Assembly: GCA_964504865.1 (NCBI GenBank)
Contig: CAZDFS010000008.1
Span: forward strand, 6,711-70,710
From: an uncultured Wenzhouxiangella sp.
Lineage (GTDB): Bacteria > Pseudomonadota > Gammaproteobacteria > Xanthomonadales > Wenzhouxiangellaceae
Reading direction: 5' to 3'
Length of the DNA stretch: 64,000 nt
Part shown: positions 1 to 64,000 of the stretch, one piece after another
How the letters are laid out: the number at the start of each line of letters is the position of its first letter
Numbering within the stretch: the first letter of the stretch is position 1
Program-made: the position numbers and the translations under genes
Notes under the pieces: model-generated
The model's input: the letters and a program-made list of their open reading frames with translations, nothing else
What the model was told of the DNA's origin: nothing
Database searches by the model: none

Positions 1-352
1 CGAGGACACGAACCAGTGAATTGGTCTCGGAATCCGGGTGCGCGGCGATGATCAGTGGCGCACTGGGCTTTTGCGCCCGCTCGCGTTCAAGATTGGCGCG
101 AACAGCATCGGGTTCAACCCGTCGATCGTCAATGGTGATGAAACTGAGCTGGTTGATGCGCACCAGAATCGGCAGTGTTTCTGGATCGGGCTGCTGCTGT
201 TCTTCGGCCTGCGTGGGACGCGAGATATCGAGGCCTTTCTCCTTGACGAAGGAGGTGGTGACGATAAAGAAGATCAACATGATGAAGACGATGTCGAGCA
301 TCGGCGTGATGTTGATCTCTGCTTCGTCCTCGCTGCGATGACGCTTGCGCAT
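1..352 (-). CDS. exbD: Biopolymer transport protein ExbD/TolR family (C-terminal end runs off the window)
   Basis: Not in the ORF track. My reverse translation from ATG at 352 gives MRKRHRSEDEAEINITPMLDIVFIMLIFFIVTTSF..., the typical ExbD/TolR N-terminus plus TM helix. The frame stays open to position 1. Confidence 0.75.
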   Translation of the reverse strand, partial: MRKRHRSEDEAEINITPMLDIVFIMLIFFIVTTSFVKEKGLDISRPTQAEEQQQPDPETLPILVRINQLSFITIDDRRVEPDAVRANLERERAQKPSAPLIIAAHPDSETNSLVRVL

Positions 353-440
353 GGCTGTGGGCCTCGCCCGAACTGATCGAAGGCCTGAGAATACCGCAGG
401 CGAGCGCAGGACGCCAACTCCAGCGCCGGACGCCCTCCCC

Positions 441-1802
441 TCAGGACTCGGAGGATTTCCTCGGGCGCGACCAGCCGGGAATGCTGCGCTGGCGAGCGCG
501 AGCCACCGTGAGCTCGCCGGCCGGGGCCTCGTGGGTAACCACACTGCCCGCTCCGACCACGGCGCGTTCGCCAATGCGGACAGGCGCCACCAGCGCGCTG
601 TTCGATCCGATGAAGGCGCCGGGCCCGATCTCGGTGCGGTGCTTGCTGACCCCGTCGTAGTTGCAGGTGATGGTGCCCGCGCCGATATTGGCCTCGGCGC
701 CCACCTCGGCATCGCCGATGTAGCTCAGGTGACTGGCCTTGGCGCCCGGCGCGAAGTGGGCATTCTTGGTCTCGACGAAGTTACCGATCTTGACCCCGGC
801 CTCGAGCCGCGTGCCCGGTCGAATTCGAGCGAAGGGGCCCAGGGTGCAGGGGCCTTCGGTGATCGCGCCTTCGATGACACAGTAGGGCTTCAGGCAGGTG
901 CCGGCGGCCAGGTGCGCGCCATCGACGACGCAGCCGGTGCCGATCTGACAACCATCCCCCAGCCTCACCTCGCCGATGAGGGCCACGTTGGCATCGATGA
1001 AGACATCGCGACCGACCTCGACCTGGCCGCGAATCTGCACCGTCTCGGGCGCTGCCAGGGTAGCGCCCGCGGCCAGCAGCGCCTGACGCGCGCGGCGCTG
1101 GAACACGGCCTCGATCTGAGCCAGCTGAGCGCGGTCGTTGGCGCCGAGCAGCTCCTCGGCCGCCTCGGCAATGGCGGCCCGGACCGTTCGATCCTCGTCC
1201 GCCGCCAGGCCGATGCAGTCGGTCAGGTAATACTCACCCTGGGCGTTGTTTCGGTCGATCCGCTCCAGCCAGCCGGCCAGGTCCGCCGCCCGCGCCGCCA
1301 GGACACCGCTATTGACCTCGCGCACCGCGCGTTCCTCGTCGCTGGCGTCCTTTTCCTCGCGAATCATGCTGACCTGCCCGTCCGCACCGCGCAGGATGCG
1401 GCCGTAGCCGGTCGGGTTCTCGGCGATAAAGCTCAGGATCGACAGGTCCGCGTCGAGGTCCAGCAAGGCCCGCAGGGTCTCGGGCCGGACCAGCGGCATA
1501 TCGCCCGGCAGGATCAGCAGGCGGCTGTCGCGGTCCACCTGCGGGAGCACTTGCGCCGCGGCGTGGCCGGTGCCCAGGCGTTCGGCCTGGGTCACGAGCC
1601 GGCAGGACGAACCGTCGAGCGCCCGCTCGACGTGCTCCGCGCCGGCACCGACGACGACGTGGATGCGGTCCGGGTCGAGCTGCCGCACCGAATCCAGCAG
1701 GCGCAGCAGCATCGCCCGGCCGCCGATCGGCTGCAGGACCTTGGGATAGGCTGAATTCATTCGCCGACCCTCGCCGGCGGCAAGAACGATCACTTCCAGC
1801 AT
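441..1802 (-). CDS. glmU: Bifunctional UDP-N-acetylglucosamine pyrophosphorylase / GlcN-1-P N-acetyltransferase
   Basis: 453 aa. N-terminal LAAGEGRRM nucleotidyltransferase motif, C-terminal left-handed beta-helix hexapeptide repeats, typical GlmU length. Confidence 0.95.
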   Translation of the reverse strand: MLEVIVLAAGEGRRMNSAYPKVLQPIGGRAMLLRLLDSVRQLDPDRIHVVVGAGAEHVERALDGSSCRLVTQAERLGTGHAAAQVLPQVDRDSRLLILPGDMPLVRPETLRALLDLDADLSILSFIAENPTGYGRILRGADGQVSMIREEKDASDEERAVREVNSGVLAARAADLAGWLERIDRNNAQGEYYLTDCIGLAADEDRTVRAAIAEAAEELLGANDRAQLAQIEAVFQRRARQALLAAGATLAAPETVQIRGQVEVGRDVFIDANVALIGEVRLGDGCQIGTGCVVDGAHLAAGTCLKPYCVIEGAITEGPCTLGPFARIRPGTRLEAGVKIGNFVETKNAHFAPGAKASHLSYIGDAEVGAEANIGAGTITCNYDGVSKHRTEIGPGAFIGSNSALVAPVRIGERAVVGAGSVVTHEAPAGELTVARARQRSIPGWSRPRKSSES

Positions 1803-1959
1803 GGTTCAACAGACTCGCTTGGCGTGGGTGGGATGCGTGCAGCGCCAGAGTATAACGAGACCGATGGCGCTCACGGTCGCCAAGGCGATTCCTGCACTGG
1901 TCCCTGCATGGGCCTGTGACAGGGTGCTCGTCAGCGACTTCTGGACTCAGAAATAGATA

Positions 1960-1987
1960 GGCCCCGGGTGAGGGAGGACCCGGGGCC
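1960..1987 (-). terminator. GC-rich 10-bp-stem hairpin, possible polA intrinsic terminator (see sRNA finding for an alternative)
   Basis: ggccccgggt-gagggagg-acccggggcc. On the minus strand it is followed by a U-rich CUAUCUAUUUCU. Confidence 0.4.
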
Positions 1988-2178
1988 TGGGGTTGGATCC
2001 GGTTTGGGGACTGTGACCGAATCCATGTTGGCCTGTCTAGGGAGGGCGACAGGCCGAACCATGCACATGGTTAACTGAATAGACCGGCTTGAGCCGGGAA
2101 AAGTTTCAAAAGCCATCGAAAAAGTGGCGGTTTTTTAATTTCCTATTGATTTTCAGAGAGTTGTTCGGGATTCGGCCC

Positions 2179-4875
2179 TCAATGCGCCGAGTCCCAATCC
2201 TCGCCGGACCCCACGTCAACCTCGAGGGGCACGTCGAGGCTGGCAGCGGCGGACATTCGCTCGGCCACACCGCGGGTCACCTCATCGAGGGCGGACCGCT
2301 CGACCTCCAGAACGAGCTCATCGTGCACCTGCATGACCAGGCGGGCGGGCACGGACTCGGACTGGATCCAGCCATCCACATCGATCATGGCGCGCTTGAT
2401 GATGTCCGCCGCCGTGCCCTGCATCGGTGCATTGATGGCGGCGCGTTCGGCGGCCTGACGGCGCTGCGGATTCCTGGCCTTGATTTCATCGAGCCACAGC
2501 CGCCGGCCGAACAGGGTTTCGACATAGCCCTTCTCACGCGCACCGGCTCGGGTCTTGTCCATGTAATCGCGCACGCCCGGATAGCGCTCGAAATAGCGTT
2601 CGATGTAGGCATCTGCTTCCTTGCGATCGACCTCGAGCTGGCGGGCCAGGCCCCAGCCGCTCATGCCGTACATCAGACCGAAGTTGATCGCCTTGGCCGC
2701 CCGACGCTGGCCATCCTCGACCGCATCGGGCGCGCAGTCGAAGACCTCGGCCGCCGTCGCGCGATGCACGTCCAGACCCTGCTCGAAGGCGTCGAGCAGG
2801 CCCTTGTCCCCCGACAGGTGCGCCATGATGCGCAGCTCGATCTGGGAGTAGTCGGCGGCCATCAGGACATAGCCCTCGGGGGCGACGAAGGCCTTGCGGA
2901 TGCGGCGGCCCTCGGCGGTGCGGATCGGAATGTTCTGCAGGTTCGGGTCGGCTGAGGACAGGCGCCCGGTGGCGGCCACCGCCTGGTGATAGTGCGTATG
3001 AATCCGGCCGGTGTCCGGATGGATCTTTTCCGGCAGGCGGTCCGTGTAGGTGCTCTTGAGCTTGGCCAGGGAGCGATGCTCGAGGATCAGGCGCGGCAGG
3101 GCGTAGTCCGCCGAGAGTTCCTGCAGCACGTCCTCGGCGGTCGAGGGCTGACCCTTGGGCGTCTTGCGGACCACGGGAAGCTCGAGCTCCTCGAACAGGA
3201 TCTGCTGCAGCTGCTTCGGCGACCCCAGGTTGAATTCGCGGCCGGCCTCGTCGTGGGCCCTGGCCTCGATCGCCTCCAGCCGTTCCTCGATCTCGGCGCT
3301 CTGGCGGGCCAGCTGATCAGGATCGAGCGCCACGCCGATCCATTCCATCCGCGCCAGCACGGGAATCAGCGGAATCTCGAGGGACTCATAGATCGCCTGG
3401 GGACCCGCCTGGGCTTTCAGCTTCGGCCATAGGGTCTGGTGCAGGGCCAGCGTGACGTCGGCGTCTTCGGCGGCGTAGTCGGCGGCTTTCGCCACCGGCA
3501 CCTGATCGAAGGTCAGCTGCTGCTTGCCCTTGCCGGCGACCGACTCATAGCTCTGGGTCTGGCGGCCCAGGTAGCGGCCGGCGAGGGAGTCCATATCATG
3601 GCGCGTGGCCGTCGAGTTGAAGACGTAGGACTCGAGCATCGTGTCGTGCCGGATGCCCCGAAACTCCAGGCCGGCGCGACGCAGCACGTTCAGATCGTAT
3701 TTCAGATGCTGCCCGACCTTGGCCTTCTCCTCATCGGCCAGCAGCGGCGCGACACGCTCGAGCACCTCATCAATGCTGAACTCGACGGACTGATCGGCGT
3801 GGCGCAGCGGGACGTACCAGGCCTGTCCGAGCTCAACGGCAAACGCGAGGCCGACCAGCTCTGCATCGAGCGGCTCGAGGCTGGTCGTTTCCGTATCGAA
3901 GGCGATCAGATCCGCTGATTCCAGCGCGTCGATGAGCGCATCGAGTTCGGCGTGGGTGGTCACCAGCCGAACCTCGAGGTCGGGCTGATCGGCCGCAACA
4001 GCGTCCTGATTCTCGCCCTCGCCGCTCTGAAAATCCCGGAGCCAGGAGCTAAAGCCGAAGCGCTTGAGCAGCTCGACCATGCGCGGGGGCTGGGGCGACG
4101 GCGGCGGAATCGTCTCTGGCGAACGATCGAGTTCCACGGATTCGTCGAGGGCGACCAGCTGCCGGCTCAGGGGCAGCTGATCGAGGGCGGCGCGCAGATT
4201 CTCGCCGATCTTGCCGCCCACCGAATCGGCCTGGGCGATGATCTCGTCGAGGCTGCCGTACTGCTTGAGCCATTTGGCAGCGGTCTTGGGGCCGCATTTT
4301 TCGACGCCTGGGATGTTGTCCGAGCTGTCGCCGGTCAGGGCCAGAAAGTCCCCGATCAGCGCTGGTCCAACGCCGAACTTCTCCTCGACCGCCGCTGGAT
4401 CGTAGCGCTTGTCCTGCATGCTGTCTTCGAGCACGACGGCCTTTGAGACCAGCTGTGCCAGGTCCTTGTCCCCGGAGGAGATCAGCACCTTGAGGCCGCT
4501 CGATTCCGCCGCCCGCGCCAGGGTCGCGATCACGTCGTCGGCCTCGACGCCAGCGACTTCGATCCGCTCGATGCCCATCGCGTCGATGAGCGTCTTGAGG
4601 GGCTCGATCTGGGCGCGAAGCTCGTCTGGCATCGACGGACGATTGGCCTTGTAGTCGTCGTAGAGCTCGTGGCGAAAGGTCTTTCCAGGCGCATCGAAAA
4701 TCACCGCGACGCGATCCGGCTTGTGGGCCTGGATCAGGCGCCGAAGCATGTTGGCCACGCCGAAGATGGCGCCCGTGGGCTCGCCTTCGGCGTTGGTCAG
4801 AGACGGCAGCGCGTGGAAAGCGCGATAAAGGTAGGAGGAGCCATCGACCAGGCAGAGCGTTTCAGTCTGAGACAT
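2179..4875 (-). CDS. polA: DNA polymerase I
   Basis: About 900 aa with 5'-nuclease, 3'-5' exonuclease and family A polymerase regions (e.g. QVHDELV). The track ORF starts at TTG 4890. ATG at 4875 (MSQTETLCLVDGSSYLYRAF) is the likelier start. Confidence 0.95.
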   Translation of the reverse strand: MSQTETLCLVDGSSYLYRAFHALPSLTNAEGEPTGAIFGVANMLRRLIQAHKPDRVAVIFDAPGKTFRHELYDDYKANRPSMPDELRAQIEPLKTLIDAMGIERIEVAGVEADDVIATLARAAESSGLKVLISSGDKDLAQLVSKAVVLEDSMQDKRYDPAAVEEKFGVGPALIGDFLALTGDSSDNIPGVEKCGPKTAAKWLKQYGSLDEIIAQADSVGGKIGENLRAALDQLPLSRQLVALDESVELDRSPETIPPPSPQPPRMVELLKRFGFSSWLRDFQSGEGENQDAVAADQPDLEVRLVTTHAELDALIDALESADLIAFDTETTSLEPLDAELVGLAFAVELGQAWYVPLRHADQSVEFSIDEVLERVAPLLADEEKAKVGQHLKYDLNVLRRAGLEFRGIRHDTMLESYVFNSTATRHDMDSLAGRYLGRQTQSYESVAGKGKQQLTFDQVPVAKAADYAAEDADVTLALHQTLWPKLKAQAGPQAIYESLEIPLIPVLARMEWIGVALDPDQLARQSAEIEERLEAIEARAHDEAGREFNLGSPKQLQQILFEELELPVVRKTPKGQPSTAEDVLQELSADYALPRLILEHRSLAKLKSTYTDRLPEKIHPDTGRIHTHYHQAVAATGRLSSADPNLQNIPIRTAEGRRIRKAFVAPEGYVLMAADYSQIELRIMAHLSGDKGLLDAFEQGLDVHRATAAEVFDCAPDAVEDGQRRAAKAINFGLMYGMSGWGLARQLEVDRKEADAYIERYFERYPGVRDYMDKTRAGAREKGYVETLFGRRLWLDEIKARNPQRRQAAERAAINAPMQGTAADIIKRAMIDVDGWIQSESVPARLVMQVHDELVLEVERSALDEVTRGVAERMSAAASLDVPLEVDVGSGEDWDSAH

Positions 4876-4992
4876 GGAAAGACTTTTCAAAAAGAACGGC
4901 CTCCATGATAGCGAAACGCCATCCGATCAACGGCAAAGTCAGAGCACTCTGCTAGACTCAAGTTTCTTATCGGCTCAGGAGCGACGAACACG

Positions 4993-5370
4993 ATGATCAT
5001 TCAGCGTTTCACTTGGTATTTCAAGGGACTGGCATTGATTGGGCTGTTGGCACTGGCCGTTCCCGTCCTCGCCCAGCAGACCGACGAGGTGCCGCCCCCA
5101 CCGCCGATCCCAGATCCGGAGCCGCTTCCACCGAAGGTGATCGACCCCGACGAGCAGCTCGAGCCGCAGGTGGTCATTCGTCAGGAAGACGGCGAACAGA
5201 TCGAGGAGTATTCGCGCAACGGCGTCGTGTACATGATTCGAGTCGTCCCCGCGGCGGGGCCGGCCTACTACCTCATCGACACCACCGGCGACGGCAATTT
5301 CAACTCACGCTTTCAGCACGACCAGATCAATCCGGTCTATCCGGCTCACTGGAAGCTGATCGAGTGGTAG
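4993..5370 (+). CDS. Secreted DUF2782-family protein
   Basis: 125 aa with a signal peptide, a Pro-rich linker and a ...GVVYMIRVVPAAGPAYYLIDTTGDGNF core. Divergent from polA, as DUF2782 genes are in pseudomonads (recollection). Confidence 0.65.
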   Translation: MIIQRFTWYFKGLALIGLLALAVPVLAQQTDEVPPPPPIPDPEPLPPKVIDPDEQLEPQVVIRQEDGEQIEEYSRNGVVYMIRVVPAAGPAYYLIDTTGDGNFNSRFQHDQINPVYPAHWKLIEW

Positions 5371-6140
5371 GCCTCGGCCAGGGCCAGGAACTCCTCGAGC
5401 GAGAGGGTTTCGGGCCGCGCTGACGGAGCGATGCCGGCAGCCTCGATAGCGGCCTCGTCGAGATGTTTCTTCAGGCTGTTCCGCAGGGTCTTGCGCTTCT
5501 GATTGAAGGCCGCCTGTACCACGGCGGCCAGGGCCGGCCGAATCGCGCGCTCGGCCGCACCGAGGCTCACGGGAGTCATCAGGATGATCGATGAATCGAC
5601 CCGAGGCGGGGGCTCGAAGGCCTCCGGCGGGACGTCGAAGAGCCCCTCCATGTCGCAGTGAAAGCGAGCCATGACCGACAGGCGCCCGTACTGGCGCGAG
5701 CCCGGTTCGGCCACCAGACGCGTCACGACCTCCTTCTGCAGCATGAAGACCATATCGGCGATCCAGGCAGCCTGGTCGAAGAGGTGAAACAGCAGCGGCG
5801 TCGAAATGTTGTAGGGCAGATTGCCGACCACGCGCAGGGAGGACGGCCCGGTCGCCAGACGCGAGAAGTCGAATCGCAGGGCGTCGGCCTGGTGGATGAC
5901 GAGCTCCGCCGGCTCGCCCAGGCGGCGCGGCAGGTCGAGCGCCAGGTCACGATCGAGCTCGACGACGTGCAGGCGGCCGACAGCCTGGAGCAGCGGGCGG
6001 CTGAGCACCCCCTCCCCCGGTCCGATTTCGACCAGGGCATCACCCGGGCGCGGATCGATGGCCGACACGATGCGGTCGATGACCGCCGAGTCGCGCAGGA
6101 AGTGCTGACCGAAGCGCTTGCGCGGACGATGAGCGCTCAC
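5346..6140 (-). CDS. rsmA: 16S rRNA (adenine1518/1519-N6) dimethyltransferase
   Basis: 264 aa. KRFGQHFL N-terminus, VEIGPGxG SAM motif, NLPYNIS motif. Last gene of the lptD-surA-pdxA-rsmA synteny. Confidence 0.93.
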   Translation of the reverse strand: MSAHRPRKRFGQHFLRDSAVIDRIVSAIDPRPGDALVEIGPGEGVLSRPLLQAVGRLHVVELDRDLALDLPRRLGEPAELVIHQADALRFDFSRLATGPSSLRVVGNLPYNISTPLLFHLFDQAAWIADMVFMLQKEVVTRLVAEPGSRQYGRLSVMARFHCDMEGLFDVPPEAFEPPPRVDSSIILMTPVSLGAAERAIRPALAAVVQAAFNQKRKTLRNSLKKHLDEAAIEAAGIAPSARPETLSLEEFLALAEAYHSISFQ

Positions 6141-7117
6141 GAGGCGCGCTCGATGAGCTCCTGGGCGAGGTCCACGGCCGCGCGCAGGCTGCCCGGATCA
6201 GCCTTTCCCTGCCCGGCCAGATCGAGGGCGGTGCCGTGGTCGACGGACGTGCGGATGAACGGCAGACCCAGGGTGACGTTGACCGCCTGGCCAAAGCCGG
6301 CGTGCTTGAGCACGGGCAGGCCCTGGTCGTGATACATGGCCAGCACGGCATCGAAGCCCTCGAGCTGGCTCGGCAGAAAGGCCGTGTCTGCCGGCAGCGG
6401 CCCGCTCAGCGACATCCCATCGGCGCGAGCCTGCTCGAGCACCGGCTCGATGACGTCGATTTCCTCGCGCCCCAGATGCCCGGCCTCTCCGGCGTGGGGA
6501 TTGAGGCCTAGCACGGCGATATGGGGCCGTTCGAGGCCGAAGCGATCGATGAGGTCCCGGTTCAGGATCTCGAGGACCGCGCGCACGCGCTCGGTAGTGA
6601 CGGCCTCGGCGACGTCGCGCAGGGGCAGGTGGGTCGTGACCAGGGCCACGCGTAGCGACCCGGCGGTCAGGAGCATGACCACCCGCGCCACGCCGGCCCG
6701 CTCGGCGAGGAACTCCGTGTGGCCGCTGAAGGGCACGCCCGCATCGTTGATCACTCCCTTGTGGATCGGCCCCGTGACCAGGCCGGCAGCGCGACCGCTG
6801 AGGCAGGCCTCGGCGGCGCGCTCGAGGCATTCGAGCACGTAGGGCGCGTTGCCGGGATCGAGGCGACCCGGCGTGGCCGGATAGCGCATGGCTACGGGCC
6901 AGCAGCGGAGCCGACCGACGACAGGCGGTCTCTCTCCGGCCTCCTCCGGATCCATGCGATCGATCTCGAGGGCCAGACCCAGCGCGTCGGCGCTTCGAGA
7001 CAGCAGCGTCGGGTCGGCCACCAGCAGCAGGCCAGGATCCTCCAGCGCCAGCCGGCAGGCGAGCTCCGGCCCGATGCCGGCCGGCTCGCCGGGCGTGAGA
7101 AGAAGCGGTCTGGCCAT
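6137..7117 (-). CDS. pdxA: 4-hydroxythreonine-4-phosphate dehydrogenase
   Basis: 326 aa. GEPAGIGPE N-terminus, GHTEFLA and DHGTA motifs. 4-nt overlap with rsmA. Confidence 0.93.
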   Translation of the reverse strand: MARPLLLTPGEPAGIGPELACRLALEDPGLLLVADPTLLSRSADALGLALEIDRMDPEEAGERPPVVGRLRCWPVAMRYPATPGRLDPGNAPYVLECLERAAEACLSGRAAGLVTGPIHKGVINDAGVPFSGHTEFLAERAGVARVVMLLTAGSLRVALVTTHLPLRDVAEAVTTERVRAVLEILNRDLIDRFGLERPHIAVLGLNPHAGEAGHLGREEIDVIEPVLEQARADGMSLSGPLPADTAFLPSQLEGFDAVLAMYHDQGLPVLKHAGFGQAVNVTLGLPFIRTSVDHGTALDLAGQGKADPGSLRAAVDLAQELIERAS

Positions 7118-7146
7118 GGGAAACTCGCTCGCCGCCGCGCGGCGAG

Positions 7147-8433
7147 TCAGAGTCGAATTTCGACGAAGGATTCGTCGCGCAGCTGACGCAGGAAGGAGTC
7201 GACTTCCTCCTCCGCCTTCTGATTGAACACGATTTCTCGCGCGCGAGCACGCAGCGTTTCCTCCGTACGGTCCGCGTCGCGCTCGCCCACGAGCTTGAGC
7301 AGGTGCCAGCCGTTGGGCGTCTGGAAGGGCTCGCTGAGCTCGTCGATCTCGAGCTGATCGACCACCGCCTGGATCTGATTGCCGAAAGCGCCTGCCTGGA
7401 ACCAGTCCAGCATGCCGCCGATATTGGCCGAGGACTCGTCCATCGAATGCTCACGCGCCAGCTCGGCGAAGTCGGCACCGTCCTCGAGCTGCGCATGCAG
7501 GTCACGGATCTGCGCCTCTGCTTCGGCAGGGGTAATCAATTCGTTCGGCCGGATCAGAAGGTGCCTGGCCTGGTATTCGCGAACGATGACTTCCTGCTGT
7601 TCGCGGCGGTCGCGGACCGCCAGAATCAGGAAGCCGACGGGTGAGCGCAGCGGCACGGTGACGCCGCCCACGCCGGCGCTCTGGATCGCTTCGGCCACTT
7701 CTGGTGACAGGGCGTTGATGCTGCGCCAGCCGACTTCGCCGCCCTCGAGGGCATTCGGGCTCTGGGAATAGGTCAGCGCCGCGGTCGCGAAGTCCAGATC
7801 CTGGTTGACGATCCGATCGCGGACCTCGACGGCCTGCTGCTGCGCTTCCTGGACCTGAGCCTGGCTCGGCGATTCCGGCACGGGGATGATGATCTGAGAG
7901 AGCAGATACTCATCGCCGCCGAGGCGCTCCGAGGCCAGGATGATGTCAATTTCCGTATCGCTGATCTCATCCATGGAATTGACGACCCGCTGGCGCAGGC
8001 GGCTGGACATGACTTCCTCGCGGATACTGCGTCGGAATTCGGCGAAGTCGACGCCCTCGGACTCCACCGCGCGGCGCAGCTGCGGGAGCTCCAGGCCGTT
8101 CTGCTGGGCGACCTGCTGCAGGGTCTGGTCCACATCCAGATCGGAGACTCGGATGCCCGTCGCTTCGGCGCGCAGCACTTCGAGTCGAGTCAGGATCAGG
8201 CGCTCGAGGACCTGCTCTTCGATCAGGCTGCGCGGCGGAACGCGCTCGCCGGCGGCCTGCGCCTGGCGCTCGATTCGTTCGATGGCATCATCGAGTTCTG
8301 ACCGCATGATCACATCGTCCTCGACCAGCGCCACGATCGAATCCACGGGCTGCAGGTCCTGGGCCTGAAGCAGCATCGGCAGTAGCAGCAGGCCCGCTGC
8401 GATTCCTCGCAAGATTGGCGTTCGGTAGTTCAT
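7147..8433 (-). CDS. surA: Periplasmic chaperone / peptidyl-prolyl isomerase SurA
   Basis: 428 aa. Signal peptide, SurA N-domain and two parvulin-like segments. Sits between lptD and pdxA. Confidence 0.9.
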   Translation of the reverse strand: MNYRTPILRGIAAGLLLLPMLLQAQDLQPVDSIVALVEDDVIMRSELDDAIERIERQAQAAGERVPPRSLIEEQVLERLILTRLEVLRAEATGIRVSDLDVDQTLQQVAQQNGLELPQLRRAVESEGVDFAEFRRSIREEVMSSRLRQRVVNSMDEISDTEIDIILASERLGGDEYLLSQIIIPVPESPSQAQVQEAQQQAVEVRDRIVNQDLDFATAALTYSQSPNALEGGEVGWRSINALSPEVAEAIQSAGVGGVTVPLRSPVGFLILAVRDRREQQEVIVREYQARHLLIRPNELITPAEAEAQIRDLHAQLEDGADFAELAREHSMDESSANIGGMLDWFQAGAFGNQIQAVVDQLEIDELSEPFQTPNGWHLLKLVGERDADRTEETLRARAREIVFNQKAEEEVDSFLRQLRDESFVEIRL

Positions 8434-8522
8434 AAGCGTGTGTTGTCCAATTCCTAAGGTCTTTTTTCAAGTGGCTGTCGGTATCGTCGATGTCGAGCGG
8501 ATTTCAAACCGCAGACCGGTCA

Positions 8523-10733
8523 TCAGTAGCGAACGTCGGCGAACAGCGGGTAGGGCCGACGCCCCAGGCTGCCCAGACCTTTCAGGTGCAGCTCGACGAA
8601 GACCGCCGTCCGGCGCTGGGCATCGCGGTCGCGAACGTAGTCCCGGCCGATCAGACGTACCGCCCAGCAGCAGCTTTCGTACTCGATGCCGGCGAGCAGC
8701 TCCAGCGGCTCATCGTCCTCGAAGGAGTAGTTCGCGCGACCGATCAGGGCCAGATTATCCCTCACCGGCAGGCGGAAGCGGACATCGGCCTGATCGACGC
8801 GCTCGCGCCGGAACCGATAGCCCAGGGCCAACTGGACGCCGCGCTGCGGACGATAACTCAGACCAAATTGCGCCACGCGGGTTTCATCGGCTTCGCTGTC
8901 CCACTCCAGCCCGGCGCTGGCGATGATGGCCTGGGCCGGGCGCCAGTTGAGCTCGGCGACGGTCGCCGAGCGATTACGGTCGGAATCGGGTTGACCGCTC
9001 AGGCCGACCCGGAGGTCGCGAAAATAAAAGATCTGCCCGATGCTGAAGTCGACGAGTGATCGACCGTTCTGCTGATCGATCACCCGGGTGGTCAGGGCGG
9101 CGGTGAGCTGGTTGGCATCGCCCTGGCGATCGGGGCCCGAGAAGCGGTTATCGCTAAACAGCTGACTGAACCCAAAGGTCAACTCGCGCGTATCGAAATC
9201 GGGCAGATCGCTCTGATCTCGGAACGGTGCATAGAGATAGAACAAGCGCGGTTCCAGGGTCTGGACCCGGCCCTTGCTCAGGGGGCGTTCGAAGATCAGA
9301 CCACCGTCCAGGCTGGCAATCGGGAGATTGCGCGAGAGGCTGTTGTCGTCGGCACCGCTGAGCTGGTAGGCCGTCGAGCGAAAGCCGATGGTCGGGCGCA
9401 GGAAGCTGCCTGGCGTGATCCAGTTGTAGCGCAGGCGCGGATAGAGATCCATACGCGCGCCGGTGACACCTTCGTCGCGATCGAAGTAGACCACTTCCGA
9501 GTCCAGCTGGAAATCCAGCTGCTGGGTCAGGGGATGGTCGACGTTGAACAGCAGCCGGGGCAGGCGCCGATAGGGCTCGCGCGCCTCCGTGACCGTGTCG
9601 TCGAGCACCTGAAAGGTATCGGCGCTGAGGCTCAGGGCCCAGGTCCTGCCGCTGCCCCTGAGGGCGGCCGAGGACCGCAGGAACTGGAGCGCTGAATCGG
9701 CGAGATCCCCGCCCAGGTCGAGAAAATAGTTCTCATCACTGGCGCGCCGCAGATTGGCGTCGAAACGCCAGCCGGAGGCCAGGCTGGCGGCGTACTCGAA
9801 CTGGCCGAAATAGCGCGATTCATCCTCTTCCCGATCGTCAGGTAGAACTTCGATGTCGAGCTGTCCGCGCTGACGCGGCGTCAGAAAGCGATACTGGGCC
9901 CCCAGCATGGCCCCGCGATCCTGGATCCAGCGGGGGGTGAACGTCGCATCCTGATTGGGCGCGATATTCCAGTACCACGGTGCGCCGAGGTCGAAGCCGT
10001 CGTCGCTTGAAAAGCCGAAGCGCGGATAGAGAAACCCGCTCTTGCGCCGATCGTCGAGGGGAAAGCTGAGCCAGGGCGAGTAGAAGATCGGCACGCCCTT
10101 GAAGTCCAGGCGCGCATTGCGAGCAACGCCGCGGCCCGTGTCGAGATCCAGATCGACGCTCGAGGCCTTCAGCTCCCAATCCGGGTCGCTCGGGTCGCAG
10201 GTGGTGAAGTCGAAGACTTCGACCTCGGCGCGGCTCTCGCTCAGCAGCTCGACGACCCCGGCCGAACCGCTGCCTTCGCCGCGCTGGAAGCGATATTCGA
10301 CCCCTTCGAAGCGACCTCGATTCTCGCCGGTGACGACCCAGCCGGAATTCGCCTGCAGGTCGATCAGCGCATCGGTGTAATTGAGCCACCCGGGACTGTC
10401 GATACGACCGGTCACGCTGTCGTAGATCAGCTCATCGGTGGTCAGGCGCTGATCACCCTGCTCGACGCGCACGTCGTTGCGAAAGCGGATCGGTTGCTCG
10501 GGGGCGGACTCGACCACTTCAGCATCGAGCTGGAGCGGCAGGTTGGGATCACGCTGCAGCGCCGGCGGCGGCGCCTCACTCCGGAGCGGCGCGCAGCTCA
10601 GTGCCGAGGGCTGACTGTCGCCGTCCTGGGCCAGGGCAGGCAGGGGCAGGCCAAAGCAGAGAATCAGCCCGAGGGGCGCGATGCGGGTCAAGGACTTGTT
10701 CCGGGAGACACGAATAACCGCTAAAGGTCGCAC
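8523..10733 (-). CDS. lptD: LPS-assembly outer membrane protein LptD
   Basis: 736 aa. Signal peptide, OstA-like N-domain and a large aromatic-rich beta-barrel. Conserved position upstream of surA. Confidence 0.9.
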   Translation of the reverse strand: MRPLAVIRVSRNKSLTRIAPLGLILCFGLPLPALAQDGDSQPSALSCAPLRSEAPPPALQRDPNLPLQLDAEVVESAPEQPIRFRNDVRVEQGDQRLTTDELIYDSVTGRIDSPGWLNYTDALIDLQANSGWVVTGENRGRFEGVEYRFQRGEGSGSAGVVELLSESRAEVEVFDFTTCDPSDPDWELKASSVDLDLDTGRGVARNARLDFKGVPIFYSPWLSFPLDDRRKSGFLYPRFGFSSDDGFDLGAPWYWNIAPNQDATFTPRWIQDRGAMLGAQYRFLTPRQRGQLDIEVLPDDREEDESRYFGQFEYAASLASGWRFDANLRRASDENYFLDLGGDLADSALQFLRSSAALRGSGRTWALSLSADTFQVLDDTVTEAREPYRRLPRLLFNVDHPLTQQLDFQLDSEVVYFDRDEGVTGARMDLYPRLRYNWITPGSFLRPTIGFRSTAYQLSGADDNSLSRNLPIASLDGGLIFERPLSKGRVQTLEPRLFYLYAPFRDQSDLPDFDTRELTFGFSQLFSDNRFSGPDRQGDANQLTAALTTRVIDQQNGRSLVDFSIGQIFYFRDLRVGLSGQPDSDRNRSATVAELNWRPAQAIIASAGLEWDSEADETRVAQFGLSYRPQRGVQLALGYRFRRERVDQADVRFRLPVRDNLALIGRANYSFEDDEPLELLAGIEYESCCWAVRLIGRDYVRDRDAQRRTAVFVELHLKGLGSLGRRPYPLFADVRY

Positions 10734-10791
10734 AAGCGCTGCGCAAGTGCAATCATCGAGTGCAATCCCCCCATGCCAGCACCCGGCGAAC

Positions 10792-11799
10792 TCATCGAAT
10801 CACCCCCTGACGCAGAAACTCCGAGCGCGCTTCGGGCGCCGCGTCTGCCAACTCGCGCACGCGCTCATGGAAACAGACCATCGAGCCCTCGCACTGCTGT
10901 AGCAGGGCCTCGAATGCCGCCACCCCCTGACGATAGGTCGCGACGAGCGCCAGGCTAGCGTTGTTCAGCGCCCGCTCGCTCCAGCGGCTCGGCCGCGCTT
11001 GTCCCGACGCTGCATCGAGCGCAACAAGATCGGCCCGCAGCCGAGCGATGCGACGGGCCTTGAAATCGGCCAGGGCCTGCTGATCGTCCCGGCGCTCGGC
11101 ATAGCCCTGGCGAAGGTCCTCGCGCGCGGCCAGCATGAGCGCGACCACCGCGTCGCGCCTGGCCTGGCCTTCGCGCCAGGACCGCAGGGCCGCAGTATCG
11201 TCCCTGGCGCCAAGCCAGCGCTCGACGCCCACCCGCTCGACGGTCGTGGCATAGGCCTCGTTGAAGGCCGTCTCGCCTTTGACATAGAGTGCTTCATGGG
11301 TCAGCTCATGGAAGAGGAATCCGGCCAGATCGGCCTCGCTCCAGGCCAGCATGGTATTGAGCACGGGATCATCGAACCAGCCCAGCGTCGAATAGGCCAC
11401 CGCCGGCGAGACGATGACATCCAGGCCCTCGACGGCCAGCGCTCGTGCCTTTTCCTGTGCGTCCTTGTGATCAAAGTACCCGCGATAAGCCACGCAGCCT
11501 GCGATCGGGTAGCACCAGGTGACCGGGTCCAGGGAATAGCGGCCCGCCGCAATCACATTCCAGACCGCCGCCGGCCGCTCGAGGTCAGCGTAGTGGCGGT
11601 AGGAACGGCTCGCCGGCAGTCCCAGCTCGGCGACCGCGAAGGCCCGGACCTCGAGGACCTGTCTCAGGCGTCGGGCGAGAACCGGGTCGGTCGAGGGATC
11701 GGCCAGCAGATCTGCGATATGCTCGCGTCTGGCCAGAAGATCGATCTGACCCCCGGCCGCCTGACCGTACCAGCGAAGGTGGGCGCAGCCACTGAGCAT
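10792..11799 (-). CDS. Putative zinc aminopeptidase (DUF2265/Aminopep-like), probable lipoprotein
   Basis: HELTHE (HExxH) motif and ...VVLCLWGMLSGC lipobox-like N-terminus. The track ORF (to 12204) has an implausible Arg/Ser-rich extension that overlaps the divergent gene. The true start is at or just upstream of ATG 11799. Confidence 0.65.
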   Translation of the reverse strand: MLSGCAHLRWYGQAAGGQIDLLARREHIADLLADPSTDPVLARRLRQVLEVRAFAVAELGLPASRSYRHYADLERPAAVWNVIAAGRYSLDPVTWCYPIAGCVAYRGYFDHKDAQEKARALAVEGLDVIVSPAVAYSTLGWFDDPVLNTMLAWSEADLAGFLFHELTHEALYVKGETAFNEAYATTVERVGVERWLGARDDTAALRSWREGQARRDAVVALMLAAREDLRQGYAERRDDQQALADFKARRIARLRADLVALDAASGQARPSRWSERALNNASLALVATYRQGVAAFEALLQQCEGSMVCFHERVRELADAAPEARSEFLRQGVIR

Positions 11800-11827
11800 C
11801 CCCCACAGACACAGGACGACCACGACC

Positions 11828-12628
11828 TTGATCCAGACCCTGCACGATCCCCGCCAGTCCCCCAGGGCCGCCGCGGACGACTGGTACCTGAACGATGACT
11901 TCTGGCGTCGTTTCGGCTCACTGATGTTCAATGAAGAGACCTTTGCGCAGGCAGCGGAGGAAATGGACGCGCTGGTCGGCCAGCTCGGGCTGTCGGCCGG
12001 ACAGGTTCTTGACCTGGGCTGCGGACCCGGTCGCCACGCCCTGCCCACGGCCGCCCAAGGGTATCGGGTCACGGCGGTCGACACCAGCCCGTCCCTGCTG
12101 GACGAACTCAAGGCACGCAGCAGCGATGAGCAGGCGATCGAGGTGGTCCGCGCCGACATGCGCGAATTCACTCGACCGGGCACCTTCGATCTGATCCTGA
12201 TCATGTGGACCAGCTTCGGGTATTTCGACGAGGAGTCCGATCACGATCGCGTCCTCGAACGCTGCGTCGAGAATCTGACCGAGGACGGTCGCCTGGTCCT
12301 CGATCTGGTGGGCGTCGAGTACCTCGCCCGCCACCTCCAGCCGGTCCACCTGACCGAGTACGACGACGGTCGGCTCCTGATCGAGCGACCGGTCCTCGTC
12401 GATGACCTTCGCCGCCTCGACAATGACTGGATGCTGATCGACGGCGATCGAGTCTATCGCACGCACATCAGCCATCGAGTCTGGTCAGCCGGAGAGATCA
12501 GCGCCCTGCTCCGCCAGCATGGACTGGACATCGAATCGATTCAGGGCGGTTTTCACGGCGAGCCCTACGACCTGGATGCGGAGCGTCTGATCGTCATCGC
12601 CCGCAAGAGGGAGACACCCCAACCATGA
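11828..12628 (+). CDS. Class I SAM-dependent methyltransferase
   Basis: VLDLGCGPGRH motif I and VTAVDTSPSLL motif II. Start is uncertain: TTG at 11828 or ATG at 11924. Confidence 0.75.
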   Translation: MIQTLHDPRQSPRAAADDWYLNDDFWRRFGSLMFNEETFAQAAEEMDALVGQLGLSAGQVLDLGCGPGRHALPTAAQGYRVTAVDTSPSLLDELKARSSDEQAIEVVRADMREFTRPGTFDLILIMWTSFGYFDEESDHDRVLERCVENLTEDGRLVLDLVGVEYLARHLQPVHLTEYDDGRLLIERPVLVDDLRRLDNDWMLIDGDRVYRTHISHRVWSAGEISALLRQHGLDIESIQGGFHGEPYDLDAERLIVIARKRETPQP

Positions 12629-13194
12629 TGGAACCGAGACCCGGTAACGATGCGCTGGCCCGCCTGGACATGGCCCAGCTTGTGGTGGTCGACGTGCAGG
12701 GCAAGCTGGCGCGATTGATGCGCAACAGCGAGGCCATGATCGGCCAACTCAGCCGCCTGATCCAGGCGGCTCGACTCCTCGATCTACCCGTGGTCTGGGT
12801 CGAGCAGCTGCCCGACAAGCTCGGCCCGACCGTGCCGGAAATCGCCGAGGTGCTCGACGGCCTGGCGCCGCTGAGCAAGTCCAGCTTCGGCTGCTGCGGC
12901 GATGAACAGGTGATGGCAAGGATCGAAGCCGCCGGCCGTCGCCAGGTGCTGCTCTGCGGCATCGAAACCCATGTCTGTGTCTGGCAGACGGCCCGGGAAC
13001 TGCGCCATGCCGGCTATGACGTTCACCTGATCGCCGACGCCTCGTCGTCGCGTTCGGAGCTCAATCGCGACATTGCCTGGCGCCGCATGGAAGGGATCGG
13101 GGTCAAGCTCAGCTGCGTCGAGATGGCGCTGTTCGAGCTGATGGTCAGCGCCGACCATCCGCGCTTTCGCGACGTCAGCCGGCTGCTCAAATAG
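12625..13194 (+). CDS. Isochorismatase-family cysteine hydrolase
   Basis: 189 aa. VVVDVQ N-terminal motif and LLCGIETHVCV catalytic Cys context. 4-nt overlap with the methyltransferase. Confidence 0.8.
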   Translation: MMEPRPGNDALARLDMAQLVVVDVQGKLARLMRNSEAMIGQLSRLIQAARLLDLPVVWVEQLPDKLGPTVPEIAEVLDGLAPLSKSSFGCCGDEQVMARIEAAGRRQVLLCGIETHVCVWQTARELRHAGYDVHLIADASSSRSELNRDIAWRRMEGIGVKLSCVEMALFELMVSADHPRFRDVSRLLK

Positions 13195-13200
13195 GCCGCG

Positions 13201-13956
13201 CTACATGCTCAGCGTGCGGCCCCCATCCACCGCCAGAAGCTGGCCGGTGATGTAGGGCGCATCCAGGGCCAGGAAGCAGACCGCGCCGGCGACGTCTTCG
13301 GGCCGGCCCAGATGACCCAGGGGAATCTTTGCAAGCGTCGCAGCGGCCGCCGCGGGAGCGCCCTCCTTTTCCGGCCAGAGGATGGCCCCGGGGGCGACGG
13401 CGTTGACCCGAATCGAAGGCGCGAGATCCTTTGCCATCGCCCTGGTCTGCATGATCAGCCCGGCTTTCGCCTGGCAGTAGATCGTGTGCTCGGCCAGCGG
13501 CACCAGGCCGTGGATATCGACGAGATTGACGATGGCGCCACCGCGCCGGGCCAGATGAGGCCTCGCGGCCCTGGACAGAAAATAGGGGGCGCGCAGATTG
13601 CTCGCCATCAAGTCGTCCCAGGTGCCCAGGCTGGCCTCGTCGATGGCGTTCGGATAGAACGCCGAGGCGTTGTTGACCAACACATCGATTCGGCCGAAGC
13701 GCTCGAGCGCGGACCGCACGAGAAGCTCGGGCGCCGCGGGATCGGTGAGATCGGCCTGGACCGCGTGCGCAGAATCCGGTCGCTGAGCGTTGAGATCGCT
13801 GATCAGCTCGTCGGCCTGGTGGCGCGATCGGCGGTAGTGGACGAGGACCCTCAGGCCGCGCGCGTGGAGCTGTCGCACCGTCGTGGCGCCGATGCGTTTG
13901 GCCGCACCCGTTACAATCGCCACCTGCCCGGCCCGAGCTGTCGAATTCGATGTCAT
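13201..13956 (-). CDS. Short-chain dehydrogenase, pteridine reductase (FolM/PTR1-like)
   Basis: TGAAKRIG Rossmann motif, NNAS and YCQAK (YxxxK) motifs. Start taken at MTSNSTARAG (ATG 13956) rather than the track start at 14007. Confidence 0.72.
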   Translation of the reverse strand: MTSNSTARAGQVAIVTGAAKRIGATTVRQLHARGLRVLVHYRRSRHQADELISDLNAQRPDSAHAVQADLTDPAAPELLVRSALERFGRIDVLVNNASAFYPNAIDEASLGTWDDLMASNLRAPYFLSRAARPHLARRGGAIVNLVDIHGLVPLAEHTIYCQAKAGLIMQTRAMAKDLAPSIRVNAVAPGAILWPEKEGAPAAAAATLAKIPLGHLGRPEDVAGAVCFLALDAPYITGQLLAVDGGRTLSM

Positions 13957-15119
13957 CGCGTGATCCGTCCCTGAGCCTGCCGCCGCCGCCCGCCGAGCTG
14001 CAGGCACTGAGCGATCAATTGTGCACGAGGATCATCAACGAGATCGATCGCACGGGGCCGATGCCCTTCGATCGCTACATGGCCCTGGCCCTGTACGAGC
14101 CCGGACTGGGGTACTACGTCAACGGCCTGCACAAGTTCGGCGCCGCGGGCGATTTCGTCACCGCGCCGGAGCAAGGGGGTCTCTTTGCCGCCTGCCTGGC
14201 CCGCCAGATCGACGCCCTGCCCGACGAGATCGGCGAGACGATCGTGGAGCTTGGCGCCGGTTCGGGCGCCCTCGCGCACGACCTGCTGCTGGCCCTCGAA
14301 CGCCCTCCCCGACGCTATCGGATCCTCGAGCCGAGTGCCGCACTTCGCCAGGTGCAGCAGGAACGCCTCGCCAAGCTCCCCGCCGCCCTGAGAGCGCGCG
14401 TGGAGTGGATCGCCGCCCCGCCCGAGTCGCCCTTCGACGGCGTGATCCTGGCCAACGAAGTACTCGACGCCCTGCCGGTCAGCGCCTTCCAGATCGAGGA
14501 TGGCGCGCTCTGCGAGCGCTGTGTGGAAGCGAAGGAAGACCGCCTCGCCTGGACACTTCGGCCCGCCGGCGAGCGTCTGGTCATGGCCGTCGAAGCGCTC
14601 CAGACCGAGCTGGGCCGTCGCTTTCCCGATGGCTACAGCAGCGAGATCAACCTGCGCCTGGGCGCCTGGCTCGACGAGGTCACGCGCAGCCTTCGCCACG
14701 GCGTCGCCTTGCTCATCGACTACGGCTATCCGCGCCAGGAGTTCTATCACCCCGATCGCGCCGACGGCACCCTGGTCTGCCACTACCGCCATCGGGCCCA
14801 CTTCGATCCCTTCGTCTGGCCGGGACTGACCGACCTGTCGACCTTCGTCGATTTCACCGCGGTGGCCGAGGCCGCCTGCGATCACGGCCTCGAGATCGGC
14901 GGCTTCACCTCGCAGGCCGGGTTCCTGCTGAGCCTGGAGATCCAGGACTTCGTCGAAGCCGCCGTGAGCGACACCGATCGCCTGCGCCTGGCCGGCGAAG
15001 TCAAGCGCCTCACCCTGCCGGCCGAGATGGGCGAGAAATTCAAGGTCATCGCGCTCACTCGCGCTTTCGATGCCCCCCTGCAGGGCTTCAGCTTCATGGA
15101 TCAGCTCGCCCGTCTCTGA
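13950..15119 (+). CDS. MidA/NDUFAF7-family (DUF185) SAM-dependent methyltransferase
   Basis: 389 aa. ...FDRYMALALYEPGLGYYV...GDFVTAPE...ELGAGSGALA..., the characteristic DUF185 N-terminal half. Confidence 0.8.
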   Translation: MSSRDPSLSLPPPPAELQALSDQLCTRIINEIDRTGPMPFDRYMALALYEPGLGYYVNGLHKFGAAGDFVTAPEQGGLFAACLARQIDALPDEIGETIVELGAGSGALAHDLLLALERPPRRYRILEPSAALRQVQQERLAKLPAALRARVEWIAAPPESPFDGVILANEVLDALPVSAFQIEDGALCERCVEAKEDRLAWTLRPAGERLVMAVEALQTELGRRFPDGYSSEINLRLGAWLDEVTRSLRHGVALLIDYGYPRQEFYHPDRADGTLVCHYRHRAHFDPFVWPGLTDLSTFVDFTAVAEAACDHGLEIGGFTSQAGFLLSLEIQDFVEAAVSDTDRLRLAGEVKRLTLPAEMGEKFKVIALTRAFDAPLQGFSFMDQLARL

Positions 15120-15233
15120 GAGCGGGCAACGCCTGGTCCTTGGCGGTCCGGCAAGAAAAATCTCGTGACGTGTGCGCTTTCGCGTAGTGCGGGCGTTGTT
15201 CAAGGCGACACCCGAACCTGCCGAGAGCCGCCC

Positions 15234-16358
15234 ATGTTTCGACTTGCGATGCTAGCGTCCGTCCTCCTCCCCGCCCTCCTTCACGCCGAGGTGTTCTGCG
15301 TCTCGAGCGCCGTCGAGTTCCAGGCCGCCCTGAACGCGGCCAGGAATAACGGCGAAAGCGACGAAATCCGTCTCCAGGACGGCGTCTATACGCCACCTTC
15401 CGCGCAGGGTTTCAGCTTCGGCCTCCAGGAGAACGCATCGACGACCATCTCCGGCGGATGGAGCAATGTCGGCCCGTCCGAATGCGTGATCCAGACTCAG
15501 GGACCCACGGTCACCAGCATCGATGGCGGGGATACTCGACAGCTGTTCAAAGTCTCCGGGGCGCTGCCGGAAACGCTCGGTGACCTGACGATCAAGAATC
15601 TGAGCTTTCGCAACGGTCTTGGACCCCCCGATTCCAGTCAGGGGGCCGTCCACCTGGGACTGCCCGCCAATGACGGTCGGATCCTGATCGATCGCGTGCT
15701 GTTCAGCAGCAACACGGGCATCAGTGGTGCTGCGCTGACCGCCCTTGGCATGGCTCGGCTGACGGTGCGCAATTCGGTTTTCCAGTTCAATGATGTCACG
15801 CAGAACCAGGGCGTGATCAACGTGGCTCTGAACCGTGACGATCAGCGCTTCTACTTCGTCAACAATACGGTGATCGATAACGTCAACAGCAACGGTGAAA
15901 GCACGCGCTGCTCGGGGCTCTGGGTCTCTGCCGTCACCGACAACACCTCACCCGATACGCTGATCGCCAACAACATTTTCTGGGGCAACGACGCCTTCGA
16001 CGCCTGCATGCCGGCCCGGGGCGATAGCTACCTGCTCAACAACAACATTCAGGACCAGTACCTTTCGGCAACCGTCGAGATCGGGAACCTGTCGACCAAC
16101 CCGCTGCTGGCGCCTCAGATCATCGACTACACGCCGCAGCCCGGGTCTCCCATGGTCAATGCGGGCTTGAACGAGCCGGTGCAGCTGCTTCCCGATCCGG
16201 ACATCACCGAAGACTGGAGCCACGGCAACACGGATTTCGACGGCGGCGCCTTCGGCCGCGTCGTGGAGGGCCGGGTGGACATCGGGGCCGTTGAATCCAC
16301 GTTCATCGACCGCATCCACTGCGACCGATTCCATGTCGAGCTCGACTGCAGCAACTAG
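15234..16358 (+). CDS. Secreted right-handed beta-helix repeat protein (choice-of-anchor-Q-like), paralog 1
   Basis: Signal peptide MFRLAMLASVLLPALLHA. Repeated N-x-hydrophobic rungs (RNSVFQFN, NNTVIDN, ANNIFWGND) and a C-terminal VDIGAVES motif. Start chosen at ATG 15234. Confidence 0.6.
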   Translation: MFRLAMLASVLLPALLHAEVFCVSSAVEFQAALNAARNNGESDEIRLQDGVYTPPSAQGFSFGLQENASTTISGGWSNVGPSECVIQTQGPTVTSIDGGDTRQLFKVSGALPETLGDLTIKNLSFRNGLGPPDSSQGAVHLGLPANDGRILIDRVLFSSNTGISGAALTALGMARLTVRNSVFQFNDVTQNQGVINVALNRDDQRFYFVNNTVIDNVNSNGESTRCSGLWVSAVTDNTSPDTLIANNIFWGNDAFDACMPARGDSYLLNNNIQDQYLSATVEIGNLSTNPLLAPQIIDYTPQPGSPMVNAGLNEPVQLLPDPDITEDWSHGNTDFDGGAFGRVVEGRVDIGAVESTFIDRIHCDRFHVELDCSN

Positions 16359-16521
16359 GCCAGAACAAGACCCTCGAGCTCGATGAGTGCAAATGCCCCT
16401 CGCACTTGCCGCAGCCTCGGACCAGCGCTGGATCGACGAACCCAGCGGATACCCTTCGGCCCGTGTGCGTTTTCAAGCGCCATGGCATTGACTACAGGGC
16501 ATCTCATCGGGACTTCTAACC

Positions 16522-17709
16522 ATGGCAATACGACTGCTGATCATCTTCTTGTTGAACCTGCCGCTGACCGCGCTGGCCGAGACCTTCTGCGTCGGCACGA
16601 CCAGCGAATTCCGTAGCGCCCTGCAGACGGCGTTCAACAACGGGGAGGACGACGAGATTCGCCTCCGGCCCGGCACCTATCTTTCCAGCGAGGGAACCGG
16701 CCTCATTGCCGATCTGGAAGTCGATCGCAGCCTGGTGATTTCGGGGGGCTGGAGCGATTTCAACGGCATCGGGTGTTTCAGCCAGTTCCTGAGCAACCCC
16801 TTCGACACGGTAATCGACGGCGAGGATCAGAGCAGCGGCATCGCCGTGAGCGCGTCCGACATCGGCAGTACCGCCTCCCTGGTCATCAGGAACCTGAGCA
16901 TCGTTCAAGCCGCCGCCGGGAGTACGACCGCCGGCGTCAGGATCGCTGGCCAGGGCGGCTTTGCCGGGGAAATCCTGATCGACCGGGTGCGTTTCGCGGG
17001 GAACCATGGCAGCGACGGTGCGGCGATCTGGGCCGACGGCGGCAACAAGGTGACCATTCGAAACTCTGTTTTCCAGTTCAACCGCACCGCCGGCGGCGGC
17101 GGTACGATCAGCATCCTGCTGCGCGCTGAAGATCAGGGCCTGTATTTCATCAACAATACGGTCATTTCCAACGGCTCCGATCTGACCAGCCCCTCGGGCT
17201 CGGCAACGTCGGGCTTGAGCGTCAGCCTGATGCAGTCCGGTGACGACATTCCGCAGGCGCTGGTCGCCAACAACCTGTTCTGGGATAACGACCTCGCCGA
17301 CATGTTCTTCTCCTTCAGCGGCGGCATCAAGTACGTCTACAACAACAACTATCAGCAGCTACTGGGCTCGGTTCAGAACCTGGCCGACAATCTTTCACTC
17401 CCACCACGACTCTCACCCCTGCTGCTCGATTACACGCCCGAGGCGGACTCCCCGCTGATCGACCGGGGGCTCCCGGCCCCCGCCCTGAGAGGGGGTGTGT
17501 TCCTGCTGGACTGGAGCTACGGCCCCCAGGACTTCCTGCCCGGCTTTCCCGGCCGGGTCAATGGCGACCGCGTCGATATCGGCGCCGTCGAATCGCCGTT
17601 CGTCGATCGCCTCTTCAACGACCGGTTCCAGGGCGGTTTCGGGCCCTTCGGCTGCTCGATCGACCCGGCCGTCTCCAACCCCGACGCAGGCCGATGCGGC
17701 GCCTTATGA
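16522..17709 (+). CDS. Secreted right-handed beta-helix repeat protein, paralog 2
   Basis: Collinear with paralog 1: ETFCV..., DDEIRL, ISGGWS, RNSVFQFN, NNTVISN, ANNLFWDND, VDIGAVES. Confidence 0.6.
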   Translation: MAIRLLIIFLLNLPLTALAETFCVGTTSEFRSALQTAFNNGEDDEIRLRPGTYLSSEGTGLIADLEVDRSLVISGGWSDFNGIGCFSQFLSNPFDTVIDGEDQSSGIAVSASDIGSTASLVIRNLSIVQAAAGSTTAGVRIAGQGGFAGEILIDRVRFAGNHGSDGAAIWADGGNKVTIRNSVFQFNRTAGGGGTISILLRAEDQGLYFINNTVISNGSDLTSPSGSATSGLSVSLMQSGDDIPQALVANNLFWDNDLADMFFSFSGGIKYVYNNNYQQLLGSVQNLADNLSLPPRLSPLLLDYTPEADSPLIDRGLPAPALRGGVFLLDWSYGPQDFLPGFPGRVNGDRVDIGAVESPFVDRLFNDRFQGGFGPFGCSIDPAVSNPDAGRCGAL

Positions 17710-18656
17710 CGCTCCGACAGACTCGCATCGCCTTTCGCTTCCTGTTCCTGCTCCCGGCAGCCGCCCTGGGACTGGCGCTGTTCGCCACGGGCCTCCTGCG
17801 CAGCATCGCCCAGTTTGGTGGCGCGGCGATCCCGGAGGACACGATGTCGGGGCCGGCAGCTCTGGCGCTGTCCCTGCTGCCGCTGACCGCCGTCGCGCTC
17901 ATCGCCTGGGTGCTGATCCGCCGCCCGCAGAAACTGCCCCCTCCATCAGCCGCTTCAATCGCACCCGCGCTCGGCACCGGCGAGGAAGGGCCTGCACGAG
18001 GCCCGGCATCGGCACGGCGCTTCGACCTCGGTCACATTCGACCCCATGTCGACGCGCTGGGCCTTGAGCTGGAGAGCGAGAGGGCCAGGCCGTCGATCGC
18101 GCTCGTGAAGGAGCACCGCTGGGCACCCGGCTACCTGCTGGCGGCGCTCGTTATCGTGCTGGCGGCCTGGCTGCTGCCTCCGAGTCTGGCGGCGGGCAGC
18201 CTGGCGCCGGCACCGATCAATGGGGGCCTTCTCGGCGTCGGCATCTGGATCGCCCTGGTTCCTCTGCTCCTCGCCCTGCCCCTGTCCGACCGCCGCGTGG
18301 AGTTGAATCCCGATCGCGACGAAATCCGGATCCTCGAAGGCCGCCGGGTCCGCGTCCTCGGGCTGTCAAGGTTGCTGTCCCTGGAAGTCCGTACGATGTC
18401 GGAGTCAATGCGCGACAGCGAAATCCAGGCGCCGAGCTCGACGCGCCGACACGCCTTGCTGATCGCATGGATCGAGGCTGACGGCCGCGGGCCAACTCCG
18501 TTCACGCTGATCGGCGGTCCCAGGCAGCAATGCCTTGATCGAGCCCGGAGCGATGAAGCGCGCATGACCGAAATTGCGGCAGGCCTGGCGCGAGGACTTG
18601 GGTGTTCAACGGGTCAACCCGACGGGGCCAACGGCGACGAAGCTCCTTACGACTGA
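17694..18656 (+). CDS. Hypothetical multi-pass membrane protein
   Basis: 320 aa with about 4 hydrophobic helices. Overlaps the end of beta-helix paralog 2 by 16 nt, suggesting an operon. I recognise no family. Confidence 0.45.
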   Translation: MRRLMTLRQTRIAFRFLFLLPAAALGLALFATGLLRSIAQFGGAAIPEDTMSGPAALALSLLPLTAVALIAWVLIRRPQKLPPPSAASIAPALGTGEEGPARGPASARRFDLGHIRPHVDALGLELESERARPSIALVKEHRWAPGYLLAALVIVLAAWLLPPSLAAGSLAPAPINGGLLGVGIWIALVPLLLALPLSDRRVELNPDRDEIRILEGRRVRVLGLSRLLSLEVRTMSESMRDSEIQAPSSTRRHALLIAWIEADGRGPTPFTLIGGPRQQCLDRARSDEARMTEIAAGLARGLGCSTGQPDGANGDEAPYD

Positions 18657-18705
18657 AGACTCGGCGCCGATGGGAGCTGCCCGGAGCAGCGCTGGGCCGT
18701 TCGGC

Positions 18706-21270
18706 TCAGAGTGAGTCGAGGAGCGCCTGCGTCTTTCGCGTCTCCGGGTGTTCGCGGCTGGTCTCGCGGATGTAGACCTCGAGGAGCGTTCGAACCTCCT
18801 TTGATGAAACGGATCCTGGCGCGAGGCGGTGGCGGCTTTCAAGGGCCTGACGCCTGGCCGTCAGGCTGAAAGGATGATCGAGGCCCATCGCGTCGATGAC
18901 GGCCCTCGACGCCAGGTCATGCAGGGCCATCGCCTCGTCGGCGCGACCCAGGCCGGCGAGGCTTTGGGCGCGATTGGATTCGCTTAGCCAGACAAAGGGA
19001 TGGTTCTCGCCGAACGCCTCGCGCATCAGGGCCGTCGTGCGCTCGGCCTGCGGCAAGGCTTCGTCGTATCGCTGAAGGATATTGAGCAGTTCGGTCAGGT
19101 TGTAACTCAGGAGGAGGTAATACTCATAGCGCTCATCGAAGCGGGCCTCAGTCTCCCTCATCAGTTCTCGAATAAGCGCCTCGCCCTCGTCATAGCGCTG
19201 CTGCGCATTGAGGACGTTTGCCATATTGGCTCGTAGGCTGACGAGTTCGCGAAAGGTAATTCGGTCCGGATTCGATTCAAAGATCGACATGGCCCGCGAC
19301 TGGATCGCTTGCGCAGAATCCAGGTCACCGAGTTCGTAGTAAAGGCCCGACATGTTGCTCAGGTTCCGGAACTGATCGGTGGACCCCTGCCCGAACAGGT
19401 TGCCGTAGAGATCGTTCAACTCGCCCATGACATCGAGCGCTTCCTGCTTGCGATTGATTGCCTGAAGCGACACGGCAAGATGATCGAGGGCCCGGACTCG
19501 GTTGAGCAAGCGCTGTTGAGGATGGCGATTCAACCAATCCAGCGTGGCTCTGGCGGTTCCAATCGCCTCATCGAATCGACCGCGAAGTTGATGCAGGCGG
19601 GTTTGAGCAACCAGGATGGTGTAGCCCAGATTATTGGTCGCGGTCTCCGGATCCGGAACGCGAGGAAGAAGAGTTTCGAGCAAACGCTCGGCCTCATCGA
19701 GTCGATTCAGCTGCAGCAGACTGGTCACTCGGTGCTTGCGCGCGAATAGAAACCAATCGCTGTCTCGCGGGAGTCGGTCCCGGAAGGTAGTTTCGAATGT
19801 CTCGGCACGCGCGATCACGTCCTCGAGATCCCCGCGACTCTCCAGGGCGGCGATGATCTCCAGCTCAAGCGCGGGCTCCAGTGAGTCATTGAGTGGCGAA
19901 ATCGTCTTCAGCTTCTCGAGCCCCAGGTTGGCCTGTTCGATCGCATCATCGTCGAGATCCATCACCTGGTAGGACTCGGCGAGCGCCAGATGGACCGCCG
20001 CCTGGGCCTCGGGCTGACCCGTGAACTGCCTCTCGACGTCCCGAGCGGCGAAATCGAGCATCTCCTCGACGGTCATGTCGCGGACCCGGCCGCTTTCATC
20101 GGGCGCGCTGAGGAGGCGCTGGAGAAAATCGTTGACCGCAGCGGTATTGCGCTGCTCCTGCTCGGCCACGGCACGCGCCTGATTCGCCTGGATCAGGCCC
20201 CAGCTGGTAAAGATCAGGCCGAGCAGGAGCGAGGTCGTGATCGCGCCGATTGCGATACGTCGGAACCGGCGCTGCGGTGCCGCACGAATCGAATCGATGG
20301 AGGCCAGGATCGCATCGAGGCGGGGACGCGCATCGGGATCGTGGTCCAGCATCGATGCAACCAGCCTGGCCAGCGGACGTCCGAGCCTTCGCTCGAGGCT
20401 TCGAGCGCCAATGGGCGCAGCCCGTCGATGCAGCTCACGCAGGGCGTCCCAGTCATCGGCTTGATGCACCGGCACGCCCGTGCTCGCGCGATACAGGGTG
20501 GCGCCCAGGGAATAGACATCAGACGAGGTAGACGGCGACTGTCCGAGGACGGCTTCCGGCGCCATGTAGAGCGGTGTTCCCGACGCCATCGCCGGTCCGG
20601 CCGCTTCCGGCGAACGATCCAGACTGGCACCGAAATCCATCAGCACCCACTGGCCGCCGTGATCCTGCATGATGTTCGAGGGTTTGACGTCGCCGTGCAG
20701 AAGGCCCGCGTCGTGCACCGCGCGCAATCCCAGCGCGAGAGATTCGATCAGCGCCAGCCAATCGGCCTGGCTGAAAGCTGCGCGCTTGGAATCCAGATCA
20801 GACAGGGTCTTGCCATTAATCAGGTCGCACCAGAGCCCCGGCCGCCCCTCATGAATCGCCGCGCCGTGGACTGCCAGCACGTTGGGGTGCCGCACCAGCG
20901 CAAGCTGCCGGGCCTCGTGCAGAAAGAGCTGGGACTGGAAGGGACGCTGCTTGCCGGTCTTGAGAAGCTTGAGTGCAACGTCGCGATCGAGAATTTCGTC
21001 GTAGGCGAGAAAGACCTCGCCGAAGCTGCCCTCGCCGATGCGCTGCAGCACCTTGAGATGGCCCCAGCTGAACAGGGTCGGACGCGCCCCCTGGCTCGGA
21101 TGCTGACGCTCGCCGCCGTGGAGCACGAACAGTTGCTCGATCTCCTTGAGCTGTTCGGCCAGGCCCTCGACGTCCCCGGGCAACCCCTCGAGAGCGTCAG
21201 ACGACCCGGACAGGCGCTCGAGGATGCTCCTGGCTCGCAGGTCCGGTGGTCCCTTTCCTCGGCGGCTCAC
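18706..21270 (-). CDS. Transmembrane Ser/Thr protein kinase with C-terminal TPR domain
   Basis: 854 aa. GxGxFGxV-like loop (IGEGSFGEV), ALK, HGDVKPSN (non-RD), DFG and APE motifs. TM helix (IAIGAITTSLLLGLIFTSWGLI) followed by about 480 aa of TPR-like repeats. Confidence 0.85.
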   Translation of the reverse strand: MSRRGKGPPDLRARSILERLSGSSDALEGLPGDVEGLAEQLKEIEQLFVLHGGERQHPSQGARPTLFSWGHLKVLQRIGEGSFGEVFLAYDEILDRDVALKLLKTGKQRPFQSQLFLHEARQLALVRHPNVLAVHGAAIHEGRPGLWCDLINGKTLSDLDSKRAAFSQADWLALIESLALGLRAVHDAGLLHGDVKPSNIMQDHGGQWVLMDFGASLDRSPEAAGPAMASGTPLYMAPEAVLGQSPSTSSDVYSLGATLYRASTGVPVHQADDWDALRELHRRAAPIGARSLERRLGRPLARLVASMLDHDPDARPRLDAILASIDSIRAAPQRRFRRIAIGAITTSLLLGLIFTSWGLIQANQARAVAEQEQRNTAAVNDFLQRLLSAPDESGRVRDMTVEEMLDFAARDVERQFTGQPEAQAAVHLALAESYQVMDLDDDAIEQANLGLEKLKTISPLNDSLEPALELEIIAALESRGDLEDVIARAETFETTFRDRLPRDSDWFLFARKHRVTSLLQLNRLDEAERLLETLLPRVPDPETATNNLGYTILVAQTRLHQLRGRFDEAIGTARATLDWLNRHPQQRLLNRVRALDHLAVSLQAINRKQEALDVMGELNDLYGNLFGQGSTDQFRNLSNMSGLYYELGDLDSAQAIQSRAMSIFESNPDRITFRELVSLRANMANVLNAQQRYDEGEALIRELMRETEARFDERYEYYLLLSYNLTELLNILQRYDEALPQAERTTALMREAFGENHPFVWLSESNRAQSLAGLGRADEAMALHDLASRAVIDAMGLDHPFSLTARRQALESRHRLAPGSVSSKEVRTLLEVYIRETSREHPETRKTQALLDSL

Positions 21271-21848
21271 TTCATCGCCTCGGCCAGCTGCAGGAGCGAG
21301 CGCGACACGAGCATGCGCGCGCTGTTGGCCGACGGCGTGTCAGTCGCCGCGGCGATCTCGGGAAAGGTGTAGCCGAATTCAACTCTGAGCATTACGGCCT
21401 CTCTGGCCTTGTCGGTCAGAGTCATTAATGCCGCTTCATAGCGTTCCAGCACATCGAGGCCGATCGCCTCGCTCATCACCGAGGCCTCCGGGTCATTCGG
21501 TTCAGCGTCGGAATCGGCGAAGCCATGTCGATTGCGGCGGGTGACGCGACGGATTTCCATCCGCACCTGGTTGAGGAGAATGGTGCGGAGATAGGCCAGA
21601 AACGCGCCCTCGCGCAGGGCCTCGAAGTTGTCAACGTGCTTGAGCGCCTGAATCAGACTGGACTGCACCAGATCCTGGGTTTCGGACAGGTCGCGCGCAT
21701 AGCCGGGCAGTCTGCCGTGGGCCCAGCGGGTCAACAGGGGAAGGAATCGTCGACATAGCTCGTCGCGCGCCGAATCCTCACCCTCGGACACCCGATTGAG
21801 CAGCGTTGCGGTGGATTCCAGCGGCTGGTTCATCACAAAGCCCGGCAT
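21267..21848 (-). CDS. ECF-type RNA polymerase sigma factor (kinase-associated)
   Basis: 193 aa. Sigma-2 (…DLVQSSLIQALKH…) and sigma-4 HTH (FGYTFPEIAAATDTPSANSARMLVSRS). Its stop overlaps the kinase start (ATGA). The start may instead be the second ATG (MNQPLE). Confidence 0.85.
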   Translation of the reverse strand: MPGFVMNQPLESTATLLNRVSEGEDSARDELCRRFLPLLTRWAHGRLPGYARDLSETQDLVQSSLIQALKHVDNFEALREGAFLAYLRTILLNQVRMEIRRVTRRNRHGFADSDAEPNDPEASVMSEAIGLDVLERYEAALMTLTDKAREAVMLRVEFGYTFPEIAAATDTPSANSARMLVSRSLLQLAEAMK

Positions 21849-21863
21849 CGTCTGAGTTCGCCG

Positions 21864-21892
21864 AGTATAGGATCCCGCCGTTGCAACGACAA
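21864..21892 (-). promoter_or_regulatory. Candidate sigma-70 promoter for the ECF sigma gene (TTGTCG-N17-TATACT)
   Basis: The minus strand reads TTGTCG ttgcaacggcgggatcc TATACT about 15 nt upstream of the first ATG. Confidence 0.3.
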
Positions 21893-21974
21893 ATCCCTGG
21901 TCATGGCGACGACCGGGGCAGCGCTGCGTGTGCGGTCCGCGGCACCCCGGCAGGCCGCCGAGGTGCCGACTCGA

Positions 21975-24590
21975 TCAGCTGGCGGCCTTCTGGTAGCTCC
22001 GCCCCAGGAGAACGCGGGCAAGCGCGGGCAGCAGCAGCATGGCGCCAATCATGTTGAAGATGAACATGAAGCCGAGCAGCACGCCCATATCGGCCTGGAA
22101 CTTGAGCTCGGAGAACAACCAGGTGCCCACGCCCACGGCCAGGGTGATGGCCGTGAAGAAGACCGCCTTGCCGGTCAGCCTCAGCGTTCGCAGATAGGCC
22201 TCGTCCAGGTCCATACCCTCCTCGAGGAAGCTGCGCATGCGACTGAAGATGTAGATGCCGTAATCAACGCCGATGCCGACACCCAGGGCAACCACGGGCA
22301 GCGTGTTGACCTTCAGGCCGATGCCCATGAAGGCCATCAGACTGTAGGCAAGGTAGCTGACGAGCACCAGCGGAAGCACGATGCAGTAGGTCGATCGTCC
22401 GCCGCGGGTCAGGAACAGGAGCACGGCCACCAGGCCTGCCAGACCCCATGCAAACATGGGTTGACTCAGGGTGGCCGGCGACAGGAAATAGGTGGCCAGG
22501 AAGGCCGCTGTCGGCGGCACGACAACGGTCAGGAAGCCGCGGATGGATCCGAAGGTCAGCAGGCAAAGGACGATGATGGCGCCGTAGACGTAGAGCAGCA
22601 TCGGCGTCTGCGCTGCCGCGACTTCCTGATTCGTGGCCGCCATGACGCCCACGTTGCCCGTCGCCAGACGGAAGCGCAGGCAGTCGTCACAGCGCTCACC
22701 CTCGGTCGTCGCGTAATCGCCCTCGACGGCACCCGCCGGGGTGAAGCCCAGCCCCTCGACGTAGATGTCAGCCTGCAGCTCTTCAACTCGGGCGACAACG
22801 CGATTGATGGTTTCGGCCTTGTGATCTTCGAGGAACACCATCACCGGCATCGCACTGCAGTCCTCGTTCAGAAGGCCCGTGCCGGTTTCGATCCCCGACA
22901 GGTTCTGACGCATGATGAACTGATTGCGCGGCAGCACCTGCCAGCGAATATTGCCTTCGTTCCAGCCCGCGTTGACGATCTTCGCGATCGCAGGGAGCGT
23001 GACCACCTGCTGCACGCCCTCGACGTTGGCCATGTGCCAGGCGAAGCGGTCGATGGCTTCCATGACCTGGTAGGACTCGGTGCAGGCCGACGGTGCCGTT
23101 TCAGCAATCACGGAGATCAGATCCGTGCCCAGCGCGAAGCGATCGGCGATCAGGCGGGAATCCTGGTTGTAGCGGGCATCCGAGCGCAGCTCGGGCACGC
23201 CGGGTTCCGAGTCACCGATCTGCATGTCCTGGGATTTGACCCAGGCAAAGGCAAACAGGCCGACGCCGATCAGGACCGACAGCACCGCCACCCCCGGACG
23301 CGTGAAGCTGGCGATCAGGTTCCAGATGGCGCTGGGCTGCTGACCCTTGGCGAACTGGCGTTGACGGAAGCGACTCTCGTTACGCAGGCGCACGTAGGAC
23401 AGCAGCACCGGCAGCAGGACCAGGTTGGTGAAGATGATCACGGCAACACCGATGCTGGCGGTCAGCGCCAGTTCCTGGATGATGCGAATGTTGATCAGCA
23501 GGATGGTCAGAAAACCGATCGTGTCCGAGATCAAGGCAATCGACCCGGGCGCCAGCAGGCGGGCAAAGGTGGCCTTTGAGGCCTCGAGGCTGGAAACGAT
23601 CGGGACGTCGTGGAGATTGGCTCCGTCCTGCGCCAGACCGACTGGCGAATGGCCGCCGAAGAGCTTCTCGGCGTTCCATCCACTGATCATCTGCACGCCG
23701 TGGCTGACGCCGATGGCGAACACGAGGAAGGGCGTCAGGATATTCATTGGATCGATCCCGAAACCCAGCACGCTGAGCAGCCCGAGCTGCCAGATAACGG
23801 CGGTCACGGAGCAGACCAGCGGCAGCACCGTTAACCAGATCGATCCGGAGTACAGGAAGAGGAGGATCGCCGTGATGGCAAAGGCGACCCCAAAATAGGT
23901 CACGACGCCGCGGGCTCCATCGGCAATGTCGCCGACGATCTTGGCGAAACCGACGATATGAACCGTGTGCGATTCGTCCTCGAACTCGCTGCGGATACTC
24001 TCGAGCTGCGCGGCAACGTCCTGGTAGTCCAGCGCCTCGCCGGTGCTCGGATCCTCCTCGAGGAGGTTGGCCCAGACCATGGCGCCGGAAAAGTCTTCGG
24101 CCACCAGTCGACCGACTTCACCGGACTTGACGATGTTCGATCGGACCCGCTCGAACATCTCGGGCGAGGGCGCGAAATCCGCCGGAATGACGTTGCCGCC
24201 GGCAAAGCCGTCCTCGACGATCTCGACAAAACGAACGTTGGGCGTGAAGATCGAGCGCACGCTGGCGCGATCCACGCCGGGAATGAAGAAGACCTGGTTG
24301 CTGATGCGCTCGAATTTATCGAAGAACTCGGGCGTGAACATGTCGCCTTCCTGGTCGACCAGGGCGACCATCACTCGATTGGCGCCGCCGAACTCGCGCT
24401 CGTACTCGATAAAGGTCTGCATGTAGGGATGTTCGAGCGGCAGCTGTTTCTTGAAGCCGGCGTCAACACGCAGCTGCAGGCTGAAGAACAGGGCCGCGGC
24501 GGTACCTGCGATAAACAGCAGCAGGATCAGCGGGCGAATCGAGAAAACGGCATCGGCGATCCGCCGTGCCAGCTTGGGTTGATCACTCAT
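21975..24590 (-). CDS. RND-superfamily (MMPL/HpnN-like) inner-membrane transporter
   Basis: 871 aa. Two blocks of about 6 TM helices, each preceded by a large soluble loop. N-terminal ...FFSLQLRVDAGFKKQLP... is typical of the RND transporters that co-occur with DUF1302/DUF1329 genes. Confidence 0.85.
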   Translation of the reverse strand: MSDQPKLARRIADAVFSIRPLILLLFIAGTAAALFFSLQLRVDAGFKKQLPLEHPYMQTFIEYEREFGGANRVMVALVDQEGDMFTPEFFDKFERISNQVFFIPGVDRASVRSIFTPNVRFVEIVEDGFAGGNVIPADFAPSPEMFERVRSNIVKSGEVGRLVAEDFSGAMVWANLLEEDPSTGEALDYQDVAAQLESIRSEFEDESHTVHIVGFAKIVGDIADGARGVVTYFGVAFAITAILLFLYSGSIWLTVLPLVCSVTAVIWQLGLLSVLGFGIDPMNILTPFLVFAIGVSHGVQMISGWNAEKLFGGHSPVGLAQDGANLHDVPIVSSLEASKATFARLLAPGSIALISDTIGFLTILLINIRIIQELALTASIGVAVIIFTNLVLLPVLLSYVRLRNESRFRQRQFAKGQQPSAIWNLIASFTRPGVAVLSVLIGVGLFAFAWVKSQDMQIGDSEPGVPELRSDARYNQDSRLIADRFALGTDLISVIAETAPSACTESYQVMEAIDRFAWHMANVEGVQQVVTLPAIAKIVNAGWNEGNIRWQVLPRNQFIMRQNLSGIETGTGLLNEDCSAMPVMVFLEDHKAETINRVVARVEELQADIYVEGLGFTPAGAVEGDYATTEGERCDDCLRFRLATGNVGVMAATNQEVAAAQTPMLLYVYGAIIVLCLLTFGSIRGFLTVVVPPTAAFLATYFLSPATLSQPMFAWGLAGLVAVLLFLTRGGRSTYCIVLPLVLVSYLAYSLMAFMGIGLKVNTLPVVALGVGIGVDYGIYIFSRMRSFLEEGMDLDEAYLRTLRLTGKAVFFTAITLAVGVGTWLFSELKFQADMGVLLGFMFIFNMIGAMLLLPALARVLLGRSYQKAAS

Positions 24591-25629
24591 GGCTCACTCC
24601 GTCTTCTCCGACGAGAATCTTTTCACCACTGTCTTTGAAGAGAACCGCCGCGTAGGTGCTGCCCAGGCGATCCTCCTGGAGGTCGAATTCGCGGGCCCGG
24701 GGGTCGTAGATCAGCTGCGCCGCTCCCGCACCCACCATCAACGCGCGTCCCCGGGGATCGACAGCGCCGCCTTTCAGCGTCGACACGAGCGGGTTTTCGA
24801 GCTCGGTCCAGCTCTGGCCCTGATTGCGCGAGAGCTGGACATGCCCCCTCAGACCAAAAGCCAGAATTTCCGAATCCAGCTGGAGCAGGCCGAACATGGA
24901 CCCGGCGTAGGGAAACCGGAAAGCTTCCCAGTTGACGCCACCGTCGACGGACCGGAAGCCATAGCCGCGCTCGGCAGCGATCAGCCAGTCATCATCCCCG
25001 ATCGCCAGAAAAGCATTGAGGTGGCACTCCATGAATTCATAGCATCCGCGGTCGAACAAGGCATCTTCGCCAAAGAGCTCCTCATCCATGGTCGAATCCT
25101 CAGCCGCCTCGGCGGCAAGGGCCTCCCAGTCGATATCCTCCGAGGTCACGAGGTCGGCCATTTCCAGGATGTCCCAATCGTCACCGGCGTTTCTGGTGCG
25201 CATGAACAGGCCGTAGGCACCGATGGCCACACCGTTGTTGGCGTCGAAGAAGTGCACATCCAGCAGGGGTTTTTCCGCCTCCGGATCGAAATGCTGAAGA
25301 ACCCACGTCTGGCCGAGGTCTCGGCTGTGGATGATCGCCGAATCATGTCCGACCGCCCAGAGGCGCCCACCGGAAAAGGCGACGCGCGTCAGCGTCGACC
25401 GAACAGGAACGGTCTCGGCCTGTTCCCAATTCTCTCCGTCGGAGGACAGCACCACGTGGCCACGCGCACCGACGGCAACGTAGCGCTGACCCGCGCGCTC
25501 GATGTCCAGCAGCAGGCTTTCCGCCGCCAATCGGGCCTCCTGAGCCGGTTGCGGTTCGCTCATCTGAGCCAGGGAAAGCCCCGGCAGGAGCAGAGTGATC
25601 GAAACCAACGTGAACAATATCGACTTCAT
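24583..25629 (-). CDS. Periplasmic BNR/Ycf48-like beta-propeller protein
   Basis: Signal peptide MKSILFTLVSITLLLPGLSLA and repeated S-x-D-x-G-x-x-W sialidase/BNR motifs (SSDGENW, SRDLGQTW, TRNAGDDW, SVDGGVNW, SRNQGQSW). Start set at ATG 25629, behind AGGAGAAAGG. Confidence 0.78.
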   Translation of the reverse strand: MKSILFTLVSITLLLPGLSLAQMSEPQPAQEARLAAESLLLDIERAGQRYVAVGARGHVVLSSDGENWEQAETVPVRSTLTRVAFSGGRLWAVGHDSAIIHSRDLGQTWVLQHFDPEAEKPLLDVHFFDANNGVAIGAYGLFMRTRNAGDDWDILEMADLVTSEDIDWEALAAEAAEDSTMDEELFGEDALFDRGCYEFMECHLNAFLAIGDDDWLIAAERGYGFRSVDGGVNWEAFRFPYAGSMFGLLQLDSEILAFGLRGHVQLSRNQGQSWTELENPLVSTLKGGAVDPRGRALMVGAGAAQLIYDPRAREFDLQEDRLGSTYAAVLFKDSGEKILVGEDGVSHE

Positions 25630-25832
25630 GCCGCCTTTCTCCTGATTCTCTAGCACGTATCTCTCGGCAAGCTTTCGTGTCCGGGACTGCCCCGCGGCGG
25701 ATTCACCCCGTGCCGTCGGCTCAGTACGGATACGGCTCGACGCTGCGGTTGCCTTGATCAGGGTCTTCCGTGACCGCTGATCGACGGCGAAAACCTGTCG
25801 GAGCCGCGAGCCTGAAGCTCGGGCAGTCGCGT

Positions 25833-25863
25833 AAAAAAAAGGCCGACCGGAGTCCGGTCGACC
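25833..25863 (-). terminator. Rho-independent terminator between the DUF1329 and BNR genes
   Basis: The minus strand reads GGTCGACCGGACTCCGGTCGGCC followed by TTTTTTTT. Confidence 0.7.
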
Positions 25864-25887
25864 TTCCTTGAGGTCTATCCAGTGAAA

Positions 25888-27852
25888 CTACCGGCGACCA
25901 CGAGTCCGCAGCGCCTGCGGCGTGTAGCTGCTGATGCTCAGCGGAACGTTGAAGGTATTGACCGGATCCTGATTGTCCAGCCCCGTCGCTACGTAGCGAC
26001 CCGACTGCAGATCCATATGGCTCTCGATCGAAGACCAGTACGTCGGCACATCGTAGTACTGGATCGTATGCGCTTCCGAGGCACGCCACAGCTCACCACG
26101 CTGGTCGTAGTGGTCGATCAGTGCGATCTGGTAGGTGTCCTCGTCGAGGTAGAAGGTGCGACGAGAATTGATGTGGCGGGTGCCTTCGCGCAGACGCGCA
26201 TCGACGATCCAGACCCGGTGCAGCTCATAGCGAGTCAGGTCGGCATTGAGGTGCCCCGGCCGCACGATGTCATCGGGCGTCAGCTCGCCGCTGTGGATCT
26301 CGTAGGCGTTGTAGGGAATGTACATCTCCTTCTTGCCGACGATCTCCCAGGTGAAGCGATCCATGGCGCCATTGAACATGTCGGTCATGTCGTTCGTACG
26401 CAGGCCGTCGGAGGCGGTACCGGGGTTGTCGTAGGCGATGTTCGGCGCACGACGGACGCGGCGCTGACCCGGGTTGTAGATCCAGGCCTGGCGTGGCGTT
26501 TCGATCTGGTTCAGCGTCTCATGGACAAGAAGAATGTTCCCGGCCAGACGGGCCGGCGACTCGACTTCCTGGAAGAAGTAGAGAAGGATGTTGTTCGTGT
26601 CCTCGATCGAGGAACCCTCTGCGTAGTACAGGCCCAGCAATTCCTCGCGCAGGCGAACGAGCTGGTAGCTTCCCGTGGGTGTGGGCGCGACCTGGTTGTT
26701 GTAGCGAACGCCGCCCGTGCCCTTGTACTTGAGCTTGTGGTTCCACATCAGCTCATAGGAATTCTGCGGCAGCGGGAAGGGGAATCCCTCGGAGACGTCG
26801 GCCACGCCTTCGCCCTCGGAAATCAGGCGACCGGTCGCCGCATTCCGGATGGTCGCGTCGTAAATGAACTGCGGGAAGGCAGCGCTGCGACGGGTCGGGA
26901 AGACACGCATCTTGTAGGTGTCAGGGTAGCGTTCGAAGGTCGCCATCTGTCCCACCGAAAGACGGTCCGCGTAGTCCTGATAGTTGTCGCCGGTAATGAC
27001 GAACAGCGGCTCGTCGTCGGGGTAGGGATTCAGGTGACGATCGCCCGGCTGATAGCCGGCGGGCCAATCGTCGAGACCGATGCCTCCGGTCCAGGGCGGA
27101 ATCGTGCCATCGGCGTTGCCGGCCTGGATGGAACCCATGGGGGTCAGATCGTTACCAAGGCGGGCGATGTTTTCCGGCGTGCGCGGGATGATGAAATCCC
27201 CAGCGTCCGACGGTACGGCAGATGCGGCTGGCGGTGCCGCGGCAGCCACTGCCGCAGCGGCCTGTGCCGCTTCCTCGGCCGCCATGCGCTCGGCCTCAGC
27301 CGCTTGTTCTGCTGCCATGCGCTCAGCCTCAGCCTGCTCGACGGCAAGTCGCTCCGCTTCTGCCTCGGCCTCCGCCGCGACGCGAGCCGCTTCAGCTTCG
27401 GCCGCTTCGCGTTCGGCGGCCAGGCGGCCTGCTTCCTCTTCGGCGCGACGCTCGGCTTCGGCCGCCATGCGAGCAGCCTCGGCTTCCGCTTCGGCCGCCA
27501 TTCGCGCAGCCTCTTCTTCAGCAGCTATGCGGGCGGCTTCTGCCTGTGCCTCGGCTTCTGCAGCCTGGCGGGCGGCTTCGGCTTCGGCCTCGGCAGCCAT
27601 GCGCTCGGCTTCCGCGGCTGCCTCGGCGGCGGCTCGCTCGGCTTCCGCCTCGGCAGCCATCCGCTCGGCCTCGGCCCGCTCGGCAGCTTCGCGCTCTGCC
27701 TCTTGCGCTTCGAAGCGATCCGACATCTCCTCCTGCGTGGAGTCCATCGACTCGTCCTGAGTTTCAGGACCCGTCGAACAGGCGACCAGCGCCAGGCTGG
27801 AGAACAGCGCAAAGGCCAGAATCAATAGCGTTTTGGTTTGAATCGATTTCAT
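25888..27852 (-). CDS. DUF1329-family (LolA-like fold) lipoprotein with a long N-terminal Glu/Ala-rich spacer
   Basis: 654 aa. Lipobox LALVAC with Ser at +2. Residues ~47-200 are an AEAEAERMAAE-type repeat and the C-terminal ~430 aa resemble DUF1329 (…YDNPGTASDGLRTNDM…). Confidence 0.8.
   Translation of the reverse strand: MKSIQTKTLLILAFALFSSLALVACSTGPETQDESMDSTQEEMSDRFEAQEAEREAAERAEAERMAAEAEAERAAAEAAAEAERMAAEAEAEAARQAAEAEAQAEAARIAAEEEAARMAAEAEAEAARMAAEAERRAEEEAGRLAAEREAAEAEAARVAAEAEAEAERLAVEQAEAERMAAEQAAEAERMAAEEAAQAAAAVAAAAPPAASAVPSDAGDFIIPRTPENIARLGNDLTPMGSIQAGNADGTIPPWTGGIGLDDWPAGYQPGDRHLNPYPDDEPLFVITGDNYQDYADRLSVGQMATFERYPDTYKMRVFPTRRSAAFPQFIYDATIRNAATGRLISEGEGVADVSEGFPFPLPQNSYELMWNHKLKYKGTGGVRYNNQVAPTPTGSYQLVRLREELLGLYYAEGSSIEDTNNILLYFFQEVESPARLAGNILLVHETLNQIETPRQAWIYNPGQRRVRRAPNIAYDNPGTASDGLRTNDMTDMFNGAMDRFTWEIVGKKEMYIPYNAYEIHSGELTPDDIVRPGHLNADLTRYELHRVWIVDARLREGTRHINSRRTFYLDEDTYQIALIDHYDQRGELWRASEAHTIQYYDVPTYWSSIESHMDLQSGRYVATGLDNQDPVNTFNVPLSISSYTPQALRTRGRR
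27253..27714 (-). repeat. In-frame imperfect tandem repeat encoding the (A/E/R)-rich helical spacer
   Basis: Translated units EAERMAAEAEAE / EAARMAAEAEAE / EAERLAVEQAEAERMAAEQ recur. The antisense ORFs of this stretch are Ala/Ser/Arg-rich artefacts. Confidence 0.85.
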
Positions 27853-27866
27853 GATCGGATCTCCCC

Positions 27867-29756
27867 TCAGAACGAGTAGTTGACAGTGGCCGAGACAAAG
27901 TCACGATCGCTGAGCAAGTTGTTGATACCACCACCAAAGAAGTTGGTGTATGCGAAGCCGACCTGGAGATTGGCCAGGTAGCTGAAGTTCAAGCCGACGG
28001 TGGCCTGCATCCGATCTTCGATGAACGGCCCACCCGGCCCCGGCGTTACGCCCTGGACATCGTGATTGAAGGCCAGGCGCGGACTCATGTTCCATGAGGT
28101 TCCGAAGACCGAGTTGTAGGTCGGTGCGATGACCAGGCGGTAGCCCCAGCTGAACGGCGTGGCAAAGCCGTCGGTCGTGGTCGTGGGGTTGCGCCCGGCG
28201 CCAGCGAATCGGTTCGGTCCACCGCCGGTATCCGTACCGGGGCCTTCGAAGCGAAGCTCGTCCTGGCTCGGCAGGTCCCAGAAGTGAGTCGCGCCGAGCT
28301 CGGCGACGACGGCAACCTGATCCGCGCCAATGAAGTTGTTCGGCCCGAAAACGTTGGTAAAGGTCATCTGCAGCTGCGACGACTTGCGGCGCTCGTAGCC
28401 CGGGATGAACTCGCCCGGCCCGTAGGATCCCAGCTGGCTGCGGAACCGACTGTACTCGTCGGGGATGGCGCCGTTAAGGGGCGACAGACCCGCAAAGAGC
28501 AGCTCGACATCATCGATCTGGACCGGCACGTTGTCACGGTAGGTCAGCTCGCCGGACCAGGACCAGTTCCCTGGAATCGTGGTGTTGAAGCTCAGGCCCA
28601 ACATGTCGATATCTTCCGGAAACTCGACGATCACGGCACCGGTGGAAACATCGCTGCTGGTCACGGCCTGACCCGAAAGCACCGGCAGGCGGCTGTGATA
28701 ACGCAGGTAGTAGAGACCGAATTCCGTCTCGTTCAGTCCGGCGGCAAAGTAGCGGAAAGCAAGACCGTACTGGCCGCTGTCCGAGGCCTTGTTGTCTTCT
28801 GCCCGGGGGAACGCTGCGGAGCAGCCAGCACCTACCAGGGCCGGGGACAGGTCAGTGCGGTCGCTGGCGCCGAAATTGCCCGCCCCGCAGACCGTATCGA
28901 AGAGATCCGCGTTGATCACCGGCTGCGGCACCAGACCGAAGTTCAGCATGGCGTAGCGACCGCCGGCGGTGGCGAAGTCGTTGGTCGAGAAGAAGGTCCC
29001 GACCGGTTCGGCCTCGACCTCGTCGAACTCGAACATGACCAGTGCTTCCATCGACAGGTTGGTGGTCAGGTCAATGGAGCCCCAGAGCATGTTCAGGGGC
29101 AGAAACGCGTTTCTCAGCTCGGCCCCTGCGGTCCGAATCGCGGTGATATCGACCGGGTTGATGACGTTCAGGCCACCGGGAATGAAGGTGGACTCCCCCC
29201 AGCTGATGACCTGGCGGCCAGCGCGCATCGACAGCAGGCGATCGCCGACCTCGAAATCCGCATAAGCGTAGGCGTCGAGCAGGCGTGCCCGTGAGCCGAC
29301 GCGATCCTTGGCGCGGTCGGTCAGGAAGTCGGCGTCGTTGAGCTCGAAGTCGTAGTTGTAGTCGCCGCGAACGAAGAAGCCGTAGTTCTTGTAGTCGACC
29401 GCCAGCTCCGAAGTCACGCGGACCGCGTTGAAGATCAGGTCGTTCTTGTCGAAGTTGGTATTGCCGTCATCGGAGTTGGCGGAAAAGCGCCCGAGCGCTG
29501 CCTCTTGAGCAGCGGGCGGTGCCGCGAAAATCGCCGGATTGAAGCGCGATTTTGCGACCAGGTCGTTGTCCCGACCCTCAACGCGCATGCCGACGCCGTA
29601 GCTGACGGTGGTGTCCAGGCGAATGCTGACCTCATCGGTGCTGAGGTCAACGGCCTGGGCCGGATTGGCCGTCAAAGCAAGACCGATCGCGCTTGCCAAC
29701 AGGCAGGGACGGATCAGGCCTGCTTTGGGCAGTGTGTTTTTCTTGAGCCGATTCAT
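27867..29756 (-). CDS. DUF1302-family outer-membrane beta-barrel protein
   Basis: 629 aa. Signal peptide ...LTANPAQA, alternating beta-strand pattern and a C-terminal ...ATVNYSF (terminal Phe beta-signal). Confidence 0.8.
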   Translation of the reverse strand: MNRLKKNTLPKAGLIRPCLLASAIGLALTANPAQAVDLSTDEVSIRLDTTVSYGVGMRVEGRDNDLVAKSRFNPAIFAAPPAAQEAALGRFSANSDDGNTNFDKNDLIFNAVRVTSELAVDYKNYGFFVRGDYNYDFELNDADFLTDRAKDRVGSRARLLDAYAYADFEVGDRLLSMRAGRQVISWGESTFIPGGLNVINPVDITAIRTAGAELRNAFLPLNMLWGSIDLTTNLSMEALVMFEFDEVEAEPVGTFFSTNDFATAGGRYAMLNFGLVPQPVINADLFDTVCGAGNFGASDRTDLSPALVGAGCSAAFPRAEDNKASDSGQYGLAFRYFAAGLNETEFGLYYLRYHSRLPVLSGQAVTSSDVSTGAVIVEFPEDIDMLGLSFNTTIPGNWSWSGELTYRDNVPVQIDDVELLFAGLSPLNGAIPDEYSRFRSQLGSYGPGEFIPGYERRKSSQLQMTFTNVFGPNNFIGADQVAVVAELGATHFWDLPSQDELRFEGPGTDTGGGPNRFAGAGRNPTTTTDGFATPFSWGYRLVIAPTYNSVFGTSWNMSPRLAFNHDVQGVTPGPGGPFIEDRMQATVGLNFSYLANLQVGFAYTNFFGGGINNLLSDRDFVSATVNYSF

Positions 29757-29770
29757 CGAATTTCTCCCTG

Positions 29771-31918
29771 TCAGTCGGTCTGGATCAGTGACGTGTCGCC
29801 GACCAGAACCGCGGCGCCACCGGAGGCCATCATGCTGGTGGCCTGGGTCTGCATTTCAGTCGTCACCGCAAGCGAAGCCGTCGGGTCGAGCAAGGACCCG
29901 TGGCTACCCTGAATGAAGCGGACGGCGCCGCGAATACCGGCCGGGTCAACGTTCTGACCGGCGTCGGTAATCGGGCTCAAGCCCATCACGCGGATCAGGG
30001 GCTCGGTGCCCGACAAGGGCGCCCCTGGCACAGCGTTCGGAATGACCGTATCGCCCGCCACCTGATGGAGCAGGACGGAATTGGTCTGAACCGTCGTTGC
30101 GCCCCAGTTGATCGGATCAGCGGAATCGAGGACGGTCTGGGCAATCAGCAGAAACTGATTGAAGTCTGCCGAGCCAGGCTCGATGCCGGCGGCCTGCAGA
30201 CCGCCGCGAACGACGGGCCCGAAGGTCTGGGAACCGTTGAGCAGCTGCGCGATGCCGCCACCCGGCACCGAAAGAACCGCGTTGTTGACGGTCGGCTCGA
30301 CGGCGAGGAAGGGAATGCCGTTGATCGAACCCAGCGACAGGCCGGTGAAGTTGATGCTCGACCCGTCGATGTCGCCGAGCTGGTCACCGTCCAGGTCGAT
30401 GTTCGGAATATTCAGCGCCAGGATGCTCAGGTCCGCCTGCGCCTGGCGATTGTTGTCCCGCGAGGTCAGCAGCGAGGGCAGATTGATGAACCACGCCCCG
30501 GACGAGTCGATCGCCATATCCGGCCCCGGCGCACCGGTCTCGTTATTCTGCAGATCGAGATCGAAGGTCCGCTCGCGGGCAAACGGTCCGAAGGGCGTAT
30601 TGCCGATGTAGAAGGGGTTGGTCACATCGGTAATGCCGTGGAGCGGCTGGTCGATGGCGATGGTCGCCAGACCCTGGGAGGCAAAGGCGTCGGCGATCGC
30701 CAGCATCTGGGTCCGGTTGCCGGTGATGCCGTGCTGGAAGATCACGATGGGCCAGCCAGCGGCAGGCCGGGTCTGGCCCGAGCTGGCGTTGGGCACGGTC
30801 ATGATCACCGGCACGCGCTCGGTCGAGGTCTGGACCGGGAACGGATTGGCCACGGTCACGGCCGTGGACGTCGGGTCAAGCCCGAGTTCGCTGAAGGGCG
30901 GGACGTAGGCGCCCGGCTCGGCGGTCCAGAAGTCGCTCAGCGGGGCCGTCGGATTCTCCGGCGTGGGCACGCCGAGGTAGTAGGGCACTTCCATCATGCC
31001 GATGTAGACGTTGGCAATACCCGGTGAGGCGCCCGGCGGCAGCACGTCCGCCGTGGTCAGGCAGACCTCCGGGGCGGGGCAGGCCTGAGCGACCGTGATC
31101 GAGGTCGGCTGCGCCTGGGAGCGGATCGCGCTCAATACCGGCGTGACCGCCTGGGTCGTGCCGGTGAAGGACAGCACGATGTCGTCGGGATTGATGCCGG
31201 CCGAGGCCGCGGCGGCTTCCTGGGCGTTGGTCAGCTGGCGCAGCGGCTCGAGAGCCTGAGCCGTGGCGTTGTCGAAGAGCGTATCGGTGCTGTTACCGCC
31301 GCCATCGACCAATGGCGACGTGCGCTTGGTGATGAAGTAGGTCTGCGACGGTGTCGCTGCCGTTCCCGCCGTGTCCAGGATGCCGTTGGTGGCGACGACC
31401 ATGTAGCCGGTCATCTCCTGCAGGGGCTGCAGGGGCACGACGGCAATCGTGCGGCCCGTCGGGTCCAGGGTTGCGACATAGTCGACGCCCGGCGTCAGCT
31501 CGCGGTTGATGCCACCCACGGCAATCGTGCCCTGAATGAATGCCACCTCGAAGAAGCGCACCGTATTGGCGTTGACCGTGTTCGGGTCGATGTCCTGGGA
31601 GAAAGAAAAGGTCCATGGCGTGACCGGACTGAAGCCGTCGAGCTGGGACAGGGCAACGGCGGGATCGCCGAAGTCCGTCGGATCGGCCACCGGCGGGTTC
31701 AGGGTCAGATCGCCCGACCCCGACAGCAGCAGGTTGGTCGGGAACGGCAGGTTGCCGCCGGAGGGATCAAAGATGGCTTCATTGATCTGCGTGGTCGGAT
31801 TGCCATCCGGGTTGGTCGCCGGGTTGACGGGCGTGGCTCGGTCAACGCTGGACGAGCCGCCGCAGCCGACAAGCCACAACAGCGCCAATCCAGGAGCCAG
31901 AAGCGGGCGTACCTTCAT
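29771..31918 (-). CDS. Lipoprotein lipase/phospholipase of the VolA/Pla-1/cef type
   Basis: 715 aa. Lipobox LWLVGC, alpha/beta-hydrolase core IVIFQHGITGNR...IDQPLHG and nucleophile elbow GLSLG (GxSxG). Confidence 0.72.
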   Translation of the reverse strand: MKVRPLLAPGLALLWLVGCGGSSSVDRATPVNPATNPDGNPTTQINEAIFDPSGGNLPFPTNLLLSGSGDLTLNPPVADPTDFGDPAVALSQLDGFSPVTPWTFSFSQDIDPNTVNANTVRFFEVAFIQGTIAVGGINRELTPGVDYVATLDPTGRTIAVVPLQPLQEMTGYMVVATNGILDTAGTAATPSQTYFITKRTSPLVDGGGNSTDTLFDNATAQALEPLRQLTNAQEAAAASAGINPDDIVLSFTGTTQAVTPVLSAIRSQAQPTSITVAQACPAPEVCLTTADVLPPGASPGIANVYIGMMEVPYYLGVPTPENPTAPLSDFWTAEPGAYVPPFSELGLDPTSTAVTVANPFPVQTSTERVPVIMTVPNASSGQTRPAAGWPIVIFQHGITGNRTQMLAIADAFASQGLATIAIDQPLHGITDVTNPFYIGNTPFGPFARERTFDLDLQNNETGAPGPDMAIDSSGAWFINLPSLLTSRDNNRQAQADLSILALNIPNIDLDGDQLGDIDGSSINFTGLSLGSINGIPFLAVEPTVNNAVLSVPGGGIAQLLNGSQTFGPVVRGGLQAAGIEPGSADFNQFLLIAQTVLDSADPINWGATTVQTNSVLLHQVAGDTVIPNAVPGAPLSGTEPLIRVMGLSPITDAGQNVDPAGIRGAVRFIQGSHGSLLDPTASLAVTTEMQTQATSMMASGGAAVLVGDTSLIQTD

Positions 31919-32276
31919 CGTATTTTCTCCCCGAAGCTCGAGTGCTTTATTAGGTTTGCTTGATATACACGGACCGATCTCAGGCGGGCCGCTTTCTGCG
32001 CGTATGATATGAACATCATCTTAAGATTTGCAAGCAACTGGCCTTTTTGTTGAAAGAAAATTAGGGTCTGCAACCTAATTTCGAGAAACGCATGGCAGTC
32101 GCTCGGCATCGATACCGCAGCCGCCATGATTTGATCGAGGCAAAGGGCATGCTCCAAGACCGGTCTCGCCAATGCCTAGTCGACGCCAGCCCCCGCGGCG
32201 TTCGGGAAAGCGAGGGCCTACCCGAGGACCCCGATCAACGTTGCCCGGCACGCTCGCTGCCATCGCGGAGACCACG

Positions 32277-33554
32277 ATGAAATCTGCTGAGACAAAAAGA
32301 CCACTGCTCGCCAGCCTGGGCCCTGGCCTGCTCATGGCCGGTGCCGCCGTCGGCGTATCGCACCTGGTCCAGGCCACGCGCGCCGGGGCCGAGTATGGCC
32401 TCAGCCTCCTCGGCCTGGTGCTCCTGACCTGCGTCCTGAAGTATCCCTTTCTCGAATTCGGACCACGCTACGCGGCGGCCACGGGCGAGAGCATGATCGC
32501 CGGCTACAAGCGCATGGGCGACTGGGCGCTGGGCATCTTCACCCTGATCACCCTGACAACGGCATTCATCATCCTGGCCGGCGTCACGATCGTCACTGCT
32601 GGATTGACCGGGGTCCTGTTCGGCCTGGACTACTCCATCGGCCTGCTCTCGGCGCTGGTCCTGGGAGGCTGCATGCTGCTCCTGGCCATCGGCCGTTTCC
32701 GGGGCCTCGATCTGCTGATGAAACTGATCATGACGATCCTGTCCCTGTCGACGCTCGCTGCCGTCGTGATCGCCCTGGGCGCCGAACCCGACTGGCAGGC
32801 GATCGGCAGCGCCGGACAGATCGATGCCCTGTGGAGCGCCGCCGGCCTGGCCTTCATCCTGGCGCTGCTGGGCTGGATGCCGATTCCCCTCGACGTGGCC
32901 GCCTGGCACTCGCTCTGGACCCTGGAGCGCGCGCGCCAGACTGGCCATGCACCGAGCGTGCGTGCGGCCGTCATCGATTTTCGCATCGGCTTTATCGGCG
33001 CGACGGTGCTCGCAGCCCTGTTCCTGATCCTTGGTGCCCTGGTCATGGCCGGGCAGTCGGAGTCGATACCCAGCTCGTCGGTCGGATTCGCGGCCCTGCT
33101 GATCGAACTCTACACGGCCAATCTGGGCGACTGGTCCAGGCCCCTGATCACGATCGCAGCCTGGACGACGATGTTCTCGACCACGCTGGCGGTCGCCGAT
33201 GCCTACCCGCGCGCCATTCGCGAACTGATCGAGATCAGCGGCGCCGCCGACACCGAGGACCCGACACCCAACCTGCCGCGTTCGCGCTACCTGAGCGCCT
33301 CGATCCTGCTCTCGGTCGGTGCCCTGGTCATCATCCATTTCTTCGGTGACCGATTCACCGCGCTCATCGACTTCGTCACCACCGTGTCGTTTCTCGCCGC
33401 CCCGGTCCTGGCCTGGCTCAGCCTGTCGCTGCTGACCGGCCCGCATACACCGGCGGCGCACCGTCCCGGACCGTTCCTGCGCACGCTGGCCTGGACGGGC
33501 CTGGTCTTTCTCACGGGATTCAGCCTGGTCTGGATCGGCTGGCGCCTTTTCTGA
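32277..33554 (+). CDS. NRAMP-related divalent metal cation transporter
   Basis: About 425 aa and 11-12 TM helices. N-terminal ...LGPGLLMAGAAVGVSHLVQATRAGAEYG... resembles the NRAMP/MntH-like family. Start set at ATG 32277 (MKSAETKR). Confidence 0.65.
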   Translation: MKSAETKRPLLASLGPGLLMAGAAVGVSHLVQATRAGAEYGLSLLGLVLLTCVLKYPFLEFGPRYAAATGESMIAGYKRMGDWALGIFTLITLTTAFIILAGVTIVTAGLTGVLFGLDYSIGLLSALVLGGCMLLLAIGRFRGLDLLMKLIMTILSLSTLAAVVIALGAEPDWQAIGSAGQIDALWSAAGLAFILALLGWMPIPLDVAAWHSLWTLERARQTGHAPSVRAAVIDFRIGFIGATVLAALFLILGALVMAGQSESIPSSSVGFAALLIELYTANLGDWSRPLITIAAWTTMFSTTLAVADAYPRAIRELIEISGAADTEDPTPNLPRSRYLSASILLSVGALVIIHFFGDRFTALIDFVTTVSFLAAPVLAWLSLSLLTGPHTPAAHRPGPFLRTLAWTGLVFLTGFSLVWIGWRLF

Positions 33555-33593
33555 GCGCTGCCGCGCGCCACGGGACGGTCGAGCCCGGTCGGA

Positions 33594-35375
<1,782 letters not shown>

Positions 35376-35496
35376 CCCTGCCTGTACTCCTGCTGCGAAC
35401 TGGAATCACGCGCATCAACACGCGGCGGTCGGATCGCCCGACCGAGCTGGCAAGAGTATCAAAATCACCCCGGGCCGACCGCGCCGCTGGCGCGCA

Positions 35497-37833
35497 TCAG
35501 AGCGCTTCGAGCACCATTTCGATCGCCTCGACCCAGCCCGGCGCAACACCCGGCGCGGCGCGATAGATCGCCAGGGTGCGCTCGGCGTGGTCCCGCGCCA
35601 GCGCGATCTGTCCCTGGTCTCGGTAAATCAGCGCCAGGGCCTCGTAGGCCTTGCCCGTGCGTGGATGGTCGTCCCCCCAGCCGGCCCGGGCCACCTCCAG
35701 TGCTCGCCTGGCGTGAACCTCGGCTTCATCGAGCTGGCCTGCGATGGTCAGCATGCGCGCCAGGTTGGTCAGGCCCGTGGCGGTCTGCGGGTGCGCATCG
35801 CCAAGCGTTGCCAGACGAATTTCCACGGAACGGCGCTGGGTCGCGATCGCTTCGTCATAGCGTTCGAGGGTGTGGAACAGGATCGATTGGTTGTTCAGGG
35901 CAATCGCGTAGTTGGGGTGCATCTGGCCGGTCGTGGCTTCCTGCACGGCGAGCGCTTCGTCGAAGGCATCGAGGGCGCCCTGCCCGTCACCCAGCCCGTC
36001 TCGGGCCGTGGCGAGATTACTCCACAGGGTGGCCAGCGTGTCCGGGGTAATCGCTGTCTCATCGACAAAGGTCAGCGCGCGCTCGGCCAGCTGGCTCGCC
36101 TCCTCGTAGCGGCCGGCGTCGTTGGCCATGCCCGACCAGTTGACGAGGACGGTGGCCCGCCGCGTGCGCGCCTCCTGGCCCGGCAGCTGGTCGATCCATT
36201 CCAGCGCGCGGCGAAAATGGTCTCGCGCCTGTTCGAAGTCACTCTCCCACCAGGCGACGATGGCCAACCCATCCTCGACCTCGGACATGGCCAGCGGGTT
36301 GCCTAACGGCCGGCGCAGGTCAGCGGATCGCTCAAGCTGCTCCCGCGCCAGGGCGGTTTCGCCCAGGTTCTGCAGGGCGTACCCGATCTGATAGCGCATG
36401 TCGGCCTCGAGCTCGGGCTGACCCGCGAATCGATCGCCAAGCTCCGGCAGCGACTGCTTGATGGCCCCGGCCAGGGTGGCCGAGGCGGCGTTCTCGTAGG
36501 GGTCGGCGCGGTTGATCATTTCAACGAGGAACTGCCGGGCGGCCTCGGCCTGATCGCGCTGGCGCTGGGCCTCGCTGGACTGGATCAGAACCGCAACCAG
36601 CGCCCCCGACAGCAGGACAAACGCGAGTGCCGTCGACGCCACGCCGGCCCGGTGACGGCCGATGAATTTGCTCAGGCGATAGAGGCGCGACGCCCCGCGC
36701 GCCCGCACGGGCTGGCCGGCCAGGTGGCGCTCGATATCCTCACGCAGCGCCATCACGCTGGCAAAACGCTCGACGGGCTCGCGGCGCATGGCCGTCATCA
36801 CGATGCGGTCGATATCACCGCGCAGTCGCTCGCGGAGCTGACCGGCGCCCTCAAGGCCGGCCGGCAGGGCGTCCCGGCCCCGCACGACCGCCTGGCTGGG
36901 ATCGGCCGGCAGGGTGCCCAGGACCACGCGTTCCGCCTCGGCCGGACTCAGCGCCGAAATCTGGTAAGGACGCTGACCGGTCACCAGTTCATACAGCATG
37001 ACCCCCATCGAATAGACGTCGCTGGGCATCCCGATCGCCTGCCCCGTGAGCTGTTCCGGACTGGCGTATTCGGGCGTCAGCGGTCGCTGCTCGATGCGCG
37101 TTTCTGGCAGCTCCAGATCCAGCGCCTCCGGCGACAGCACCTTGGCAATGCCGAAATCGATCAACTTGGGATCCCCGGCCTCGCTGATCAGAACATTACC
37201 TGGCTTGATATCGCGGTGAACGATGCCACGCCGATGGGCAAAGGCCAGGGCGTCACAGACCTTGCCGAACAGCTTGAGGCGCTCAGCCAGATCGAGACGC
37301 TGGCGCTCACAGTAGCGAGTGATGGGCAGGCCCTCCACGAGCTCCATGGCCACGTAAGGGGTGCCGTCTGCCGCCGTTCCCCCGTCAATGATTCGGGCGA
37401 TATTCGGGTGCTCGAGGGAGGCCAGAATCTGTCGCTCGGCATCGAATCGGCGCCGCGCCGAGGTGTCCATGTGATGGGCCCGGAACAGCTTGATCGCAAC
37501 GTCGTGGCGGTAGGTCCCATCCACTCGGCGGGCCCGATAGACCGTGCTCATGCCGCCCGACGCGAGCTCGCTGATGAGCTCGTAGGCCCCGAGGCGCTCG
37601 CCGACCCGGTTGATGGCTGAGTGCGGGCTGCATTCGAGGAACGCCCCGCTCCGGCGGTCCGCCTCGAGCAGGCGGAGGACCGCGGCACGCAGGGCCTGGT
37701 TCGCTCCGCAGCGGGACATCAACCAGTCCTTGCGCTCGGACTCGGGCTGGTCCAGGCTTTCGGAAAACAGCGCCATCGCCTCACGGTCCTGGGACCCGAC
37801 CGGCTGCGTCGGCGGATCGGCGTCAGTGGACAT
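35497..37833 (-). CDS. Transmembrane Ser/Thr protein kinase with C-terminal TPR domain
   Basis: 778 aa. VAIK, HRDIKPGN (RD type), DFG and SPEQ motifs. TM helix (ASTALAFVLLSGALVAVLI) followed by TPR repeats. Confidence 0.85.
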   Translation of the reverse strand: MSTDADPPTQPVGSQDREAMALFSESLDQPESERKDWLMSRCGANQALRAAVLRLLEADRRSGAFLECSPHSAINRVGERLGAYELISELASGGMSTVYRARRVDGTYRHDVAIKLFRAHHMDTSARRRFDAERQILASLEHPNIARIIDGGTAADGTPYVAMELVEGLPITRYCERQRLDLAERLKLFGKVCDALAFAHRRGIVHRDIKPGNVLISEAGDPKLIDFGIAKVLSPEALDLELPETRIEQRPLTPEYASPEQLTGQAIGMPSDVYSMGVMLYELVTGQRPYQISALSPAEAERVVLGTLPADPSQAVVRGRDALPAGLEGAGQLRERLRGDIDRIVMTAMRREPVERFASVMALREDIERHLAGQPVRARGASRLYRLSKFIGRHRAGVASTALAFVLLSGALVAVLIQSSEAQRQRDQAEAARQFLVEMINRADPYENAASATLAGAIKQSLPELGDRFAGQPELEADMRYQIGYALQNLGETALAREQLERSADLRRPLGNPLAMSEVEDGLAIVAWWESDFEQARDHFRRALEWIDQLPGQEARTRRATVLVNWSGMANDAGRYEEASQLAERALTFVDETAITPDTLATLWSNLATARDGLGDGQGALDAFDEALAVQEATTGQMHPNYAIALNNQSILFHTLERYDEAIATQRRSVEIRLATLGDAHPQTATGLTNLARMLTIAGQLDEAEVHARRALEVARAGWGDDHPRTGKAYEALALIYRDQGQIALARDHAERTLAIYRAAPGVAPGWVEAIEMVLEAL

Positions 37834-38392
37834 CGTCGACGAGCTGCAGATACAGCCAGGCCTTGGCGGCTCGCCAGTGGCGCTTGGCTGTCGACGGAGA
37901 AATATCCATGGCCGCGGCGGTCTCTTCGATCGTCAGACCGCCGAAATAACGCATCTCGACGAGGCGTGCCTGATCCGGGTGGAGCGCCTCGAGCTTGAGG
38001 AGCGCCTCGTCAAGGGCAAGCAGGTCGATGGCTTCGGTCTGGCCCGTCGGCGTGCCGTAGATCAGCGTCGGTGCGACGTCGTTATTGCGCTTGCCGGCCT
38101 GCTTGCGTCGACCGGAGTCGATCAGGATCTGGCGCATCATGCGCGCGGCAACGGCGATGAAATGGACGCGATCATTGGCCTGGAGCCGGTCCACGCCGAG
38201 GAGCTTCAGATAAGCCTCGTTGACCAGAGCGGTCGGCTGCAGCGTGTGGTTGGCGCGCTCGCCAGAGAGCTGGGCCCGAGCAACGCGCTTGAGCTCCGAG
38301 TAAACGGCCTCGATCACCTGATCTCGCGCGTCGGATTCCCCCATCGACCAGCGCTTGAGAATTCGAGTGATGTCTCGGCCAGCTTCCGCCAT
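37823..38392 (-). CDS. ECF-type sigma factor (TIGR02999-like, kinase-associated)
   Basis: ITRILKRW...GESDARDQVIEAVYSELKRVA...HTLQPTALVNEAYLKL... plus a C-terminal HTH (GGLTIEETAAAMDISPSTAKRHW). Overlaps the kinase start by 11 nt. Start set at ATG 38392. Confidence 0.85.
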   Translation of the reverse strand: MAEAGRDITRILKRWSMGESDARDQVIEAVYSELKRVARAQLSGERANHTLQPTALVNEAYLKLLGVDRLQANDRVHFIAVAARMMRQILIDSGRRKQAGKRNNDVAPTLIYGTPTGQTEAIDLLALDEALLKLEALHPDQARLVEMRYFGGLTIEETAAAMDISPSTAKRHWRAAKAWLYLQLVDDVH

Positions 38393-38427
38393 CGAGCACA
38401 CCCCTTGGTCACGTCCATCGACGTTCG

Positions 38428-38456
38428 AGTCTAGTGCGTCGACACGATGGCGACAA
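38428..38456 (-). promoter_or_regulatory. Candidate sigma-70 promoter (TTGTCG-N17-TAGACT) upstream of the second ECF sigma gene
   Basis: The minus strand reads TTGTCG ccatcgtgtcgacgcac TAGACT, 35 nt before ATG 38392. Same -35 hexamer and spacing as at 21864-21892. Confidence 0.3.
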
Positions 38457-38551
38457 GCCGGAAATCTTGCCCATTGAAGGTCCATGGACGTGCTGCACAT
38501 CGATTAGGTGCCCTGCGCTACCTGATCCGCCGGCAGTCTCCGGTCCGGTCT

Positions 38552-39061
38552 TCAGGGCAAGGTTCGCAGCGTCAGCTCGCCCTGGCGCTGCACCAGCTCG
38601 AGTTCGCGCAGAAAGCTCATGCCGAGGAGCACTGTGTCGTGGCGGCCGGGGTTGATGGCGGCGCGAACATCGCGCTTGACGATGTCACCGAGACGCACTT
38701 CATCGAGCCGGGTCAGGTAACCCTGCACCGGGCCCGCCGCGGTTTGCAGCCCGATCGGGGCTTCCCGCACCAGGCCCATGTCGTCGGCCAGGGCCTCGGG
38801 AATGGAAACCAGGGTGGCGCCCGTATCGACGAGGAAGGTCACGCCGCGCCCGTTGATGCCCCCGCTGGCGACGAAATGACCCTGCCGGTCGGAGCGCAGC
38901 GTGACCTGCACCCCGTTCGCGATCCGCTCGCTGTTGACCACCTGATTCGGGTTGGCGCGCTGATCGAGCTGGCCGGAAAAGAACCAGGTCAGAATGCCCA
39001 GCATGCCGAGGGCGGCAATGAGCATCATGCCGAAGCCGGTTTTTTGATCGGATTGACTCAC
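38552..39061 (-). CDS. Retropepsin-like (clan AA, TIGR02281-type) membrane-anchored aspartic protease
   Basis: 169 aa. N-terminal TM helix, FLVDTGAT active-site motif and LLGMSFL flap-like motif. GTG start overlaps the aceF TGA (GTGA). The exact start is uncertain. Confidence 0.75.
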   Translation of the reverse strand: MSQSDQKTGFGMMLIAALGMLGILTWFFSGQLDQRANPNQVVNSERIANGVQVTLRSDRQGHFVASGGINGRGVTFLVDTGATLVSIPEALADDMGLVREAPIGLQTAAGPVQGYLTRLDEVRLGDIVKRDVRAAINPGRHDTVLLGMSFLRELELVQRQGELTLRTLP

Positions 39062-40494
39062 AGGAGCTGGCGACGCAGGTCCTCGAGCTGGGATGCGAGA
39101 TAGCCCGTGAAGCGCGCCGCGTCGGCCCCGTCGATCACGCGGTGATCGTAGGACAGGGACAGGGGCAACATCAGGCGCGGCTGGAAGTCCGACCCATCCC
39201 AGACCGGTTTCATCTGCGCTCGCGAAACGCCGAGGATCGCCAGCTCCGGCGCGTTGATGATGGGGGTGAATGCCGTGCCGCCGATGCCGCCGAGGCTGGA
39301 GATGGAGAAACAGCCGCCCTTCATTTCATCGCCCTTGAGCTTGCCCTCGCGGGCGCGGCTCGACAGGTCGGTCAGCTCCTGGGACAGGGCAATCAGGCCC
39401 TTCTTGTCGCAGTCACGGAGCACCGGCACGACCAGGCCGTTGGGCGTATCGACGGCCACGCCGATGTGGAAGTAGTGCTTGCGGATCAGGGTCTGGCCAT
39501 CGCGCGACAGGGAGGCGTTGAAGTCGGGGAAGGCCTTCAGTGCCCCCACCACCGCCTTGATAAGGAACACCAGCGGGGTCATCTTGGTTCCCTCTGCCTC
39601 GGCCTTGTGCTGATTGGCCTTGCGGAAGGCCTCCATTTCAGTGATGTCGGCCTCGTCGAACTGGGTCACGTGCGGGATCGAGACCCAGTTCCGATGCAGA
39701 TTCGGCCCGGAAATTCGCTTGATGCGCGACAGGGCCTCCTCCTCGACGTCGCCGTACTTCGAGAAGTCGACGTCAGGTGCCTCGGCCACGCTCAGCCCGC
39801 CGGACCCTGCGCCCGCCTGCGCCGGGCCGTCCATGCGCTGCTTGACGAAGGCCTTCAGGTCATCCTCGGTGATTCGACCCCCTCGTCCGGAGCCCGACAC
39901 CTCGGCGGGGTCCACGCCCAGCTCTCGCGCCAGCTTGCGCACGGCCGGCGAGGCGTGCGGCAGGGTGGCCGGGTCCGCGTCCATCGAATCGAAGGGGACC
40001 GGCGGCGCCGGGACTTCCTCGGAACGCTTCGAACGCGAGGCCTGACGCGACCCCGTATCGATCGCTGGAAAACTCGACGGCGGCGCCGGCGTGTCCCGAT
40101 CCGAGGTCGAGCGTTCCTCGTCTTCTGTCCCGGAGGAGCCCTCGGCGACATCGCCTGCACCCTGCTTCTCGTCGGGGGAATCGGTCGCCGTCGATGCGTC
40201 GGCCTGCGACTCATTGTCCCGCGACCCTTCGTCCGGCGACCCGTCGTCGTCCGAGGCGATTTCCATCACGCCGATAACGTCGCCCTCACCGACCTCATCA
40301 CCCTCACTGACCGTCAGCTCGACGAGGGTCCCCGCTGCCGGCGAGGGCACCTCCATGGTGGCCTTGTCCGACTCAAGCGTCACCAGCGATTGCTCGGCTT
40401 CGATCTCATCACCGGCCGCGACCAGCAGCTCGATCACCGGCACCTTATCGAAATCACCGATATCGGGAACGCGAATTTCCTGTCGTTTACTCAT
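39058..40494 (-). CDS. aceF: Dihydrolipoyllysine-residue acetyltransferase (PDH E2), single lipoyl domain
   Basis: 478 aa. Lipoyl domain, E3-binding domain (ASPAVRKLARELGVD) and catalytic SLSYDHRVIDG. Confidence 0.93.
   Translation of the reverse strand: MSKRQEIRVPDIGDFDKVPVIELLVAAGDEIEAEQSLVTLESDKATMEVPSPAAGTLVELTVSEGDEVGEGDVIGVMEIASDDDGSPDEGSRDNESQADASTATDSPDEKQGAGDVAEGSSGTEDEERSTSDRDTPAPPSSFPAIDTGSRQASRSKRSEEVPAPPVPFDSMDADPATLPHASPAVRKLARELGVDPAEVSGSGRGGRITEDDLKAFVKQRMDGPAQAGAGSGGLSVAEAPDVDFSKYGDVEEEALSRIKRISGPNLHRNWVSIPHVTQFDEADITEMEAFRKANQHKAEAEGTKMTPLVFLIKAVVGALKAFPDFNASLSRDGQTLIRKHYFHIGVAVDTPNGLVVPVLRDCDKKGLIALSQELTDLSSRAREGKLKGDEMKGGCFSISSLGGIGGTAFTPIINAPELAILGVSRAQMKPVWDGSDFQPRLMLPLSLSYDHRVIDGADAARFTGYLASQLEDLRRQLL
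40264..40494 (-). repeat. Lipoyl-domain coding repeat, copy 2 (in aceF)
   Basis: Direct repeat of 35148-35375 on the same strand. Confidence 0.8.
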
Positions 40495-40701
40495 CGTGAT
40501 ATGTACTCGCTCGATTCATTCATGTCAGCGACCGGCAACAGGCCAGCTCACCACGAAGGGCAGCAAGAACAGGCAGAAAGCATGTCGAAGGTAACCGGCA
40601 ACCCAGCGCAACTGCCAATGGGTTCCGCGATTCATCCGTCTACCTATCTGCACCGGGTTGATCCTATCCTTCGTTGTTCAAAGACGACACGGGTCGGCTG
40701 G

Positions 40702-43374
<2,673 letters not shown>

Positions 43375-43539
43375 GGATTTTTCTCCAAAAATCGTTTTCT
43401 AGGCATTTTTACACTGGATATTGTAGCGGTAGAACGCGGTGCCGCCGACGCCGAAAGGTGATCCGCGGCTGTGTTCGCTGTCGAACATAACTCAGGGGCG
43501 TGTTGCGCAATACTATGTCCAGGTCAGGCGGGCTAGGAG

Positions 43540-44259
43540 ATGGACATGTCGATCGGACCAGAGCGAAACGAGCTGCTTGCGCTCTTGCCGGAAGCATGCA
43601 AAGCGCGGTTCTTTCCGCTGCTGCGGGAGGTCGACCTGCCGTTGGGCAAGGAAATCTATGCCGCCGGCCAGGAAGTGAAGTACGTCTACTTTCCGGTCGA
43701 CAGCATCATTTCCCTGCTCTACGTCATGCTCGACGGTCACTCCGCCGAGATCTCGGTCGTCGGTCGCGAGGGCGTCGTGGGCATCGCGGTTTTCATGGGC
43801 GGCGAGAGCACGCCCAGCCGGGCGGTGGTCCAGAGCGCCGGCACCGCCTATCGGCTGCCGGCCATCGAGCTGAAGCGCGAATTCAATGCAGATGTCAACG
43901 TCCGCGTGCTCCTGCTGCGCTACACCCAGGCCTTGATCACCCAGATGGCCCAGACCGCCGTCTGCAACCGCCACCACACGATCGACCAGCAACTGGCCCG
44001 CTGGCTGCTGCTTTCGCTGGACCGCCTACCCTCCAACCAGCTCACCATGACCCAGGAACTGATCGCCAATATGCTAGGCGTGCGGCGGGAGGGTGTGACA
44101 GAGGCCGCTGGGAAACTGCAGAAGCTCGGCGTCATTCGCTACCAGCGCGGACGCATCAAGGTACTCGACCGGCCACAGCTCGAGAAGCTGAGCTGCGAAT
44201 GCTACGAAGTGGTCAAGGCAGAAACCGACCGCCTGGCCACCTACGCCCGGCAGGGCTAG
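43540..44259 (+). CDS. Crp/Fnr-family transcriptional regulator
   Basis: 239 aa. cNMP-binding-like beta-roll and C-terminal HTH (TQELIANMLGVRREGVTEAAGKLQ). Confidence 0.85.
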   Translation: MDMSIGPERNELLALLPEACKARFFPLLREVDLPLGKEIYAAGQEVKYVYFPVDSIISLLYVMLDGHSAEISVVGREGVVGIAVFMGGESTPSRAVVQSAGTAYRLPAIELKREFNADVNVRVLLLRYTQALITQMAQTAVCNRHHTIDQQLARWLLLSLDRLPSNQLTMTQELIANMLGVRREGVTEAAGKLQKLGVIRYQRGRIKVLDRPQLEKLSCECYEVVKAETDRLATYARQG

Positions 44260-44272
44260 AGGCCGCAGTGTG

Positions 44273-44410
44273 TCATTCCGCTGGCGCGTGAGGACGCCAG
44301 AAGCGCGCCATGGTCGGCTTCACGCTGAATCCGTGCAGCAGAATCGACAGCGCCACGGTGATCAGCACCAGATGCAGCAACTCCAGTGCCCAGCAAGCCC
44401 ACGTGGACAC
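44273..44410 (-). pseudogene. Remnant of the C-terminus of a cation:proton antiporter (CPA1-like)
   Basis: My translation gives VSTWACWALELLHLVLITVALSILLHGFSVKPTMARFW...*, preceded by an in-frame TGA. The ...S(I/V)LLHGxSxxP... tail is typical of Na+/H+ exchanger C-termini. No intact upstream body is present. Confidence 0.3.
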
Positions 44411-44664
44411 TCAAGGGCCGGACGACAACACGCTGCAGCCCGGCGACCTGCGCGATGCCCGGCGTCTGTCTGGGGTGGCCATCGCCACGGCAACCCGGAA
44501 GACTTCAGCAGCTGTGGCATCAAGCCCGACTGCTGAGTCGATCGATCCACGCACCGGACCCGCCCTGGAAACCGCTGATGCGACAGATCCGAAAAGAGCC
44601 AGCTCGAAGCCCCATCCTTGATGATTTCGGAAGCGGCCTGGCGGGGGCTCCTGGCCTAATCGAG

Positions 44665-44698
44665 CTGGAACCGGACAGACGGAGCGATCCGGTTCCAG
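44665..44698 (-). terminator. Perfect 11-bp-stem hairpin just downstream of the PRC-barrel gene
   Basis: ctggaaccgga-(12 nt)-tccggttccag. There is no clear U-tract, so termination is inferred from position only. Confidence 0.4.
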
Positions 44699-44706
44699 CA
44701 AGGCGT

Positions 44707-45099
44707 CTACCGGGCATAGTAGGCCTCGACGGTTGAATTCCAGCTGGCATCTGCCATATCCGGCCAGTCCGCCTTGTCGAACCCCGGCGCCTGCCTGAGT
44801 CGCTCTAGATCCACATCGAGCACGAAGCGCTTGTTCTCGCTGTCCTGCTTCAAGGCCTTCCAGGGGATCGCAAAGAAACGATCCCCCATGCCCAGAAAAC
44901 CGCCCGAGGCCAGGACGGCGTAGCGGATCGTTCCCTGACCCAGATCGAGCATGATGTCCTCGATCGTTCCGAGCTTTTCATCCTGCAGGTTGCGAACTTC
45001 GTCCCCGGTCACGGTGGCTGCACTGAGCAGAGCCGATCTGCTATCGATGTGCCCGGCAGCTGCAGATCGGCCGTTGCTTTCTGTCGTTGAATGATTCAT
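44707..45099 (-). CDS. PRC-barrel domain protein
   Basis: 130 aa. ...VRNLQDEKLGTIEDIMLDLGQGTIRYAVLASGGFLGMGDRFFAIPW..., typical of the PRC-barrel family. Confidence 0.75.
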   Translation of the reverse strand: MNHSTTESNGRSAAAGHIDSRSALLSAATVTGDEVRNLQDEKLGTIEDIMLDLGQGTIRYAVLASGGFLGMGDRFFAIPWKALKQDSENKRFVLDVDLERLRQAPGFDKADWPDMADASWNSTVEAYYAR

Positions 45100-45272
45100 G
45101 TCGACTTCCTCACATCGTTCTTGATGTCACCGTATGCGGCTTGGGCCTTACCGACATTTTTCTCGAGCTTGCCCTTGTTCTCCGTACTCTTGTCACCGGT
45201 GATCTTGCCGATCGCTTCCTTGGCCTTGCCCTTCGCTTCCTTGGAACGGCCCTTGACTTGATCCTTGTTCAT
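45096..45272 (-). CDS. CsbD-family stress protein
   Basis: 58 aa: MNKDQVKGRSKEAKGKAKEAIGKITGDKSTENKGKLEKNVGKAQAAYGDIKNDVRK. ATGA overlap with the PRC-barrel gene. The track ORF is over-extended at its 5' end. Confidence 0.8.
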   Translation of the reverse strand: MNKDQVKGRSKEAKGKAKEAIGKITGDKSTENKGKLEKNVGKAQAAYGDIKNDVRKST

Positions 45273-45469
45273 CGTTTGTTCTCCTTTATGGCTCGCCTTG
45301 TCGATTCTGCGAGGCGTCATGAAGACATGTCGCTGCAGCATGGAAAAGTCACTATCGATCAGGCCCGCCGGCTCGATCTGTACGCTGGCCAACACATCAT
45401 GGGAAATAAACCGCCGCTTTTGACAGCGGCGGCAATCCAGGTCAGCAGCTGTGACCGGGCTGATCGGTG

Positions 45470-46012
45470 TTACCAACGCGAGTTCATGCGTTCGTCGGAA
45501 TACTCGGGCGCATTCTTCAGCATGTCTTCGGTCATATCGATCGACAGGGTGAAGTCATCACCGTCAACAATCCGCTCGATGCGGTCCCAGGAGATCGCCA
45601 GATCACGCTCACCAAGACCAAGAAGACCACCGACGCTGATCAGCACGGCGGTCACCTGGCCGTCCTCGTCCAGCAGCAGGTCGGTGATCTCACCGATCGA
45701 CTCGTCGTTGCGCCGATTGGTGATTTCGTGGCCGACCAGGCTATCGGAGTGATAGCCGCGCACCGGAAGAGTTTCAATAAAACCGCCTTGTGCGGTGGCG
45801 TTCGCTCTCGGCGTGCTTGATCGGGTGGCTGCGGTGGTCCGCTGATTGGAGCGCTGCCCATCCTGATTCATGTTGGCTGTCGCCATGGCCGTGGCCCGCT
45901 CCGGGTCGCAAGGACAGTCGCAGTCGTCTTCGCCGGCGTGTGCCATCGGCATGCTCAGGGCCAGAACCGACAGCAGGACAGCTGCGCATTTGGTGGAATT
46001 GAACGTCGTCAT
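45470..46012 (-). CDS. Secreted PRC-barrel domain protein with Cys-rich N-terminal linker
   Basis: Signal peptide MTTFNSTKCAAVLLSVLALSMPMAHA, then GEDDCDCPCDP, then a PRC-barrel (…LVGHEITNRRNDESIGEITDLLLDEDGQVTAVLISVGGLLGLGERDLAISW). Start set at ATG 46012. Confidence 0.7.
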   Translation of the reverse strand: MTTFNSTKCAAVLLSVLALSMPMAHAGEDDCDCPCDPERATAMATANMNQDGQRSNQRTTAATRSSTPRANATAQGGFIETLPVRGYHSDSLVGHEITNRRNDESIGEITDLLLDEDGQVTAVLISVGGLLGLGERDLAISWDRIERIVDGDDFTLSIDMTEDMLKNAPEYSDERMNSRW

Positions 46013-46293
46013 GGGTGTTCTCCAGGTGTGCCGGGATGGCCGAATTACCAGCCGGCGCCCAGTAGCCGGCCAAACGGATCGGTCAGCGGTGAGAGGGTTG
46101 AAGTATCGGACCTGACCGCCGCCGGGTCTGTGCGTTGCGGCACCCATCGCGTCACGGTCATCGACTGCGCCATTGATCCGTCGGTTCGGGCCGATCGGCC
46201 CGGCCTCAGCTCGGAATAGATATTCGCCGGTGCACAGAATGGAGCGGATCGTTCGCGGCACCACTGGCTCGCCCCGGAAACAGGGTGCGATGG

Positions 46294-46327
46294 TCTCAAA
46301 ACGAAAAGCCCCTGCCGAAGCAGGGGC
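46294..46327 (-). terminator. Rho-independent terminator
   Basis: The minus strand reads GCCCCTGC-TTCG-GCAGGGGC followed by TTTTCGTTTT, 40 nt after the stop of the small hydrophilic ORF. Confidence 0.7.
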
Positions 46328-46365
46328 TCGATGCGCTCATTCAAACGCAGCTGATTGCCGACGAG

Positions 46366-46542
46366 TCAAACGCGCTTGCTGTCGAACTTGCCGGAACCGG
46401 GATTGCTGGTCGCAAGCTTGCCATCCTTGTCCTTTTTCGGCTGGTCGCTCTTGGTACCGAAGCTCTTGGAGGACTTGTCCTGTTGCGCCTGCTGTCCGGG
46501 CTGCGGATTGTTCTTGTGCTCGTTCTTGTTTTCGTTGCTCAT
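46366..46542 (-). CDS. Small hydrophilic Lys/Gln/Asn-rich protein (stress-protein-like), hypothetical
   Basis: 58 aa: MSNENKNEHKNNPQPGQQAQQDKSSKSFGTKSDQPKKDKDGK... Has AAGGAA 7 nt before the ATG and its own terminator. Confidence 0.5.
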   Translation of the reverse strand: MSNENKNEHKNNPQPGQQAQQDKSSKSFGTKSDQPKKDKDGKLATSNPGSGKFDSKRV

Positions 46543-46972
46543 GATGATTCCTTGGTTTGGGTTGGGTGGCGACCGTGCACGCTTCCGGCGAACTGCCACT
46601 CATCGATCACCGGCCGAAGGTCAAGATTAGAAGGTTATGTCGAATGGTTCCGTTCGTTGCGCCACACAGAATGGCATCGGGACTAAAGTCGATCGGCCAT
46701 CAGGACTCAAGTGAGCGAGGCCGCCTTGTCAGCACCGGCCAGGCCGTCGCCGGTGGTGTAGCTCCCGACCTCGCTGGAGCTGCCGGTCAGGGCTCTTGGC
46801 AGAATGCGGTCGGCGAATCCGAACAGTATCGACACCAGTTCGGTGAACATCACCAATACGCCAAAGGCCAGCCCGAACGACACCGGGGCGCGGGATCAGA
46901 ACGCGAACCCAGAGAGGCCCGATGGCCCGGCCCGGCAGACTCCAAAGCAGCAGACCGACAGCAACCAGACGC

Positions 46973-47692
46973 TCAGCCTTCATCGCGGGAGAACTGACGC
47001 TGATAGGCGGCAAGGCTGACCTGATAGCATTCGCAGGCCACCGTTTCCAGGCCGGGACGCGACAGCACCTGGATGTGGCCTCGGGCGTAGCGGATGAGTT
47101 GCTGCGCCTGCAGCTGGCCGGCTGCGATGGTGACCGCACTGCGCCGCACACCGAGCATGCGGGCAAGAAAGAGATGGGTCAGCACCAGCGGCTCGCCGCG
47201 GGCGCGGTCATCCATCATCAGCAGCCATCGGGCCAGGCGCGCGGGCACTTCATGAAAGGCATTACAGGCCGCGGTCTGGGCCAATTGCTCACCGAGCACG
47301 AACAGGTAGCCCTCGATCAGACGCTTCAATATCCGGCTGTTATCGAGCTGCTGGGAGAAAGCGACCCCCGACAGGGTCAGGGCTGCGCCCGCGCCCTGGA
47401 CGACTGCAGCCACGGGGTGGTGATCGACGCCCAGGGCCAGGGTAGCGCCAAGCATGCCCTCATACCCGATCATGCCCAGCTCAAGAGGCTTGTGACCGTC
47501 GACCCGCACAGTGACCGAAATGACGGCGGTTGTCGGAAACAGGACTTGCGTAACAGGCCGGCCCGCTTCGGCCAGCGGCTGATCGAAGGCGAGGTTGACC
47601 GAATCGCAGCCGGCGAGCAGCGAACGAGCGACCGCAGCGGGCAATCTATCGATCAGCTCATTGGTTGTAGGCATTGTGATTGAATCAGACAT
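46973..47692 (-). CDS. Crp/Fnr-family transcriptional regulator (paralog of 43540-44259)
   Basis: Start set at ATG 47692 (MSDSITMPTTNELIDRLP). HTH is LFLARMLGVRRSAVTIAAGQLQ. Shares the C-terminal ...VL.RP.LE...CECY... motif with the other copy. Confidence 0.8.
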   Translation of the reverse strand: MSDSITMPTTNELIDRLPAAVARSLLAGCDSVNLAFDQPLAEAGRPVTQVLFPTTAVISVTVRVDGHKPLELGMIGYEGMLGATLALGVDHHPVAAVVQGAGAALTLSGVAFSQQLDNSRILKRLIEGYLFVLGEQLAQTAACNAFHEVPARLARWLLMMDDRARGEPLVLTHLFLARMLGVRRSAVTIAAGQLQAQQLIRYARGHIQVLSRPGLETVACECYQVSLAAYQRQFSRDEG

Positions 47693-47757
47693 CAGCTTCC
47701 TTGGTCGTGGACACTTGGGCTGCCGGGTTTGGGATGCACTTCGGCGTCCCTCGATAT

Positions 47758-48549
47758 CTAATGCTTGCAGCCGTGCCGGTGAAGGTCTGTTCGCTGCAGC
47801 ACGTAGGGTATGCGCGAGATGCGACAGCCTGGCGTGTGCTTGAGTTGACTGGCCAGGCCGACCGATGAGGACAGGGCAATCAGCCACTTGCCCGGATCGA
47901 AGTGGCACCAGCGCGCGCCGTTGCGATAGTCGGCCTGAAAGGCGTGATGGAAGTTGTGGTACCCCTCGCCCCAGGTCAGCAGCGCGAGCCAGCCATTGTC
48001 GCGCGAGCTGTTGTCCTCGCTGTAATGACGCTTACCCCAGCTGTGGGCCAGCGAATTGATGAAGAAGGTGCTGTGTTGACTGAACACCAGACGCACCGCA
48101 CCGGCCAGCAACACCACACCAACCAGATCCCCGACCAGCAAGCCGATCAGCATCGGAACACCCAGGTTGAGCGTCCAGGTCAAGGCCCGGTAGTAGCGAT
48201 GCTGCCATCTGAGCAGCGGGTCGCGCTCGATCTGATCGACAAAACGATGATGGATGCGATGACGCGCGCACCAGACCAGCACCGAGTTCTGCAGGGAAAA
48301 GGTACCGCATATGCCAAATATCAAGCCCAGTGGTCAGGCCGCCCGATAGCTGCGATGGGAAAATAGTCGATGGTAGCCGGCGGTGATCGAAAGCCCACTG
48401 AACAGCCAGATCAGACCCGCCGTCCACCAGGACGCGGCGCTGAACCCGACCAGCACCCCCCATAGCGGTGCAACCACAAGGGCCAGCAGGTGTACGACTG
48501 CAAAGTACAGCACGTTGGAAATGGCCAGAGCAGGCTTATTGTGATTCAT
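47758..48549 (-). pseudogene. Acyl-CoA/acyl-lipid delta-9-type fatty acid desaturase interrupted by an in-frame TGA
   Basis: ORFs 48549-48334 and 48324-47758 are in the same frame, separated by one TGA (48336-48334). His boxes HRLFSH, HRIHH and HNFHH are present. A family-conserved segment after the second box appears to be missing. Confidence 0.65.
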
Positions 48550-48706
48550 CCGAACCTACTCCTGGCGATCGCTAAAGCAGTAAGGAGATTGAAGTACGCC
48601 AATCTCCAGAACTTCCGTTCGCTGGCGAACATACGGCGATCAGGGTCCCGACGCGACGGCGCGGGTGACCCTCGCCTGCGGCCCGGACCGGGTCCGGTCT
48701 GTGCTG

Positions 48707-50251
48707 CTATGTCTTGTTGACTCCATCTCCATTGCGCCGTTCGGCATCGCGGGTGACCTGCATCACTTGGGCGAAGTTAGAACCTACCGTGGCTCGCTCC
48801 ATGTCGGATCGATAGAAGCAGTACCCGCAGTCGGGATCAAGCTTGGCGTGGTACATCGCTATGTCCGCGCAGCGCATCAGGCGATCCAGGTCCCTGCCGT
48901 GGTTGGGGTATACGCTGATGCCTATGCTGACCGTCAGCGCTGGCCAGCAACTCTCGAGATGGGGCAGGCACGCCAGCACACCCTGCAGCTTTTTCGCCAC
49001 CTTGGCGGCGTCTACGGCCCGGTTGATTTCACTCAGCAGCACGACGAACTCATCCCCACCCTGCCGACCAACCAGGTCGGTATCGCGCACAGCGGCCTCG
49101 AGCGCTCGAGCCAGCTGCTGCAGCGCTTTATCGCCAGCCGAATGACCATAGCGGTCGTTGAGTAATTTGAAGCGATCCAGATCCATGAACAGCAAGGCCA
49201 GGCGTCGACCGTGTCGTCTGGCCAGTCTGATCGCCTGCTCGAATCGCTCTGCCAAGGCCAGGCGATTGGGCAGGCCGGTCAGCGTATCATGGCGGGCCAG
49301 ATGCGCCATCTTCTCGGTGGTCTCCCTGGATAACTTACGGTCTCGAAAAATGACAACAGCGCCCGTGAGCTCACCCGAATCATCCAGTATCGGGGCCGCC
49401 GAATCCTCGACCGCCAGTTCGGTCCCGTCGGGCCGGGACAGGACGCTGTCGGGTGCCAGCCGGATGATGCCCTGAGCCTGCATGGCCTGGGCGGCCGGAT
49501 TCCTCGCCGACTCCCGGGTGTACGAATTGATGACCTTGAAGACCTGATCGAACGGTTGACCGCAGGCGACTTCATGCGACCAGCCAGTGAGTTGTTCGGC
49601 CATCGGATTCAGATACGTCACCCGTCCCTCGACGTCGGTACAGATGACTGCATCACCGATGCACTCCAGGGTCACCCGCGCCCGCGCGCATTCGGTTTGC
49701 AGCGAATGGCGCAGCGTCCGATCGGCTTGCCGCGCGGATATGCTCTCGTTGATGTCTTCAATCGTGTGGATCAGGTCGGAATCATCGCGATCTGCGTGCA
49801 GCCTGGTCGCGCGGTGCCTGACCCACAGCCGGTTTCCGACGTTGTTGACCAGTCGGAGCTCGAATGCTCGGGGCTGGCCGGCACCGGATTCAGGCTCAGG
49901 TTCGGCCATTGCCGGCAGCCAGTCTCGCGCGTCTATCAACTCAGCCCAGTGGCGCCCGATCAGGGCCGTTGACGAACAGCTCAGCATGCGCTGGCAGACC
50001 TTATTGCTGTAGCAGATGGTGCCGTCGAAGCGGCTGATCAGAATGCCCATCGGCATGGCGTCCAGTAGCGATGATGCCTGCTCGTCGAACGAGGCGGTAT
50101 CAGCCTGGACGAAACACGGACATCGGACCATCAGGCTTCCTCCCTCGTTCTCCCAGTCCTCGGTCGCTGCACAGACCCGGCGCGGGGCCAGGCGCTGGAC
50201 TTGTTTGGACTGGAGGTCAGGCTCCGAGAGCGGACGACGAGGACTAGACAT
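48707..50251 (-). CDS. PAS-PAS-GGDEF diguanylate cyclase
   Basis: Two PAS-like segments then a GGDEF domain (RQGGDEFVVLL). The start is uncertain: 50251 or ATG 50131. Confidence 0.85.
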   Translation of the reverse strand: MSSPRRPLSEPDLQSKQVQRLAPRRVCAATEDWENEGGSLMVRCPCFVQADTASFDEQASSLLDAMPMGILISRFDGTICYSNKVCQRMLSCSSTALIGRHWAELIDARDWLPAMAEPEPESGAGQPRAFELRLVNNVGNRLWVRHRATRLHADRDDSDLIHTIEDINESISARQADRTLRHSLQTECARARVTLECIGDAVICTDVEGRVTYLNPMAEQLTGWSHEVACGQPFDQVFKVINSYTRESARNPAAQAMQAQGIIRLAPDSVLSRPDGTELAVEDSAAPILDDSGELTGAVVIFRDRKLSRETTEKMAHLARHDTLTGLPNRLALAERFEQAIRLARRHGRRLALLFMDLDRFKLLNDRYGHSAGDKALQQLARALEAAVRDTDLVGRQGGDEFVVLLSEINRAVDAAKVAKKLQGVLACLPHLESCWPALTVSIGISVYPNHGRDLDRLMRCADIAMYHAKLDPDCGYCFYRSDMERATVGSNFAQVMQVTRDAERRNGDGVNKT

Positions 50252-50384
50252 AGACAGACTGCATCAATGGACCCAAAGATTAAGTCTGAACATCGTGCCC
50301 GGAACGCTCGGTGCGCTGGCGAACAGAGCCGCCAAGGCGTTCTGGGCAAACTCGTTGTTACAACCCAACCCTGGAGTCGCCCGC

Positions 50385-50543
50385 ATGAGTCTTGGAACCA
50401 TTCTGTTGATTGTCCTGGTGCTGATCCTGATCGGCATCATTCCGGCCTGGCCACATAGCCGCAGCTGGGGCTACGGTCCCAGTGGCGCCATTGGTGTCAT
50501 CGTGGTGATCCTGCTGATCCTGGCGCTGATGGGGAGGATCTGA
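50385..50543 (+). CDS. DUF3309-family small membrane protein
   Basis: 52 aa: MSLGTILLIVLVLILIGIIPAWPHSRSWGYGPSGAIGVIVVILLILALMGRI. The track ORF is over-extended. Confidence 0.75.
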   Translation: MSLGTILLIVLVLILIGIIPAWPHSRSWGYGPSGAIGVIVVILLILALMGRI

Positions 50544-50588
50544 CGATCCGATCAGCCGGGATCGAGGTCCCGCAGCAGTCAGGAGACT

Positions 50589-50627
50589 AAAAGAAACATG
50601 GGCGCGAGATCGCCCATGCTTTTCTTC
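50589..50627. terminator. Bidirectional intrinsic terminator between convergent genes
   Basis: A-tract, CATGGGCG-cgagat-CGCCCATG, T-tract (aaaagaaa...cttttctt). Confidence 0.7.
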
Positions 50628-50631
50628 GGAT

Positions 50632-51300
50632 TCAGGCTCCCCTGGAACGCCGACGCGCAGTCAGGCCAATGCCGCCAAGGAGCGAGAACATCCCGCCCAG
50701 CGCCATCAACGGCAGTATACCGGCCGTTGCCGGCAGCACGGCCGGTCGTTCTGTGCGGACCGGTTCAGCCTGTGCCATGCGTGTTGAGGATCGAGTCGCG
50801 GTAGCCTCCGGGTCGGATTCGACAACCCGAGCCATTTCTCCTGAAGGTGCCCCGGCGGTTGTGGCGAAAGCATACCGGTCCTCGGGCACATAGAAGTTGA
50901 GGATCTGCCCCTTCATCAGCTCACTGAACCGATAATCGCGGCCGTCGAGTAGCACGCGCTGACCCGGGGTCGGCATCAGCCTGACTCTGCCAAGCGCCCG
51001 GCCACGGTCATTGCGAAAATCCGACGAGATGGACCCATCGCTGTGGTTGTGCTGGAATTCAGCCTCGAAGCGAGCCCATTTCTGTTGCCCAACGGTGATC
51101 ACTTCCTGACAGCCGTTGACGACCCATGGATACTGTCGCAGCAGGTCGCGATGCCAGTTGATATCTTCGCAGCTGGACCGATCCACTTCCGGATCCGGCA
51201 TGTCGCGTGCAGATTGCTGGGCGGCCGCAATGCCGGTCCAGCCCAAAGCCAGCAGCAGGGCCGCCGTGGTCAGGCTCGATAGGTTCAAACGCAGGTTCAT
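50632..51300 (-). CDS. Secreted protein with C-terminal LPATAG sorting signal (putative sortase substrate)
   Basis: 222 aa. Signal peptide ...LALGWTGIAAA. C-terminus is LPATAG + ILPLMALGGMFSLLGGIGL + TARRRSRGA. AGGAG RBS. Its ATG overlaps the sortase TGA. Confidence 0.65.
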   Translation of the reverse strand: MNLRLNLSSLTTAALLLALGWTGIAAAQQSARDMPDPEVDRSSCEDINWHRDLLRQYPWVVNGCQEVITVGQQKWARFEAEFQHNHSDGSISSDFRNDRGRALGRVRLMPTPGQRVLLDGRDYRFSELMKGQILNFYVPEDRYAFATTAGAPSGEMARVVESDPEATATRSSTRMAQAEPVRTERPAVLPATAGILPLMALGGMFSLLGGIGLTARRRSRGA

Positions 51301-52082
51301 GGTGTTTCTCCTGATGGTGGTGCGGTGAGAAGCACTTCCGGACGGGGTGCCTTCTCGGGATGATCAACAGCAGTGGCCTGAACGATGTATCGCTGTGGCG
51401 CATTGCCGATGAAATAGAATGGGTAGCAGGTCACCAGGGTCACGGTCGTGACCTCGCTGTCGTCAAGTACCGAAACGTCTTCGGGATCGACGATATCGAG
51501 CCGGCTGACGCGGTAATGAACCTGGCCAGAGAGGCTTTCCAGAACCATTGGGTCGCCGATCCTGATGTCCTTGAGCGGACGAAAATAGCGGTCACGATGG
51601 GCCGCGATCGCCATATTGCCGACGGTATTCGGGGCCGCTGTGCCGCCGATCCAGCCAGCACCGCGGCTCAGGTTGAGCTCGTTCAGTTCGCGATAGACAG
51701 GCACTTCGAGATCCAGGCCGGCGATTCGCAAAACAGCAATCGGAAGCGCTGCATCGCTGCCGGTCCCCGGGCGATCCGGGGCCGGATCCATCTCCCTCAG
51801 ACCGTCTTGCGAGTGAGACTCAACCCCTAAAGACAGATCGTTGAGATGGCGACTGTCGGAGGCTGATGCACGCGCCTCAGAGAACAGACTGACACCCTGC
51901 TGTCGAAGCTCCTCCAGCCGGATGCTTGCCGTCATGTAGAACAGAATCAAACCAAGGCCGACGAACCAGCAAACCAGCTCCAGGACAATGCCTCCCGAGC
52001 ATCCGGCCATCGGCAATTTCTCGGCCCCGACAGGGGGCGTTGGGAAACTGGCTCGGCAGACTGTAAACGACCGCAGGATCAT
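51297..52082 (-). CDS. Sortase (proteobacterial / class GN-like)
   Basis: 261 aa from ATG 52082 (AAGGAG 8 nt upstream). TM helix IVLELVCWFVGLGLILFYM. Catalytic contexts AIAAHRD, TLVTCYPF and APQRYIVQA. Confidence 0.8.
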   Translation of the reverse strand: MILRSFTVCRASFPTPPVGAEKLPMAGCSGGIVLELVCWFVGLGLILFYMTASIRLEELRQQGVSLFSEARASASDSRHLNDLSLGVESHSQDGLREMDPAPDRPGTGSDAALPIAVLRIAGLDLEVPVYRELNELNLSRGAGWIGGTAAPNTVGNMAIAAHRDRYFRPLKDIRIGDPMVLESLSGQVHYRVSRLDIVDPEDVSVLDDSEVTTVTLVTCYPFYFIGNAPQRYIVQATAVDHPEKAPRPEVLLTAPPSGETP

Positions 52083-52380
52083 GGCGGTTGCTCCTTGAAG
52101 GGTCACGACAGGACGCTATCTTGAGGCCGCTGTTCGAGTTCGTCTGTTCGCAATCGCACGCGTGGGCAAGCTCAGTCCGAGCACCACGGGTCGATTTCGG
52201 AGGAGACGCTCGAGGGAAAACCGAGGACAGTTGGGTGGGGACTGCAGAAGGCAGGCAAAGACTTGTCAGTCTGCTTGCAGTTCGCCAAGGAAAGAAAAAG
52301 ATTCGATTGTTTGTAACTTTTCAGGCCTTTCAGGCGTCATAGGAACTGAAGGGCAACGAAAACGGTCAAGGAGTCTTACC

Positions 52381-52725
52381 GTGAGAGTCATCATCCCCAT
52401 CCTGATTGCCGCTGTCTGGACCAGCGCGACGGTCAAGATCAATGGCGTCTGGCCACCGTCGAAGATCGCCGACTCCGTCGCTTCGATCAGCGAACAGGTC
52501 GAGGCGCCGGCCCGCTCGGTGCTCGCGCTGCTGCAGGACGAGCCAGCCGAGTCTCTTCGCAGCGTGCGGCCGGTGGGTCATGCGCCTGCGCTCGACCCAC
52601 GACGCATCGCCCTGCCCGGCCTGCCGAAGCCCTCGCGCCATCCGGTTGCGGCCGACGCACTCGACGCCCGGGATCTTCTTGATCCGCCGGCGGGCAGTGA
52701 AGTGATCCGCCGCGAGCGCTGTTAG
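52381..52725 (+). CDS. Hypothetical small protein with N-terminal hydrophobic segment
   Basis: GTG 52381 sits 7 nt after AAGGAG. VRVIIPILIAAVWTSA... with a Pro/Arg-rich remainder. No family recognised, and it may not be a real gene. Confidence 0.25.
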   Translation: MRVIIPILIAAVWTSATVKINGVWPPSKIADSVASISEQVEAPARSVLALLQDEPAESLRSVRPVGHAPALDPRRIALPGLPKPSRHPVAADALDARDLLDPPAGSEVIRRERC

Positions 52726-55040
52726 CTCTCGAACAGCTCCCCGCTGCCGAGCGCGCGCTGGCGCTGCTCGTTCTGTGCATCCACCACCGCCACCGCGGTC
52801 ATGTTGACGACCCGCCTCACCGTCGCTGACGGCGTCAGCACGTGCGCTGGTCGGCCAGCCCCCATCAGGATCGGGCCGATCGTCACCGCTTTGCCGATCA
52901 CCCGCGCCATGGAAAAGGCGATGTGTGCCGCGTCCTGATTCGGCATGATCAGCAGATTTGCCGGTCCTTTCAGCTCGGAGTTCGGAAACACGCGCTCGCG
53001 GATCAGGGGCTGCAGCGCGGCATCCGCGCGCATCTCGCCTTCGACTTCCAGCTCCGGCGCACGTTCGCGCAGCAAGGCAAGCACCTGACGCATCTTTGAG
53101 GCCTGCGAATCGATATGACTGCCGAAGTTCGAGTGCGACACCAGGGCGATCTTCGGCGTGATGCCGAACAGGCGAACCTTTTCCGCCGCCATGATGGTCA
53201 GCTCGGCGAGCTGTTCCGCGCTCGGATCCGGATTGACATGGGTATCGCAGACGAAGATCGTCTCGGTCTCGGTGGCCATGGCCGACAGCGCGCCCAGCGT
53301 TCTGCAGCCCGGAGCGAGCCCGAGAACCTCGGTGACGTACTTCAATTTCTTGCCGTACTGGCCCACCACGCCGCAGATGAGCGCGTCGGCCTCGTTGCGG
53401 TGCACCATGATGGCGGCGATGACCGTATTGCGCGTGCGCACGATCGCCTTGGCCGAGTCCGGCGTCACGCCGCGCCGTTCGGTGATGGAGTGGAAGGTCT
53501 GCCAGTACTCGCGGAAGCGGGGGTCTGACTCGGGATTGACCAGCTCGAAATCGACGCCAGGGCGAACCCTCAGCCCGGCGCGCTCGATGCGCATCTCGAC
53601 CACGCTGGGCCGGCCGACGAGAATCGGCTTGGCCAGGCCGTCGTCGACGATGGTCTGCACCGCACGGAGTACCAGCTCTTCTTCGCCCTCGGCAAAGACC
53701 ACCCGCTTCGGATCCTTGCGCGCGGCATCGAAGACCGGCTTCATCACCAGGCCCGTGCGGAAGACATACTGACTCAGGCGCTCGCGGTAGGCCTCCATGT
53801 CCTCGATCGGTCGCGTGGCCACGCCGGAGTCCATCGCGGCCCTGGCCACCGCTGGCGCCAGCTGCACGAGCAGGCGCGGATCGAAGGGCTGCGGAATCAG
53901 ATAATCCGGCCCGAAGCGGGGGACGTCACCACCGTAGGCGGCTGCCGACACGTCCGAGGCCTCGATGCGAGCCAGCTCGGCGATGGCGTGCACGCAGGCC
54001 ATCTTCATCTCATCGTTGATGCCCGTCGCACCGACATCGAGCGCGCCGCGGAAGATATAGGGGAAACACAGGACGTTATTGACCTGATTGGGGTAGTCCG
54101 AGCGCCCGGTCGCGATCAGCGCATCGGGTCGCGCTTCGCGGGCCACGTCGGGCATGATCTCCGGCGTCGGGTTGGCGAGCGCCAGGATGATCGGCTTATC
54201 GGCCATGGCCTTGACCATCTCGGGTTTCAGGACCCCGGGGGCCGAGACGCCGAGAAAGACGTCCGCACCCTCGATCACCTCACCGAGCGTGCGGGCGTCG
54301 GTCTTGATGGCATAGGTGGCCTTGCGCGGATCCATGTCGGCTTCGCGACCGGCATAGACCACGCCCTCGCGATCGCAGACGATGACATTCTCGCGCTTGA
54401 GCCCCATCGTCAGGAGCAGATCGAGGCAGGCCATGCCCGCCGCACCGGCGCCGGACGCCACCAGGCGAATGTCTTCGATGCGCTTGCCGGAGAGCTTCAG
54501 GCCGTTGACCAGGGCGGCGGCGGTGATGATCGCCGTGCCGTGCTGATCGTCGTGGAAGACCGGAATGCCCATGCGGTCTTTCAGGGCCTCTTCGACCCGA
54601 AAGCACTCGGGCGCCTTGATGTCCTCCAGGTTGATGCCACCAAAGGTCGGCTCGAGGCTGGCGATAATATCGATCAGCTTGTCCGGATCGGTCTCGTCGA
54701 TCTCGATATCGAACACGTCGATGCCGGCGAAGCGCTTGAACAGCACCCCCTTGCCTTCCATCACCGGCTTCGAGGCCAGCGCGCCGATCGCTCCGAGCCC
54801 GAGGACCGCCGTGCCGTTGGAGATGACCGCCACCAGGTTGCCGCGGGCCGTGTACTCGCGAGCGCTGTCCGGATTCTCGGCGATCGCCTCGCTGGCCGCC
54901 GCCACGCCGGGCGAATAGGCCAGGGCCAGGTCCTTGGCCGTGGTCAGGGCCTTGGTCGGCGAGACCTTGATCTTGCCGGGCACCGGATAGCGGTGATAAT
55001 CCAGCGCCTGTTCGCGAAACTTGTCCTTGCTGTCGGTCAT
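52722..55040 (-). CDS. maeB: NADP-dependent malic enzyme (malic enzyme + phosphotransacetylase-like domain)
   Basis: 772 aa from ATG 55040 ([24 protein letters not shown]). MaeB architecture. The track ORF extends spuriously into the hairpin repeat. Confidence 0.93.
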
Positions 55041-55066
55041 GGTCGGGTATCCGGAGTTGGTTTTCT

Positions 55067-55140
55067 GAACCACGAAGGGCACGAAGAACACGAAGAAAGG
55101 CCTGCTTTCCCTTCGTGCGCTTCGTGCCCTTCGTGGTTTC
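55067..55140. repeat. Long near-perfect hairpin built from inverted triplets of a CACGAAG(R)(R) 9-mer
   Basis: Left arm is gaaccacgaagggcacgaagaacacgaagaaagg. The right arm's reverse complement is gaaaccacgaagggcacgaagcgcacgaagggaaag. Lies between the fba stop and the maeB start. Confidence 0.8.
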
Positions 55141-55186
55141 AATCACGGGCTGCCGTCCGGCAACCCGCATCGAACGCTGACGATGA

Positions 55187-56212
55187 TCAGCCGTTCTCTT
55201 CTTCTTCGTCCCATTCGCCGAGGGAGGCGGCACCGTTCATGCGGGCGCGATGGAGGAGCACCTGCTGGGCTTTTTCCCGATTTCCTGCCGGGTCGGCGGC
55301 CCAGGTCTTCAGGCATTCGGCCTGCAGGGCGCGGCCGTAGCTGAAGCTCAGCGGCCAGGGCATGTCGCCCATCTTGTTCATGGCGTCGAGGTGCTGGGTG
55401 GCTTCCACATCGCCCTGCCCACCGGACAGGAACACGATGCCGGCGCAGGCGGCAGGCACGGCGTTGAGGAGGCAGTCAACGGTGGCTTCGGCGACTTCCT
55501 CGATGCCGGCACGATCCGTCGCGGTGCTGCCGGAAATGACCATCGAGGCTTTCAGAACGCAGCCCTCGAGGACAACGTTCTGTTCGTAGAGCTGCTGGAA
55601 CAGGGACTTCAGGGTTGCTTCGGTGACGTCGAAGGACGTGTCGAGATCGTGATCGCCGTCCATCAGGACTTCCGGCTCGACGATCGGCACCAGGCCGGCT
55701 TCCTGGCACAGGGCGGCGTAGCGTGCCAGCGCGTGGGCATTGGCGTCGATGCACGCCCGTGAAGGAATGTCGTCGCCGATGGTGATGACCGCACGCCACT
55801 TGCAGAACTTCGCGCCGAGCTCGGCGTACTCGGCCAGGCGTTCGCGCAGGCCGTCGAGGCCTTCGGTGATCTTTTCACCCTCGAAGCCGGCCAGCGCCTT
55901 GGCGCCCTTGTCGACCTTGATGCCCGGAAGGATCCCCGCCGCCTCCATCGCCTTCGGCAGCGGCGTGCCGTCGGGCAGCGACTGGCGGATCGTCTCGTCG
56001 AACAGGATGGCCCCGGAGATGAATTTTCCGAGATCCGGGGTCGTCAGCATCATCGAGCGATAGTCGAGGCGATTCGCCTCGCTGTCCTCGACGTTGACGC
56101 CGTCGAAGCGCTTCTTGATCGTCCCGGAGGATTCGTCGATGGCCAGAATGCCCTTGCCCGGGGCCACCATGGCCTGCGCTATTTCAACCAGTTGTTCGAG
56201 TTTGTCTGTCAT
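55187..56212 (-). CDS. fba: Fructose-bisphosphate aldolase, class I
   Basis: 341 aa from ATG 56212 (MTDKLEQLVEIAQAMVAPGKGILAIDES), the class I FBA N-terminal signature. Confidence 0.9.
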   Translation of the reverse strand: MTDKLEQLVEIAQAMVAPGKGILAIDESSGTIKKRFDGVNVEDSEANRLDYRSMMLTTPDLGKFISGAILFDETIRQSLPDGTPLPKAMEAAGILPGIKVDKGAKALAGFEGEKITEGLDGLRERLAEYAELGAKFCKWRAVITIGDDIPSRACIDANAHALARYAALCQEAGLVPIVEPEVLMDGDHDLDTSFDVTEATLKSLFQQLYEQNVVLEGCVLKASMVISGSTATDRAGIEEVAEATVDCLLNAVPAACAGIVFLSGGQGDVEATQHLDAMNKMGDMPWPLSFSYGRALQAECLKTWAADPAGNREKAQQVLLHRARMNGAASLGEWDEEEENG

Positions 56213-56304
56213 GTCGTTGTCTGCTCCGCACCTGCTGCGATCGAAAGGAATCCGGGTATTGTAGCGGCCCCGACCGACGCATCGGAAGCCGGACCCGCAC
56301 CGCA

Positions 56305-57741
56305 TCAGTCGACGGTAAGGATCTTGAGGGTGTTGGTTCCGCCCATTTCGCCCATGGCATCGCCCAGGGTCATGAGCACGCGGTCACCGGTGGCGATCAG
56401 GCCCACCTCCCGGGCGCGCTCCATGGCCAGGCGCGGAATCTGACTGGGCCGCGCCTCGTTGGCGGAAAAGAACAGCGGCTGGACGTGCTGAAACAAGCGC
56501 ATCTTGCGCAGGGAGGCGCGATTCGGGCTCATGCCGATGATGGGCAGCGGGGAGCGCACGCGGCTCAACCACTGGGCCGTGGCGCCAGACTCGGTCAGGG
56601 CAATGATCGCCTGGGCACCGAAGTTGTTGGCCACCATCATCGCCGCCATGGCGATGGCCTGGTCGGCGCGCTCGGCTGGCGAATTGAACAGGCGCGAGGG
56701 CTGGTGGGCCTGGACGTGGCGCTCAGCCCCCTCGCAGATGCGCGCCATCGCCTCGATGACGCGCGCCGGATGGCGGCCGACCGCCGTCTCGGCCGACAGC
56801 ATGACCGCGTCGGTACCGTCGATCACGGCATTGGCCACGTCCAGCACCTCGGCCCGAGTGGGAATCGGGTTCTCGATCATCGACTGCATCATCTGAGTCG
56901 CGGTAATCACCGGCCGGCTGAGCTTCAGGCAGGCGGCGATGATGCGCTTCTGCAGGCCCGGTAATTCGGCCTCCCCGATCTCGACGCCCAGGTCGCCGCG
57001 CGCGACCAGCACCGCATCGGAGGCCTCGATAATCGCGTCCAGGTGGTCGATCGCTTCGGTGCGCTCGATCTTCGAGACCAGACCCGCCGTGCCGCCGGCC
57101 TCGTGCAGCAGGGTCCGGGCCTGCTGCATGTCCTCGGCGCTGCGCGGAAAGGACACGGCCAGGTAATCGACCTGCCATTCAGCCGCCAGCTGAATATCGG
57201 CCTTGTCCGCCTCGGACACGCCGGGGATCGACAGACCTCCACCGCGCAGGTTCAGGCCCTTGCGATCGGACAGGGGCCCGGCCGTATTGACGGTGCAGCG
57301 AATCTCGTCGCCGACGACTTCATCGACGGTGAGGGACATGAGCCCGTCATCGAGGAGCAGCTCGCTGCCGGGCTGCACGTCCCGGACGAGGCCGAGGTAA
57401 GCCACGCCCACGCCCTGCTCGTCGCCGGCCGGCGGATTCTCGCGGGCATAGAGCGTGAACGACTGACCACGCGCCAGCTCGACGCGGCCCTCGCGAAAGC
57501 GGTCGATGCGAATTTTCGGACCCGACAGGTCGGCGAGGACGGCCACGTCCGTGTCCAGCTCGCGCGCCACCGCCCGGACCATCTTGATGCGCCGTGCGTG
57601 GGTCCTGGCGTCGCCGTGGGAGAAGTTGATGCGCACGACATCGCAGCCGGCGCGAATGAGACGCTCGAGCTCGTCCTGATCATCGGTCGCCGGGCCGAGG
57701 GTGGCGACGATCTTGGTCCTTCGTTTCATGCGCTCGATCAC
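56305..57741 (-). CDS. pyk: Pyruvate kinase
   Basis: 478 aa. TKIVATLGPA, RINFSHG and MVARGDLGVEI motifs. Confidence 0.93.
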   Translation of the reverse strand: MIERMKRRTKIVATLGPATDDQDELERLIRAGCDVVRINFSHGDARTHARRIKMVRAVARELDTDVAVLADLSGPKIRIDRFREGRVELARGQSFTLYARENPPAGDEQGVGVAYLGLVRDVQPGSELLLDDGLMSLTVDEVVGDEIRCTVNTAGPLSDRKGLNLRGGGLSIPGVSEADKADIQLAAEWQVDYLAVSFPRSAEDMQQARTLLHEAGGTAGLVSKIERTEAIDHLDAIIEASDAVLVARGDLGVEIGEAELPGLQKRIIAACLKLSRPVITATQMMQSMIENPIPTRAEVLDVANAVIDGTDAVMLSAETAVGRHPARVIEAMARICEGAERHVQAHQPSRLFNSPAERADQAIAMAAMMVANNFGAQAIIALTESGATAQWLSRVRSPLPIIGMSPNRASLRKMRLFQHVQPLFFSANEARPSQIPRLAMERAREVGLIATGDRVLMTLGDAMGEMGGTNTLKILTVD

Positions 57742-58001
57742 TTGCCTGACAATGGAAACGCGCAGTGTGACGCGAATTCGATGACAGATTCAATCGGACC
57801 GCGACATTGCGATGACATCGAGCGCCGCGATCGGTCACGAACTGATCGACCGACGCTTCCGTGCCGCCCTGCTGACGGATCGCTGGGCTCGCGCGATCCT
57901 GCCGTCGCTGGGCTATCCTCCTGTCAGCGCAATCACCCGGCCGATCAGCGCCGTGGCCAGCATCTGGCCGGCCTCGCCACGACAATCGAAGGATCCATGA
58001 G

Positions 58002-58874
58002 ATGAGCGAACATGACTACGCCCCGCCGACGATCTGGCAGTGGGAAAAGGACAACGGCGGCAAGTTCGCCAACATCAATCGTCCCACCGCCGGCGCGACC
58101 CACGACAAGACGCTACCGGTCGGCAAGCACCCGCATCAGCTCTATTCCCTGGCCACGCCGAACGGCGTCAAGGTCACCGTCCTGTTCGAGGAGCTTCTGG
58201 CCCTCGGCCTCGACGATGCGGAGTACGATGCCTGGCTCATCGATATCGGCGAGGGGGAACAGTTCAGCGCCGGATTCGTCGCCGCCAACCCGAACTCCAA
58301 GATTCCGGCGCTGGTGGATCACTCTGTCCAGCCCGCCCAGCGCGTGTTCGAGTCCGGCGCCATCCTGCTCTATCTGGCCGAGAAGTTCGACGCCTTTCTG
58401 CCGAAGGCGCCGCGGGCCAGGACCGAGTGCCTCAACTGGCTGTTCTGGCAGATGGGCTCGGCGCCTTACCTCGGCGGAGGCTTCGGCCACTTCTATGCCT
58501 ACGCGCCGATCAAGATCAAGTACGCCATCGACCGCTTCGCCATGGAAGCCAAGCGCCAGCTCGACGTCCTCGATCGCCATCTGGCGGAAAACGAATTCAT
58601 CGCCGGCGCCGACTACAGCATCGCCGACATGGCGATCTGGCCCTGGTACGGGCAGATGGCCCTGGGCCGGCTCTACGATGCCGCCGAGTTCCTCCAGGTC
58701 GAAGACTACGAGCACCTGCAGCGCTGGTCAAAGCAGCTCGACGACCGGCCCGCCGTCACCCGCGGCCGCATGGTGAACCGGCCCTTCGGCCGGCCGGAAA
58801 TGCAGCTGCACGAACGCCACGACGCCAGCGATTTCGAATCTAAAACCCAGGACAAGATCGAAGGCCACGAATAA
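58002..58874 (+). CDS. yghU: Nu-class glutathione S-transferase (YghU-like)
   Basis: 290 aa. ...YAPPTIWQWEKDNGGKFANINRPTAG...HPHQLYSLATPNGVKV... closely resembles YghU. Confidence 0.88.
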   Translation: MSEHDYAPPTIWQWEKDNGGKFANINRPTAGATHDKTLPVGKHPHQLYSLATPNGVKVTVLFEELLALGLDDAEYDAWLIDIGEGEQFSAGFVAANPNSKIPALVDHSVQPAQRVFESGAILLYLAEKFDAFLPKAPRARTECLNWLFWQMGSAPYLGGGFGHFYAYAPIKIKYAIDRFAMEAKRQLDVLDRHLAENEFIAGADYSIADMAIWPWYGQMALGRLYDAAEFLQVEDYEHLQRWSKQLDDRPAVTRGRMVNRPFGRPEMQLHERHDASDFESKTQDKIEGHE

Positions 58875-58889
58875 CACTGGCGCATCTCG

Positions 58890-58923
58890 GCGACGGATGG
58901 GTCGCCTGGCAGCTTTGTTTTCA
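58890..58923 (+). terminator. Possible intrinsic terminator of yghU
   Basis: ggcgac-ggatgg-gtcgcc followed by tggcagctttgttttc. Confidence 0.35.
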
Positions 58924-58959
58924 TGGCCGCTTGGCTTTTTCGAATCGTGAATCGCGGCT

Positions 58960-59740
58960 TGATTGTTTTCCGCTTTGCGGGATGAAGGTCAAAGGCGCTT
59001 GGTTAAATTCGCTTCGCGAATGAAAGGCGTTTCGCCCACGCTTCGCTTGCAGGGCGAGTTTCTTTTGCCAAACGATGCAAAAGAAACCAAAAGATCTGGT
59101 GCCCACGACCTCGCCGGCTGCGCCGGACACTGCGCGGCTCCGGCCAGAACGGCTGGCCATGCTTAAACTCGCTCCGCTAACGCTCCACTCAGACAGGCAT
59201 GTCCAGAAGGCTCCCGTTCTGGCCTGCGCTGCTCGACGAGTGTCCAGGGCACGAAAGGCCGGGAGACGGGCCTTTGCTTTGCTCGGCCCAGCGGTAGTCA
59301 TTTTCACTGCTACTGGTCACTTTCGCACCGGCGCGAGCGCAGCGATGCGCTGTCCTGTCCTTGCCCGTTCCTGCCCTTGACGCTCGCCGGGGGCGCGTAG
59401 GGTGGAACGGCGTTTTTGTGGGCATGCCTGTCTGACCGGAGCGCAGCGAAGGGAGTTTAAGCATGACCACCCGTTCCAACCGGAGCGACACCGGGCACCG
59501 GCCGCAGGCCGGCGAGGTCTCTGGGCAGGAGTCCTTTTGGTTTCTTTTGGGACGGCTGCCAAAAGAAACTCGCCCAGAAAGCGCGAAGCACAGGCGAGAA
59601 CGCAAGGGCGGTTTGCGCGCAGCGCATGAAGCCCTGGAGTGGAGGCGTCGTGCGTGCGTGGGCGAAACGCCTTTCATTCGCGAAGCGAATTTAACCAAGC
59701 GCCTTTGACTTTAAGCCCGCGCAGCGAAAAACAAACAAAC
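58960..59740. repeat. Giant imperfect palindromic non-coding element, copy A
   Basis: The left arm (from ~58965) and the reverse complement of the right arm (to ~59735) align over several hundred bp (gtcaaaggcgcttggttaaattcgcttcgcgaatgaaaggcgtttcgcccacgc...ggcgagtttcttttg...catgcttaaactc...cagacaggcatg). The right arm has an ~80-bp segment absent from the left. No credible ORF. Confidence 0.85.
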
Positions 59741-59772
59741 CCTTTTGACTCCCCTTGCGAAGCAATAAACCT

Positions 59773-61755
59773 TCATCCCTCCAACAGCGCTTTCAGCGCC
59801 GCAATATTCGCTTTGGCGTCTTCGCTGGAGGTTTCCCTGGTGCCGTGTCGCGCGGGCCAGTCGATGACTGATTCGGGGAGTTCATCGAGGAAGCGGCTGG
59901 GCTCTGCGCTGACCGACTCGCCGGCGCGGCGGCGGGCTCGGCAGTAGCTGATCGTCAGCTGCCGCTCGGCGCGGGTGATGCCGACGTACATCAGGCGCCG
60001 CTCTTCTTCGATCTGATCATCGTCGATCGAGCGCTGGTGCGGCAGCAGGCCTTCTTCGCAGCCGGCGAGCCAGACGTGCTTGAACTCCAGCCCCTTGGCG
60101 GCGTGCAGGGTCATGAGCCGGACCTGGTCGGCGCCCTCGCTGCGGTCGTCGTCCGGACCGGCGGCCAGCGAGACGCGGGCGATAAGTTCCTCGATCGAGT
60201 CCGTGTCGGCGGCCAGCCTTTCGACCCAGCCGCAGAGGTCGTCGAGGTTGCGCCGGCGGCGCTCGGCCTTTTTCGGATCGTCGTCCTGTTCGATCAGCCA
60301 GTCGACGTAGCCGATATGCTCGAGGAGCTCGCGGTAGGTTTCGCCGATGCCGTGGTCTTCGATCCGATGGTTGAAGTCGACCAGCAGATTCGTGAAGCCA
60401 CGCAGGGCGCGGGCGGCCGGTTGATTGAGCTCGTTCTGGAACAGCGGGTCGAGTCCGGCTTCGAACAGGCTTTTACCGACCGCATCGGCGTAGGTCGCCA
60501 GGCGCGCCATCGCCGTCGAGCCGAAGCCCCGGCGCGGGGTGTTGATCACCCGCATGAAGGCCGGGTTGTCGTCGGGATTGGCGAGAACGCGGAGGTAGGA
60601 CAGGCCGTCGCGGATTTCGCGCGCGTCGAACCAGCTCGGGCCGCCGGAGACGATGTAGGGCACGGCGTTCTCGCGCAGCTGTTGTTCGATGGCGCGGGCC
60701 TGGAAGTTCGAGCGATAGAGCACGGCCATTTCGCCCCAGCGCGCCCGGCCGCCGTGGTGCAGGGTGAGAATGTCGCGGGCGATGCCTTCGGACTCATCGC
60801 CGTCGTCGTCGAACTCGACCACGCGGATATCGTCGCCGGGCCCGTGCTGACTCCACAGGCGTTTCTCGAACTCGTGCGGGTTGCAGGCGATGACGGCGTT
60901 GGCCGCCTCCAGGATTTTACCGGCCGAACGGTAGTTCTGCTCGAGCTTGACCACGCGCAGGTCCGGGTAGTCGGTCTTCAGACCCGACAGGTTTTCCGGC
61001 CGCGCGCCGCGCCAGCCATAGATCGACTGATCGTCGTCGCCCACGGCCGTCATCGCGCCGACATCGCCAACGAGCTGGCGCAGCAGGCGGTACTGGGCCG
61101 CGCTCGTGTCCTGGTACTCATCGACAAGCAGGTATTTCAGGCGTCGGCGCCAGCGGGTGCGAATCACCGGATCTTCGAGGAGCTTCGCCGGCAGGGCGAT
61201 CAGATCATCGAAGTCGACGGCGTTGAGCGCGACCAGCCGCGATTGGTAGTCGCGATAGATTTCGGCCGCGCGCGCCGCGTTATCGTCGCCCGCCCGGGCC
61301 ATCGCGTCGCCCGGGTCCAGCCCGGCGTCTTTGGCCTGGCTGATGCCGTTCATCACCGCATAGACCAGGTCGTTCTTGGCGCCGGCGGGCAGCAGCTCAC
61401 GCAGGAGATCGCCGGCGGCGTGCTGATCCAGGATGCTCAGGCCGCTACGACGCTCGCAGGATTCCGGCGATTCGCGCAGGATCCGCCAGCCCAGCGAATG
61501 GAAGGTGCAGATCGTCAGCCCCTCGGTGCGCTTGCGCTTGATCCGCTGGCCAACGCGCTGGCGCATTTCCTTCGCCGCCTTGTTGGTAAAGGTGATGGCC
61601 GCGATCTCCGGCGCGCCGAAATGGTCGCGGTCGATCATCCAGGCGATCTTCTCGGTAATCACCCGCGTCTTCCCCGATCCGGCGCCGGCCAGCACCAGGA
61701 GCGGTGAATCGATGTGGGTGACAGCAGCGCGCTGTTGATCATTGAGCGACGACAT
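59773..61755 (-). CDS. rep: ATP-dependent DNA helicase Rep (UvrD/Rep superfamily 1)
   Basis: 660 aa. Motif I AGAGSGKT, VDEYQDT and Rep-like length. Confidence 0.88.
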   Translation of the reverse strand: MSSLNDQQRAAVTHIDSPLLVLAGAGSGKTRVITEKIAWMIDRDHFGAPEIAAITFTNKAAKEMRQRVGQRIKRKRTEGLTICTFHSLGWRILRESPESCERRSGLSILDQHAAGDLLRELLPAGAKNDLVYAVMNGISQAKDAGLDPGDAMARAGDDNAARAAEIYRDYQSRLVALNAVDFDDLIALPAKLLEDPVIRTRWRRRLKYLLVDEYQDTSAAQYRLLRQLVGDVGAMTAVGDDDQSIYGWRGARPENLSGLKTDYPDLRVVKLEQNYRSAGKILEAANAVIACNPHEFEKRLWSQHGPGDDIRVVEFDDDGDESEGIARDILTLHHGGRARWGEMAVLYRSNFQARAIEQQLRENAVPYIVSGGPSWFDAREIRDGLSYLRVLANPDDNPAFMRVINTPRRGFGSTAMARLATYADAVGKSLFEAGLDPLFQNELNQPAARALRGFTNLLVDFNHRIEDHGIGETYRELLEHIGYVDWLIEQDDDPKKAERRRRNLDDLCGWVERLAADTDSIEELIARVSLAAGPDDDRSEGADQVRLMTLHAAKGLEFKHVWLAGCEEGLLPHQRSIDDDQIEEERRLMYVGITRAERQLTISYCRARRRAGESVSAEPSRFLDELPESVIDWPARHGTRETSSEDAKANIAALKALLEG

Positions 61756-61925
61756 GGGCCGGCAATTCTAGCGCGGTCGACGCCTCAGAAGTGCCCGAAG
61801 CCCTTGAGAATCTGCTCAGTGAACGCAGCGATTCGGCGCGAGCACGGCGCATCCTTTACAATCGCGGGCTTCGACGAACCCAGGGCCCGAACATCATCGG
61901 ACCCGACGACTCAACAGGACGACTC

Positions 61926-62105
61926 GTGAGCGACAAGGAATACAAGAGCTGGATGTGCGTGGTCTGCGGCTGGATCTACCACGAAGAGGAAGGATCACCC
62001 GATGACGGGATCCCGCCGGGCACGAAGTGGGAAGACGTCCCCGAAGGCTGGCTCTGCCCCGACTGCGGGGCGGGCAAGGAAGACTTCGAGATGGTCGAGC
62101 TCTGA
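61926..62105 (+). CDS. Rubredoxin
   Basis: CVVCGW and CPDCGA metal-binding pairs with ...WEDVPEGWLCP... Start is probably GTG 61926 (59 aa). The longer track ORF is an unlikely extension. Confidence 0.85.
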   Translation: MSDKEYKSWMCVVCGWIYHEEEGSPDDGIPPGTKWEDVPEGWLCPDCGAGKEDFEMVEL

Positions 62106-62161
62106 GCTCGATCCCTGGCCTCCCGAACTCTCGAAACCCCGGGCCTCGAACAACGCGCCGC

Positions 62162-62905
62162 TCAATTCATCCCGGCGCTGATCAGCCCGGTCTGCCAGCG
62201 ACCATTCTCATGCAGGCGATACCAGCGCGCCTTCGGCCCCGTCGGATCGGGGGTGAAAACCTCGGTTTCGGCCTGCGAATTGGCCACCGTTGACGGCGCC
62301 GACAGGCAGACGATACCGTCGCGCTCACCCATGAAGGCCTGATGCACGTGGCCGAAGCCGACAGCTCGTACCTGCGTATCGGCGAGGTGCTGCCACAGCA
62401 GCTCGGACTGGCCCAGGCCGTACTTGTCGATCCAGGGTGCGTTGATCGGCAGCGGCTGGTGATGGATGAAGGCCAGGGCGGGCCGGTCGCAGCTACTCGT
62501 TCCCACTGATTTCAGCGGCGCCAGCCGCGCTTCATCGACAATCCCGTCGCCGCGGTCGCCGAAGGCCGAATCCAGCAGCACGATCCGCCAGCCGCCCCAG
62601 TCAAGGACCGGGCCTGCATCGAAATCAGGGGCGGAGAGCACATCGGCCATGGCGGCCTTGTTGTCGTGATTGCCGGGCAGCCAGGCCCGACGCGGGGCCC
62701 AGTCGCGGATCAGATCAGCGACGCGCTGATACGAGTCGGTCGAGCCGTCTTCGGAAATATCGCCCGACAGCACCAGGCCGTCGGGCGCCATCGCGTCGAT
62801 GCCCACCTGAAGGCGCGCCAGATTGCGGTCGGCATTCTCGCCGCGGTAGAGCGCCGCCGGGTCGCTGGAAAAGTGACAGTCAGAGATCTGGATCAGCGTG
62901 AACAT
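62162..62905 (-). CDS. cpdA: Metallophosphoesterase, 3',5'-cyclic-nucleotide phosphodiesterase CpdA-like
   Basis: 247 aa. ISDCHF, LSGDIS, LPGNHD and GHVH motifs. Confidence 0.72.
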   Translation of the reverse strand: MFTLIQISDCHFSSDPAALYRGENADRNLARLQVGIDAMAPDGLVLSGDISEDGSTDSYQRVADLIRDWAPRRAWLPGNHDNKAAMADVLSAPDFDAGPVLDWGGWRIVLLDSAFGDRGDGIVDEARLAPLKSVGTSSCDRPALAFIHHQPLPINAPWIDKYGLGQSELLWQHLADTQVRAVGFGHVHQAFMGERDGIVCLSAPSTVANSQAETEVFTPDPTGPKARWYRLHENGRWQTGLISAGMN

Positions 62906-62932
62906 GACGTTCGTCTCAGGCGTTGCGCTGGC

Positions 62933-63388
62933 TCAGCGGGCGGTGAGCTCGATATTTTCGATCTGGATCTGTTCACCCGGATCGAGCCCGATGGCCGCGG
63001 CCTGACCGGCGTTGAGCTCGAGCACGAACTGTGCGGGGCCCTCGCTGGGGTAGCTCGGGCACTGGCGCGTGCGGCACGGCGGTGTGTCGGCGGCGATGCT
63101 GACCACGCGCAGATCGCGGTCGAGGTAGATGATATCCAGCGGAATCCGCGTATTGCGCATCCAGAAACTGCGCGGCGCCTCGCGGCGAAAGATGAAGAAC
63201 ATGCCGCGGTTGTCGGCCATCTCGTCAACAAACATCAGGCCCCGCGCGCGCGACTGATCGTCATCGGCGATATCGACGAAATACCGGTGCCCCTCGAATT
63301 CCACGAAGGAGCGGCCCGTGTTGCCGCTGGCCTGGCAGCCGGCGAGCAGGGCGGTCAGAAGCAGAATGAAGGGCGTCAGTTTTCGCAT
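62933..63388 (-). CDS. DUF192-family lipoprotein
   Basis: 151 aa from ATG 63388. Lipobox LLAGC and ...RGLMFVDEMADNRGMFFIF...FWMRNTRIPLDIIYLD..., typical of DUF192. The track ORF is over-extended into repeat copy B. Confidence 0.75.
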   Translation of the reverse strand: MRKLTPFILLLTALLAGCQASGNTGRSFVEFEGHRYFVDIADDDQSRARGLMFVDEMADNRGMFFIFRREAPRSFWMRNTRIPLDIIYLDRDLRVVSIAADTPPCRTRQCPSYPSEGPAQFVLELNAGQAAAIGLDPGEQIQIENIELTAR

Positions 63389-63409
63389 GGGGGAATGGTA
63401 CCGCATTGG

Positions 63410-64000
63410 GGTTGGATTGATCCGCTGCGCGGATTTAACGCCAGAGGCGCATTGCCATCTGTCGCTGCGCGACAGAAGAGTCAAAAGCGTTTCGCCGTCG
63501 CTTCGCTTGCACGGCGAGTTTCTTTTGGCAGACGATCCAAAAGAAACCAAAAGATCTGGTGCCCACGAAATCGCCGGGCTTTGCCCGGACACTGCGCGGC
63601 TCCGGCCAGAACGGCTGGCCATGCTTAAACTCGCTTCGCTGCGCTCCACTCGAACAGGCATGTCCAGAAAGCCCCGTTCTGGACTACGCTGCTCGACGAC
63701 TTTCGAGGGCAGGGGGTAGACCTTTACGGGCCATCGCTTCGCTCGGCCCATGGAAAACGGTGGAGTGGTTTGCCTGCGACTCGATACGGTCATTTCGGCG
63801 CGAACGCCGTGATGCGCCGTCAGTGGTTTTTGCCCTTGACGCTCGTCGGGGGCGCGCAGGGCGTCAGATCTTTTTTTTCTTTTGCATCGTCTGGCAAAAG
63901 AAACTCGTCCAGAAAGCGCGGAGCACAGGTGGGAACGTAAGGGCGTTTTGCGCGCAGCGCATGAAGCCCTGGAGTGGAACCGTGGTGCATGCGTGGGCGA
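63410..64000. repeat. Giant palindromic non-coding element, copy B (truncated by the window end)
   Basis: Collinear with copy A in the same orientation (…ggcgagtttcttttggcagacgatccaaaagaaaccaaaagatctggtgcccacga…ccggccagaacggctggccatgcttaaactcgct…). The right arm carries an internal deletion relative to A and runs off the window. Confidence 0.85.

Follow-up and report, generated by a model that had tools for sequence, protein, structure and literature searches.

We propose that five adjacent genes of an uncultured Wenzhouxiangella form one lipid-scavenging module, in which lipolysis at the cell surface would be joined to a FadL-independent inward transport of the acyl product; we hold this proposal at about even confidence. 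What is new here is the conserved lipase-first order of the genes, the existence of two alternative partners of the lipase, and the complementarity between the transport cassette and FadL. The window, to which all coordinates refer, is the 64,000-nt stretch at positions 6,711-70,710 of contig CAZDFS010000008.1 in the assembly GCA_964504865.1 of Wenzhouxiangella sp. An earlier note on this DNA had described five co-directional minus-strand genes, and all five ORFs are present between 21975 and 31918, with each family assignment upheld by Pfam/NCBIfam profile searches. In the order of transcription (lipase, DUF1302, DUF1329, BNR propeller, RND pump), the features are as follows.

32004..32033, minus strand: sigma-70-like promoter candidate, TTGCAA-18-TATCAT, found 5' of the lipase gene by consensus scan
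29771..31918, minus strand: VolA/Pla-1 family lipoprotein lipase, 715 aa, matching TIGR03502 and PF12262
27867..29756, minus strand: DUF1302 outer-membrane beta-barrel protein, 629 aa, matching PF06980; 14 nt after the lipase gene
25888..27852, minus strand: DUF1329 lipoprotein of predicted LolA fold, 654 aa, matching PF07044
27271-27738, minus strand: Ala/Glu-rich single helix of the DUF1329 protein, 156 residues (39-194), in the AF2 model
25833..25869, minus strand: intrinsic terminator between the DUF1329 and BNR genes, GGTCGACCGG-ACT-CCGGTCGGCC, then T8
24583..25656, minus strand: periplasmic Ycf48-like BNR/Asp-box beta-propeller (COG4447 type, AmeC-like), matching PF14870 and PF02012
21975..24590, minus strand: HAE3/MMPL-type RND inner-membrane transporter, 871 aa, its start overlapping the BNR stop

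The lipase exceeds the curated cut-off of the VolA/Pla-1 profile TIGR03502 (393.6 against 383.9 bits) and matches PF12262 with 59 bits (cut-off 22.3). An N-terminal beta-rich/Ig-like part is followed by a C-terminal alpha/beta-hydrolase domain, in which the nucleophile elbow GLSLG noticed before occupies residues 526-530. In our alignments the triad of Ser528 (within GLSLG), Asp623 and His673 is the same in all of 21 diverse homologues and in all of 40 closer ones, and the lipobox LVGC (Cys19, Gly at +2, context ...LWLVGC-GGSS) is kept in most relatives. A sequence search found no solved structure resembling the lipase, and Foldseek with the AF2 model (pLDDT 89.2) returned generic alpha/beta hydrolases only. 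Judged by profile, lipobox and triad, the protein is a member of the VolA/Pla-1 family. By analogy with VolA it is probably anchored in the outer membrane and surface-exposed; (lyso)phospholipase activity and surface exposure are known only for VolA itself (PMC3656444). As to the substrate, (lyso)phospholipids from prey or detritus are more likely than triglycerides; a nutritional role for triglycerides is unlikely because olive oil does not support growth of Wenzhouxiangella AB-CW3.

The DUF1302 protein, encoded in one copy in the source genome, matches PF06980 over its full length (573 bits), carries a signal peptide and ends in NYSF, in agreement with the terminal Phe noted before. The Pfam scan gave PF06980 alone, with no match to the FadL/TodX profile PF03349, and a sequence search of structures found no solved member of the family, which the literature predicts to be an 18-strand barrel binding DUF1329. 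Though outside the FadL/TodX family, the barrel may act like FadL. Its putative partner, the DUF1329 protein, matches PF07044 (482 bits over residues 285-649) and has the lipobox LVAC expected of the lipoprotein that it had been taken for. In the AF2 model the helix is followed by an Ala/Pro hinge and a beta-rich globular domain, for which Foldseek returned LolA3 9tp6 (TMt 0.84), 3bk5 (0.76) and the DUF1329 structure 4z48 (0.72); the match to Pfam LolA_like, 29.2 bits, falls just below the cut-off of 30. On this model, the protein has a LolA-like incomplete beta-barrel fold. The helical tether is found in only 14 of 81 relatives, and in most of the 19 relatives checked DUF1329 is about 452 aa long with an ordinary signal peptide. 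The sole sequence match of the protein to solved structures was set aside as a coiled-coil artefact of the Ala/Glu-rich helix.

For the inner-membrane half, the propeller scores 48.2 bits against PF14870 (PSII_BNR/Ycf48, cut-off 27), PF02012 also matches, and the gene holds the same position in every mapped full cluster. Of the five-fold BNR boxes that had been read in it, four are strict [ST]x[DN]xGxxW motifs and the fifth is a variant, SSDGENW. Its true start is likely ATG 25629, which is preceded by an AGGAGA ribosome-binding site and gives the signal peptide MKSILFTLVSITLLLPGLSLA. The overlap of 8 nt with the pump gene is correct as described, and so is the 12-TM RND/MMPL-like nature of the pump, with about 12 transmembrane segments by hydropathy and large periplasmic loops after TM1 and TM7 (39-227 and 454-664). 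This protein matches PF03176 MMPL with 79.5 bits and, weakly, a Patched-SSD family of Pfam; its best NCBIfam match, HAE3 TIGR00921, reaches 140.7 bits, under the cut-off of 351.9, and its closest solved relatives are MmpL3, MmpL4/5 and HpnN.

The intergenic distances in transcription order are 14, 14, 231 and -8 nt. The short gaps of the earlier note thus hold for three junctions, but not for that between DUF1329 and BNR, where the spacing becomes 258 nt if the propeller starts at the likely ATG. The terminator lies in this long gap, 25 nt after the DUF1329 stop. A simple terminator scan did not list it, but folding supports it: the hairpin has a free energy of -24.3 kcal/mol (z -4.83), was equalled in stability by 0 of 200 shuffles, and is followed by U8. 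With so strong an internal terminator, the block is therefore probably transcribed as two units, or as one that is attenuated, with lipase, barrel and carrier on the outer-membrane side of the split and propeller and pump on the inner-membrane side. Of the one trans-envelope machine that had been suggested, the families and the synteny stand; the cluster itself is split into these two halves. A comparable division exists in pseudomonads, where the outer- and inner-membrane pairs reside at separate loci. The promoter candidate upstream is weak evidence, as the consensus scan gave 3 sites against 1.6 expected. As a possible regulator of the cluster we looked at an ECF sigma/Ser-Thr kinase pair encoded downstream (18706-21848) and rejected it, as it is missing beside the cluster in 20 of 20 mapped relatives.

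The last four genes, co-directional and in the order DUF1302-DUF1329-BNR-RND, are a known AmeABCD-type cassette. AmeABCD of Castellaniella defragrans 65Phen has been described as a tetrapartite HAE3-type RND system, for which outward transport of hydrophobic compounds was reported on indirect evidence (PMC6394551). The same four families form a cofitness group, Sama_1588-1591 in Shewanella amazonensis and PP_0765/0766 with PP_2018/2019 in Pseudomonas putida. Gene order and the tie to the use of hydrophobic substrates are shared with the present cluster, which differs in that a VolA/Pla-1 lipase leads the cassette and DUF1329 is lipid-anchored through the 156-residue helix. The quartet is present in about 12% of the gammaproteobacterial genera sampled, pseudomonads and hydrocarbon degraders among them. 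Its mutant phenotypes have been clear since 2016, and there is no consensus on cargo and direction. The statement that no mechanism had been assigned does not hold, as AmeABCD has already been read experimentally as an exporter and AlphaFold-multimer work on the P. putida proteins exists. The literature that we searched contained no report of a link between the lipase and the cassette, and no statement on whether Sama_1587 is a lipase. Among the entries listed for the AB-CW3 proteome, the only DUF1329/MMPL pair is a short and unrelated one.

The synteny of lipase and cassette in relatives, on which the earlier note had made its reading depend, was strongly borne out. Of 56 sampled Lysobacterales/Xanthomonadales genomes with DUF1302, 52 have the five genes in the lipase-first order, the remaining four being broken by contig ends; among the 80 closest named loci, all from Lysobacterales, 54 show the whole order and another 20, truncated at contig ends, agree with it as far as they go. 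The full order was present in 12 of 12 loci mapped at the order level and 5 of 8 at the class level, with lipase identity down to about 40%, and at least seven further families of Gammaproteobacteria have it too. Cultured organisms with the cluster include Marinicella gelatinilytica S6413, Dokdonella immobilis CGMCC 1.7659, Wenzhouxiangella marina and Wenzhouxiangella sp. EGI_FJ10409. That the lipase stands beside the cassette by chance is, against this background, very unlikely already. The strong terminator inside the block would suit such an accident, as would the lipases that occur without the cassette in six Rhodanobacteraceae/Dokdonella loci and 13 class-level genomes; the adjacency, however, persists in more than 12 families, at identities of 36-57%, and arose more than once, one genome having a permuted arrangement with the lipase after the pump. 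The neighbours of the stand-alone lipases are housekeeping genes (ABC-F, MetH, SppA, FtsY) or spurious ORFs, among which no third type of partner was found, and tblastn found no FadL near them in the six Rhodanobacteraceae/Dokdonella loci.

The partner that the lipase has elsewhere brings us to the direction of transport. In V. cholerae, coupling of surface hydrolysis to uptake was shown experimentally for fadL (VCA0862) and volA (VCA0863) (PMC3656444). There, as here, a TIGR03502/PF12262 lipoprotein lipase with a GxSxG serine shares an operon with an outer-membrane conduit for hydrophobic molecules; the conduit here, in contrast, is an unrelated, larger DUF1302 barrel combined with a carrier in the periplasm, a propeller and a proton-driven pump, and the lipase gene comes before its partner, not after it. 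In 42 other Gammaproteobacteria with the lipase, its gene adjoins fadL in 19, the DUF1302 cassette in 10 and both in none. In another class the gene order is lipase then fadL, and FadL there thus takes exactly the place of the cassette here. In the lipase tree the cassette-linked lipases are not one clade and at least five partner changes are required; their monophyly is rejected by the AU test (p = 6e-64). Judged from this tree, the partner, fadL or cassette, has switched several times.

Canonical FadL is found in 6 of 49 DUF1302 genomes as opposed to 175 of 350 others (odds ratio 0.14, p = 2e-7), a complementarity that is a correlation among related genomes. Counted by family, it is present in 5 of 31 DUF1302 carriers; four within-family contrasts between FadL and cassette all point in the same direction, and within the order the four complete genomes without the cluster are all among the only five with a strong FadL. 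The two can coexist, as they do in the six DUF1302 genomes just mentioned and, as is known, in pseudomonads. The source genome as a whole has no PF03349 match, and its lipase gene adjoins DUF1302, not fadL; because a FadB-type beta-oxidation enzyme is present there while FadL is absent, a need for uptake by some other route is indicated. DUF1302/DUF1329 genes also recur, like FadL/TodX-family channels, in catabolic islands for hydrophobic substrates. In contrast to the exporter reading of AmeABCD, the comparisons made here, namely the fadL-or-cassette pairing and the rarity of FadL in DUF1302 genomes, favour an uptake role.

Let us consider, then, how lipolysis might be coupled to uptake. A VolA-type lipase in the outer membrane would cleave acyl esters of exogenous lipids, and the freed long-chain acyl product would enter via the DUF1302 barrel, which occupies the usual place of FadL beside the lipase. 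In the periplasm, the LolA-like DUF1329 protein would shield the product and, tethered here by a helix of about 23 nm, would dock by turns on the barrel and the BNR-propeller/RND complex; for the P. putida proteins, AlphaFold-multimer modelling predicted binding of DUF1329 to either the barrel or the BNR+RND pair. Driven by the proton-motive force, the BNR/RND complex might then draw the cargo to the inner membrane or into it, perhaps as in the eukaryotic transfer from NPC2 to NPC1, where a soluble lipid carrier delivers sterol to an RND-type protein that inserts it into the membrane. The analogy is one of logic only, with sequence kinship limited to membership of the RND superfamily. The cargo would finally feed beta-oxidation and phospholipid synthesis.

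Among the points against uptake are that the pump relatives export, that AmeABCD has been read as an exporter, and that the terminator lies inside the block. The first two sustain a serious rival, unlikely as we judge it, in which the path runs from the RND pump through DUF1329 to DUF1302 and expels membrane-damaging amphiphiles (free fatty acids, lysolipids, detergent-like products) from the inner membrane or periplasm, the lipase being linked to it since surface lipolysis creates amphiphile stress. The pump's relatives of solved structure or known function (MmpL3, MmpL4/5, HpnN) all move lipid outward, and deletion of ameABCD raised the accumulation of Nile Red and lowered the tolerance of the monoterpene limonene (PMC6394551). 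The limonene results, however, would fit an uptake defect equally well, as the mutant tolerates up to 5 mM limonene together with acetate and grows poorly on 3 mM limonene alone (PMC6394551). In P. putida, where the fitness result cited in the earlier note agrees with the literature, each of the four cassette families yields mutants that fail on Tween 20, a detergent, and this phenotype could reflect sensitivity; yet the mutants grow normally on the free fatty acids laurate and myristate and fail on non-detergent butyl stearate, for which three cassette families are needed and the RND pump is not. That they fail in pooled cultures indicates a cell-private function such as uptake. Efflux, furthermore, leaves unexplained why the cassette stands in FadL's place by the lipase and why FadL is scarce in DUF1302 genomes.

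The P. putida requirement for the cassette on esters and not on free fatty acids would also suit an import of intact esters, in which amphiphilic esters or lysolipids pass whole through the barrel, a periplasm-facing lipase on the inner leaflet of the outer membrane cleaves them, and carrier and pump handle the products. The surface location of the lipase here is, after all, argued from VolA, and in several homologues linked to the cassette the +2 residue is Asp, which would mean inner-membrane retention in E. coli. We consider this arrangement improbable, as VolA, the homologue, is exposed on the cell surface in V. cholerae as well as in E. coli and depends on FadL once hydrolysis has taken place (PMC3656444), and in the source genome, which is without FadL, free fatty acids of any origin would still need the cassette.

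A role in envelope biogenesis appears to us decidedly improbable. The cassette would then export an endogenous envelope lipid, in line with the original proposal of 'export of a cell wall component', or deliver lipoproteins such as the lipase to the surface, with DUF1329 as chaperone and DUF1302 as translocon. The LolA fold of DUF1329 and the pleiotropic fitness phenotypes in Shewanella and P. stutzeri are in keeping with this, and the route of VolA to the surface is unexplained (PMC3656444). VolA, however, reaches the surface in E. coli, which has no DUF1302 match, and 35 of the 49 DUF1302 genomes are without such a lipase; a housekeeping role predicts neither complementarity with FadL nor residence in catabolic islands.

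Returning to uptake coupled to lipolysis, those 35 genomes without the lipase also mean that the cargo of the cassette is not confined to lipase products. We therefore entertain, at somewhat below even confidence, the wider reading that the cassette serves generally, and independently of FadL, to import hydrophobic nutrients, long-chain acyl ones among them, through the entire envelope and would be the first bacterial RND uptake system, its lipase-led form being a 'lipid utilisome' that keeps the products of lipolysis cell-private. We know of no bacterial RND importer. The linkage to the lipase and the exclusion of FadL name a likely class of cargo, namely acyl chains released from lipid esters. 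If transport is inward, FadL would no longer count as the sole passage of long-chain fatty acids through the outer membrane, bacterial RND proteins could no longer be regarded as exporters alone, and the cassette would be relevant to engineering the uptake of fatty esters and hydrophobic feedstocks.

The five open reading frames called on the minus strand at 21975-31918 keep, by profile matches, the families that the earlier note had assigned to them:

29771-31918, minus strand: lipase of the VolA/Pla-1 family (TIGR03502, 393.6 bits against a curated threshold of 383.9; PF12262 also matches)
27867-29756, minus strand: DUF1302 outer-membrane barrel (PF06980, 573 bits)
25888-27852, minus strand: DUF1329 protein (PF07044, 482 bits)
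24583-25656, minus strand: Ycf48-like BNR protein (PF14870, 48 bits)
21975-24590, minus strand: RND transporter of MMPL/HAE3 type (about 12 transmembrane segments and two large periplasmic loops)

On re-reading the sequence, the GLSLG motif, the lipoboxes, the terminal Phe and the 8-nt BNR/RND overlap are all as described, but the supposed five-fold Asp boxes come to four strict copies and one variant, and of the gaps described as short, that between the DUF1329 and BNR genes is instead 231-258 nt. Inside this gap, folding shows a strong intrinsic terminator, a hairpin of -24.3 kcal/mol (z -4.8) followed by U8, and it parts the cluster into the two groups of genes that occupy separate loci in pseudomonads. 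The window has a G+C content of about 64% and belongs to a draft assembly in 164 contigs; the 79% identity of its lipase to the Wenzhouxiangella marina homologue, together with the origin of nearly all named close homologues in Wenzhouxiangella, marks the organism as a Wenzhouxiangella species. Overall, the observation of a five-gene cluster is confirmed, while its interpretation as one trans-envelope lipid machine led by a surface lipase is partly supported.

The last four genes are the same cassette as AmeABCD of Castellaniella defragrans, where the deletion mutant grows less well on monoterpene hydrocarbons and accumulates more Nile Red, and for which a tetrapartite exporter was proposed (PMC6394551). 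Genes of these four families also show cofitness in Shewanella, Kangiella and several pseudomonads, and the first proposal for them was export of a cell-wall component. In Pseudomonas putida, PP_0765/0766 (DUF1302/DUF1329) and PP_2018/2019 (BNR/RND) are specifically required on Tween 20, PP_0765/0766 and PP_2018 are required on butyl stearate too, and none of the four is required on free fatty acids; the fitness role on fatty-acid esters that the earlier note gave for the DUF1302/DUF1329 pair is thus published. AlphaFold-multimer studies have predicted a DUF1302-DUF1329 complex (ipTM 0.84) and, alternatively, a DUF1329-BNR-RND complex. Our literature search found no paper tying the cassette to a VolA-type lipase; the lipase-led cassette, absent from the literature searched, is a variant of an envelope system that is known yet unsolved.

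Synteny of lipase and cassette in relatives, which the earlier note had made a test of its claim, is well kept. DUF1302 and lipase are each single-copy and adjacent in the window's own genome. DUF1302 occurs in 55 of 60 order-level relatives (36 of the genus and 24 spread over 11 further families), and in 52 of the 56 DUF1302 genomes, counting the window's own, the lipase gene directly precedes DUF1302 in the same orientation, contig ends breaking the other four; the four complete genomes of the order without the lipase all lack DUF1302 as well. When 20 fetched regions were mapped by tblastn, the order lipase-DUF1302-DUF1329-BNR-RND was complete in 12/12 order-level loci and present in five loci of other gammaproteobacterial families (lipase identity about 40%); as variants, the lipase follows the pump in one genome and a 4-kb insert interrupts the cluster in another. 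An independent scan of named genomes (among them Wenzhouxiangella, Marinicella gelatinilytica, Dokdonella immobilis, Tahibacter, Rudaea, Aquimonas, Ahniellaceae, Thermomonas) gave, among the 80 loci listed, 54 with the complete order, 20 cut by contig ends but consistent with it and six with the lipase alone. We are highly confident that lipase and cassette are coupled in function and that both deal with lipid esters; mere chance adjacency of the two is effectively excluded.

Two minus-strand pairs of ECF-sigma and TPR Ser-Thr-kinase genes lie at 18706-21848, directly downstream of the RND gene, and at 35497-38392; the first of them does not adjoin the cluster in any of the 20 relatives' regions mapped. 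A divergent NRAMP-like transporter gene upstream of the lipase (32172-33554) recurs in two other genomes of the genus (L005, L006), and a dihydrolipoamide dehydrogenase with an N-terminal lipoyl (Biotin_lipoyl) domain (33594-35375) has homologues close to the lipase cluster in several further families (loci L012, L014, L016).

What the lipase is coupled to differs between lineages. VolA is a surface-exposed lipoprotein lysophospholipase co-transcribed with fadL in Vibrio cholerae, where growth on lysophosphatidylcholine needs both VolA hydrolysis and FadL uptake (PMC3656444). Across 400 evenly sampled Gammaproteobacteria, the lipase family occurs in 42 genomes besides the window's: directly downstream of canonical fadL in 19, as in Vibrio, linked to a full-length DUF1302 cassette in 10, linked to both in none, and alone among unrelated housekeeping genes in 13. 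In family f248, from another class of the phylum (loci L143-L146), fadL follows the lipase gene, opposite to the Vibrio arrangement, and FadL stands exactly where the cassette sits in the window. The cassette-linked lipases are not one clade in a maximum-likelihood tree of 52 lipases, whose well-supported branches force at least five partner changes (an AU test rejects their monophyly at p = 6e-64, the group having been defined after the tree was seen), and two species of genus g110 carry one partner alternative each. The lipase has therefore repeatedly swapped one outer-membrane partner for the other, which is what functional equivalence of the partners would predict.

Genome content follows the same pattern. 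Among 399 other genomes, canonical FadL (match at E ≤ 1e-50) is found in 6/49 with full-length DUF1302 versus 175/350 without (odds ratio 0.14, Fisher p = 2e-7; 5/31 when DUF1302 carriers are counted by family), figures that are correlations among related genomes, uncorrected for phylogeny. Of the lipase-bearing genomes, 12/14 with DUF1302 are without strong FadL and 28/28 without DUF1302 have it; within-family contrasts (f56, f101, f133, f193) run 4/4 in the complementary direction. Within the order, strong FadL is confined to the four complete cluster-less genomes and one genome with both, and none was found in the 36 other genus genomes sampled. The window's genome has no FadL-family match anywhere, yet it encodes two beta-oxidation enzymes, one of FadB type and full length, the other FadN-like. 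Separately, two DUF1302 matches inside one 2502-aa open frame (G106:C1:1283534-1289293) and seven DUF1302 copies, several of 800-880 aa, on several contigs of genome G280 point to fused or extended barrel variants.

The AF2 model of the lipase is confident (pLDDT 89.2, pTM 0.86), with a predicted beta-rich N-terminal half and an alpha/beta-hydrolase C-terminal half; the latter finds no closer likeness in the PDB than generic esterases and monoglyceride lipases, and we found no solved structure there for any family member; Ser528, Asp623 and His673 are invariant in alignments of 21 diverse and 40 closer homologues. Many homologues outside the order (loci L017-L021, L024, L032, L039, L040, L044) carry Asp as the +2 residue behind the lipobox Cys, for which E. 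coli sorting rules lead one to expect inner-membrane retention; either the rules differ in those taxa or localisation does.

The DUF1329 protein of the window's genome is a lipoprotein, whose globular domain, as modelled, shows the fold of the LolA superfamily (TMt 0.84 to LolA3; further matches 3bk5, 4z48, LolA, LolB and RseB). Between lipid anchor and domain, residues 39-194 (window 27271-27738) form an Ala/Glu/Arg-rich segment of 156 residues predicted to make up a single unbroken helix, about 23 nm long at 1.5 Å per residue and followed by a predicted disordered Ala/Pro hinge. This periplasm-length tether would fit a carrier needing reach to both membranes. It occurs in 14/81 relatives, the majority of them Wenzhouxiangella; of 19 relatives checked, most are about 452 residues long and start with an ordinary signal peptide. 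Genome G044 (family f9, locus L015) and an 'Alcanivoracaceae'-labelled MAG (L078) also carry the tether.

We give about an even chance to inward transport, in which a VolA-type lipase, by analogy, would act at the cell surface, the DUF1302 barrel would take the product on, the LolA-like DUF1329 carrier would come next and a BNR/RND complex would be the last stage. It is favoured by the FadL-replacement pattern, by the lack of FadL in a genome equipped to oxidise fatty acids, by the cell-private and ester-specific phenotype in P. putida and by the recurrence of DUF1302/DUF1329 in catabolic islands. A sub-variant, in which intact esters enter and are hydrolysed in the periplasm, seems improbable. 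The main rival, efflux of toxic lipolysis products, is unlikely yet deserves weight, since the characterised pump relatives all run outward (the nearest solved ones in a structure-database sequence search, MmpL3, MmpL4/5 and HpnN, are all lipid exporters) and the AmeABCD study itself reads its system as an exporter; however, that mutant tolerates 5 mM limonene with acetate and grows poorly on 3 mM limonene alone (PMC6394551), which fits an uptake defect as well. A role in envelope biogenesis or lipoprotein surfacing we consider quite improbable, given that VolA also gets to the surface of E. coli, which has no comparable system (PMC3656444), and that most cassettes have no lipase.

The substrate is, by analogy, more likely (lyso)phospholipid than triglyceride, because VolA is a lysophospholipase and Wenzhouxiangella AB-CW3, which preys on bacterial cells, shows no growth on olive oil. 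Partner switching and complementarity with FadL are the new comparative results, and they make the function and direction of the cassette directly testable.

Follow-up and report, generated by a model that had tools for sequence, protein, structure and literature searches.

Two overlapping genes in the window (the whole 64,000-nt stretch of DNA that was analysed) encode a sortase, an enzyme type with which Gram-positive bacteria attach proteins to the cell wall, and a small protein, termed here the cargo, that ends in an LPXTG-type sorting signal. Sequence comparisons with related loci supported the view that the two form a tight, evolutionarily persistent dedicated two-gene pair of Gammaproteobacteria. 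We put at about 55 % the probability that the dedicated sortase links the cargo domain covalently to the peptidoglycan of the periplasm. The gene for LptD at 8523–10733 of the same window marks the host as an LPS diderm. The initial annotation of this DNA had proposed a distinct, dedicated sortase–cargo pair in a diderm, unlike the VIT/vWA-type system, and this proposal was supported by the presence of LptD, by the failure of the sortase to reach the TIGR03784 cut-off, by the sorting tails found in 105/105 close cargo homologues and by the sortase homologues found in 31/35 cargo loci. With its recurrence in many Gammaproteobacteria, the two-gene unit lends itself as a simple system to the study of sortase function in double-membraned bacteria.

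The sortase and its class

The sortase gene (51297–52082; this and all other features of the pair lie on the reverse strand) encodes 261 aa and is preceded by the Shine–Dalgarno sequence AAGGAG (52091–52096), 8 nt 5′ of the ATG at 52082. Starting from an alternative GTG at 52106 the protein would be 269 aa long, and the identical protein is present in the JGI annotation as a 237-aa version; the 261-aa start call was favoured because it agrees with the lengths of the homologues, which are mostly about 255–258 aa. The protein matched Pfam PF04203 (E 4e-25, 88.4 bits; gathering score 26.6) and NCBIfam TIGR01076 (69.1 bits; cut-off 39.35), and its best PDB match was 2LN7, the SrtC of Bacillus anthracis (E 5e-16). 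A hydrophobic stretch at residues ~31–56 (IVLELVCWFVGLGLILFYMTASI; 51915–51992) forms the N-terminal membrane anchor, in which Glu35, Trp39 and Gly42 were nearly invariant in the family alignment. Conservation of the triad was scored over an alignment of 31 sortase family members, in which the catalytic residues His162 (AAHRD; 51597–51599), Cys219 (TLVTCYPF; 51426–51428) and Arg231 (APQRYIV; 51390–51392) were invariant and aligned to HRD, TLTTCYPF and APDRYII of 2LN7, respectively. The product of 51297–52082 is a genuine sortase with an intact triad. All that the initial annotation had described for this ORF, namely its length, the AAGGAG, the N-terminal helix and the contexts AIAAHRD, TLVTCYPF and APQRYIVQA, was present, and the profile search that it had called for gave a clear sortase match with the His, Cys and Arg aligned.

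Judged by sequence, the nearest relatives of the window sortase are class D enzymes, and homologues of it are named ‘class D sortase’ by NCBI. The class D models NF033746 and NF058671 (LPxTATN-specific) were the best-scoring class models, yet the scores of 111.9 and 116.2 bits lay below the cut-offs of 165 or 140, as was also the case for six other members of the family; the enzyme is thus class-D-like but under every class-specific cut-off. Class C models gave 58–83 bits, far under their cut-off and lower than the class D scores. With the class GN model TIGR03784 the window sortase scored 72.4 bits and seven other family members 74–95 bits, against a cut-off of 158.25. Membership of class GN was ruled out by this score together with the gene context, since the VIT/vWA target, PdsO and the PdsRS two-component system that characterize class GN loci are missing from the surroundings of the window sortase and its cargo has no Pfam domain. 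To our knowledge, there is no biochemical evidence of cleavage or of an acceptor for any proteobacterial sortase. A literature search retrieved no paper on Wenzhouxiangella and sortases; among the sortases of proteobacteria, class GN alone was covered and none of the class-D-like type was described. According to a 2023 preprint the roles of sortases in Gram-negatives remain unknown, explicitly so for class GN.

The cargo, its sorting tail and its pairing with the sortase

The cargo gene (50632–51300) encodes 222 aa, and its 104 homologous clusters all comprised proteins of about 210–255 aa. Residues 1–27 (51220–51300) form a Sec signal peptide with a cleavage site predicted from the AxA rule between AAA and QQ, where A27 and Q28 were nearly invariant. 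In the AF2 model (pLDDT 91.6 and pTM 0.84 for the core) residues 41–160 (50821–51180) form a beta-rich core domain containing the pair Cys44/Cys64, both of which were kept in at least 90 % of 105 homologues. The core is followed by a flexible linker (residues 161–188; 50737–50820) of low confidence (pLDDT ~50–57), the length of which varied among homologues. Neither Pfam nor NCBIfam contained a match to the cargo, and the core alignment, used as a profile against PDB sequences, returned nothing even at E 10. Foldseek searches of PDB with the core model gave nothing (E ≥ 0.14, TM ≤ 0.34), and those of PDB and BFVD with the full-length and core models gave noise (E ≥ 0.03, TM ≤ 0.37). Weak rows for OB-fold and galectin structures fell within this noise and were not counted as evidence. 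As far as can be judged from the predicted structure, the cargo family is uncharacterized, lies outside Pfam and NCBIfam and has no fold match in PDB, in agreement with the earlier statement that the cargo has no recognizable domain.

The C-terminus consists of the motif LPATAG (residues 189–194; 50719–50736), with a scissile bond predicted from the sortase mechanism between Thr192 and Ala193, a helix of 19 hydrophobic residues (ILPLMALGGMFSLLGGIGL; residues 195–213) and the basic tail TARRRSRGA (residues 214–222; helix and tail together at 50635–50718), directly before the stop codon. This is the tripartite LPXTG-type layout of motif, about 20 hydrophobic residues and a basic tail at the very end, and, like the signal peptide, length and Cys pair, it had been read correctly at the outset. 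LPxTA[GS] was found in 105/105 close homologues and exact LPATAG in 86/105; L189, P190, T192, A193 and P197 were invariant in the 105 sequences, and P195, L196, A200, G203, L207, L208, G210 and R216–218 were at least 90 % conserved. The Ala that follows Thr makes it an LPxTA motif, as in class D substrates; the cargo did not reach the LPxTATN signal model. Searched with the anchor models PF00746 and TIGR01167, the window tail gave no match at E ≤ 1. Weak matches to PF00746 (Gram_pos_anchor) were obtained for 20/41 cargo homologues, with a best E of 2e-4, and the distant member P0304, which NCBI names an LPXTG anchor protein, scored 21.1 with TIGR01167 against a cut-off of 15.9.

The stop codon of the sortase gene overlaps the start codon of the cargo gene in the sequence ATGA (51297–51300), as had been noted initially, which implies translational coupling. 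This 4-nt overlap recurred in related genomes, at 12 or more loci, and in the distant locus L036. A sortase homologue was present in 31 of the 35 cargo genome loci, in 29 of them directly upstream on the same strand, and each locus contained only one LPxT-tailed ORF. Pairwise identities of the sortases and of the cargoes were correlated (r = 0.83). Three loci (L010, L013 and L020) kept the tail and had no sortase within at least 5 kb, and one related sortase, P0189 (locus L048), stood apart from any cargo of the present family. Homologues came from Wenzhouxiangella, Lysobacterales, Steroidobacteraceae, Lentisalinibacter and Shewanella benthica, and the cultured carriers include Wenzhouxiangella spp., Lentisalinibacter, Pseudomarimonas salicorniae and S. 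benthica. Recent transfer of the pair, or its survival as a relic, from a Gram-positive was ruled out by the intact triad and by the maintenance of the pair across several gammaproteobacterial orders at 30–99 % identity.

An exhaustive profile search with the cargo core yielded 437 representatives at 50 % identity, which define an uncharacterized superfamily of periplasmic domains with no fold relative in PDB. In Pfam scans of 10 distant members the core domain matched no family, and the sole assignments were to added OmpA or crystallin domains. The sorting tail was missing in about 56 of 148 superfamily representatives, and approximately 40 % of the representatives were free periplasmic proteins with no anchor. 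An OmpA-family peptidoglycan-binding domain took the place of the tail in three of the 148 (P0229, P0252 and P0259). Lipoprotein anchoring of the tail-less relatives found little backing, as only two to three candidates had a lipobox. Thr-Ala occurred in 63/71 distant tails, which, together with the 105/105 close homologues, fits a class-D-type specificity. The initial annotation had named cargo homologues that commonly lack the tail as evidence against a dedicated pair; the tail was universal among the close homologues, and such tail-less proteins do exist among the distant members. An adjoining sortase was found for 5/5 distant relatives with the tail and for 0/5 of those lacking it, so that loss of the tail coincides with absence of the sortase and the link between the two is strengthened rather than refuted.

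Gene neighbourhood

Within about 5 kb of the pair lie maeB, fba, a DUF3309 gene, a PAS-GGDEF gene, a broken desaturase and a CRP-like regulator. The strong bidirectional terminator reported at first was found at 50594–50621 as an intrinsic terminator with a hairpin and a T run on both strands, which is common to the pair and to the convergent DUF3309 gene. The downstream neighbour (48707–50251, reverse strand) encodes a PAS-PAS-GGDEF diguanylate cyclase (Pfam GGDEF E 1e-46, plus PAS domains), and full-length orthologues of it (44–51 % identity over more than 400 aa) adjoined the pair in loci L001, 2, 4, 5, 7, 8, 9, 12, 28, 30 and 31. This cyclase is a possible third component of the system. 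The pair had been described as sitting among accessory and decaying genes. Decay was confirmed for the neighbouring fatty-acid desaturase, which is disrupted by an in-frame TGA; against the wider description, the order maeB–sortase–cargo–PAS/GGDEF was conserved in Wenzhouxiangella genomes, so that the region is not an obvious island.

Proteins of the DUF4398-OmpA and BON types recurred near the pair, and OmpA-like genes were present in about a quarter of the loci and absent from the window. Because CRP-family regulators recur as neighbours, FNR and CRP boxes were sought upstream of the sortase gene in the window and 30 loci, and no consistent site emerged. The unusually long spacer of 639 nt between maeB and the sortase gene showed neither repeats within the window nor homology to the related loci, and Rfam returned nothing for positions 48000–53500. 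The neighbouring genes suggest a function in the envelope or in stress, with a link to c-di-GMP signalling.

Proposed mechanism, alternatives and known systems

In the mechanism that we propose, the cargo would be exported via Sec, its signal peptide removed and a Cys44–Cys64 disulfide formed, after which the C-terminal helix and the RRR tail would hold it in the inner membrane. The sortase, anchored in the same membrane by its single N-terminal helix with the catalytic domain in the periplasm, would cut LPATAG between Thr192 and Ala193 through a thioacyl intermediate on Cys219 and pass the cargo to an amine, most likely the ε-amino group of meso-diaminopimelate (m-DAP) in a peptidoglycan stem peptide or lipid II. 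The predicted product is a beta-domain of about 120 residues, carried on a flexible linker of about 30 residues and held covalently on the sacculus inside the periplasm. m-DAP is the likely acceptor because it is used by the nearest characterized relative, the class D SrtC of B. anthracis, which reportedly attaches its substrates to m-DAP; as the window sortase scores under the class D cut-offs, an acceptor borrowed from SrtC is an analogy. Peptidoglycan as the destination appears to be favoured, on domain architecture and gene context, by the OmpA-domain fusions, few as they are (three of 148), and by the DUF4398-OmpA and BON proteins encoded nearby. Counting against the mechanism are the three tailed loci that lack a nearby sortase, the related sortase P0189 that stands apart and the window tail, which missed the anchor models.

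A different fate for the processed cargo is conceivable, in which the acceptor is not peptidoglycan. It could be water, in which case the sortase would act as a maturation protease and release the domain to the periplasm or farther out. Alternatively, another amine could be used, for instance phosphatidylethanolamine or a lysine in a partner protein of the OmpA-like, BON or lipoprotein type. Pairing and motif are equally compatible with any acceptor, the anchor-free representatives indicate that the domain is able to work untethered, and the OmpA-like proteins encoded nearby could serve as protein acceptors; the unusual conservation of the tail helix suggests intramembrane recognition and is neutral as to the acceptor. 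However, sortases normally hydrolyse their substrates only to a minor extent, as a side reaction, the closest characterized enzyme uses m-DAP, which is also present in Gram-negative peptidoglycan, and the OmpA-domain fusions speak for the wall itself. Furthermore, no candidate acceptor protein consistently adjoins the pair, given the limited and, for the window, absent OmpA-like genes. We regard transfer to such an acceptor as a real but rather unlikely outcome.

It is quite improbable that the tail is a mere C-terminal membrane anchor, with the adjoining sortase inactive or serving substrates elsewhere in the genome. The three tailed loci with no nearby sortase, the related sortase that stands apart from the cargo family and the failure of the window tail to match the anchor HMMs could be read in this way; against them stand the invariance of L-P-x-T-A in 105/105 close homologues, which a plain anchor would not need, the invariant catalytic triad, the co-occurrence of tail and sortase (5/5 versus 0/5), the 4-nt overlap shared by the two genes and the fact that no locus contained a second LPxT-tailed ORF. 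Still less credible is head-to-tail polymerization of the cargo into a pilus-like fibre in the manner of class C, even though the combination of one dedicated sortase and one substrate is reminiscent of pilus loci and the class C scores were moderate. For the passage of such a fibre through the outer membrane, neither a secretin nor an usher is encoded nearby; there is no second sortase and no tip or base pilin, and the class C scores were far under cut-off and lower than those of class D. Pilus polymerization was rejected for want of an invariant lysine, as no column of the cargo alignment reached 90 % Lys and the highest, K74, was Lys in 75/105 sequences (71 %).

A broader proposal is more tentative. 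The pair may represent a second gammaproteobacterial lineage of dedicated sortases, which would descend from class D, independently of class GN, and attach a periplasmic domain of new fold covalently to peptidoglycan; the anchors would be interchangeable (sortase tail, OmpA domain or none), and the system would be wired to the PAS-GGDEF cyclase, possibly via the conserved membrane peptide left after cleavage. If true, this would provide the first tractable model of sortase function in a diderm, and the Gram-negative sacculus would be decorated by a route new to science. It raises the question of a sortase route to Gram-negative peptidoglycan besides the Lpp and L,D-transpeptidase routes, and the simplicity of the pair and its presence in cultured strains make sortase-mediated covalent attachment of proteins to this peptidoglycan directly testable.

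Comparison with the Bacillus class D system (B. anthracis SrtC, 2LN7) reveals identical HRD, TLxTCYPF and APxRYI contexts, Thr-Ala at the scissile position of the sorting motif (the SrtC substrates BasH and BasI carry LPNTA), very few, dedicated substrates in both and, in both hosts, peptidoglycan of the m-DAP type that is available as acceptor. In contrast, every member of the present sortase family tested failed to reach either class D cut-off (140 or 165), the present motif, LPxTAGPLP, differs from LPNTA and LPxTATN, the cargo domain has no known fold and no relationship to the Bacillus substrates, and the product in this LPS diderm would be periplasmic and not surface-exposed. The exosortase/PEP-CTERM, rhombosortase/GlyGly-CTERM and myxosortase/MYXO-CTERM systems share with the pair a tripartite C-terminal tag (short motif, helix and basic cluster), a tag helix conserved well past mere hydrophobicity and the modular occurrence of the tag on some homologues and not others. 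Their enzymes are polytopic intramembrane proteins, whereas the present one is a sortase-fold cysteine transpeptidase (PF04203), and they serve dozens of cargoes per genome compared with one per locus here.

The class GN (‘marine’, proteobacterial dedicated) system comprises a TIGR03784 sortase, a VIT/vWA target, the OmpA-like PdsO and PdsRS/PghKR (Shewanella SO2192–SO2196). Both systems combine a dedicated sortase with a single adjoining cargo in Gammaproteobacteria, both have T followed by A/S at the scissile position, and OmpA-like proteins occur near a subset of the present loci. The present cargo, at 222 aa, contains neither a VIT nor a vWA domain, however, and in place of an adjoining two-component system the recurrent partners are the PAS-GGDEF cyclase and CRP-family regulators. 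The pair is simpler than and different from class GN: its two genes overlap, its one cargo is small, LPxTA is invariant and the enzyme is closest to a sortase that links proteins to m-DAP.

Sortase, cargo and tail

The two genes lie on the minus strand and are joined by an ATGA (51300–51297), in which the TGA of the sortase gene (51297–52082; ATG at 52082, 261 aa) overlaps the ATG of the cargo gene (50632–51300; 222 aa). An AAGGAG motif (52096–52091, minus strand) is located 8 nt upstream of the sortase ATG. Taken together, the sequence comparisons indicate that the pair is a real, well-supported feature.

The initial annotation had recognized a sortase with an N-terminal transmembrane helix and His, Cys and Arg contexts, and profile searches bore this out. 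The protein possesses a single hydrophobic helix, at its N-terminus, and matched the Pfam sortase model PF04203 (E 4e-25; 88 bits, gathering score 26.6). Its AAHRD, TLVTCYPF and APQRYIV segments aligned residue-for-residue with those around the catalytic His, Cys and Arg of Bacillus anthracis SrtC (structure 2LN7; E 5e-16). Across 31 aligned family members, three of them distant, His162, Cys219 and Arg231 were invariant, and Glu35, Trp39 and Gly42 of the membrane helix were nearly so. The generic sortase model was the only one passed. Class GN identity was ruled out by the score against the equivalog TIGR03784 (72 bits, cut-off 158); the top-scoring models were two of class D (116 and 112 bits), whose cut-offs of 140 and 165 were not reached. 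The same pattern was found in seven other clade members, including the sortase beside a distant cargo in locus L036, and several homologues are labelled ‘class D sortase’ by the NCBI pipeline. The enzyme is therefore described here as class-D-like and unclassified.

The cargo begins with a signal peptide (…GIAAA/QQ), contains a conserved Cys44/Cys64 pair and ends in LPATAG, 19 hydrophobic residues and TARRRSRGA; the gene overlap, signal peptide and tripartite tail are all as originally read. A word-indexed search identified 104 clusters of homologues of approximately 210–255 aa, almost all unnamed. LPxTA[GS] was retained in 105/105 aligned cargo sequences (LPATAG in 86). L189, P190, T192, A193 and P197 were invariant, and G194, P195, L196, A200, L201, G203, L207, L208, G210 and R216–218 were at least 90 % conserved in this alignment. 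The absence of a recognizable domain, as first noted, was confirmed: Pfam and NCBIfam searches, a sequence profile run against the PDB and Foldseek searches of the model against the PDB (best E 0.14, TM ≤ 0.34) and BFVD gave no significant match. AlphaFold2, supplied with the 105-sequence alignment, modelled core residues 38–165 confidently (pLDDT 91.6, pTM 0.84), placing short helices ahead of about nine strands; linker and tail were flexible.

Pairing across genomes and the wider superfamily

When one genome was scanned for each species, 35 loci with a cargo relative were obtained. The co-occurrence that the initial annotation proposed to test was found in 31 of these, which carried a sortase homologue, directly upstream and on the same strand in 29, divergent from the cargo in L021 and 1.5 kb downstream in L029. 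Just 600 bp of upstream sequence was available in L014, and in L010, L013 and L020 a CRP-family gene, not a sortase, lies upstream of the cargo. The same 4-nt overlap recurred in at least 12 loci, and each locus contained exactly one LPxT-tailed ORF. Pairwise identities of sortase and cargo correlated (r = 0.83; 435 non-independent pairs), as would be expected of a co-inherited unit, which is not proof of function.

L010, L013 and L020 share the order CRP-family regulator, cargo (at ~6001), PAS fragment, DUF4398-OmpA and PAS-GGDEF. A stretch of at least 5 kb around the cargo is free of any sortase, yet the cargo retains LPATAGPLP. Although L013 carries a Melioribacteraceae MAG label, its collinearity with the loci of Lysobacterales and Wenzhouxiangellaceae suggests mis-binning. 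In a Wenzhouxiangellaceae MAG, a related class-D-like sortase (P0189; L048, 5001–5630) does not adjoin a cargo of this family; convergent with it is a 570-aa Ice_binding/SpaA-like repeat protein (5968–7680) with a tripartite C-terminus (…AVPVFSRG, helix, RQRLNPNRR) lacking LPxTG, which may represent a different sorting tag or substrate type.

Exhaustive searching with a profile built from the cargo core alone retrieved 437 representatives at E ≤ 0.001 (230 at E ≤ 1e-10). Among the best 148 of the 437, 71 had a tail made up of [LM]PxT[AG], a helix and basic residues (T-A in 63/71), about 56 terminated directly after the domain, six had a helix without the motif and in three the tail was replaced by a peptidoglycan-binding domain of the OmpA family (PF00691, E 1e-17 to 1e-23). 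Ten loci were looked up. A sortase adjoined each of the five distant members that bear the tail (P0304, P0290, P0299, P0334 and P0319) and none of the five tail-less ones (P0272, P0280, P0289, whose locus is short, P0301 and the OmpA fusion P0229); in L036 the sortase of a tail-bearing distant cargo showed the same 4-nt overlap. On these ten look-ups, tail and sortase are gained and lost together, and no other computational result speaks as strongly for the tail as the substrate signal of this sortase. In a distant member of 303 aa (P0365), a cargo-type core is followed at the C-terminal end by a beta/gamma-crystallin domain (PF08964, E 3e-9), another sign of a modular periplasmic or extracellular domain.

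Host and genomic surroundings

The host is a diderm, since LptD, the outer-membrane LPS insertase, is encoded in the same window (8523–10733; PF04453, E 3e-92). Named relatives of sortase and cargo all belong to the Gammaproteobacteria (Wenzhouxiangella, Lysobacterales/Xanthomonadaceae, Steroidobacteraceae, Lentisalinibacter, Pseudomarimonas and Shewanella benthica), and family members are mostly metagenomic.

The pair is flanked by maeB (52722–55142) and a PAS-PAS-GGDEF cyclase (48707–50251), an order repeated in Wenzhouxiangella genomes. Full-length cyclase orthologues (44–51 % identity, >400 aa) also flank it in another MAG and in Lentisalinibacter, where 34 nt separate the cargo from the cyclase downstream. 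Between cargo and cyclase are the predicted bidirectional terminator, confirmed as a hairpin that has a T run on each strand (50594–50621), and a convergent gene for a small DUF3309 membrane protein (50385–50543, plus strand; PF11752, E 7e-23), which shares this terminator with the cargo; a 175-aa ORF from position 50016 is probably the DUF3309 gene extended too far. CRP-family regulators (13/35 loci), DUF4398-OmpA proteins and BON-domain proteins recur near the pair and, with the cyclase, suggest a setting of envelope or stress functions linked to c-di-GMP, a reading from context alone. A common FNR or CRP box was looked for upstream of the sortase and not found.

The maeB–sortase spacer (52083–52721) measures 639 nt, compared with ~125 nt in Wenzhouxiangella genomes (L001, L004), and contained no Rfam match, window repeats, homology in related loci or consensus promoter. 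A few kilobases downstream of the pair are genes for a PRC-barrel protein and for a CRP-like HTH regulator (45470–46264 and 46973–47908, minus strand). In a fatty-acid desaturase gene (47758–48549, minus strand; PF00487 on the C-terminal part), a single in-frame TGA (48334–48336; …GCC TGA CCA…) separates ORFs of 71 and 188 aa, reflecting either a pseudogene or a sequencing error. The window also encodes two large Ser/Thr protein kinases that have TPR arrays at their C-terminal ends (18706–21270 and 35497–37833, minus strand) and, consecutively, an MMPL/RND-like transporter, a DUF1329 (LolA-like) protein and a DUF1302 protein (21975–29756, minus strand), then a lipase-N/Big_5 protein (29771–31918), a recurrent, poorly understood outer-membrane gene set.

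Proposed function and comparison with known systems

Intact sortase, Sec-exported substrate with tripartite tail, persistent genetic coupling and diderm host are directly supported, and a functional dedicated sortase–substrate pair is very probable. By the established sortase mechanism, the cargo precursor would be held in the inner membrane, Cys219 would attack the Thr192–Ala193 bond and the thioacyl intermediate would be resolved by an amine. Conservation of Glu35, Trp39 and Gly42 in the sortase and of the glycine-rich helix and RRR in the cargo suggests, speculatively, helix–helix recognition in the membrane. B. anthracis SrtC, a class D enzyme, joins LPNTA substrates to m-DAP, and m-DAP is present in Gram-negative walls. 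Because SrtC is the nearest characterized enzyme, and because other proteins carry the cargo domain joined to a module that binds peptidoglycan non-covalently, the acceptor would most likely be m-DAP of peptidoglycan or lipid II, and the product a periplasmic domain tied to the sacculus by a leash of ~30 residues.

We assign this whole reading, a functional dedicated pair with peptidoglycan as acceptor, a probability of about 0.55. Transfer to another acceptor, or release through hydrolysis, would use the same enzyme and tail and is the less likely outcome, given the SrtC precedent and the OmpA-type fusions. That the tail is a mere anchor is improbable, as it is conserved far beyond the needs of a throw-away anchor. 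Least likely is pilus-type polymerization, for which the cargo lacks an invariant lysine.

The papers searched treat proteobacterial sortases as ‘marine’ or class GN types only, whose role is stated there as unknown, and a search for Wenzhouxiangella and sortase returned no paper linking both. Automated annotation has labelled parts of the system, as ‘class D sortase’ and as ‘LPXTG cell wall anchor domain-containing protein’, and no curated family covers the cargo. Sortase chemistry itself is expected; the cargo defines an uncharacterized domain superfamily, and a compact, widespread pair that occurs in cultured strains makes Gram-negative sortase function directly testable. The initial proposal of a distinct dedicated pair was supported, given the missed class GN score, the non-VIT/vWA cargo and the persistent pairing, and the system is best read as a dedicated class-D-like sortase system of diderms with a new cargo domain. 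In its conservation the tail is similar to the tags that other dedicated sorting systems use. Besides missing the class GN score, the system has a cargo and partners unlike those of class GN; it would work like the Gram-positive class D system, although it scores below the class D cut-offs.

Follow-up and report, generated by a model that had tools for sequence, protein, structure and literature searches.

Organization of the locus

The window analysed in this study, a stretch of 64,000 nucleotides from a Wenzhouxiangella-like member of Chromatiales, carries two same-orientation, ORF-less palindromic copies of an element that bracket four genes, as the first-pass annotation had claimed. GST (+) and rep (-) are both transcribed toward copy A, while copy B fills the divergent intergenic region between DUF192 and hemL and, according to sister contig L001, really ends ~72 nt past the window. 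The four enclosed genes (UvrD/Rep helicase, rubredoxin, Metallophos and DUF192) are those named earlier, and A and B are the sole copies, as judged by the four core modules, within the 64 kb. The features are as follows.

58956-59741, no strand: copy A, complete doublet (outer REP-like hairpins, alpha arm, centre, beta arm, outer REP-like hairpins)
58969-59021, no strand: left outer region of A, REP-like hairpins CCGC-TTT-GCGG (58970-58980) and ATTCGC-TTC-GCGAAT (59007-59021); mirror image at 59675-59727
59023-59252, minus (favoured strand, outward): alpha arm of A, its fold listed below from 5' to 3' on minus
59234-59252 pairing with 59098-59117, minus: alpha arm, basal stem
59224-59142, minus: alpha arm, long hairpin
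59126-59114, minus: alpha arm, P3, short GC hairpin
59087-59058, minus: alpha arm, P2, AU-rich hairpin
59057-59032, minus: alpha arm, P1, GC hairpin
59036-59023, minus: alpha arm, terminal AAAGGCGTTTCGCC
59253-59371, no strand: centre of A between the arms, GGGCC...GGCCC hairpin and recombination switch; poorly conserved across species (58%)
59307-59316, no strand: crossover interval, from diagnostic sites
59372-59674, plus (outward): beta arm of A, with basal stem, long hairpin, P3, P2 (59540-59569) and P1 (~59569-59670)
59590-59660, no strand: extra module of about 70 nt in the P1 loop of the beta arm
59661-59674, plus: beta arm, terminal GGCGAAACGCCTTT
59773-63388, mixed strands: enclosed block, 3.67 kb between the copies
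59773-61755, minus: rep/UvrD helicase
~61791-62105, plus: rubredoxin
62162-62905, minus: Metallophos (metallophosphoesterase gene)
62933-63388, minus: DUF192
63410-64000 in the window and on to ~64072, no strand: copy B, alpha-arm P2 at 63518-63547, beta-arm P2 at 63875-63904

The description of copy A as a long imperfect palindrome holds: its outer arms (58956-59041 and 59656-59741, 86 nt) are 91% complementary, its interior (59027-59603) aligns over 595 nt to the reverse complement of itself with 71% identity (E 1.7e-58), and the 786-nt copy folded as single-stranded DNA reaches -298 kcal/mol against -166 +/- 5 in shuffles (z = -24.7). The difference between its arms, put at ~80 bp in the annotation, corresponds to an extra block of ~70 nt in the right arm. 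Copy B is collinear with A (80% between 59023-59402 and 63483-63861, 88% between 59541-59665 and 63876-64000) and has its own internal deletion, with ~125 nt gone from the right, beta arm. The local hairpins reported previously (attcgc-ttc-gcgaat, the tttcttttgN stem, ccggctgcgccgg and ggccagaacggctggcc) were recovered, as were the mirrored VKFASRMKGVSPT ORFs, and no ORF inside the element has a Pfam match or a reading frame kept between A and B.

The view of one giant palindrome as the unit had to be given up. The arms are only ~71-76% complementary to each other and fall into two distinct types, alpha and beta; copies A and B are divergent, back-to-back doublets rather than single long hairpins. 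What is conserved is the local stems within each ~250-300-nt arm, and the arm-to-arm palindrome is not the unit of selection; the 0.8-kb palindrome is a by-product of paralogous alpha and beta arms sitting on opposite strands. From the centre outward, each arm is ordered as a basal stem enclosing a long compound hairpin and P3, followed by the 11-bp AU-rich P2, P1 and the REP-like hairpins. The two arms each fold separately, with a modest gain over shuffles (z -3.3 for alpha and -1.8 for beta). The P3 loop is GCA or CUGC-like and GAGCG repeats sit at the apex of the long hairpin; GGA is not kept between copies. Between the two REP-like hairpins of the left outer region of A lie GTCAAAGGCG motifs, a layout also seen in related elements.

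Copy A as a product of recombination

At least three loci of the window's population, G, R and B, are doublets with outward-reading arms, and copy A proved to be a hybrid of two of them, G (on the GST side) and R (on the rep side). All diagnostic sites left of 59307-59316 are G-type, save one private SNP of L053 at 59117, and all those to the right are R-type. This clean chimera of two loci shows that element copies recombine with one another, and it bears out the suggestion that they act as recombination substrates. The extra module at 59590-59660 is missing from parental copy G; it is found in B, L032, L056 and L061, and in L060 at a different position and in a different orientation.

That the palindrome stems from collapsed or chimeric reads was named by the first-pass annotation as a possible artefact, one that might also account for the two copies, and the hybrid nature of A, with its junction spanned by none of the independent contigs examined, would fit such an origin. 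We regard it as hardly credible, as at least six JGI samples and one SRA run of the window's population gave the same architecture in independent assemblies, as did many unrelated genomes and metagenomes, and two or more contigs back each of the parental copies (G, R and B). Moreover, the switch in the hybrid falls within 10 nt, between diagnostic sites, and for a k-mer assembler to produce such a switch the reads must carry both markers.

A repeat family shared with Pseudomonas

The arms were expected to recur in relatives, and they do: an exact scan for the P2 hairpin located 45 genomic and 12 metagenomic loci. Among the genomic loci, 42 carry flanks lying outside the query (GTTTCGC, a covarying P1, and CCAAAAG or its mirrored equivalent), and the remaining 3 are chance matches in AT-rich genomes. 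The P1-P2 module occurs in Wenzhouxiangella-like MAGs, Aliikangiella and many Pseudomonas, across three gammaproteobacterial orders, and palindromes of 520-740 nt are likewise present in Pseudomonas, the JBJHCC01 MAG and the Wenzhouxiangella-like clade. In Pseudomonas, the P1-P2-CCAAAAG module, which is present in both arms of A and of B, lies 3' of matches to TwoAYGGAY (RF01731) on the same strand in 10 of the 11 scanned loci with the core, at a distance of 50-170 nt, the strand of the match being opposite to the P1-to-P2 order. The RF01731 scores in these Pseudomonas relatives are 33-48 bits, where the gathering threshold is 43 bits. The earlier statement that no named element matches therefore needs revision: the GTTTCGC-P1-P2-CCAAAAG module is common to the window's elements and RF01731-bearing Pseudomonas loci, although the window's clade itself fails RF01731. 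No match was found in the window at gathering, none in 58800-64000 at E <= 10, and none at E <= 1 in 15 other AYGGAY-less loci (12 of the window's clade plus the JBJHCC01 MAG, and 3 of Aliikangiella).

A preprint describes TwoAYGGAY elements as having an extended structure with three additional hairpins and being multi-copy (median 11-23 copies per genome), with 68.4% divergent doublets whose members are a median of 249 bp apart, arrays of REPs at the 3' end, and an extreme copy-number variation and mobile-element-like expansion in Pseudomonas; there, as of Sept 2026, the element is still without an assigned function (Li et al., bioRxiv 10.64898/2026.09.22.753630). The window's elements resemble this extended form in being multi-copy and intergenic, in forming mostly divergent doublets seen as palindromes of 0.5-0.75 kb, and in carrying REP-like hairpins past the 3' end; they also have the RF01731 topology of a common basal stem carrying two sequential hairpins, with extra hairpins following on the 3' side. 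On the other hand, they have no RF01731 match and no AYGGAY in their terminal loops, the apical part consists of a single long compound hairpin bearing GAGCG repeats, and the doublets have two fixed arm types. The GMTBT(T) pentamer arrays found 5' of the extended TwoAYGGAY unit are not enriched here (the 161-nt centre of A has 2 GMTBT matches on plus and 1 on minus, where the window as a whole averages 1.4 per 200 nt), and the gap between the arms of A is ~120 nt, compared with the median of 249 in the preprint (10.64898/2026.09.22.753630). The hosts differ as well, a member of Chromatiales here and Pseudomonas in the comparison. With AYGGAY missing from the loops, it is the common 3' module and the topology that link these elements to TwoAYGGAY, and the best reading of these sequences is that the window's elements represent a new variant, devoid of AYGGAY, within the repeat family that includes the extended TwoAYGGAY of Pseudomonas.

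Covariation and strand preference

An alignment of 27 arms showed 96.8% paired cells against 86.8% in shuffles (0/500), with changes on both sides in 13 of 34 pairs and a covariation score of 0.295 versus 0.118 (slid controls <= 0.123). The basal stem (columns 51-64 of the alignment pairing with 199-213), the long hairpin and P3 each show compensatory changes. The closing pair of P2 varies (GC:43, UA:10, CG:6), and the invariance of P2 otherwise reflects the collection of the loci by a P2 scan. Read in the outward sense, wobble is uneven (G-U 41 vs A-C 12), the alifold energy favours the outward strand (-37.4 vs -27.3), and it is this strand that has the greater stability in 49 of 62 modules; the covariation and wobble counts come from related, partly redundant sequences. 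Hairpins with compensatory changes suit a single-stranded DNA intermediate equally well.

We lean, by a narrow measure, toward the copies being divergent doublets of structured non-coding units, an AYGGAY-less variant of the family holding the extended TwoAYGGAY of Pseudomonas. The units would function as folded RNAs transcribed from the strand that reads outward, and the family may once have spread like a mobile element, with the copies here being old residents. Among the options of the first-pass annotation, large structured RNAs are the best backed, by covariation, strand bias and purifying selection.

Conservation and the question of mobility

The alpha arm of copy B is 95.5% identical (189/198) to the orthologous L056 element of another species, while in the same species pair the four-fold-site identity is 0.61 for hemL and 0.52 for DUF192, and the adjacent spacer is at 49%. 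Orthologs are closer than paralogs (0.95 vs 0.89), and the alpha arm of B has derived characters in common with its ortholog. Identities are 0.89-0.99 among alpha arms, 0.86-0.99 among beta arms and 0.69-0.84 between the types. Copies G, R and B each adjoin at least one gene that also lies next to an element in another species, in the case of B on both flanks. These comparisons show purifying selection on at least one vertically inherited copy (B). Not every syntenic arm is conserved, since the acylase-adjacent arm of L014 is of another subtype than that of the window's population.

An alternative is that the elements are selfish, non-autonomous mobile DNA of the REPIN or MITE kind, in which single-stranded DNA hairpins are recognised by a transposase encoded elsewhere, such as a RAYT/HUH enzyme; the doublet would be the replicating unit and its conservation would reflect the needs of mobilisation. 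The elements are indeed multi-copy and scattered at unrelated loci over three orders, contigs often end at an element, deletion derivatives occur as well as minimal P1-P2-P1' forms (L024, L032), the terminal hairpins are REP-like, and a module of ~65 nt is nested at differing positions; the compensatory changes suit DNA hairpins as well as RNA, and a mobile-element-like expansion with copy-number variation is described for Pseudomonas in the preprint (10.64898/2026.09.22.753630). Against this, the 95.5% identity of the B alpha arm, with four-fold sites at 52-61%, belongs to a resident copy and is therefore not explicable by selection for mobility, one flanking gene or more is retained in other species for each of G, R and B, and the wobble pairs are biased to one strand. 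The ends of A, B, G and R show no target-site duplication, the 45 loci contain neither a transposase nor a protein that recurs as a neighbour, and plasmid and phage collections gave no similar sequence. We consider this explanation rather unlikely. Of the non-autonomous, MITE-like label given earlier, the multi-copy, non-coding, nested palindromes with no transposase nearby stand, while signs of recent mobility are lacking: terminal inverted repeats are present (86-nt termini, 91% complementary), with no direct repeat flanking A, G, R or B and no parent IS.

Known repeat families offer partial parallels. BIMEs are found in E. coli, and the REPINs of Pseudomonas fluorescens are mobilised by RAYT transposases. 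Like these REP-derived repeats, the window's elements are extragenic, hairpin-forming, mosaic recombination substrates arranged as inverted doublets, often just past gene 3' ends. Their outermost hairpins resemble REPs, and only those are REP-sized: the unit here is ~250-300 nt with at least five distinct conserved stems, whereas a REP is a 20-40-nt palindrome with doublets of ~100 nt. The 5' tetranucleotide of REPs (GTAG-type) is absent from the window's elements, the core sequence is kept across orders whereas REP families are species-specific, and no RAYT was seen among the 45 loci. The Neisseria Correia and enterobacterial ERIC/IRU elements, MITEs that bear terminators or promoters and are 100-170 bp long with target-site duplications and clear insertion polymorphism, share the non-coding palindromic nature and the long inverted ends, and elements of this type can terminate or modify neighbouring transcripts. 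The window's element differs from Correia and ERIC in its 0.7-0.8 kb, the absence of a duplication, its synteny across species and its covarying internal stems.

Transcription and putative function

A terminator scan flagged P1 with the following T-tract (TTTCTTTTG), pointing inward at both ends, and in 25 of 37 arms the outer end lies 100-250 nt past a gene stop codon in matching orientation; this 25:12 bias rests on heuristic gene calls, is borderline (p ~0.05) and bears on the inward strand, whereas the favoured strand is the outward one. Read inward, P1 plus TTTCTTTTG would form an intrinsic terminator that stops transcripts arriving from the neighbouring genes. The elements and their surroundings yielded no sigma-70-like promoter, and the centre, the expected seat of outward promoters, is the poorly conserved part.

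It could be argued that the element works in cis at the level of DNA or transcription with no RNA of its own, as a terminator or insulator acting on both sides and/or an array of sites bound by nucleoid proteins or gyrase, roles shown for some REP/BIME and Correia elements. P1 plus TTTCTTTTG has the textbook shape of an intrinsic terminator at both ends, GST and rep run into copy A, and the position of the 25 arms past stop codons agrees with this. A terminator requires only ~40 nt, which leaves unexplained the covarying basal stem, long hairpin and P3 and the ~200 nt kept at 95.5%; copy B sits between divergent genes, where no transcription enters, and the wobble bias favours the outward strand. 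A purely cis-acting role thus seems improbable, and each arm probably works as a structured RNA while also stopping transcription that comes in from outside.

The apical AYGGAY loops of the Pseudomonas elements are thought to bind Csr/Rsm. As a tentative and somewhat doubtful extension of the structured-RNA reading, GTTTCGC-P1-P2 and the basal-stem fold might define a superfamily of host-retained structured RNAs arranged in divergent pairs in at least three gammaproteobacterial orders, with AYGGAY hairpins as one exchangeable apical cargo and copies such as that at DUF192/hemL kept by host-level purifying selection. Were this so, the conserved job would sit in the shared scaffold and not in Csr/Rsm sponging.

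Architecture of the elements

Two collinear palindromic copies in the same orientation surround four genes at the end of the window, as the first-pass annotation had described, and direct reading, self-alignment and folding all bear this out.

58956-59741: copy A
63410 to about 64072: copy B, collinear with A in the same orientation at 80-88% identity, about 125 nt of the right arm lost relative to A; its end, about 72 nt past the window end, is taken from the sister contig L001
between A and B: rep/UvrD, rubredoxin, a Metallophos gene and DUF192

The outer 86 nt of copy A are 91% complementary to each other, its interior (59027-59603) aligns with its own reverse complement at 71% over 595 nt (E 1.7e-58), and the whole copy, folded as single-stranded DNA, reaches -298 kcal/mol against -166 +/- 5 kcal/mol in shuffles (z = -24.7). 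Besides A and B, no further copies were found in the 64 kb. A coding element was rejected, in keeping with the earlier view that no plausible ORF is present: the internal ORFs are mirrored, the frames differ between the copies and there is no Pfam match. Copies A and B were aligned with the L001 variant of A, and then with ten full elements of related organisms; the layout is fixed across these elements, the right half being the mirror of the left.

Layout of one half-element, from the outside in
1. REP-like hairpins, with GTCAAAGGCG motifs in between
2. terminal AAAGGCGTTTCGCC
3. P1, a GC hairpin, TCGCNN...NNGCGA
4. a single G
5. P2, an AU-rich hairpin: TTTCTTTTGN, 8-nt loop, N'CAAAAGAAA
6. 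CCAAAAG
7. a stem closing around P3 (short GC hairpin) and a long compound hairpin
8. centre, about 120 nt, poorly conserved

Each full element consists of one alpha arm (…AAAGATCTGGTGCCCAC…) and one beta arm (…AAAGGACTCCTGCCCAG…), and the halves are not equivalent. Across loci and species alpha arms share 0.89-0.99 identity with each other and beta arms 0.86-0.99, whereas alpha and beta share only 0.69-0.84. The element therefore has a polarity, and the giant palindrome results secondarily from two old paralogous units lying on opposite strands. The palindrome noted earlier is real, and its structure is finer than first seen.

Some beta arms carry a module of about 65-70 nt (GAACGCAAGGGCGGTTTGCGCGCAGCGCATGAAGCCCTGGAGTGGAGG) within the P1 loop (window 59590-59660, and three other loci, L032, L056 and L061), and at L060:5609-5839 the same module lies at the apex of the long hairpin in opposite orientation, with a direct GCGCTACG repeat on both sides; it could represent a smaller insertion element nested inside. 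Two further loci, L024:6148-6267 and L032:5850-6001, are minimal palindromic derivatives of P1-P2-P1' alone, consistent with deletion between the two self-complementary P2 hairpins of one doublet.

Distribution of the family

One scan of genome contigs with a P2-hairpin pattern gave 45 loci, three of which are chance matches in AT-rich genomes. The other 42 share flanks (GTTTCGC, a covarying P1, and CCAAAAG or its mirrored equivalent), and because these flanks lay outside the search pattern, the 42 loci are homologous rather than a product of ascertainment. A narrower metagenome scan for the P2 hairpin added 12 loci. The suggestion of a repeat family extending beyond the window holds: the arms do recur in relatives. 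Hosts span three orders and comprise Wenzhouxiangella-like MAGs (Chromatiales), Aliikangiella (Oceanospirillales) and many Pseudomonas, Stutzerimonas and Metapseudomonas; the window organism is itself a Wenzhouxiangella relative, its rep and hemL proteins being 86% identical to those of a Wenzhouxiangella MAG. Self-complementary spans of 520-740 nt (66-76%) were found again in all GC-rich clades, and minimal P1-P2-P1' derivatives and single arms are also present among the loci. An unclassified gammaproteobacterial MAG, JBJHCC01 (L038:3700-4620, L046:1-920, L050:1500-3360), also carries direct units in tandem about 320 nt apart, with inverted ones intermixed.

The absence of a transposase or integrase, reported at first for the two copies, extends to the family: no neighbouring protein (transposase, integrase, RT) recurs across the 45 loci, where only spurious repeat-internal ORFs cluster and the real neighbour genes are unrelated (e.g. 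ADH, GGDEF proteins). Copy A, searched by BLAST in plasmid and phage collections, had no match, and a literature search by element sequence strings returned chance primer matches only. Integron attC sites, IS200/IS605 ends or omega RNA, bridge RNA, type I toxin-antitoxin repeats and retron RNA were each considered and dropped, there being no associated protein, Rfam match or conserved small ORF.

In Pseudomonas, five draft-genome contigs (L007, L019, L040, L041, L044) stop no more than 150 nt from the P1-P2 module. For Pseudomonas sp. BN417 the repetition includes at least 90 nt upstream of the module, so the repeat unit in that genome extends past the part analysed here. One Pseudomonas doublet (2035-2717) has a Guanidine-I riboswitch (L027:1655-1757) about 280 nt away; another adjoins a C4 antisense RNA and its a1/b1 targets, of the P1/P7 prophage immunity type (L010:5552-5741).

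Probable RNA fold and transcription context

Aligned in the outward sense (from the centre to the flanks), 27 arms gave a consensus of a basal stem, the long hairpin, P3 and P2. In these arms 96.8% of consensus cells are paired versus 86.8% in shuffles (0/500), both sides have changed in 13 of 34 consensus pairs, and the covariation score is 0.295 versus 0.118, with slid-partner controls reaching at most 0.123. P2 is closed by GC in 43 of 59 modules, by UA in 10 and by CG in 6; the rest of P2 is invariant through the search pattern and thus uninformative on conservation. P1 covariation was taken from direct tabulation, in which the 5' strand was mis-picked in some rows, because MAFFT had misaligned that strand between clades. 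Single arms fold modestly better than shuffles (z -3.3 and -1.8). A pseudoknot between the P2 loop and the pre-P2 segment (GATC:GATC in alpha, GGAC:GUCC in beta) fits 24 of 27 arms, yet amounts to one alpha/beta difference and was not counted as evidence.

Wobble pairs outside P2 favour the outward strand (41 G-U versus 12 A-C), and in 49/62 cases the 120-nt module is more stable on that strand; the alifold energy is -37.4 kcal/mol outward versus -27.3 kcal/mol. As the sequences are related to one another, these figures are suggestive of an outward-strand preference. At either end, P1 and the TTTCTTTTG after it, read inward, resemble an intrinsic terminator. In the window, GST and rep are each transcribed toward copy A, and among the loci the outer end of an arm faces a gene 3' end in 25/37 cases, a borderline excess (p about 0.05) resting on heuristic gene calls and some redundant loci. 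Copy B sits between divergent genes and only 22 nt away from the start codon of DUF192; its arms thus point like leaders into DUF192 and hemL. A scan for sigma-70-like promoters at the elements detected none.

Relation to TwoAYGGAY RNAs

Since 2010 TwoAYGGAY has remained an orphan among RNA motifs. Rfam searches of the window gave no relevant match at the gathering threshold or, over 58800-64000, at E <= 10, and RF01731 was without a match even at E <= 10; at E <= 1 it was also absent from 15 other loci (12 from the window clade and the JBJHCC01 MAG, 3 from Aliikangiella). The Rfam comparison proposed earlier was thus empty for the window itself, but in the Pseudomonas relatives the module adjoins RF01731 matches (33-48 bits) 50-170 nt away, opposite in strand to P1->P2 in 10 of 11 scanned loci with the core, some as divergent pairs.

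It was only in a preprint posted 24 September 2026, on the Pseudomonadota TwoAYGGAY RNAs, that the extended multi-copy doublet form in Pseudomonas was described (10.64898/2026.09.22.753630). The preprint reports median copies of 11-23 per genome, doublets that are 68.4% divergent with a median gap of 249 bp, and REP arrays at a fixed 3' position, and offers a Csr/Rsm sponge and/or mobile-element-like spread as possible explanations (10.64898/2026.09.22.753630). Copies A and B are likewise divergent doublets with outward arms and REP-like hairpins at their 3' ends; unlike those RNAs, their loops are without AYGGAY, and the 5' pentamer arrays of the preprint are not enriched in the window element. 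The element is best described as a new, AYGGAY-less variant within the TwoAYGGAY-type doublet repeat family. That a clade outside Pseudomonas keeps the scaffold and doublet layout while the AYGGAY loops are absent argues for a conserved function in the scaffold.

Selection on a resident copy

Most likely, two folded RNA units whose ends resemble terminators make up the element, which selection maintains and which is competent for recombination; the main rival reading is a selfish DNA-hairpin element. Contigs L056 and L058 of another species (hemL 91.5% and DUF192 87% identical in protein) bear a full element at the DUF192-hemL site of copy B.

Copy B compared with its L056 ortholog
alpha arm: 189/198 = 95.5%
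beta arm: 79%
centre: 58%
spacer to hemL: 49%
four-fold sites of hemL: 0.61
four-fold sites of DUF192: 0.52

Since copy B is closer to this ortholog (0.95) than to copy A (0.89) and shares derived characters with it, the comparison points to descent and purifying selection on a resident copy. A syntenic, vertically inherited copy that matches first and second codon positions in conservation argues for host-level function over pure selfishness. Other copies keep synteny on one side or both (in contig L014 an element is followed by the acylase gene, and in the Wenzhouxiangella MAG contig L013 one abuts the rep 3' end); the arm subtype at these positions differs from that of the window population, and therefore the arms are not all equally constrained.

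Probable exchange between copies

Sister contigs from the same population, 99.2-100% identical, define two parental copies: G, between GST and a penicillin-amidase gene (L053, L051, L054), and R, between a 181-aa gene/TK and rep (L001, L002, L003). Synteny in other species backs the flanks of both parental copies: GST and the acylase gene share one contig in L014, and rep-orf181-TK occurs in L013. Copy A carries G alleles at all diagnostic sites up to 59306, bar one private L053 SNP, and R alleles from 59317 on, a single switch inside 10 nt; the junction CACTGCTACTGGTCAC (59305-59320) combines an A of the G type at 59306 with a TC of the R type at 59317-59318. Such a switch marks either a genuine crossover, which would be an inversion if G and R lie in opposite orientations on the chromosome, or a chimeric join. 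Searches via junction-spanning ORFs and the rep protein turned up no second contig with the hybrid copy A. The suspicion of an assembly artefact falls away for the elements themselves, which were independently assembled many times, and touches only the GST-A-rep join. Taken as an exchange between two copies, this case rejoins chromosomal flanks near replication-origin-side genes (trmE, yidC).

These genes are rearranged in the Wenzhouxiangella MAG contig L013 (3184-7610), where they run hemL, Metallophos, DUF192, one element, rep, orf181, TK; the one element there is flanked on the left as copy B is and on the right as copy A/R is, and elements therefore lie at rearrangement breakpoints. About 1.85 kb past the window end, downstream of hemL, L001:1-201 encodes the C-terminal end of a tyrosine recombinase; this fragment matches Pfam Phage_integrase (E 2e-17), and its tail resembles that of integron integrases. 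Contigs L001-L004, from four samples, break inside this gene, L001-L003 retaining an identical fragment, which suggests a repeated or strain-variable island adjoining copy B.

Other repeats in the window

Two further repeats lie within genes.

27224-27650: GC-rich direct repeat with a 33-nt period, in the N-terminal coding region of a 654-aa DUF1329 protein (minus strand, 25888-27852)
35131-35366 and 40247-40482: 236-nt direct repeat, 78% identity, corresponding to the lipoyl domains of a dihydrolipoamide dehydrogenase N-terminus (33594-35375) and an E2 acyltransferase (39058-40494)
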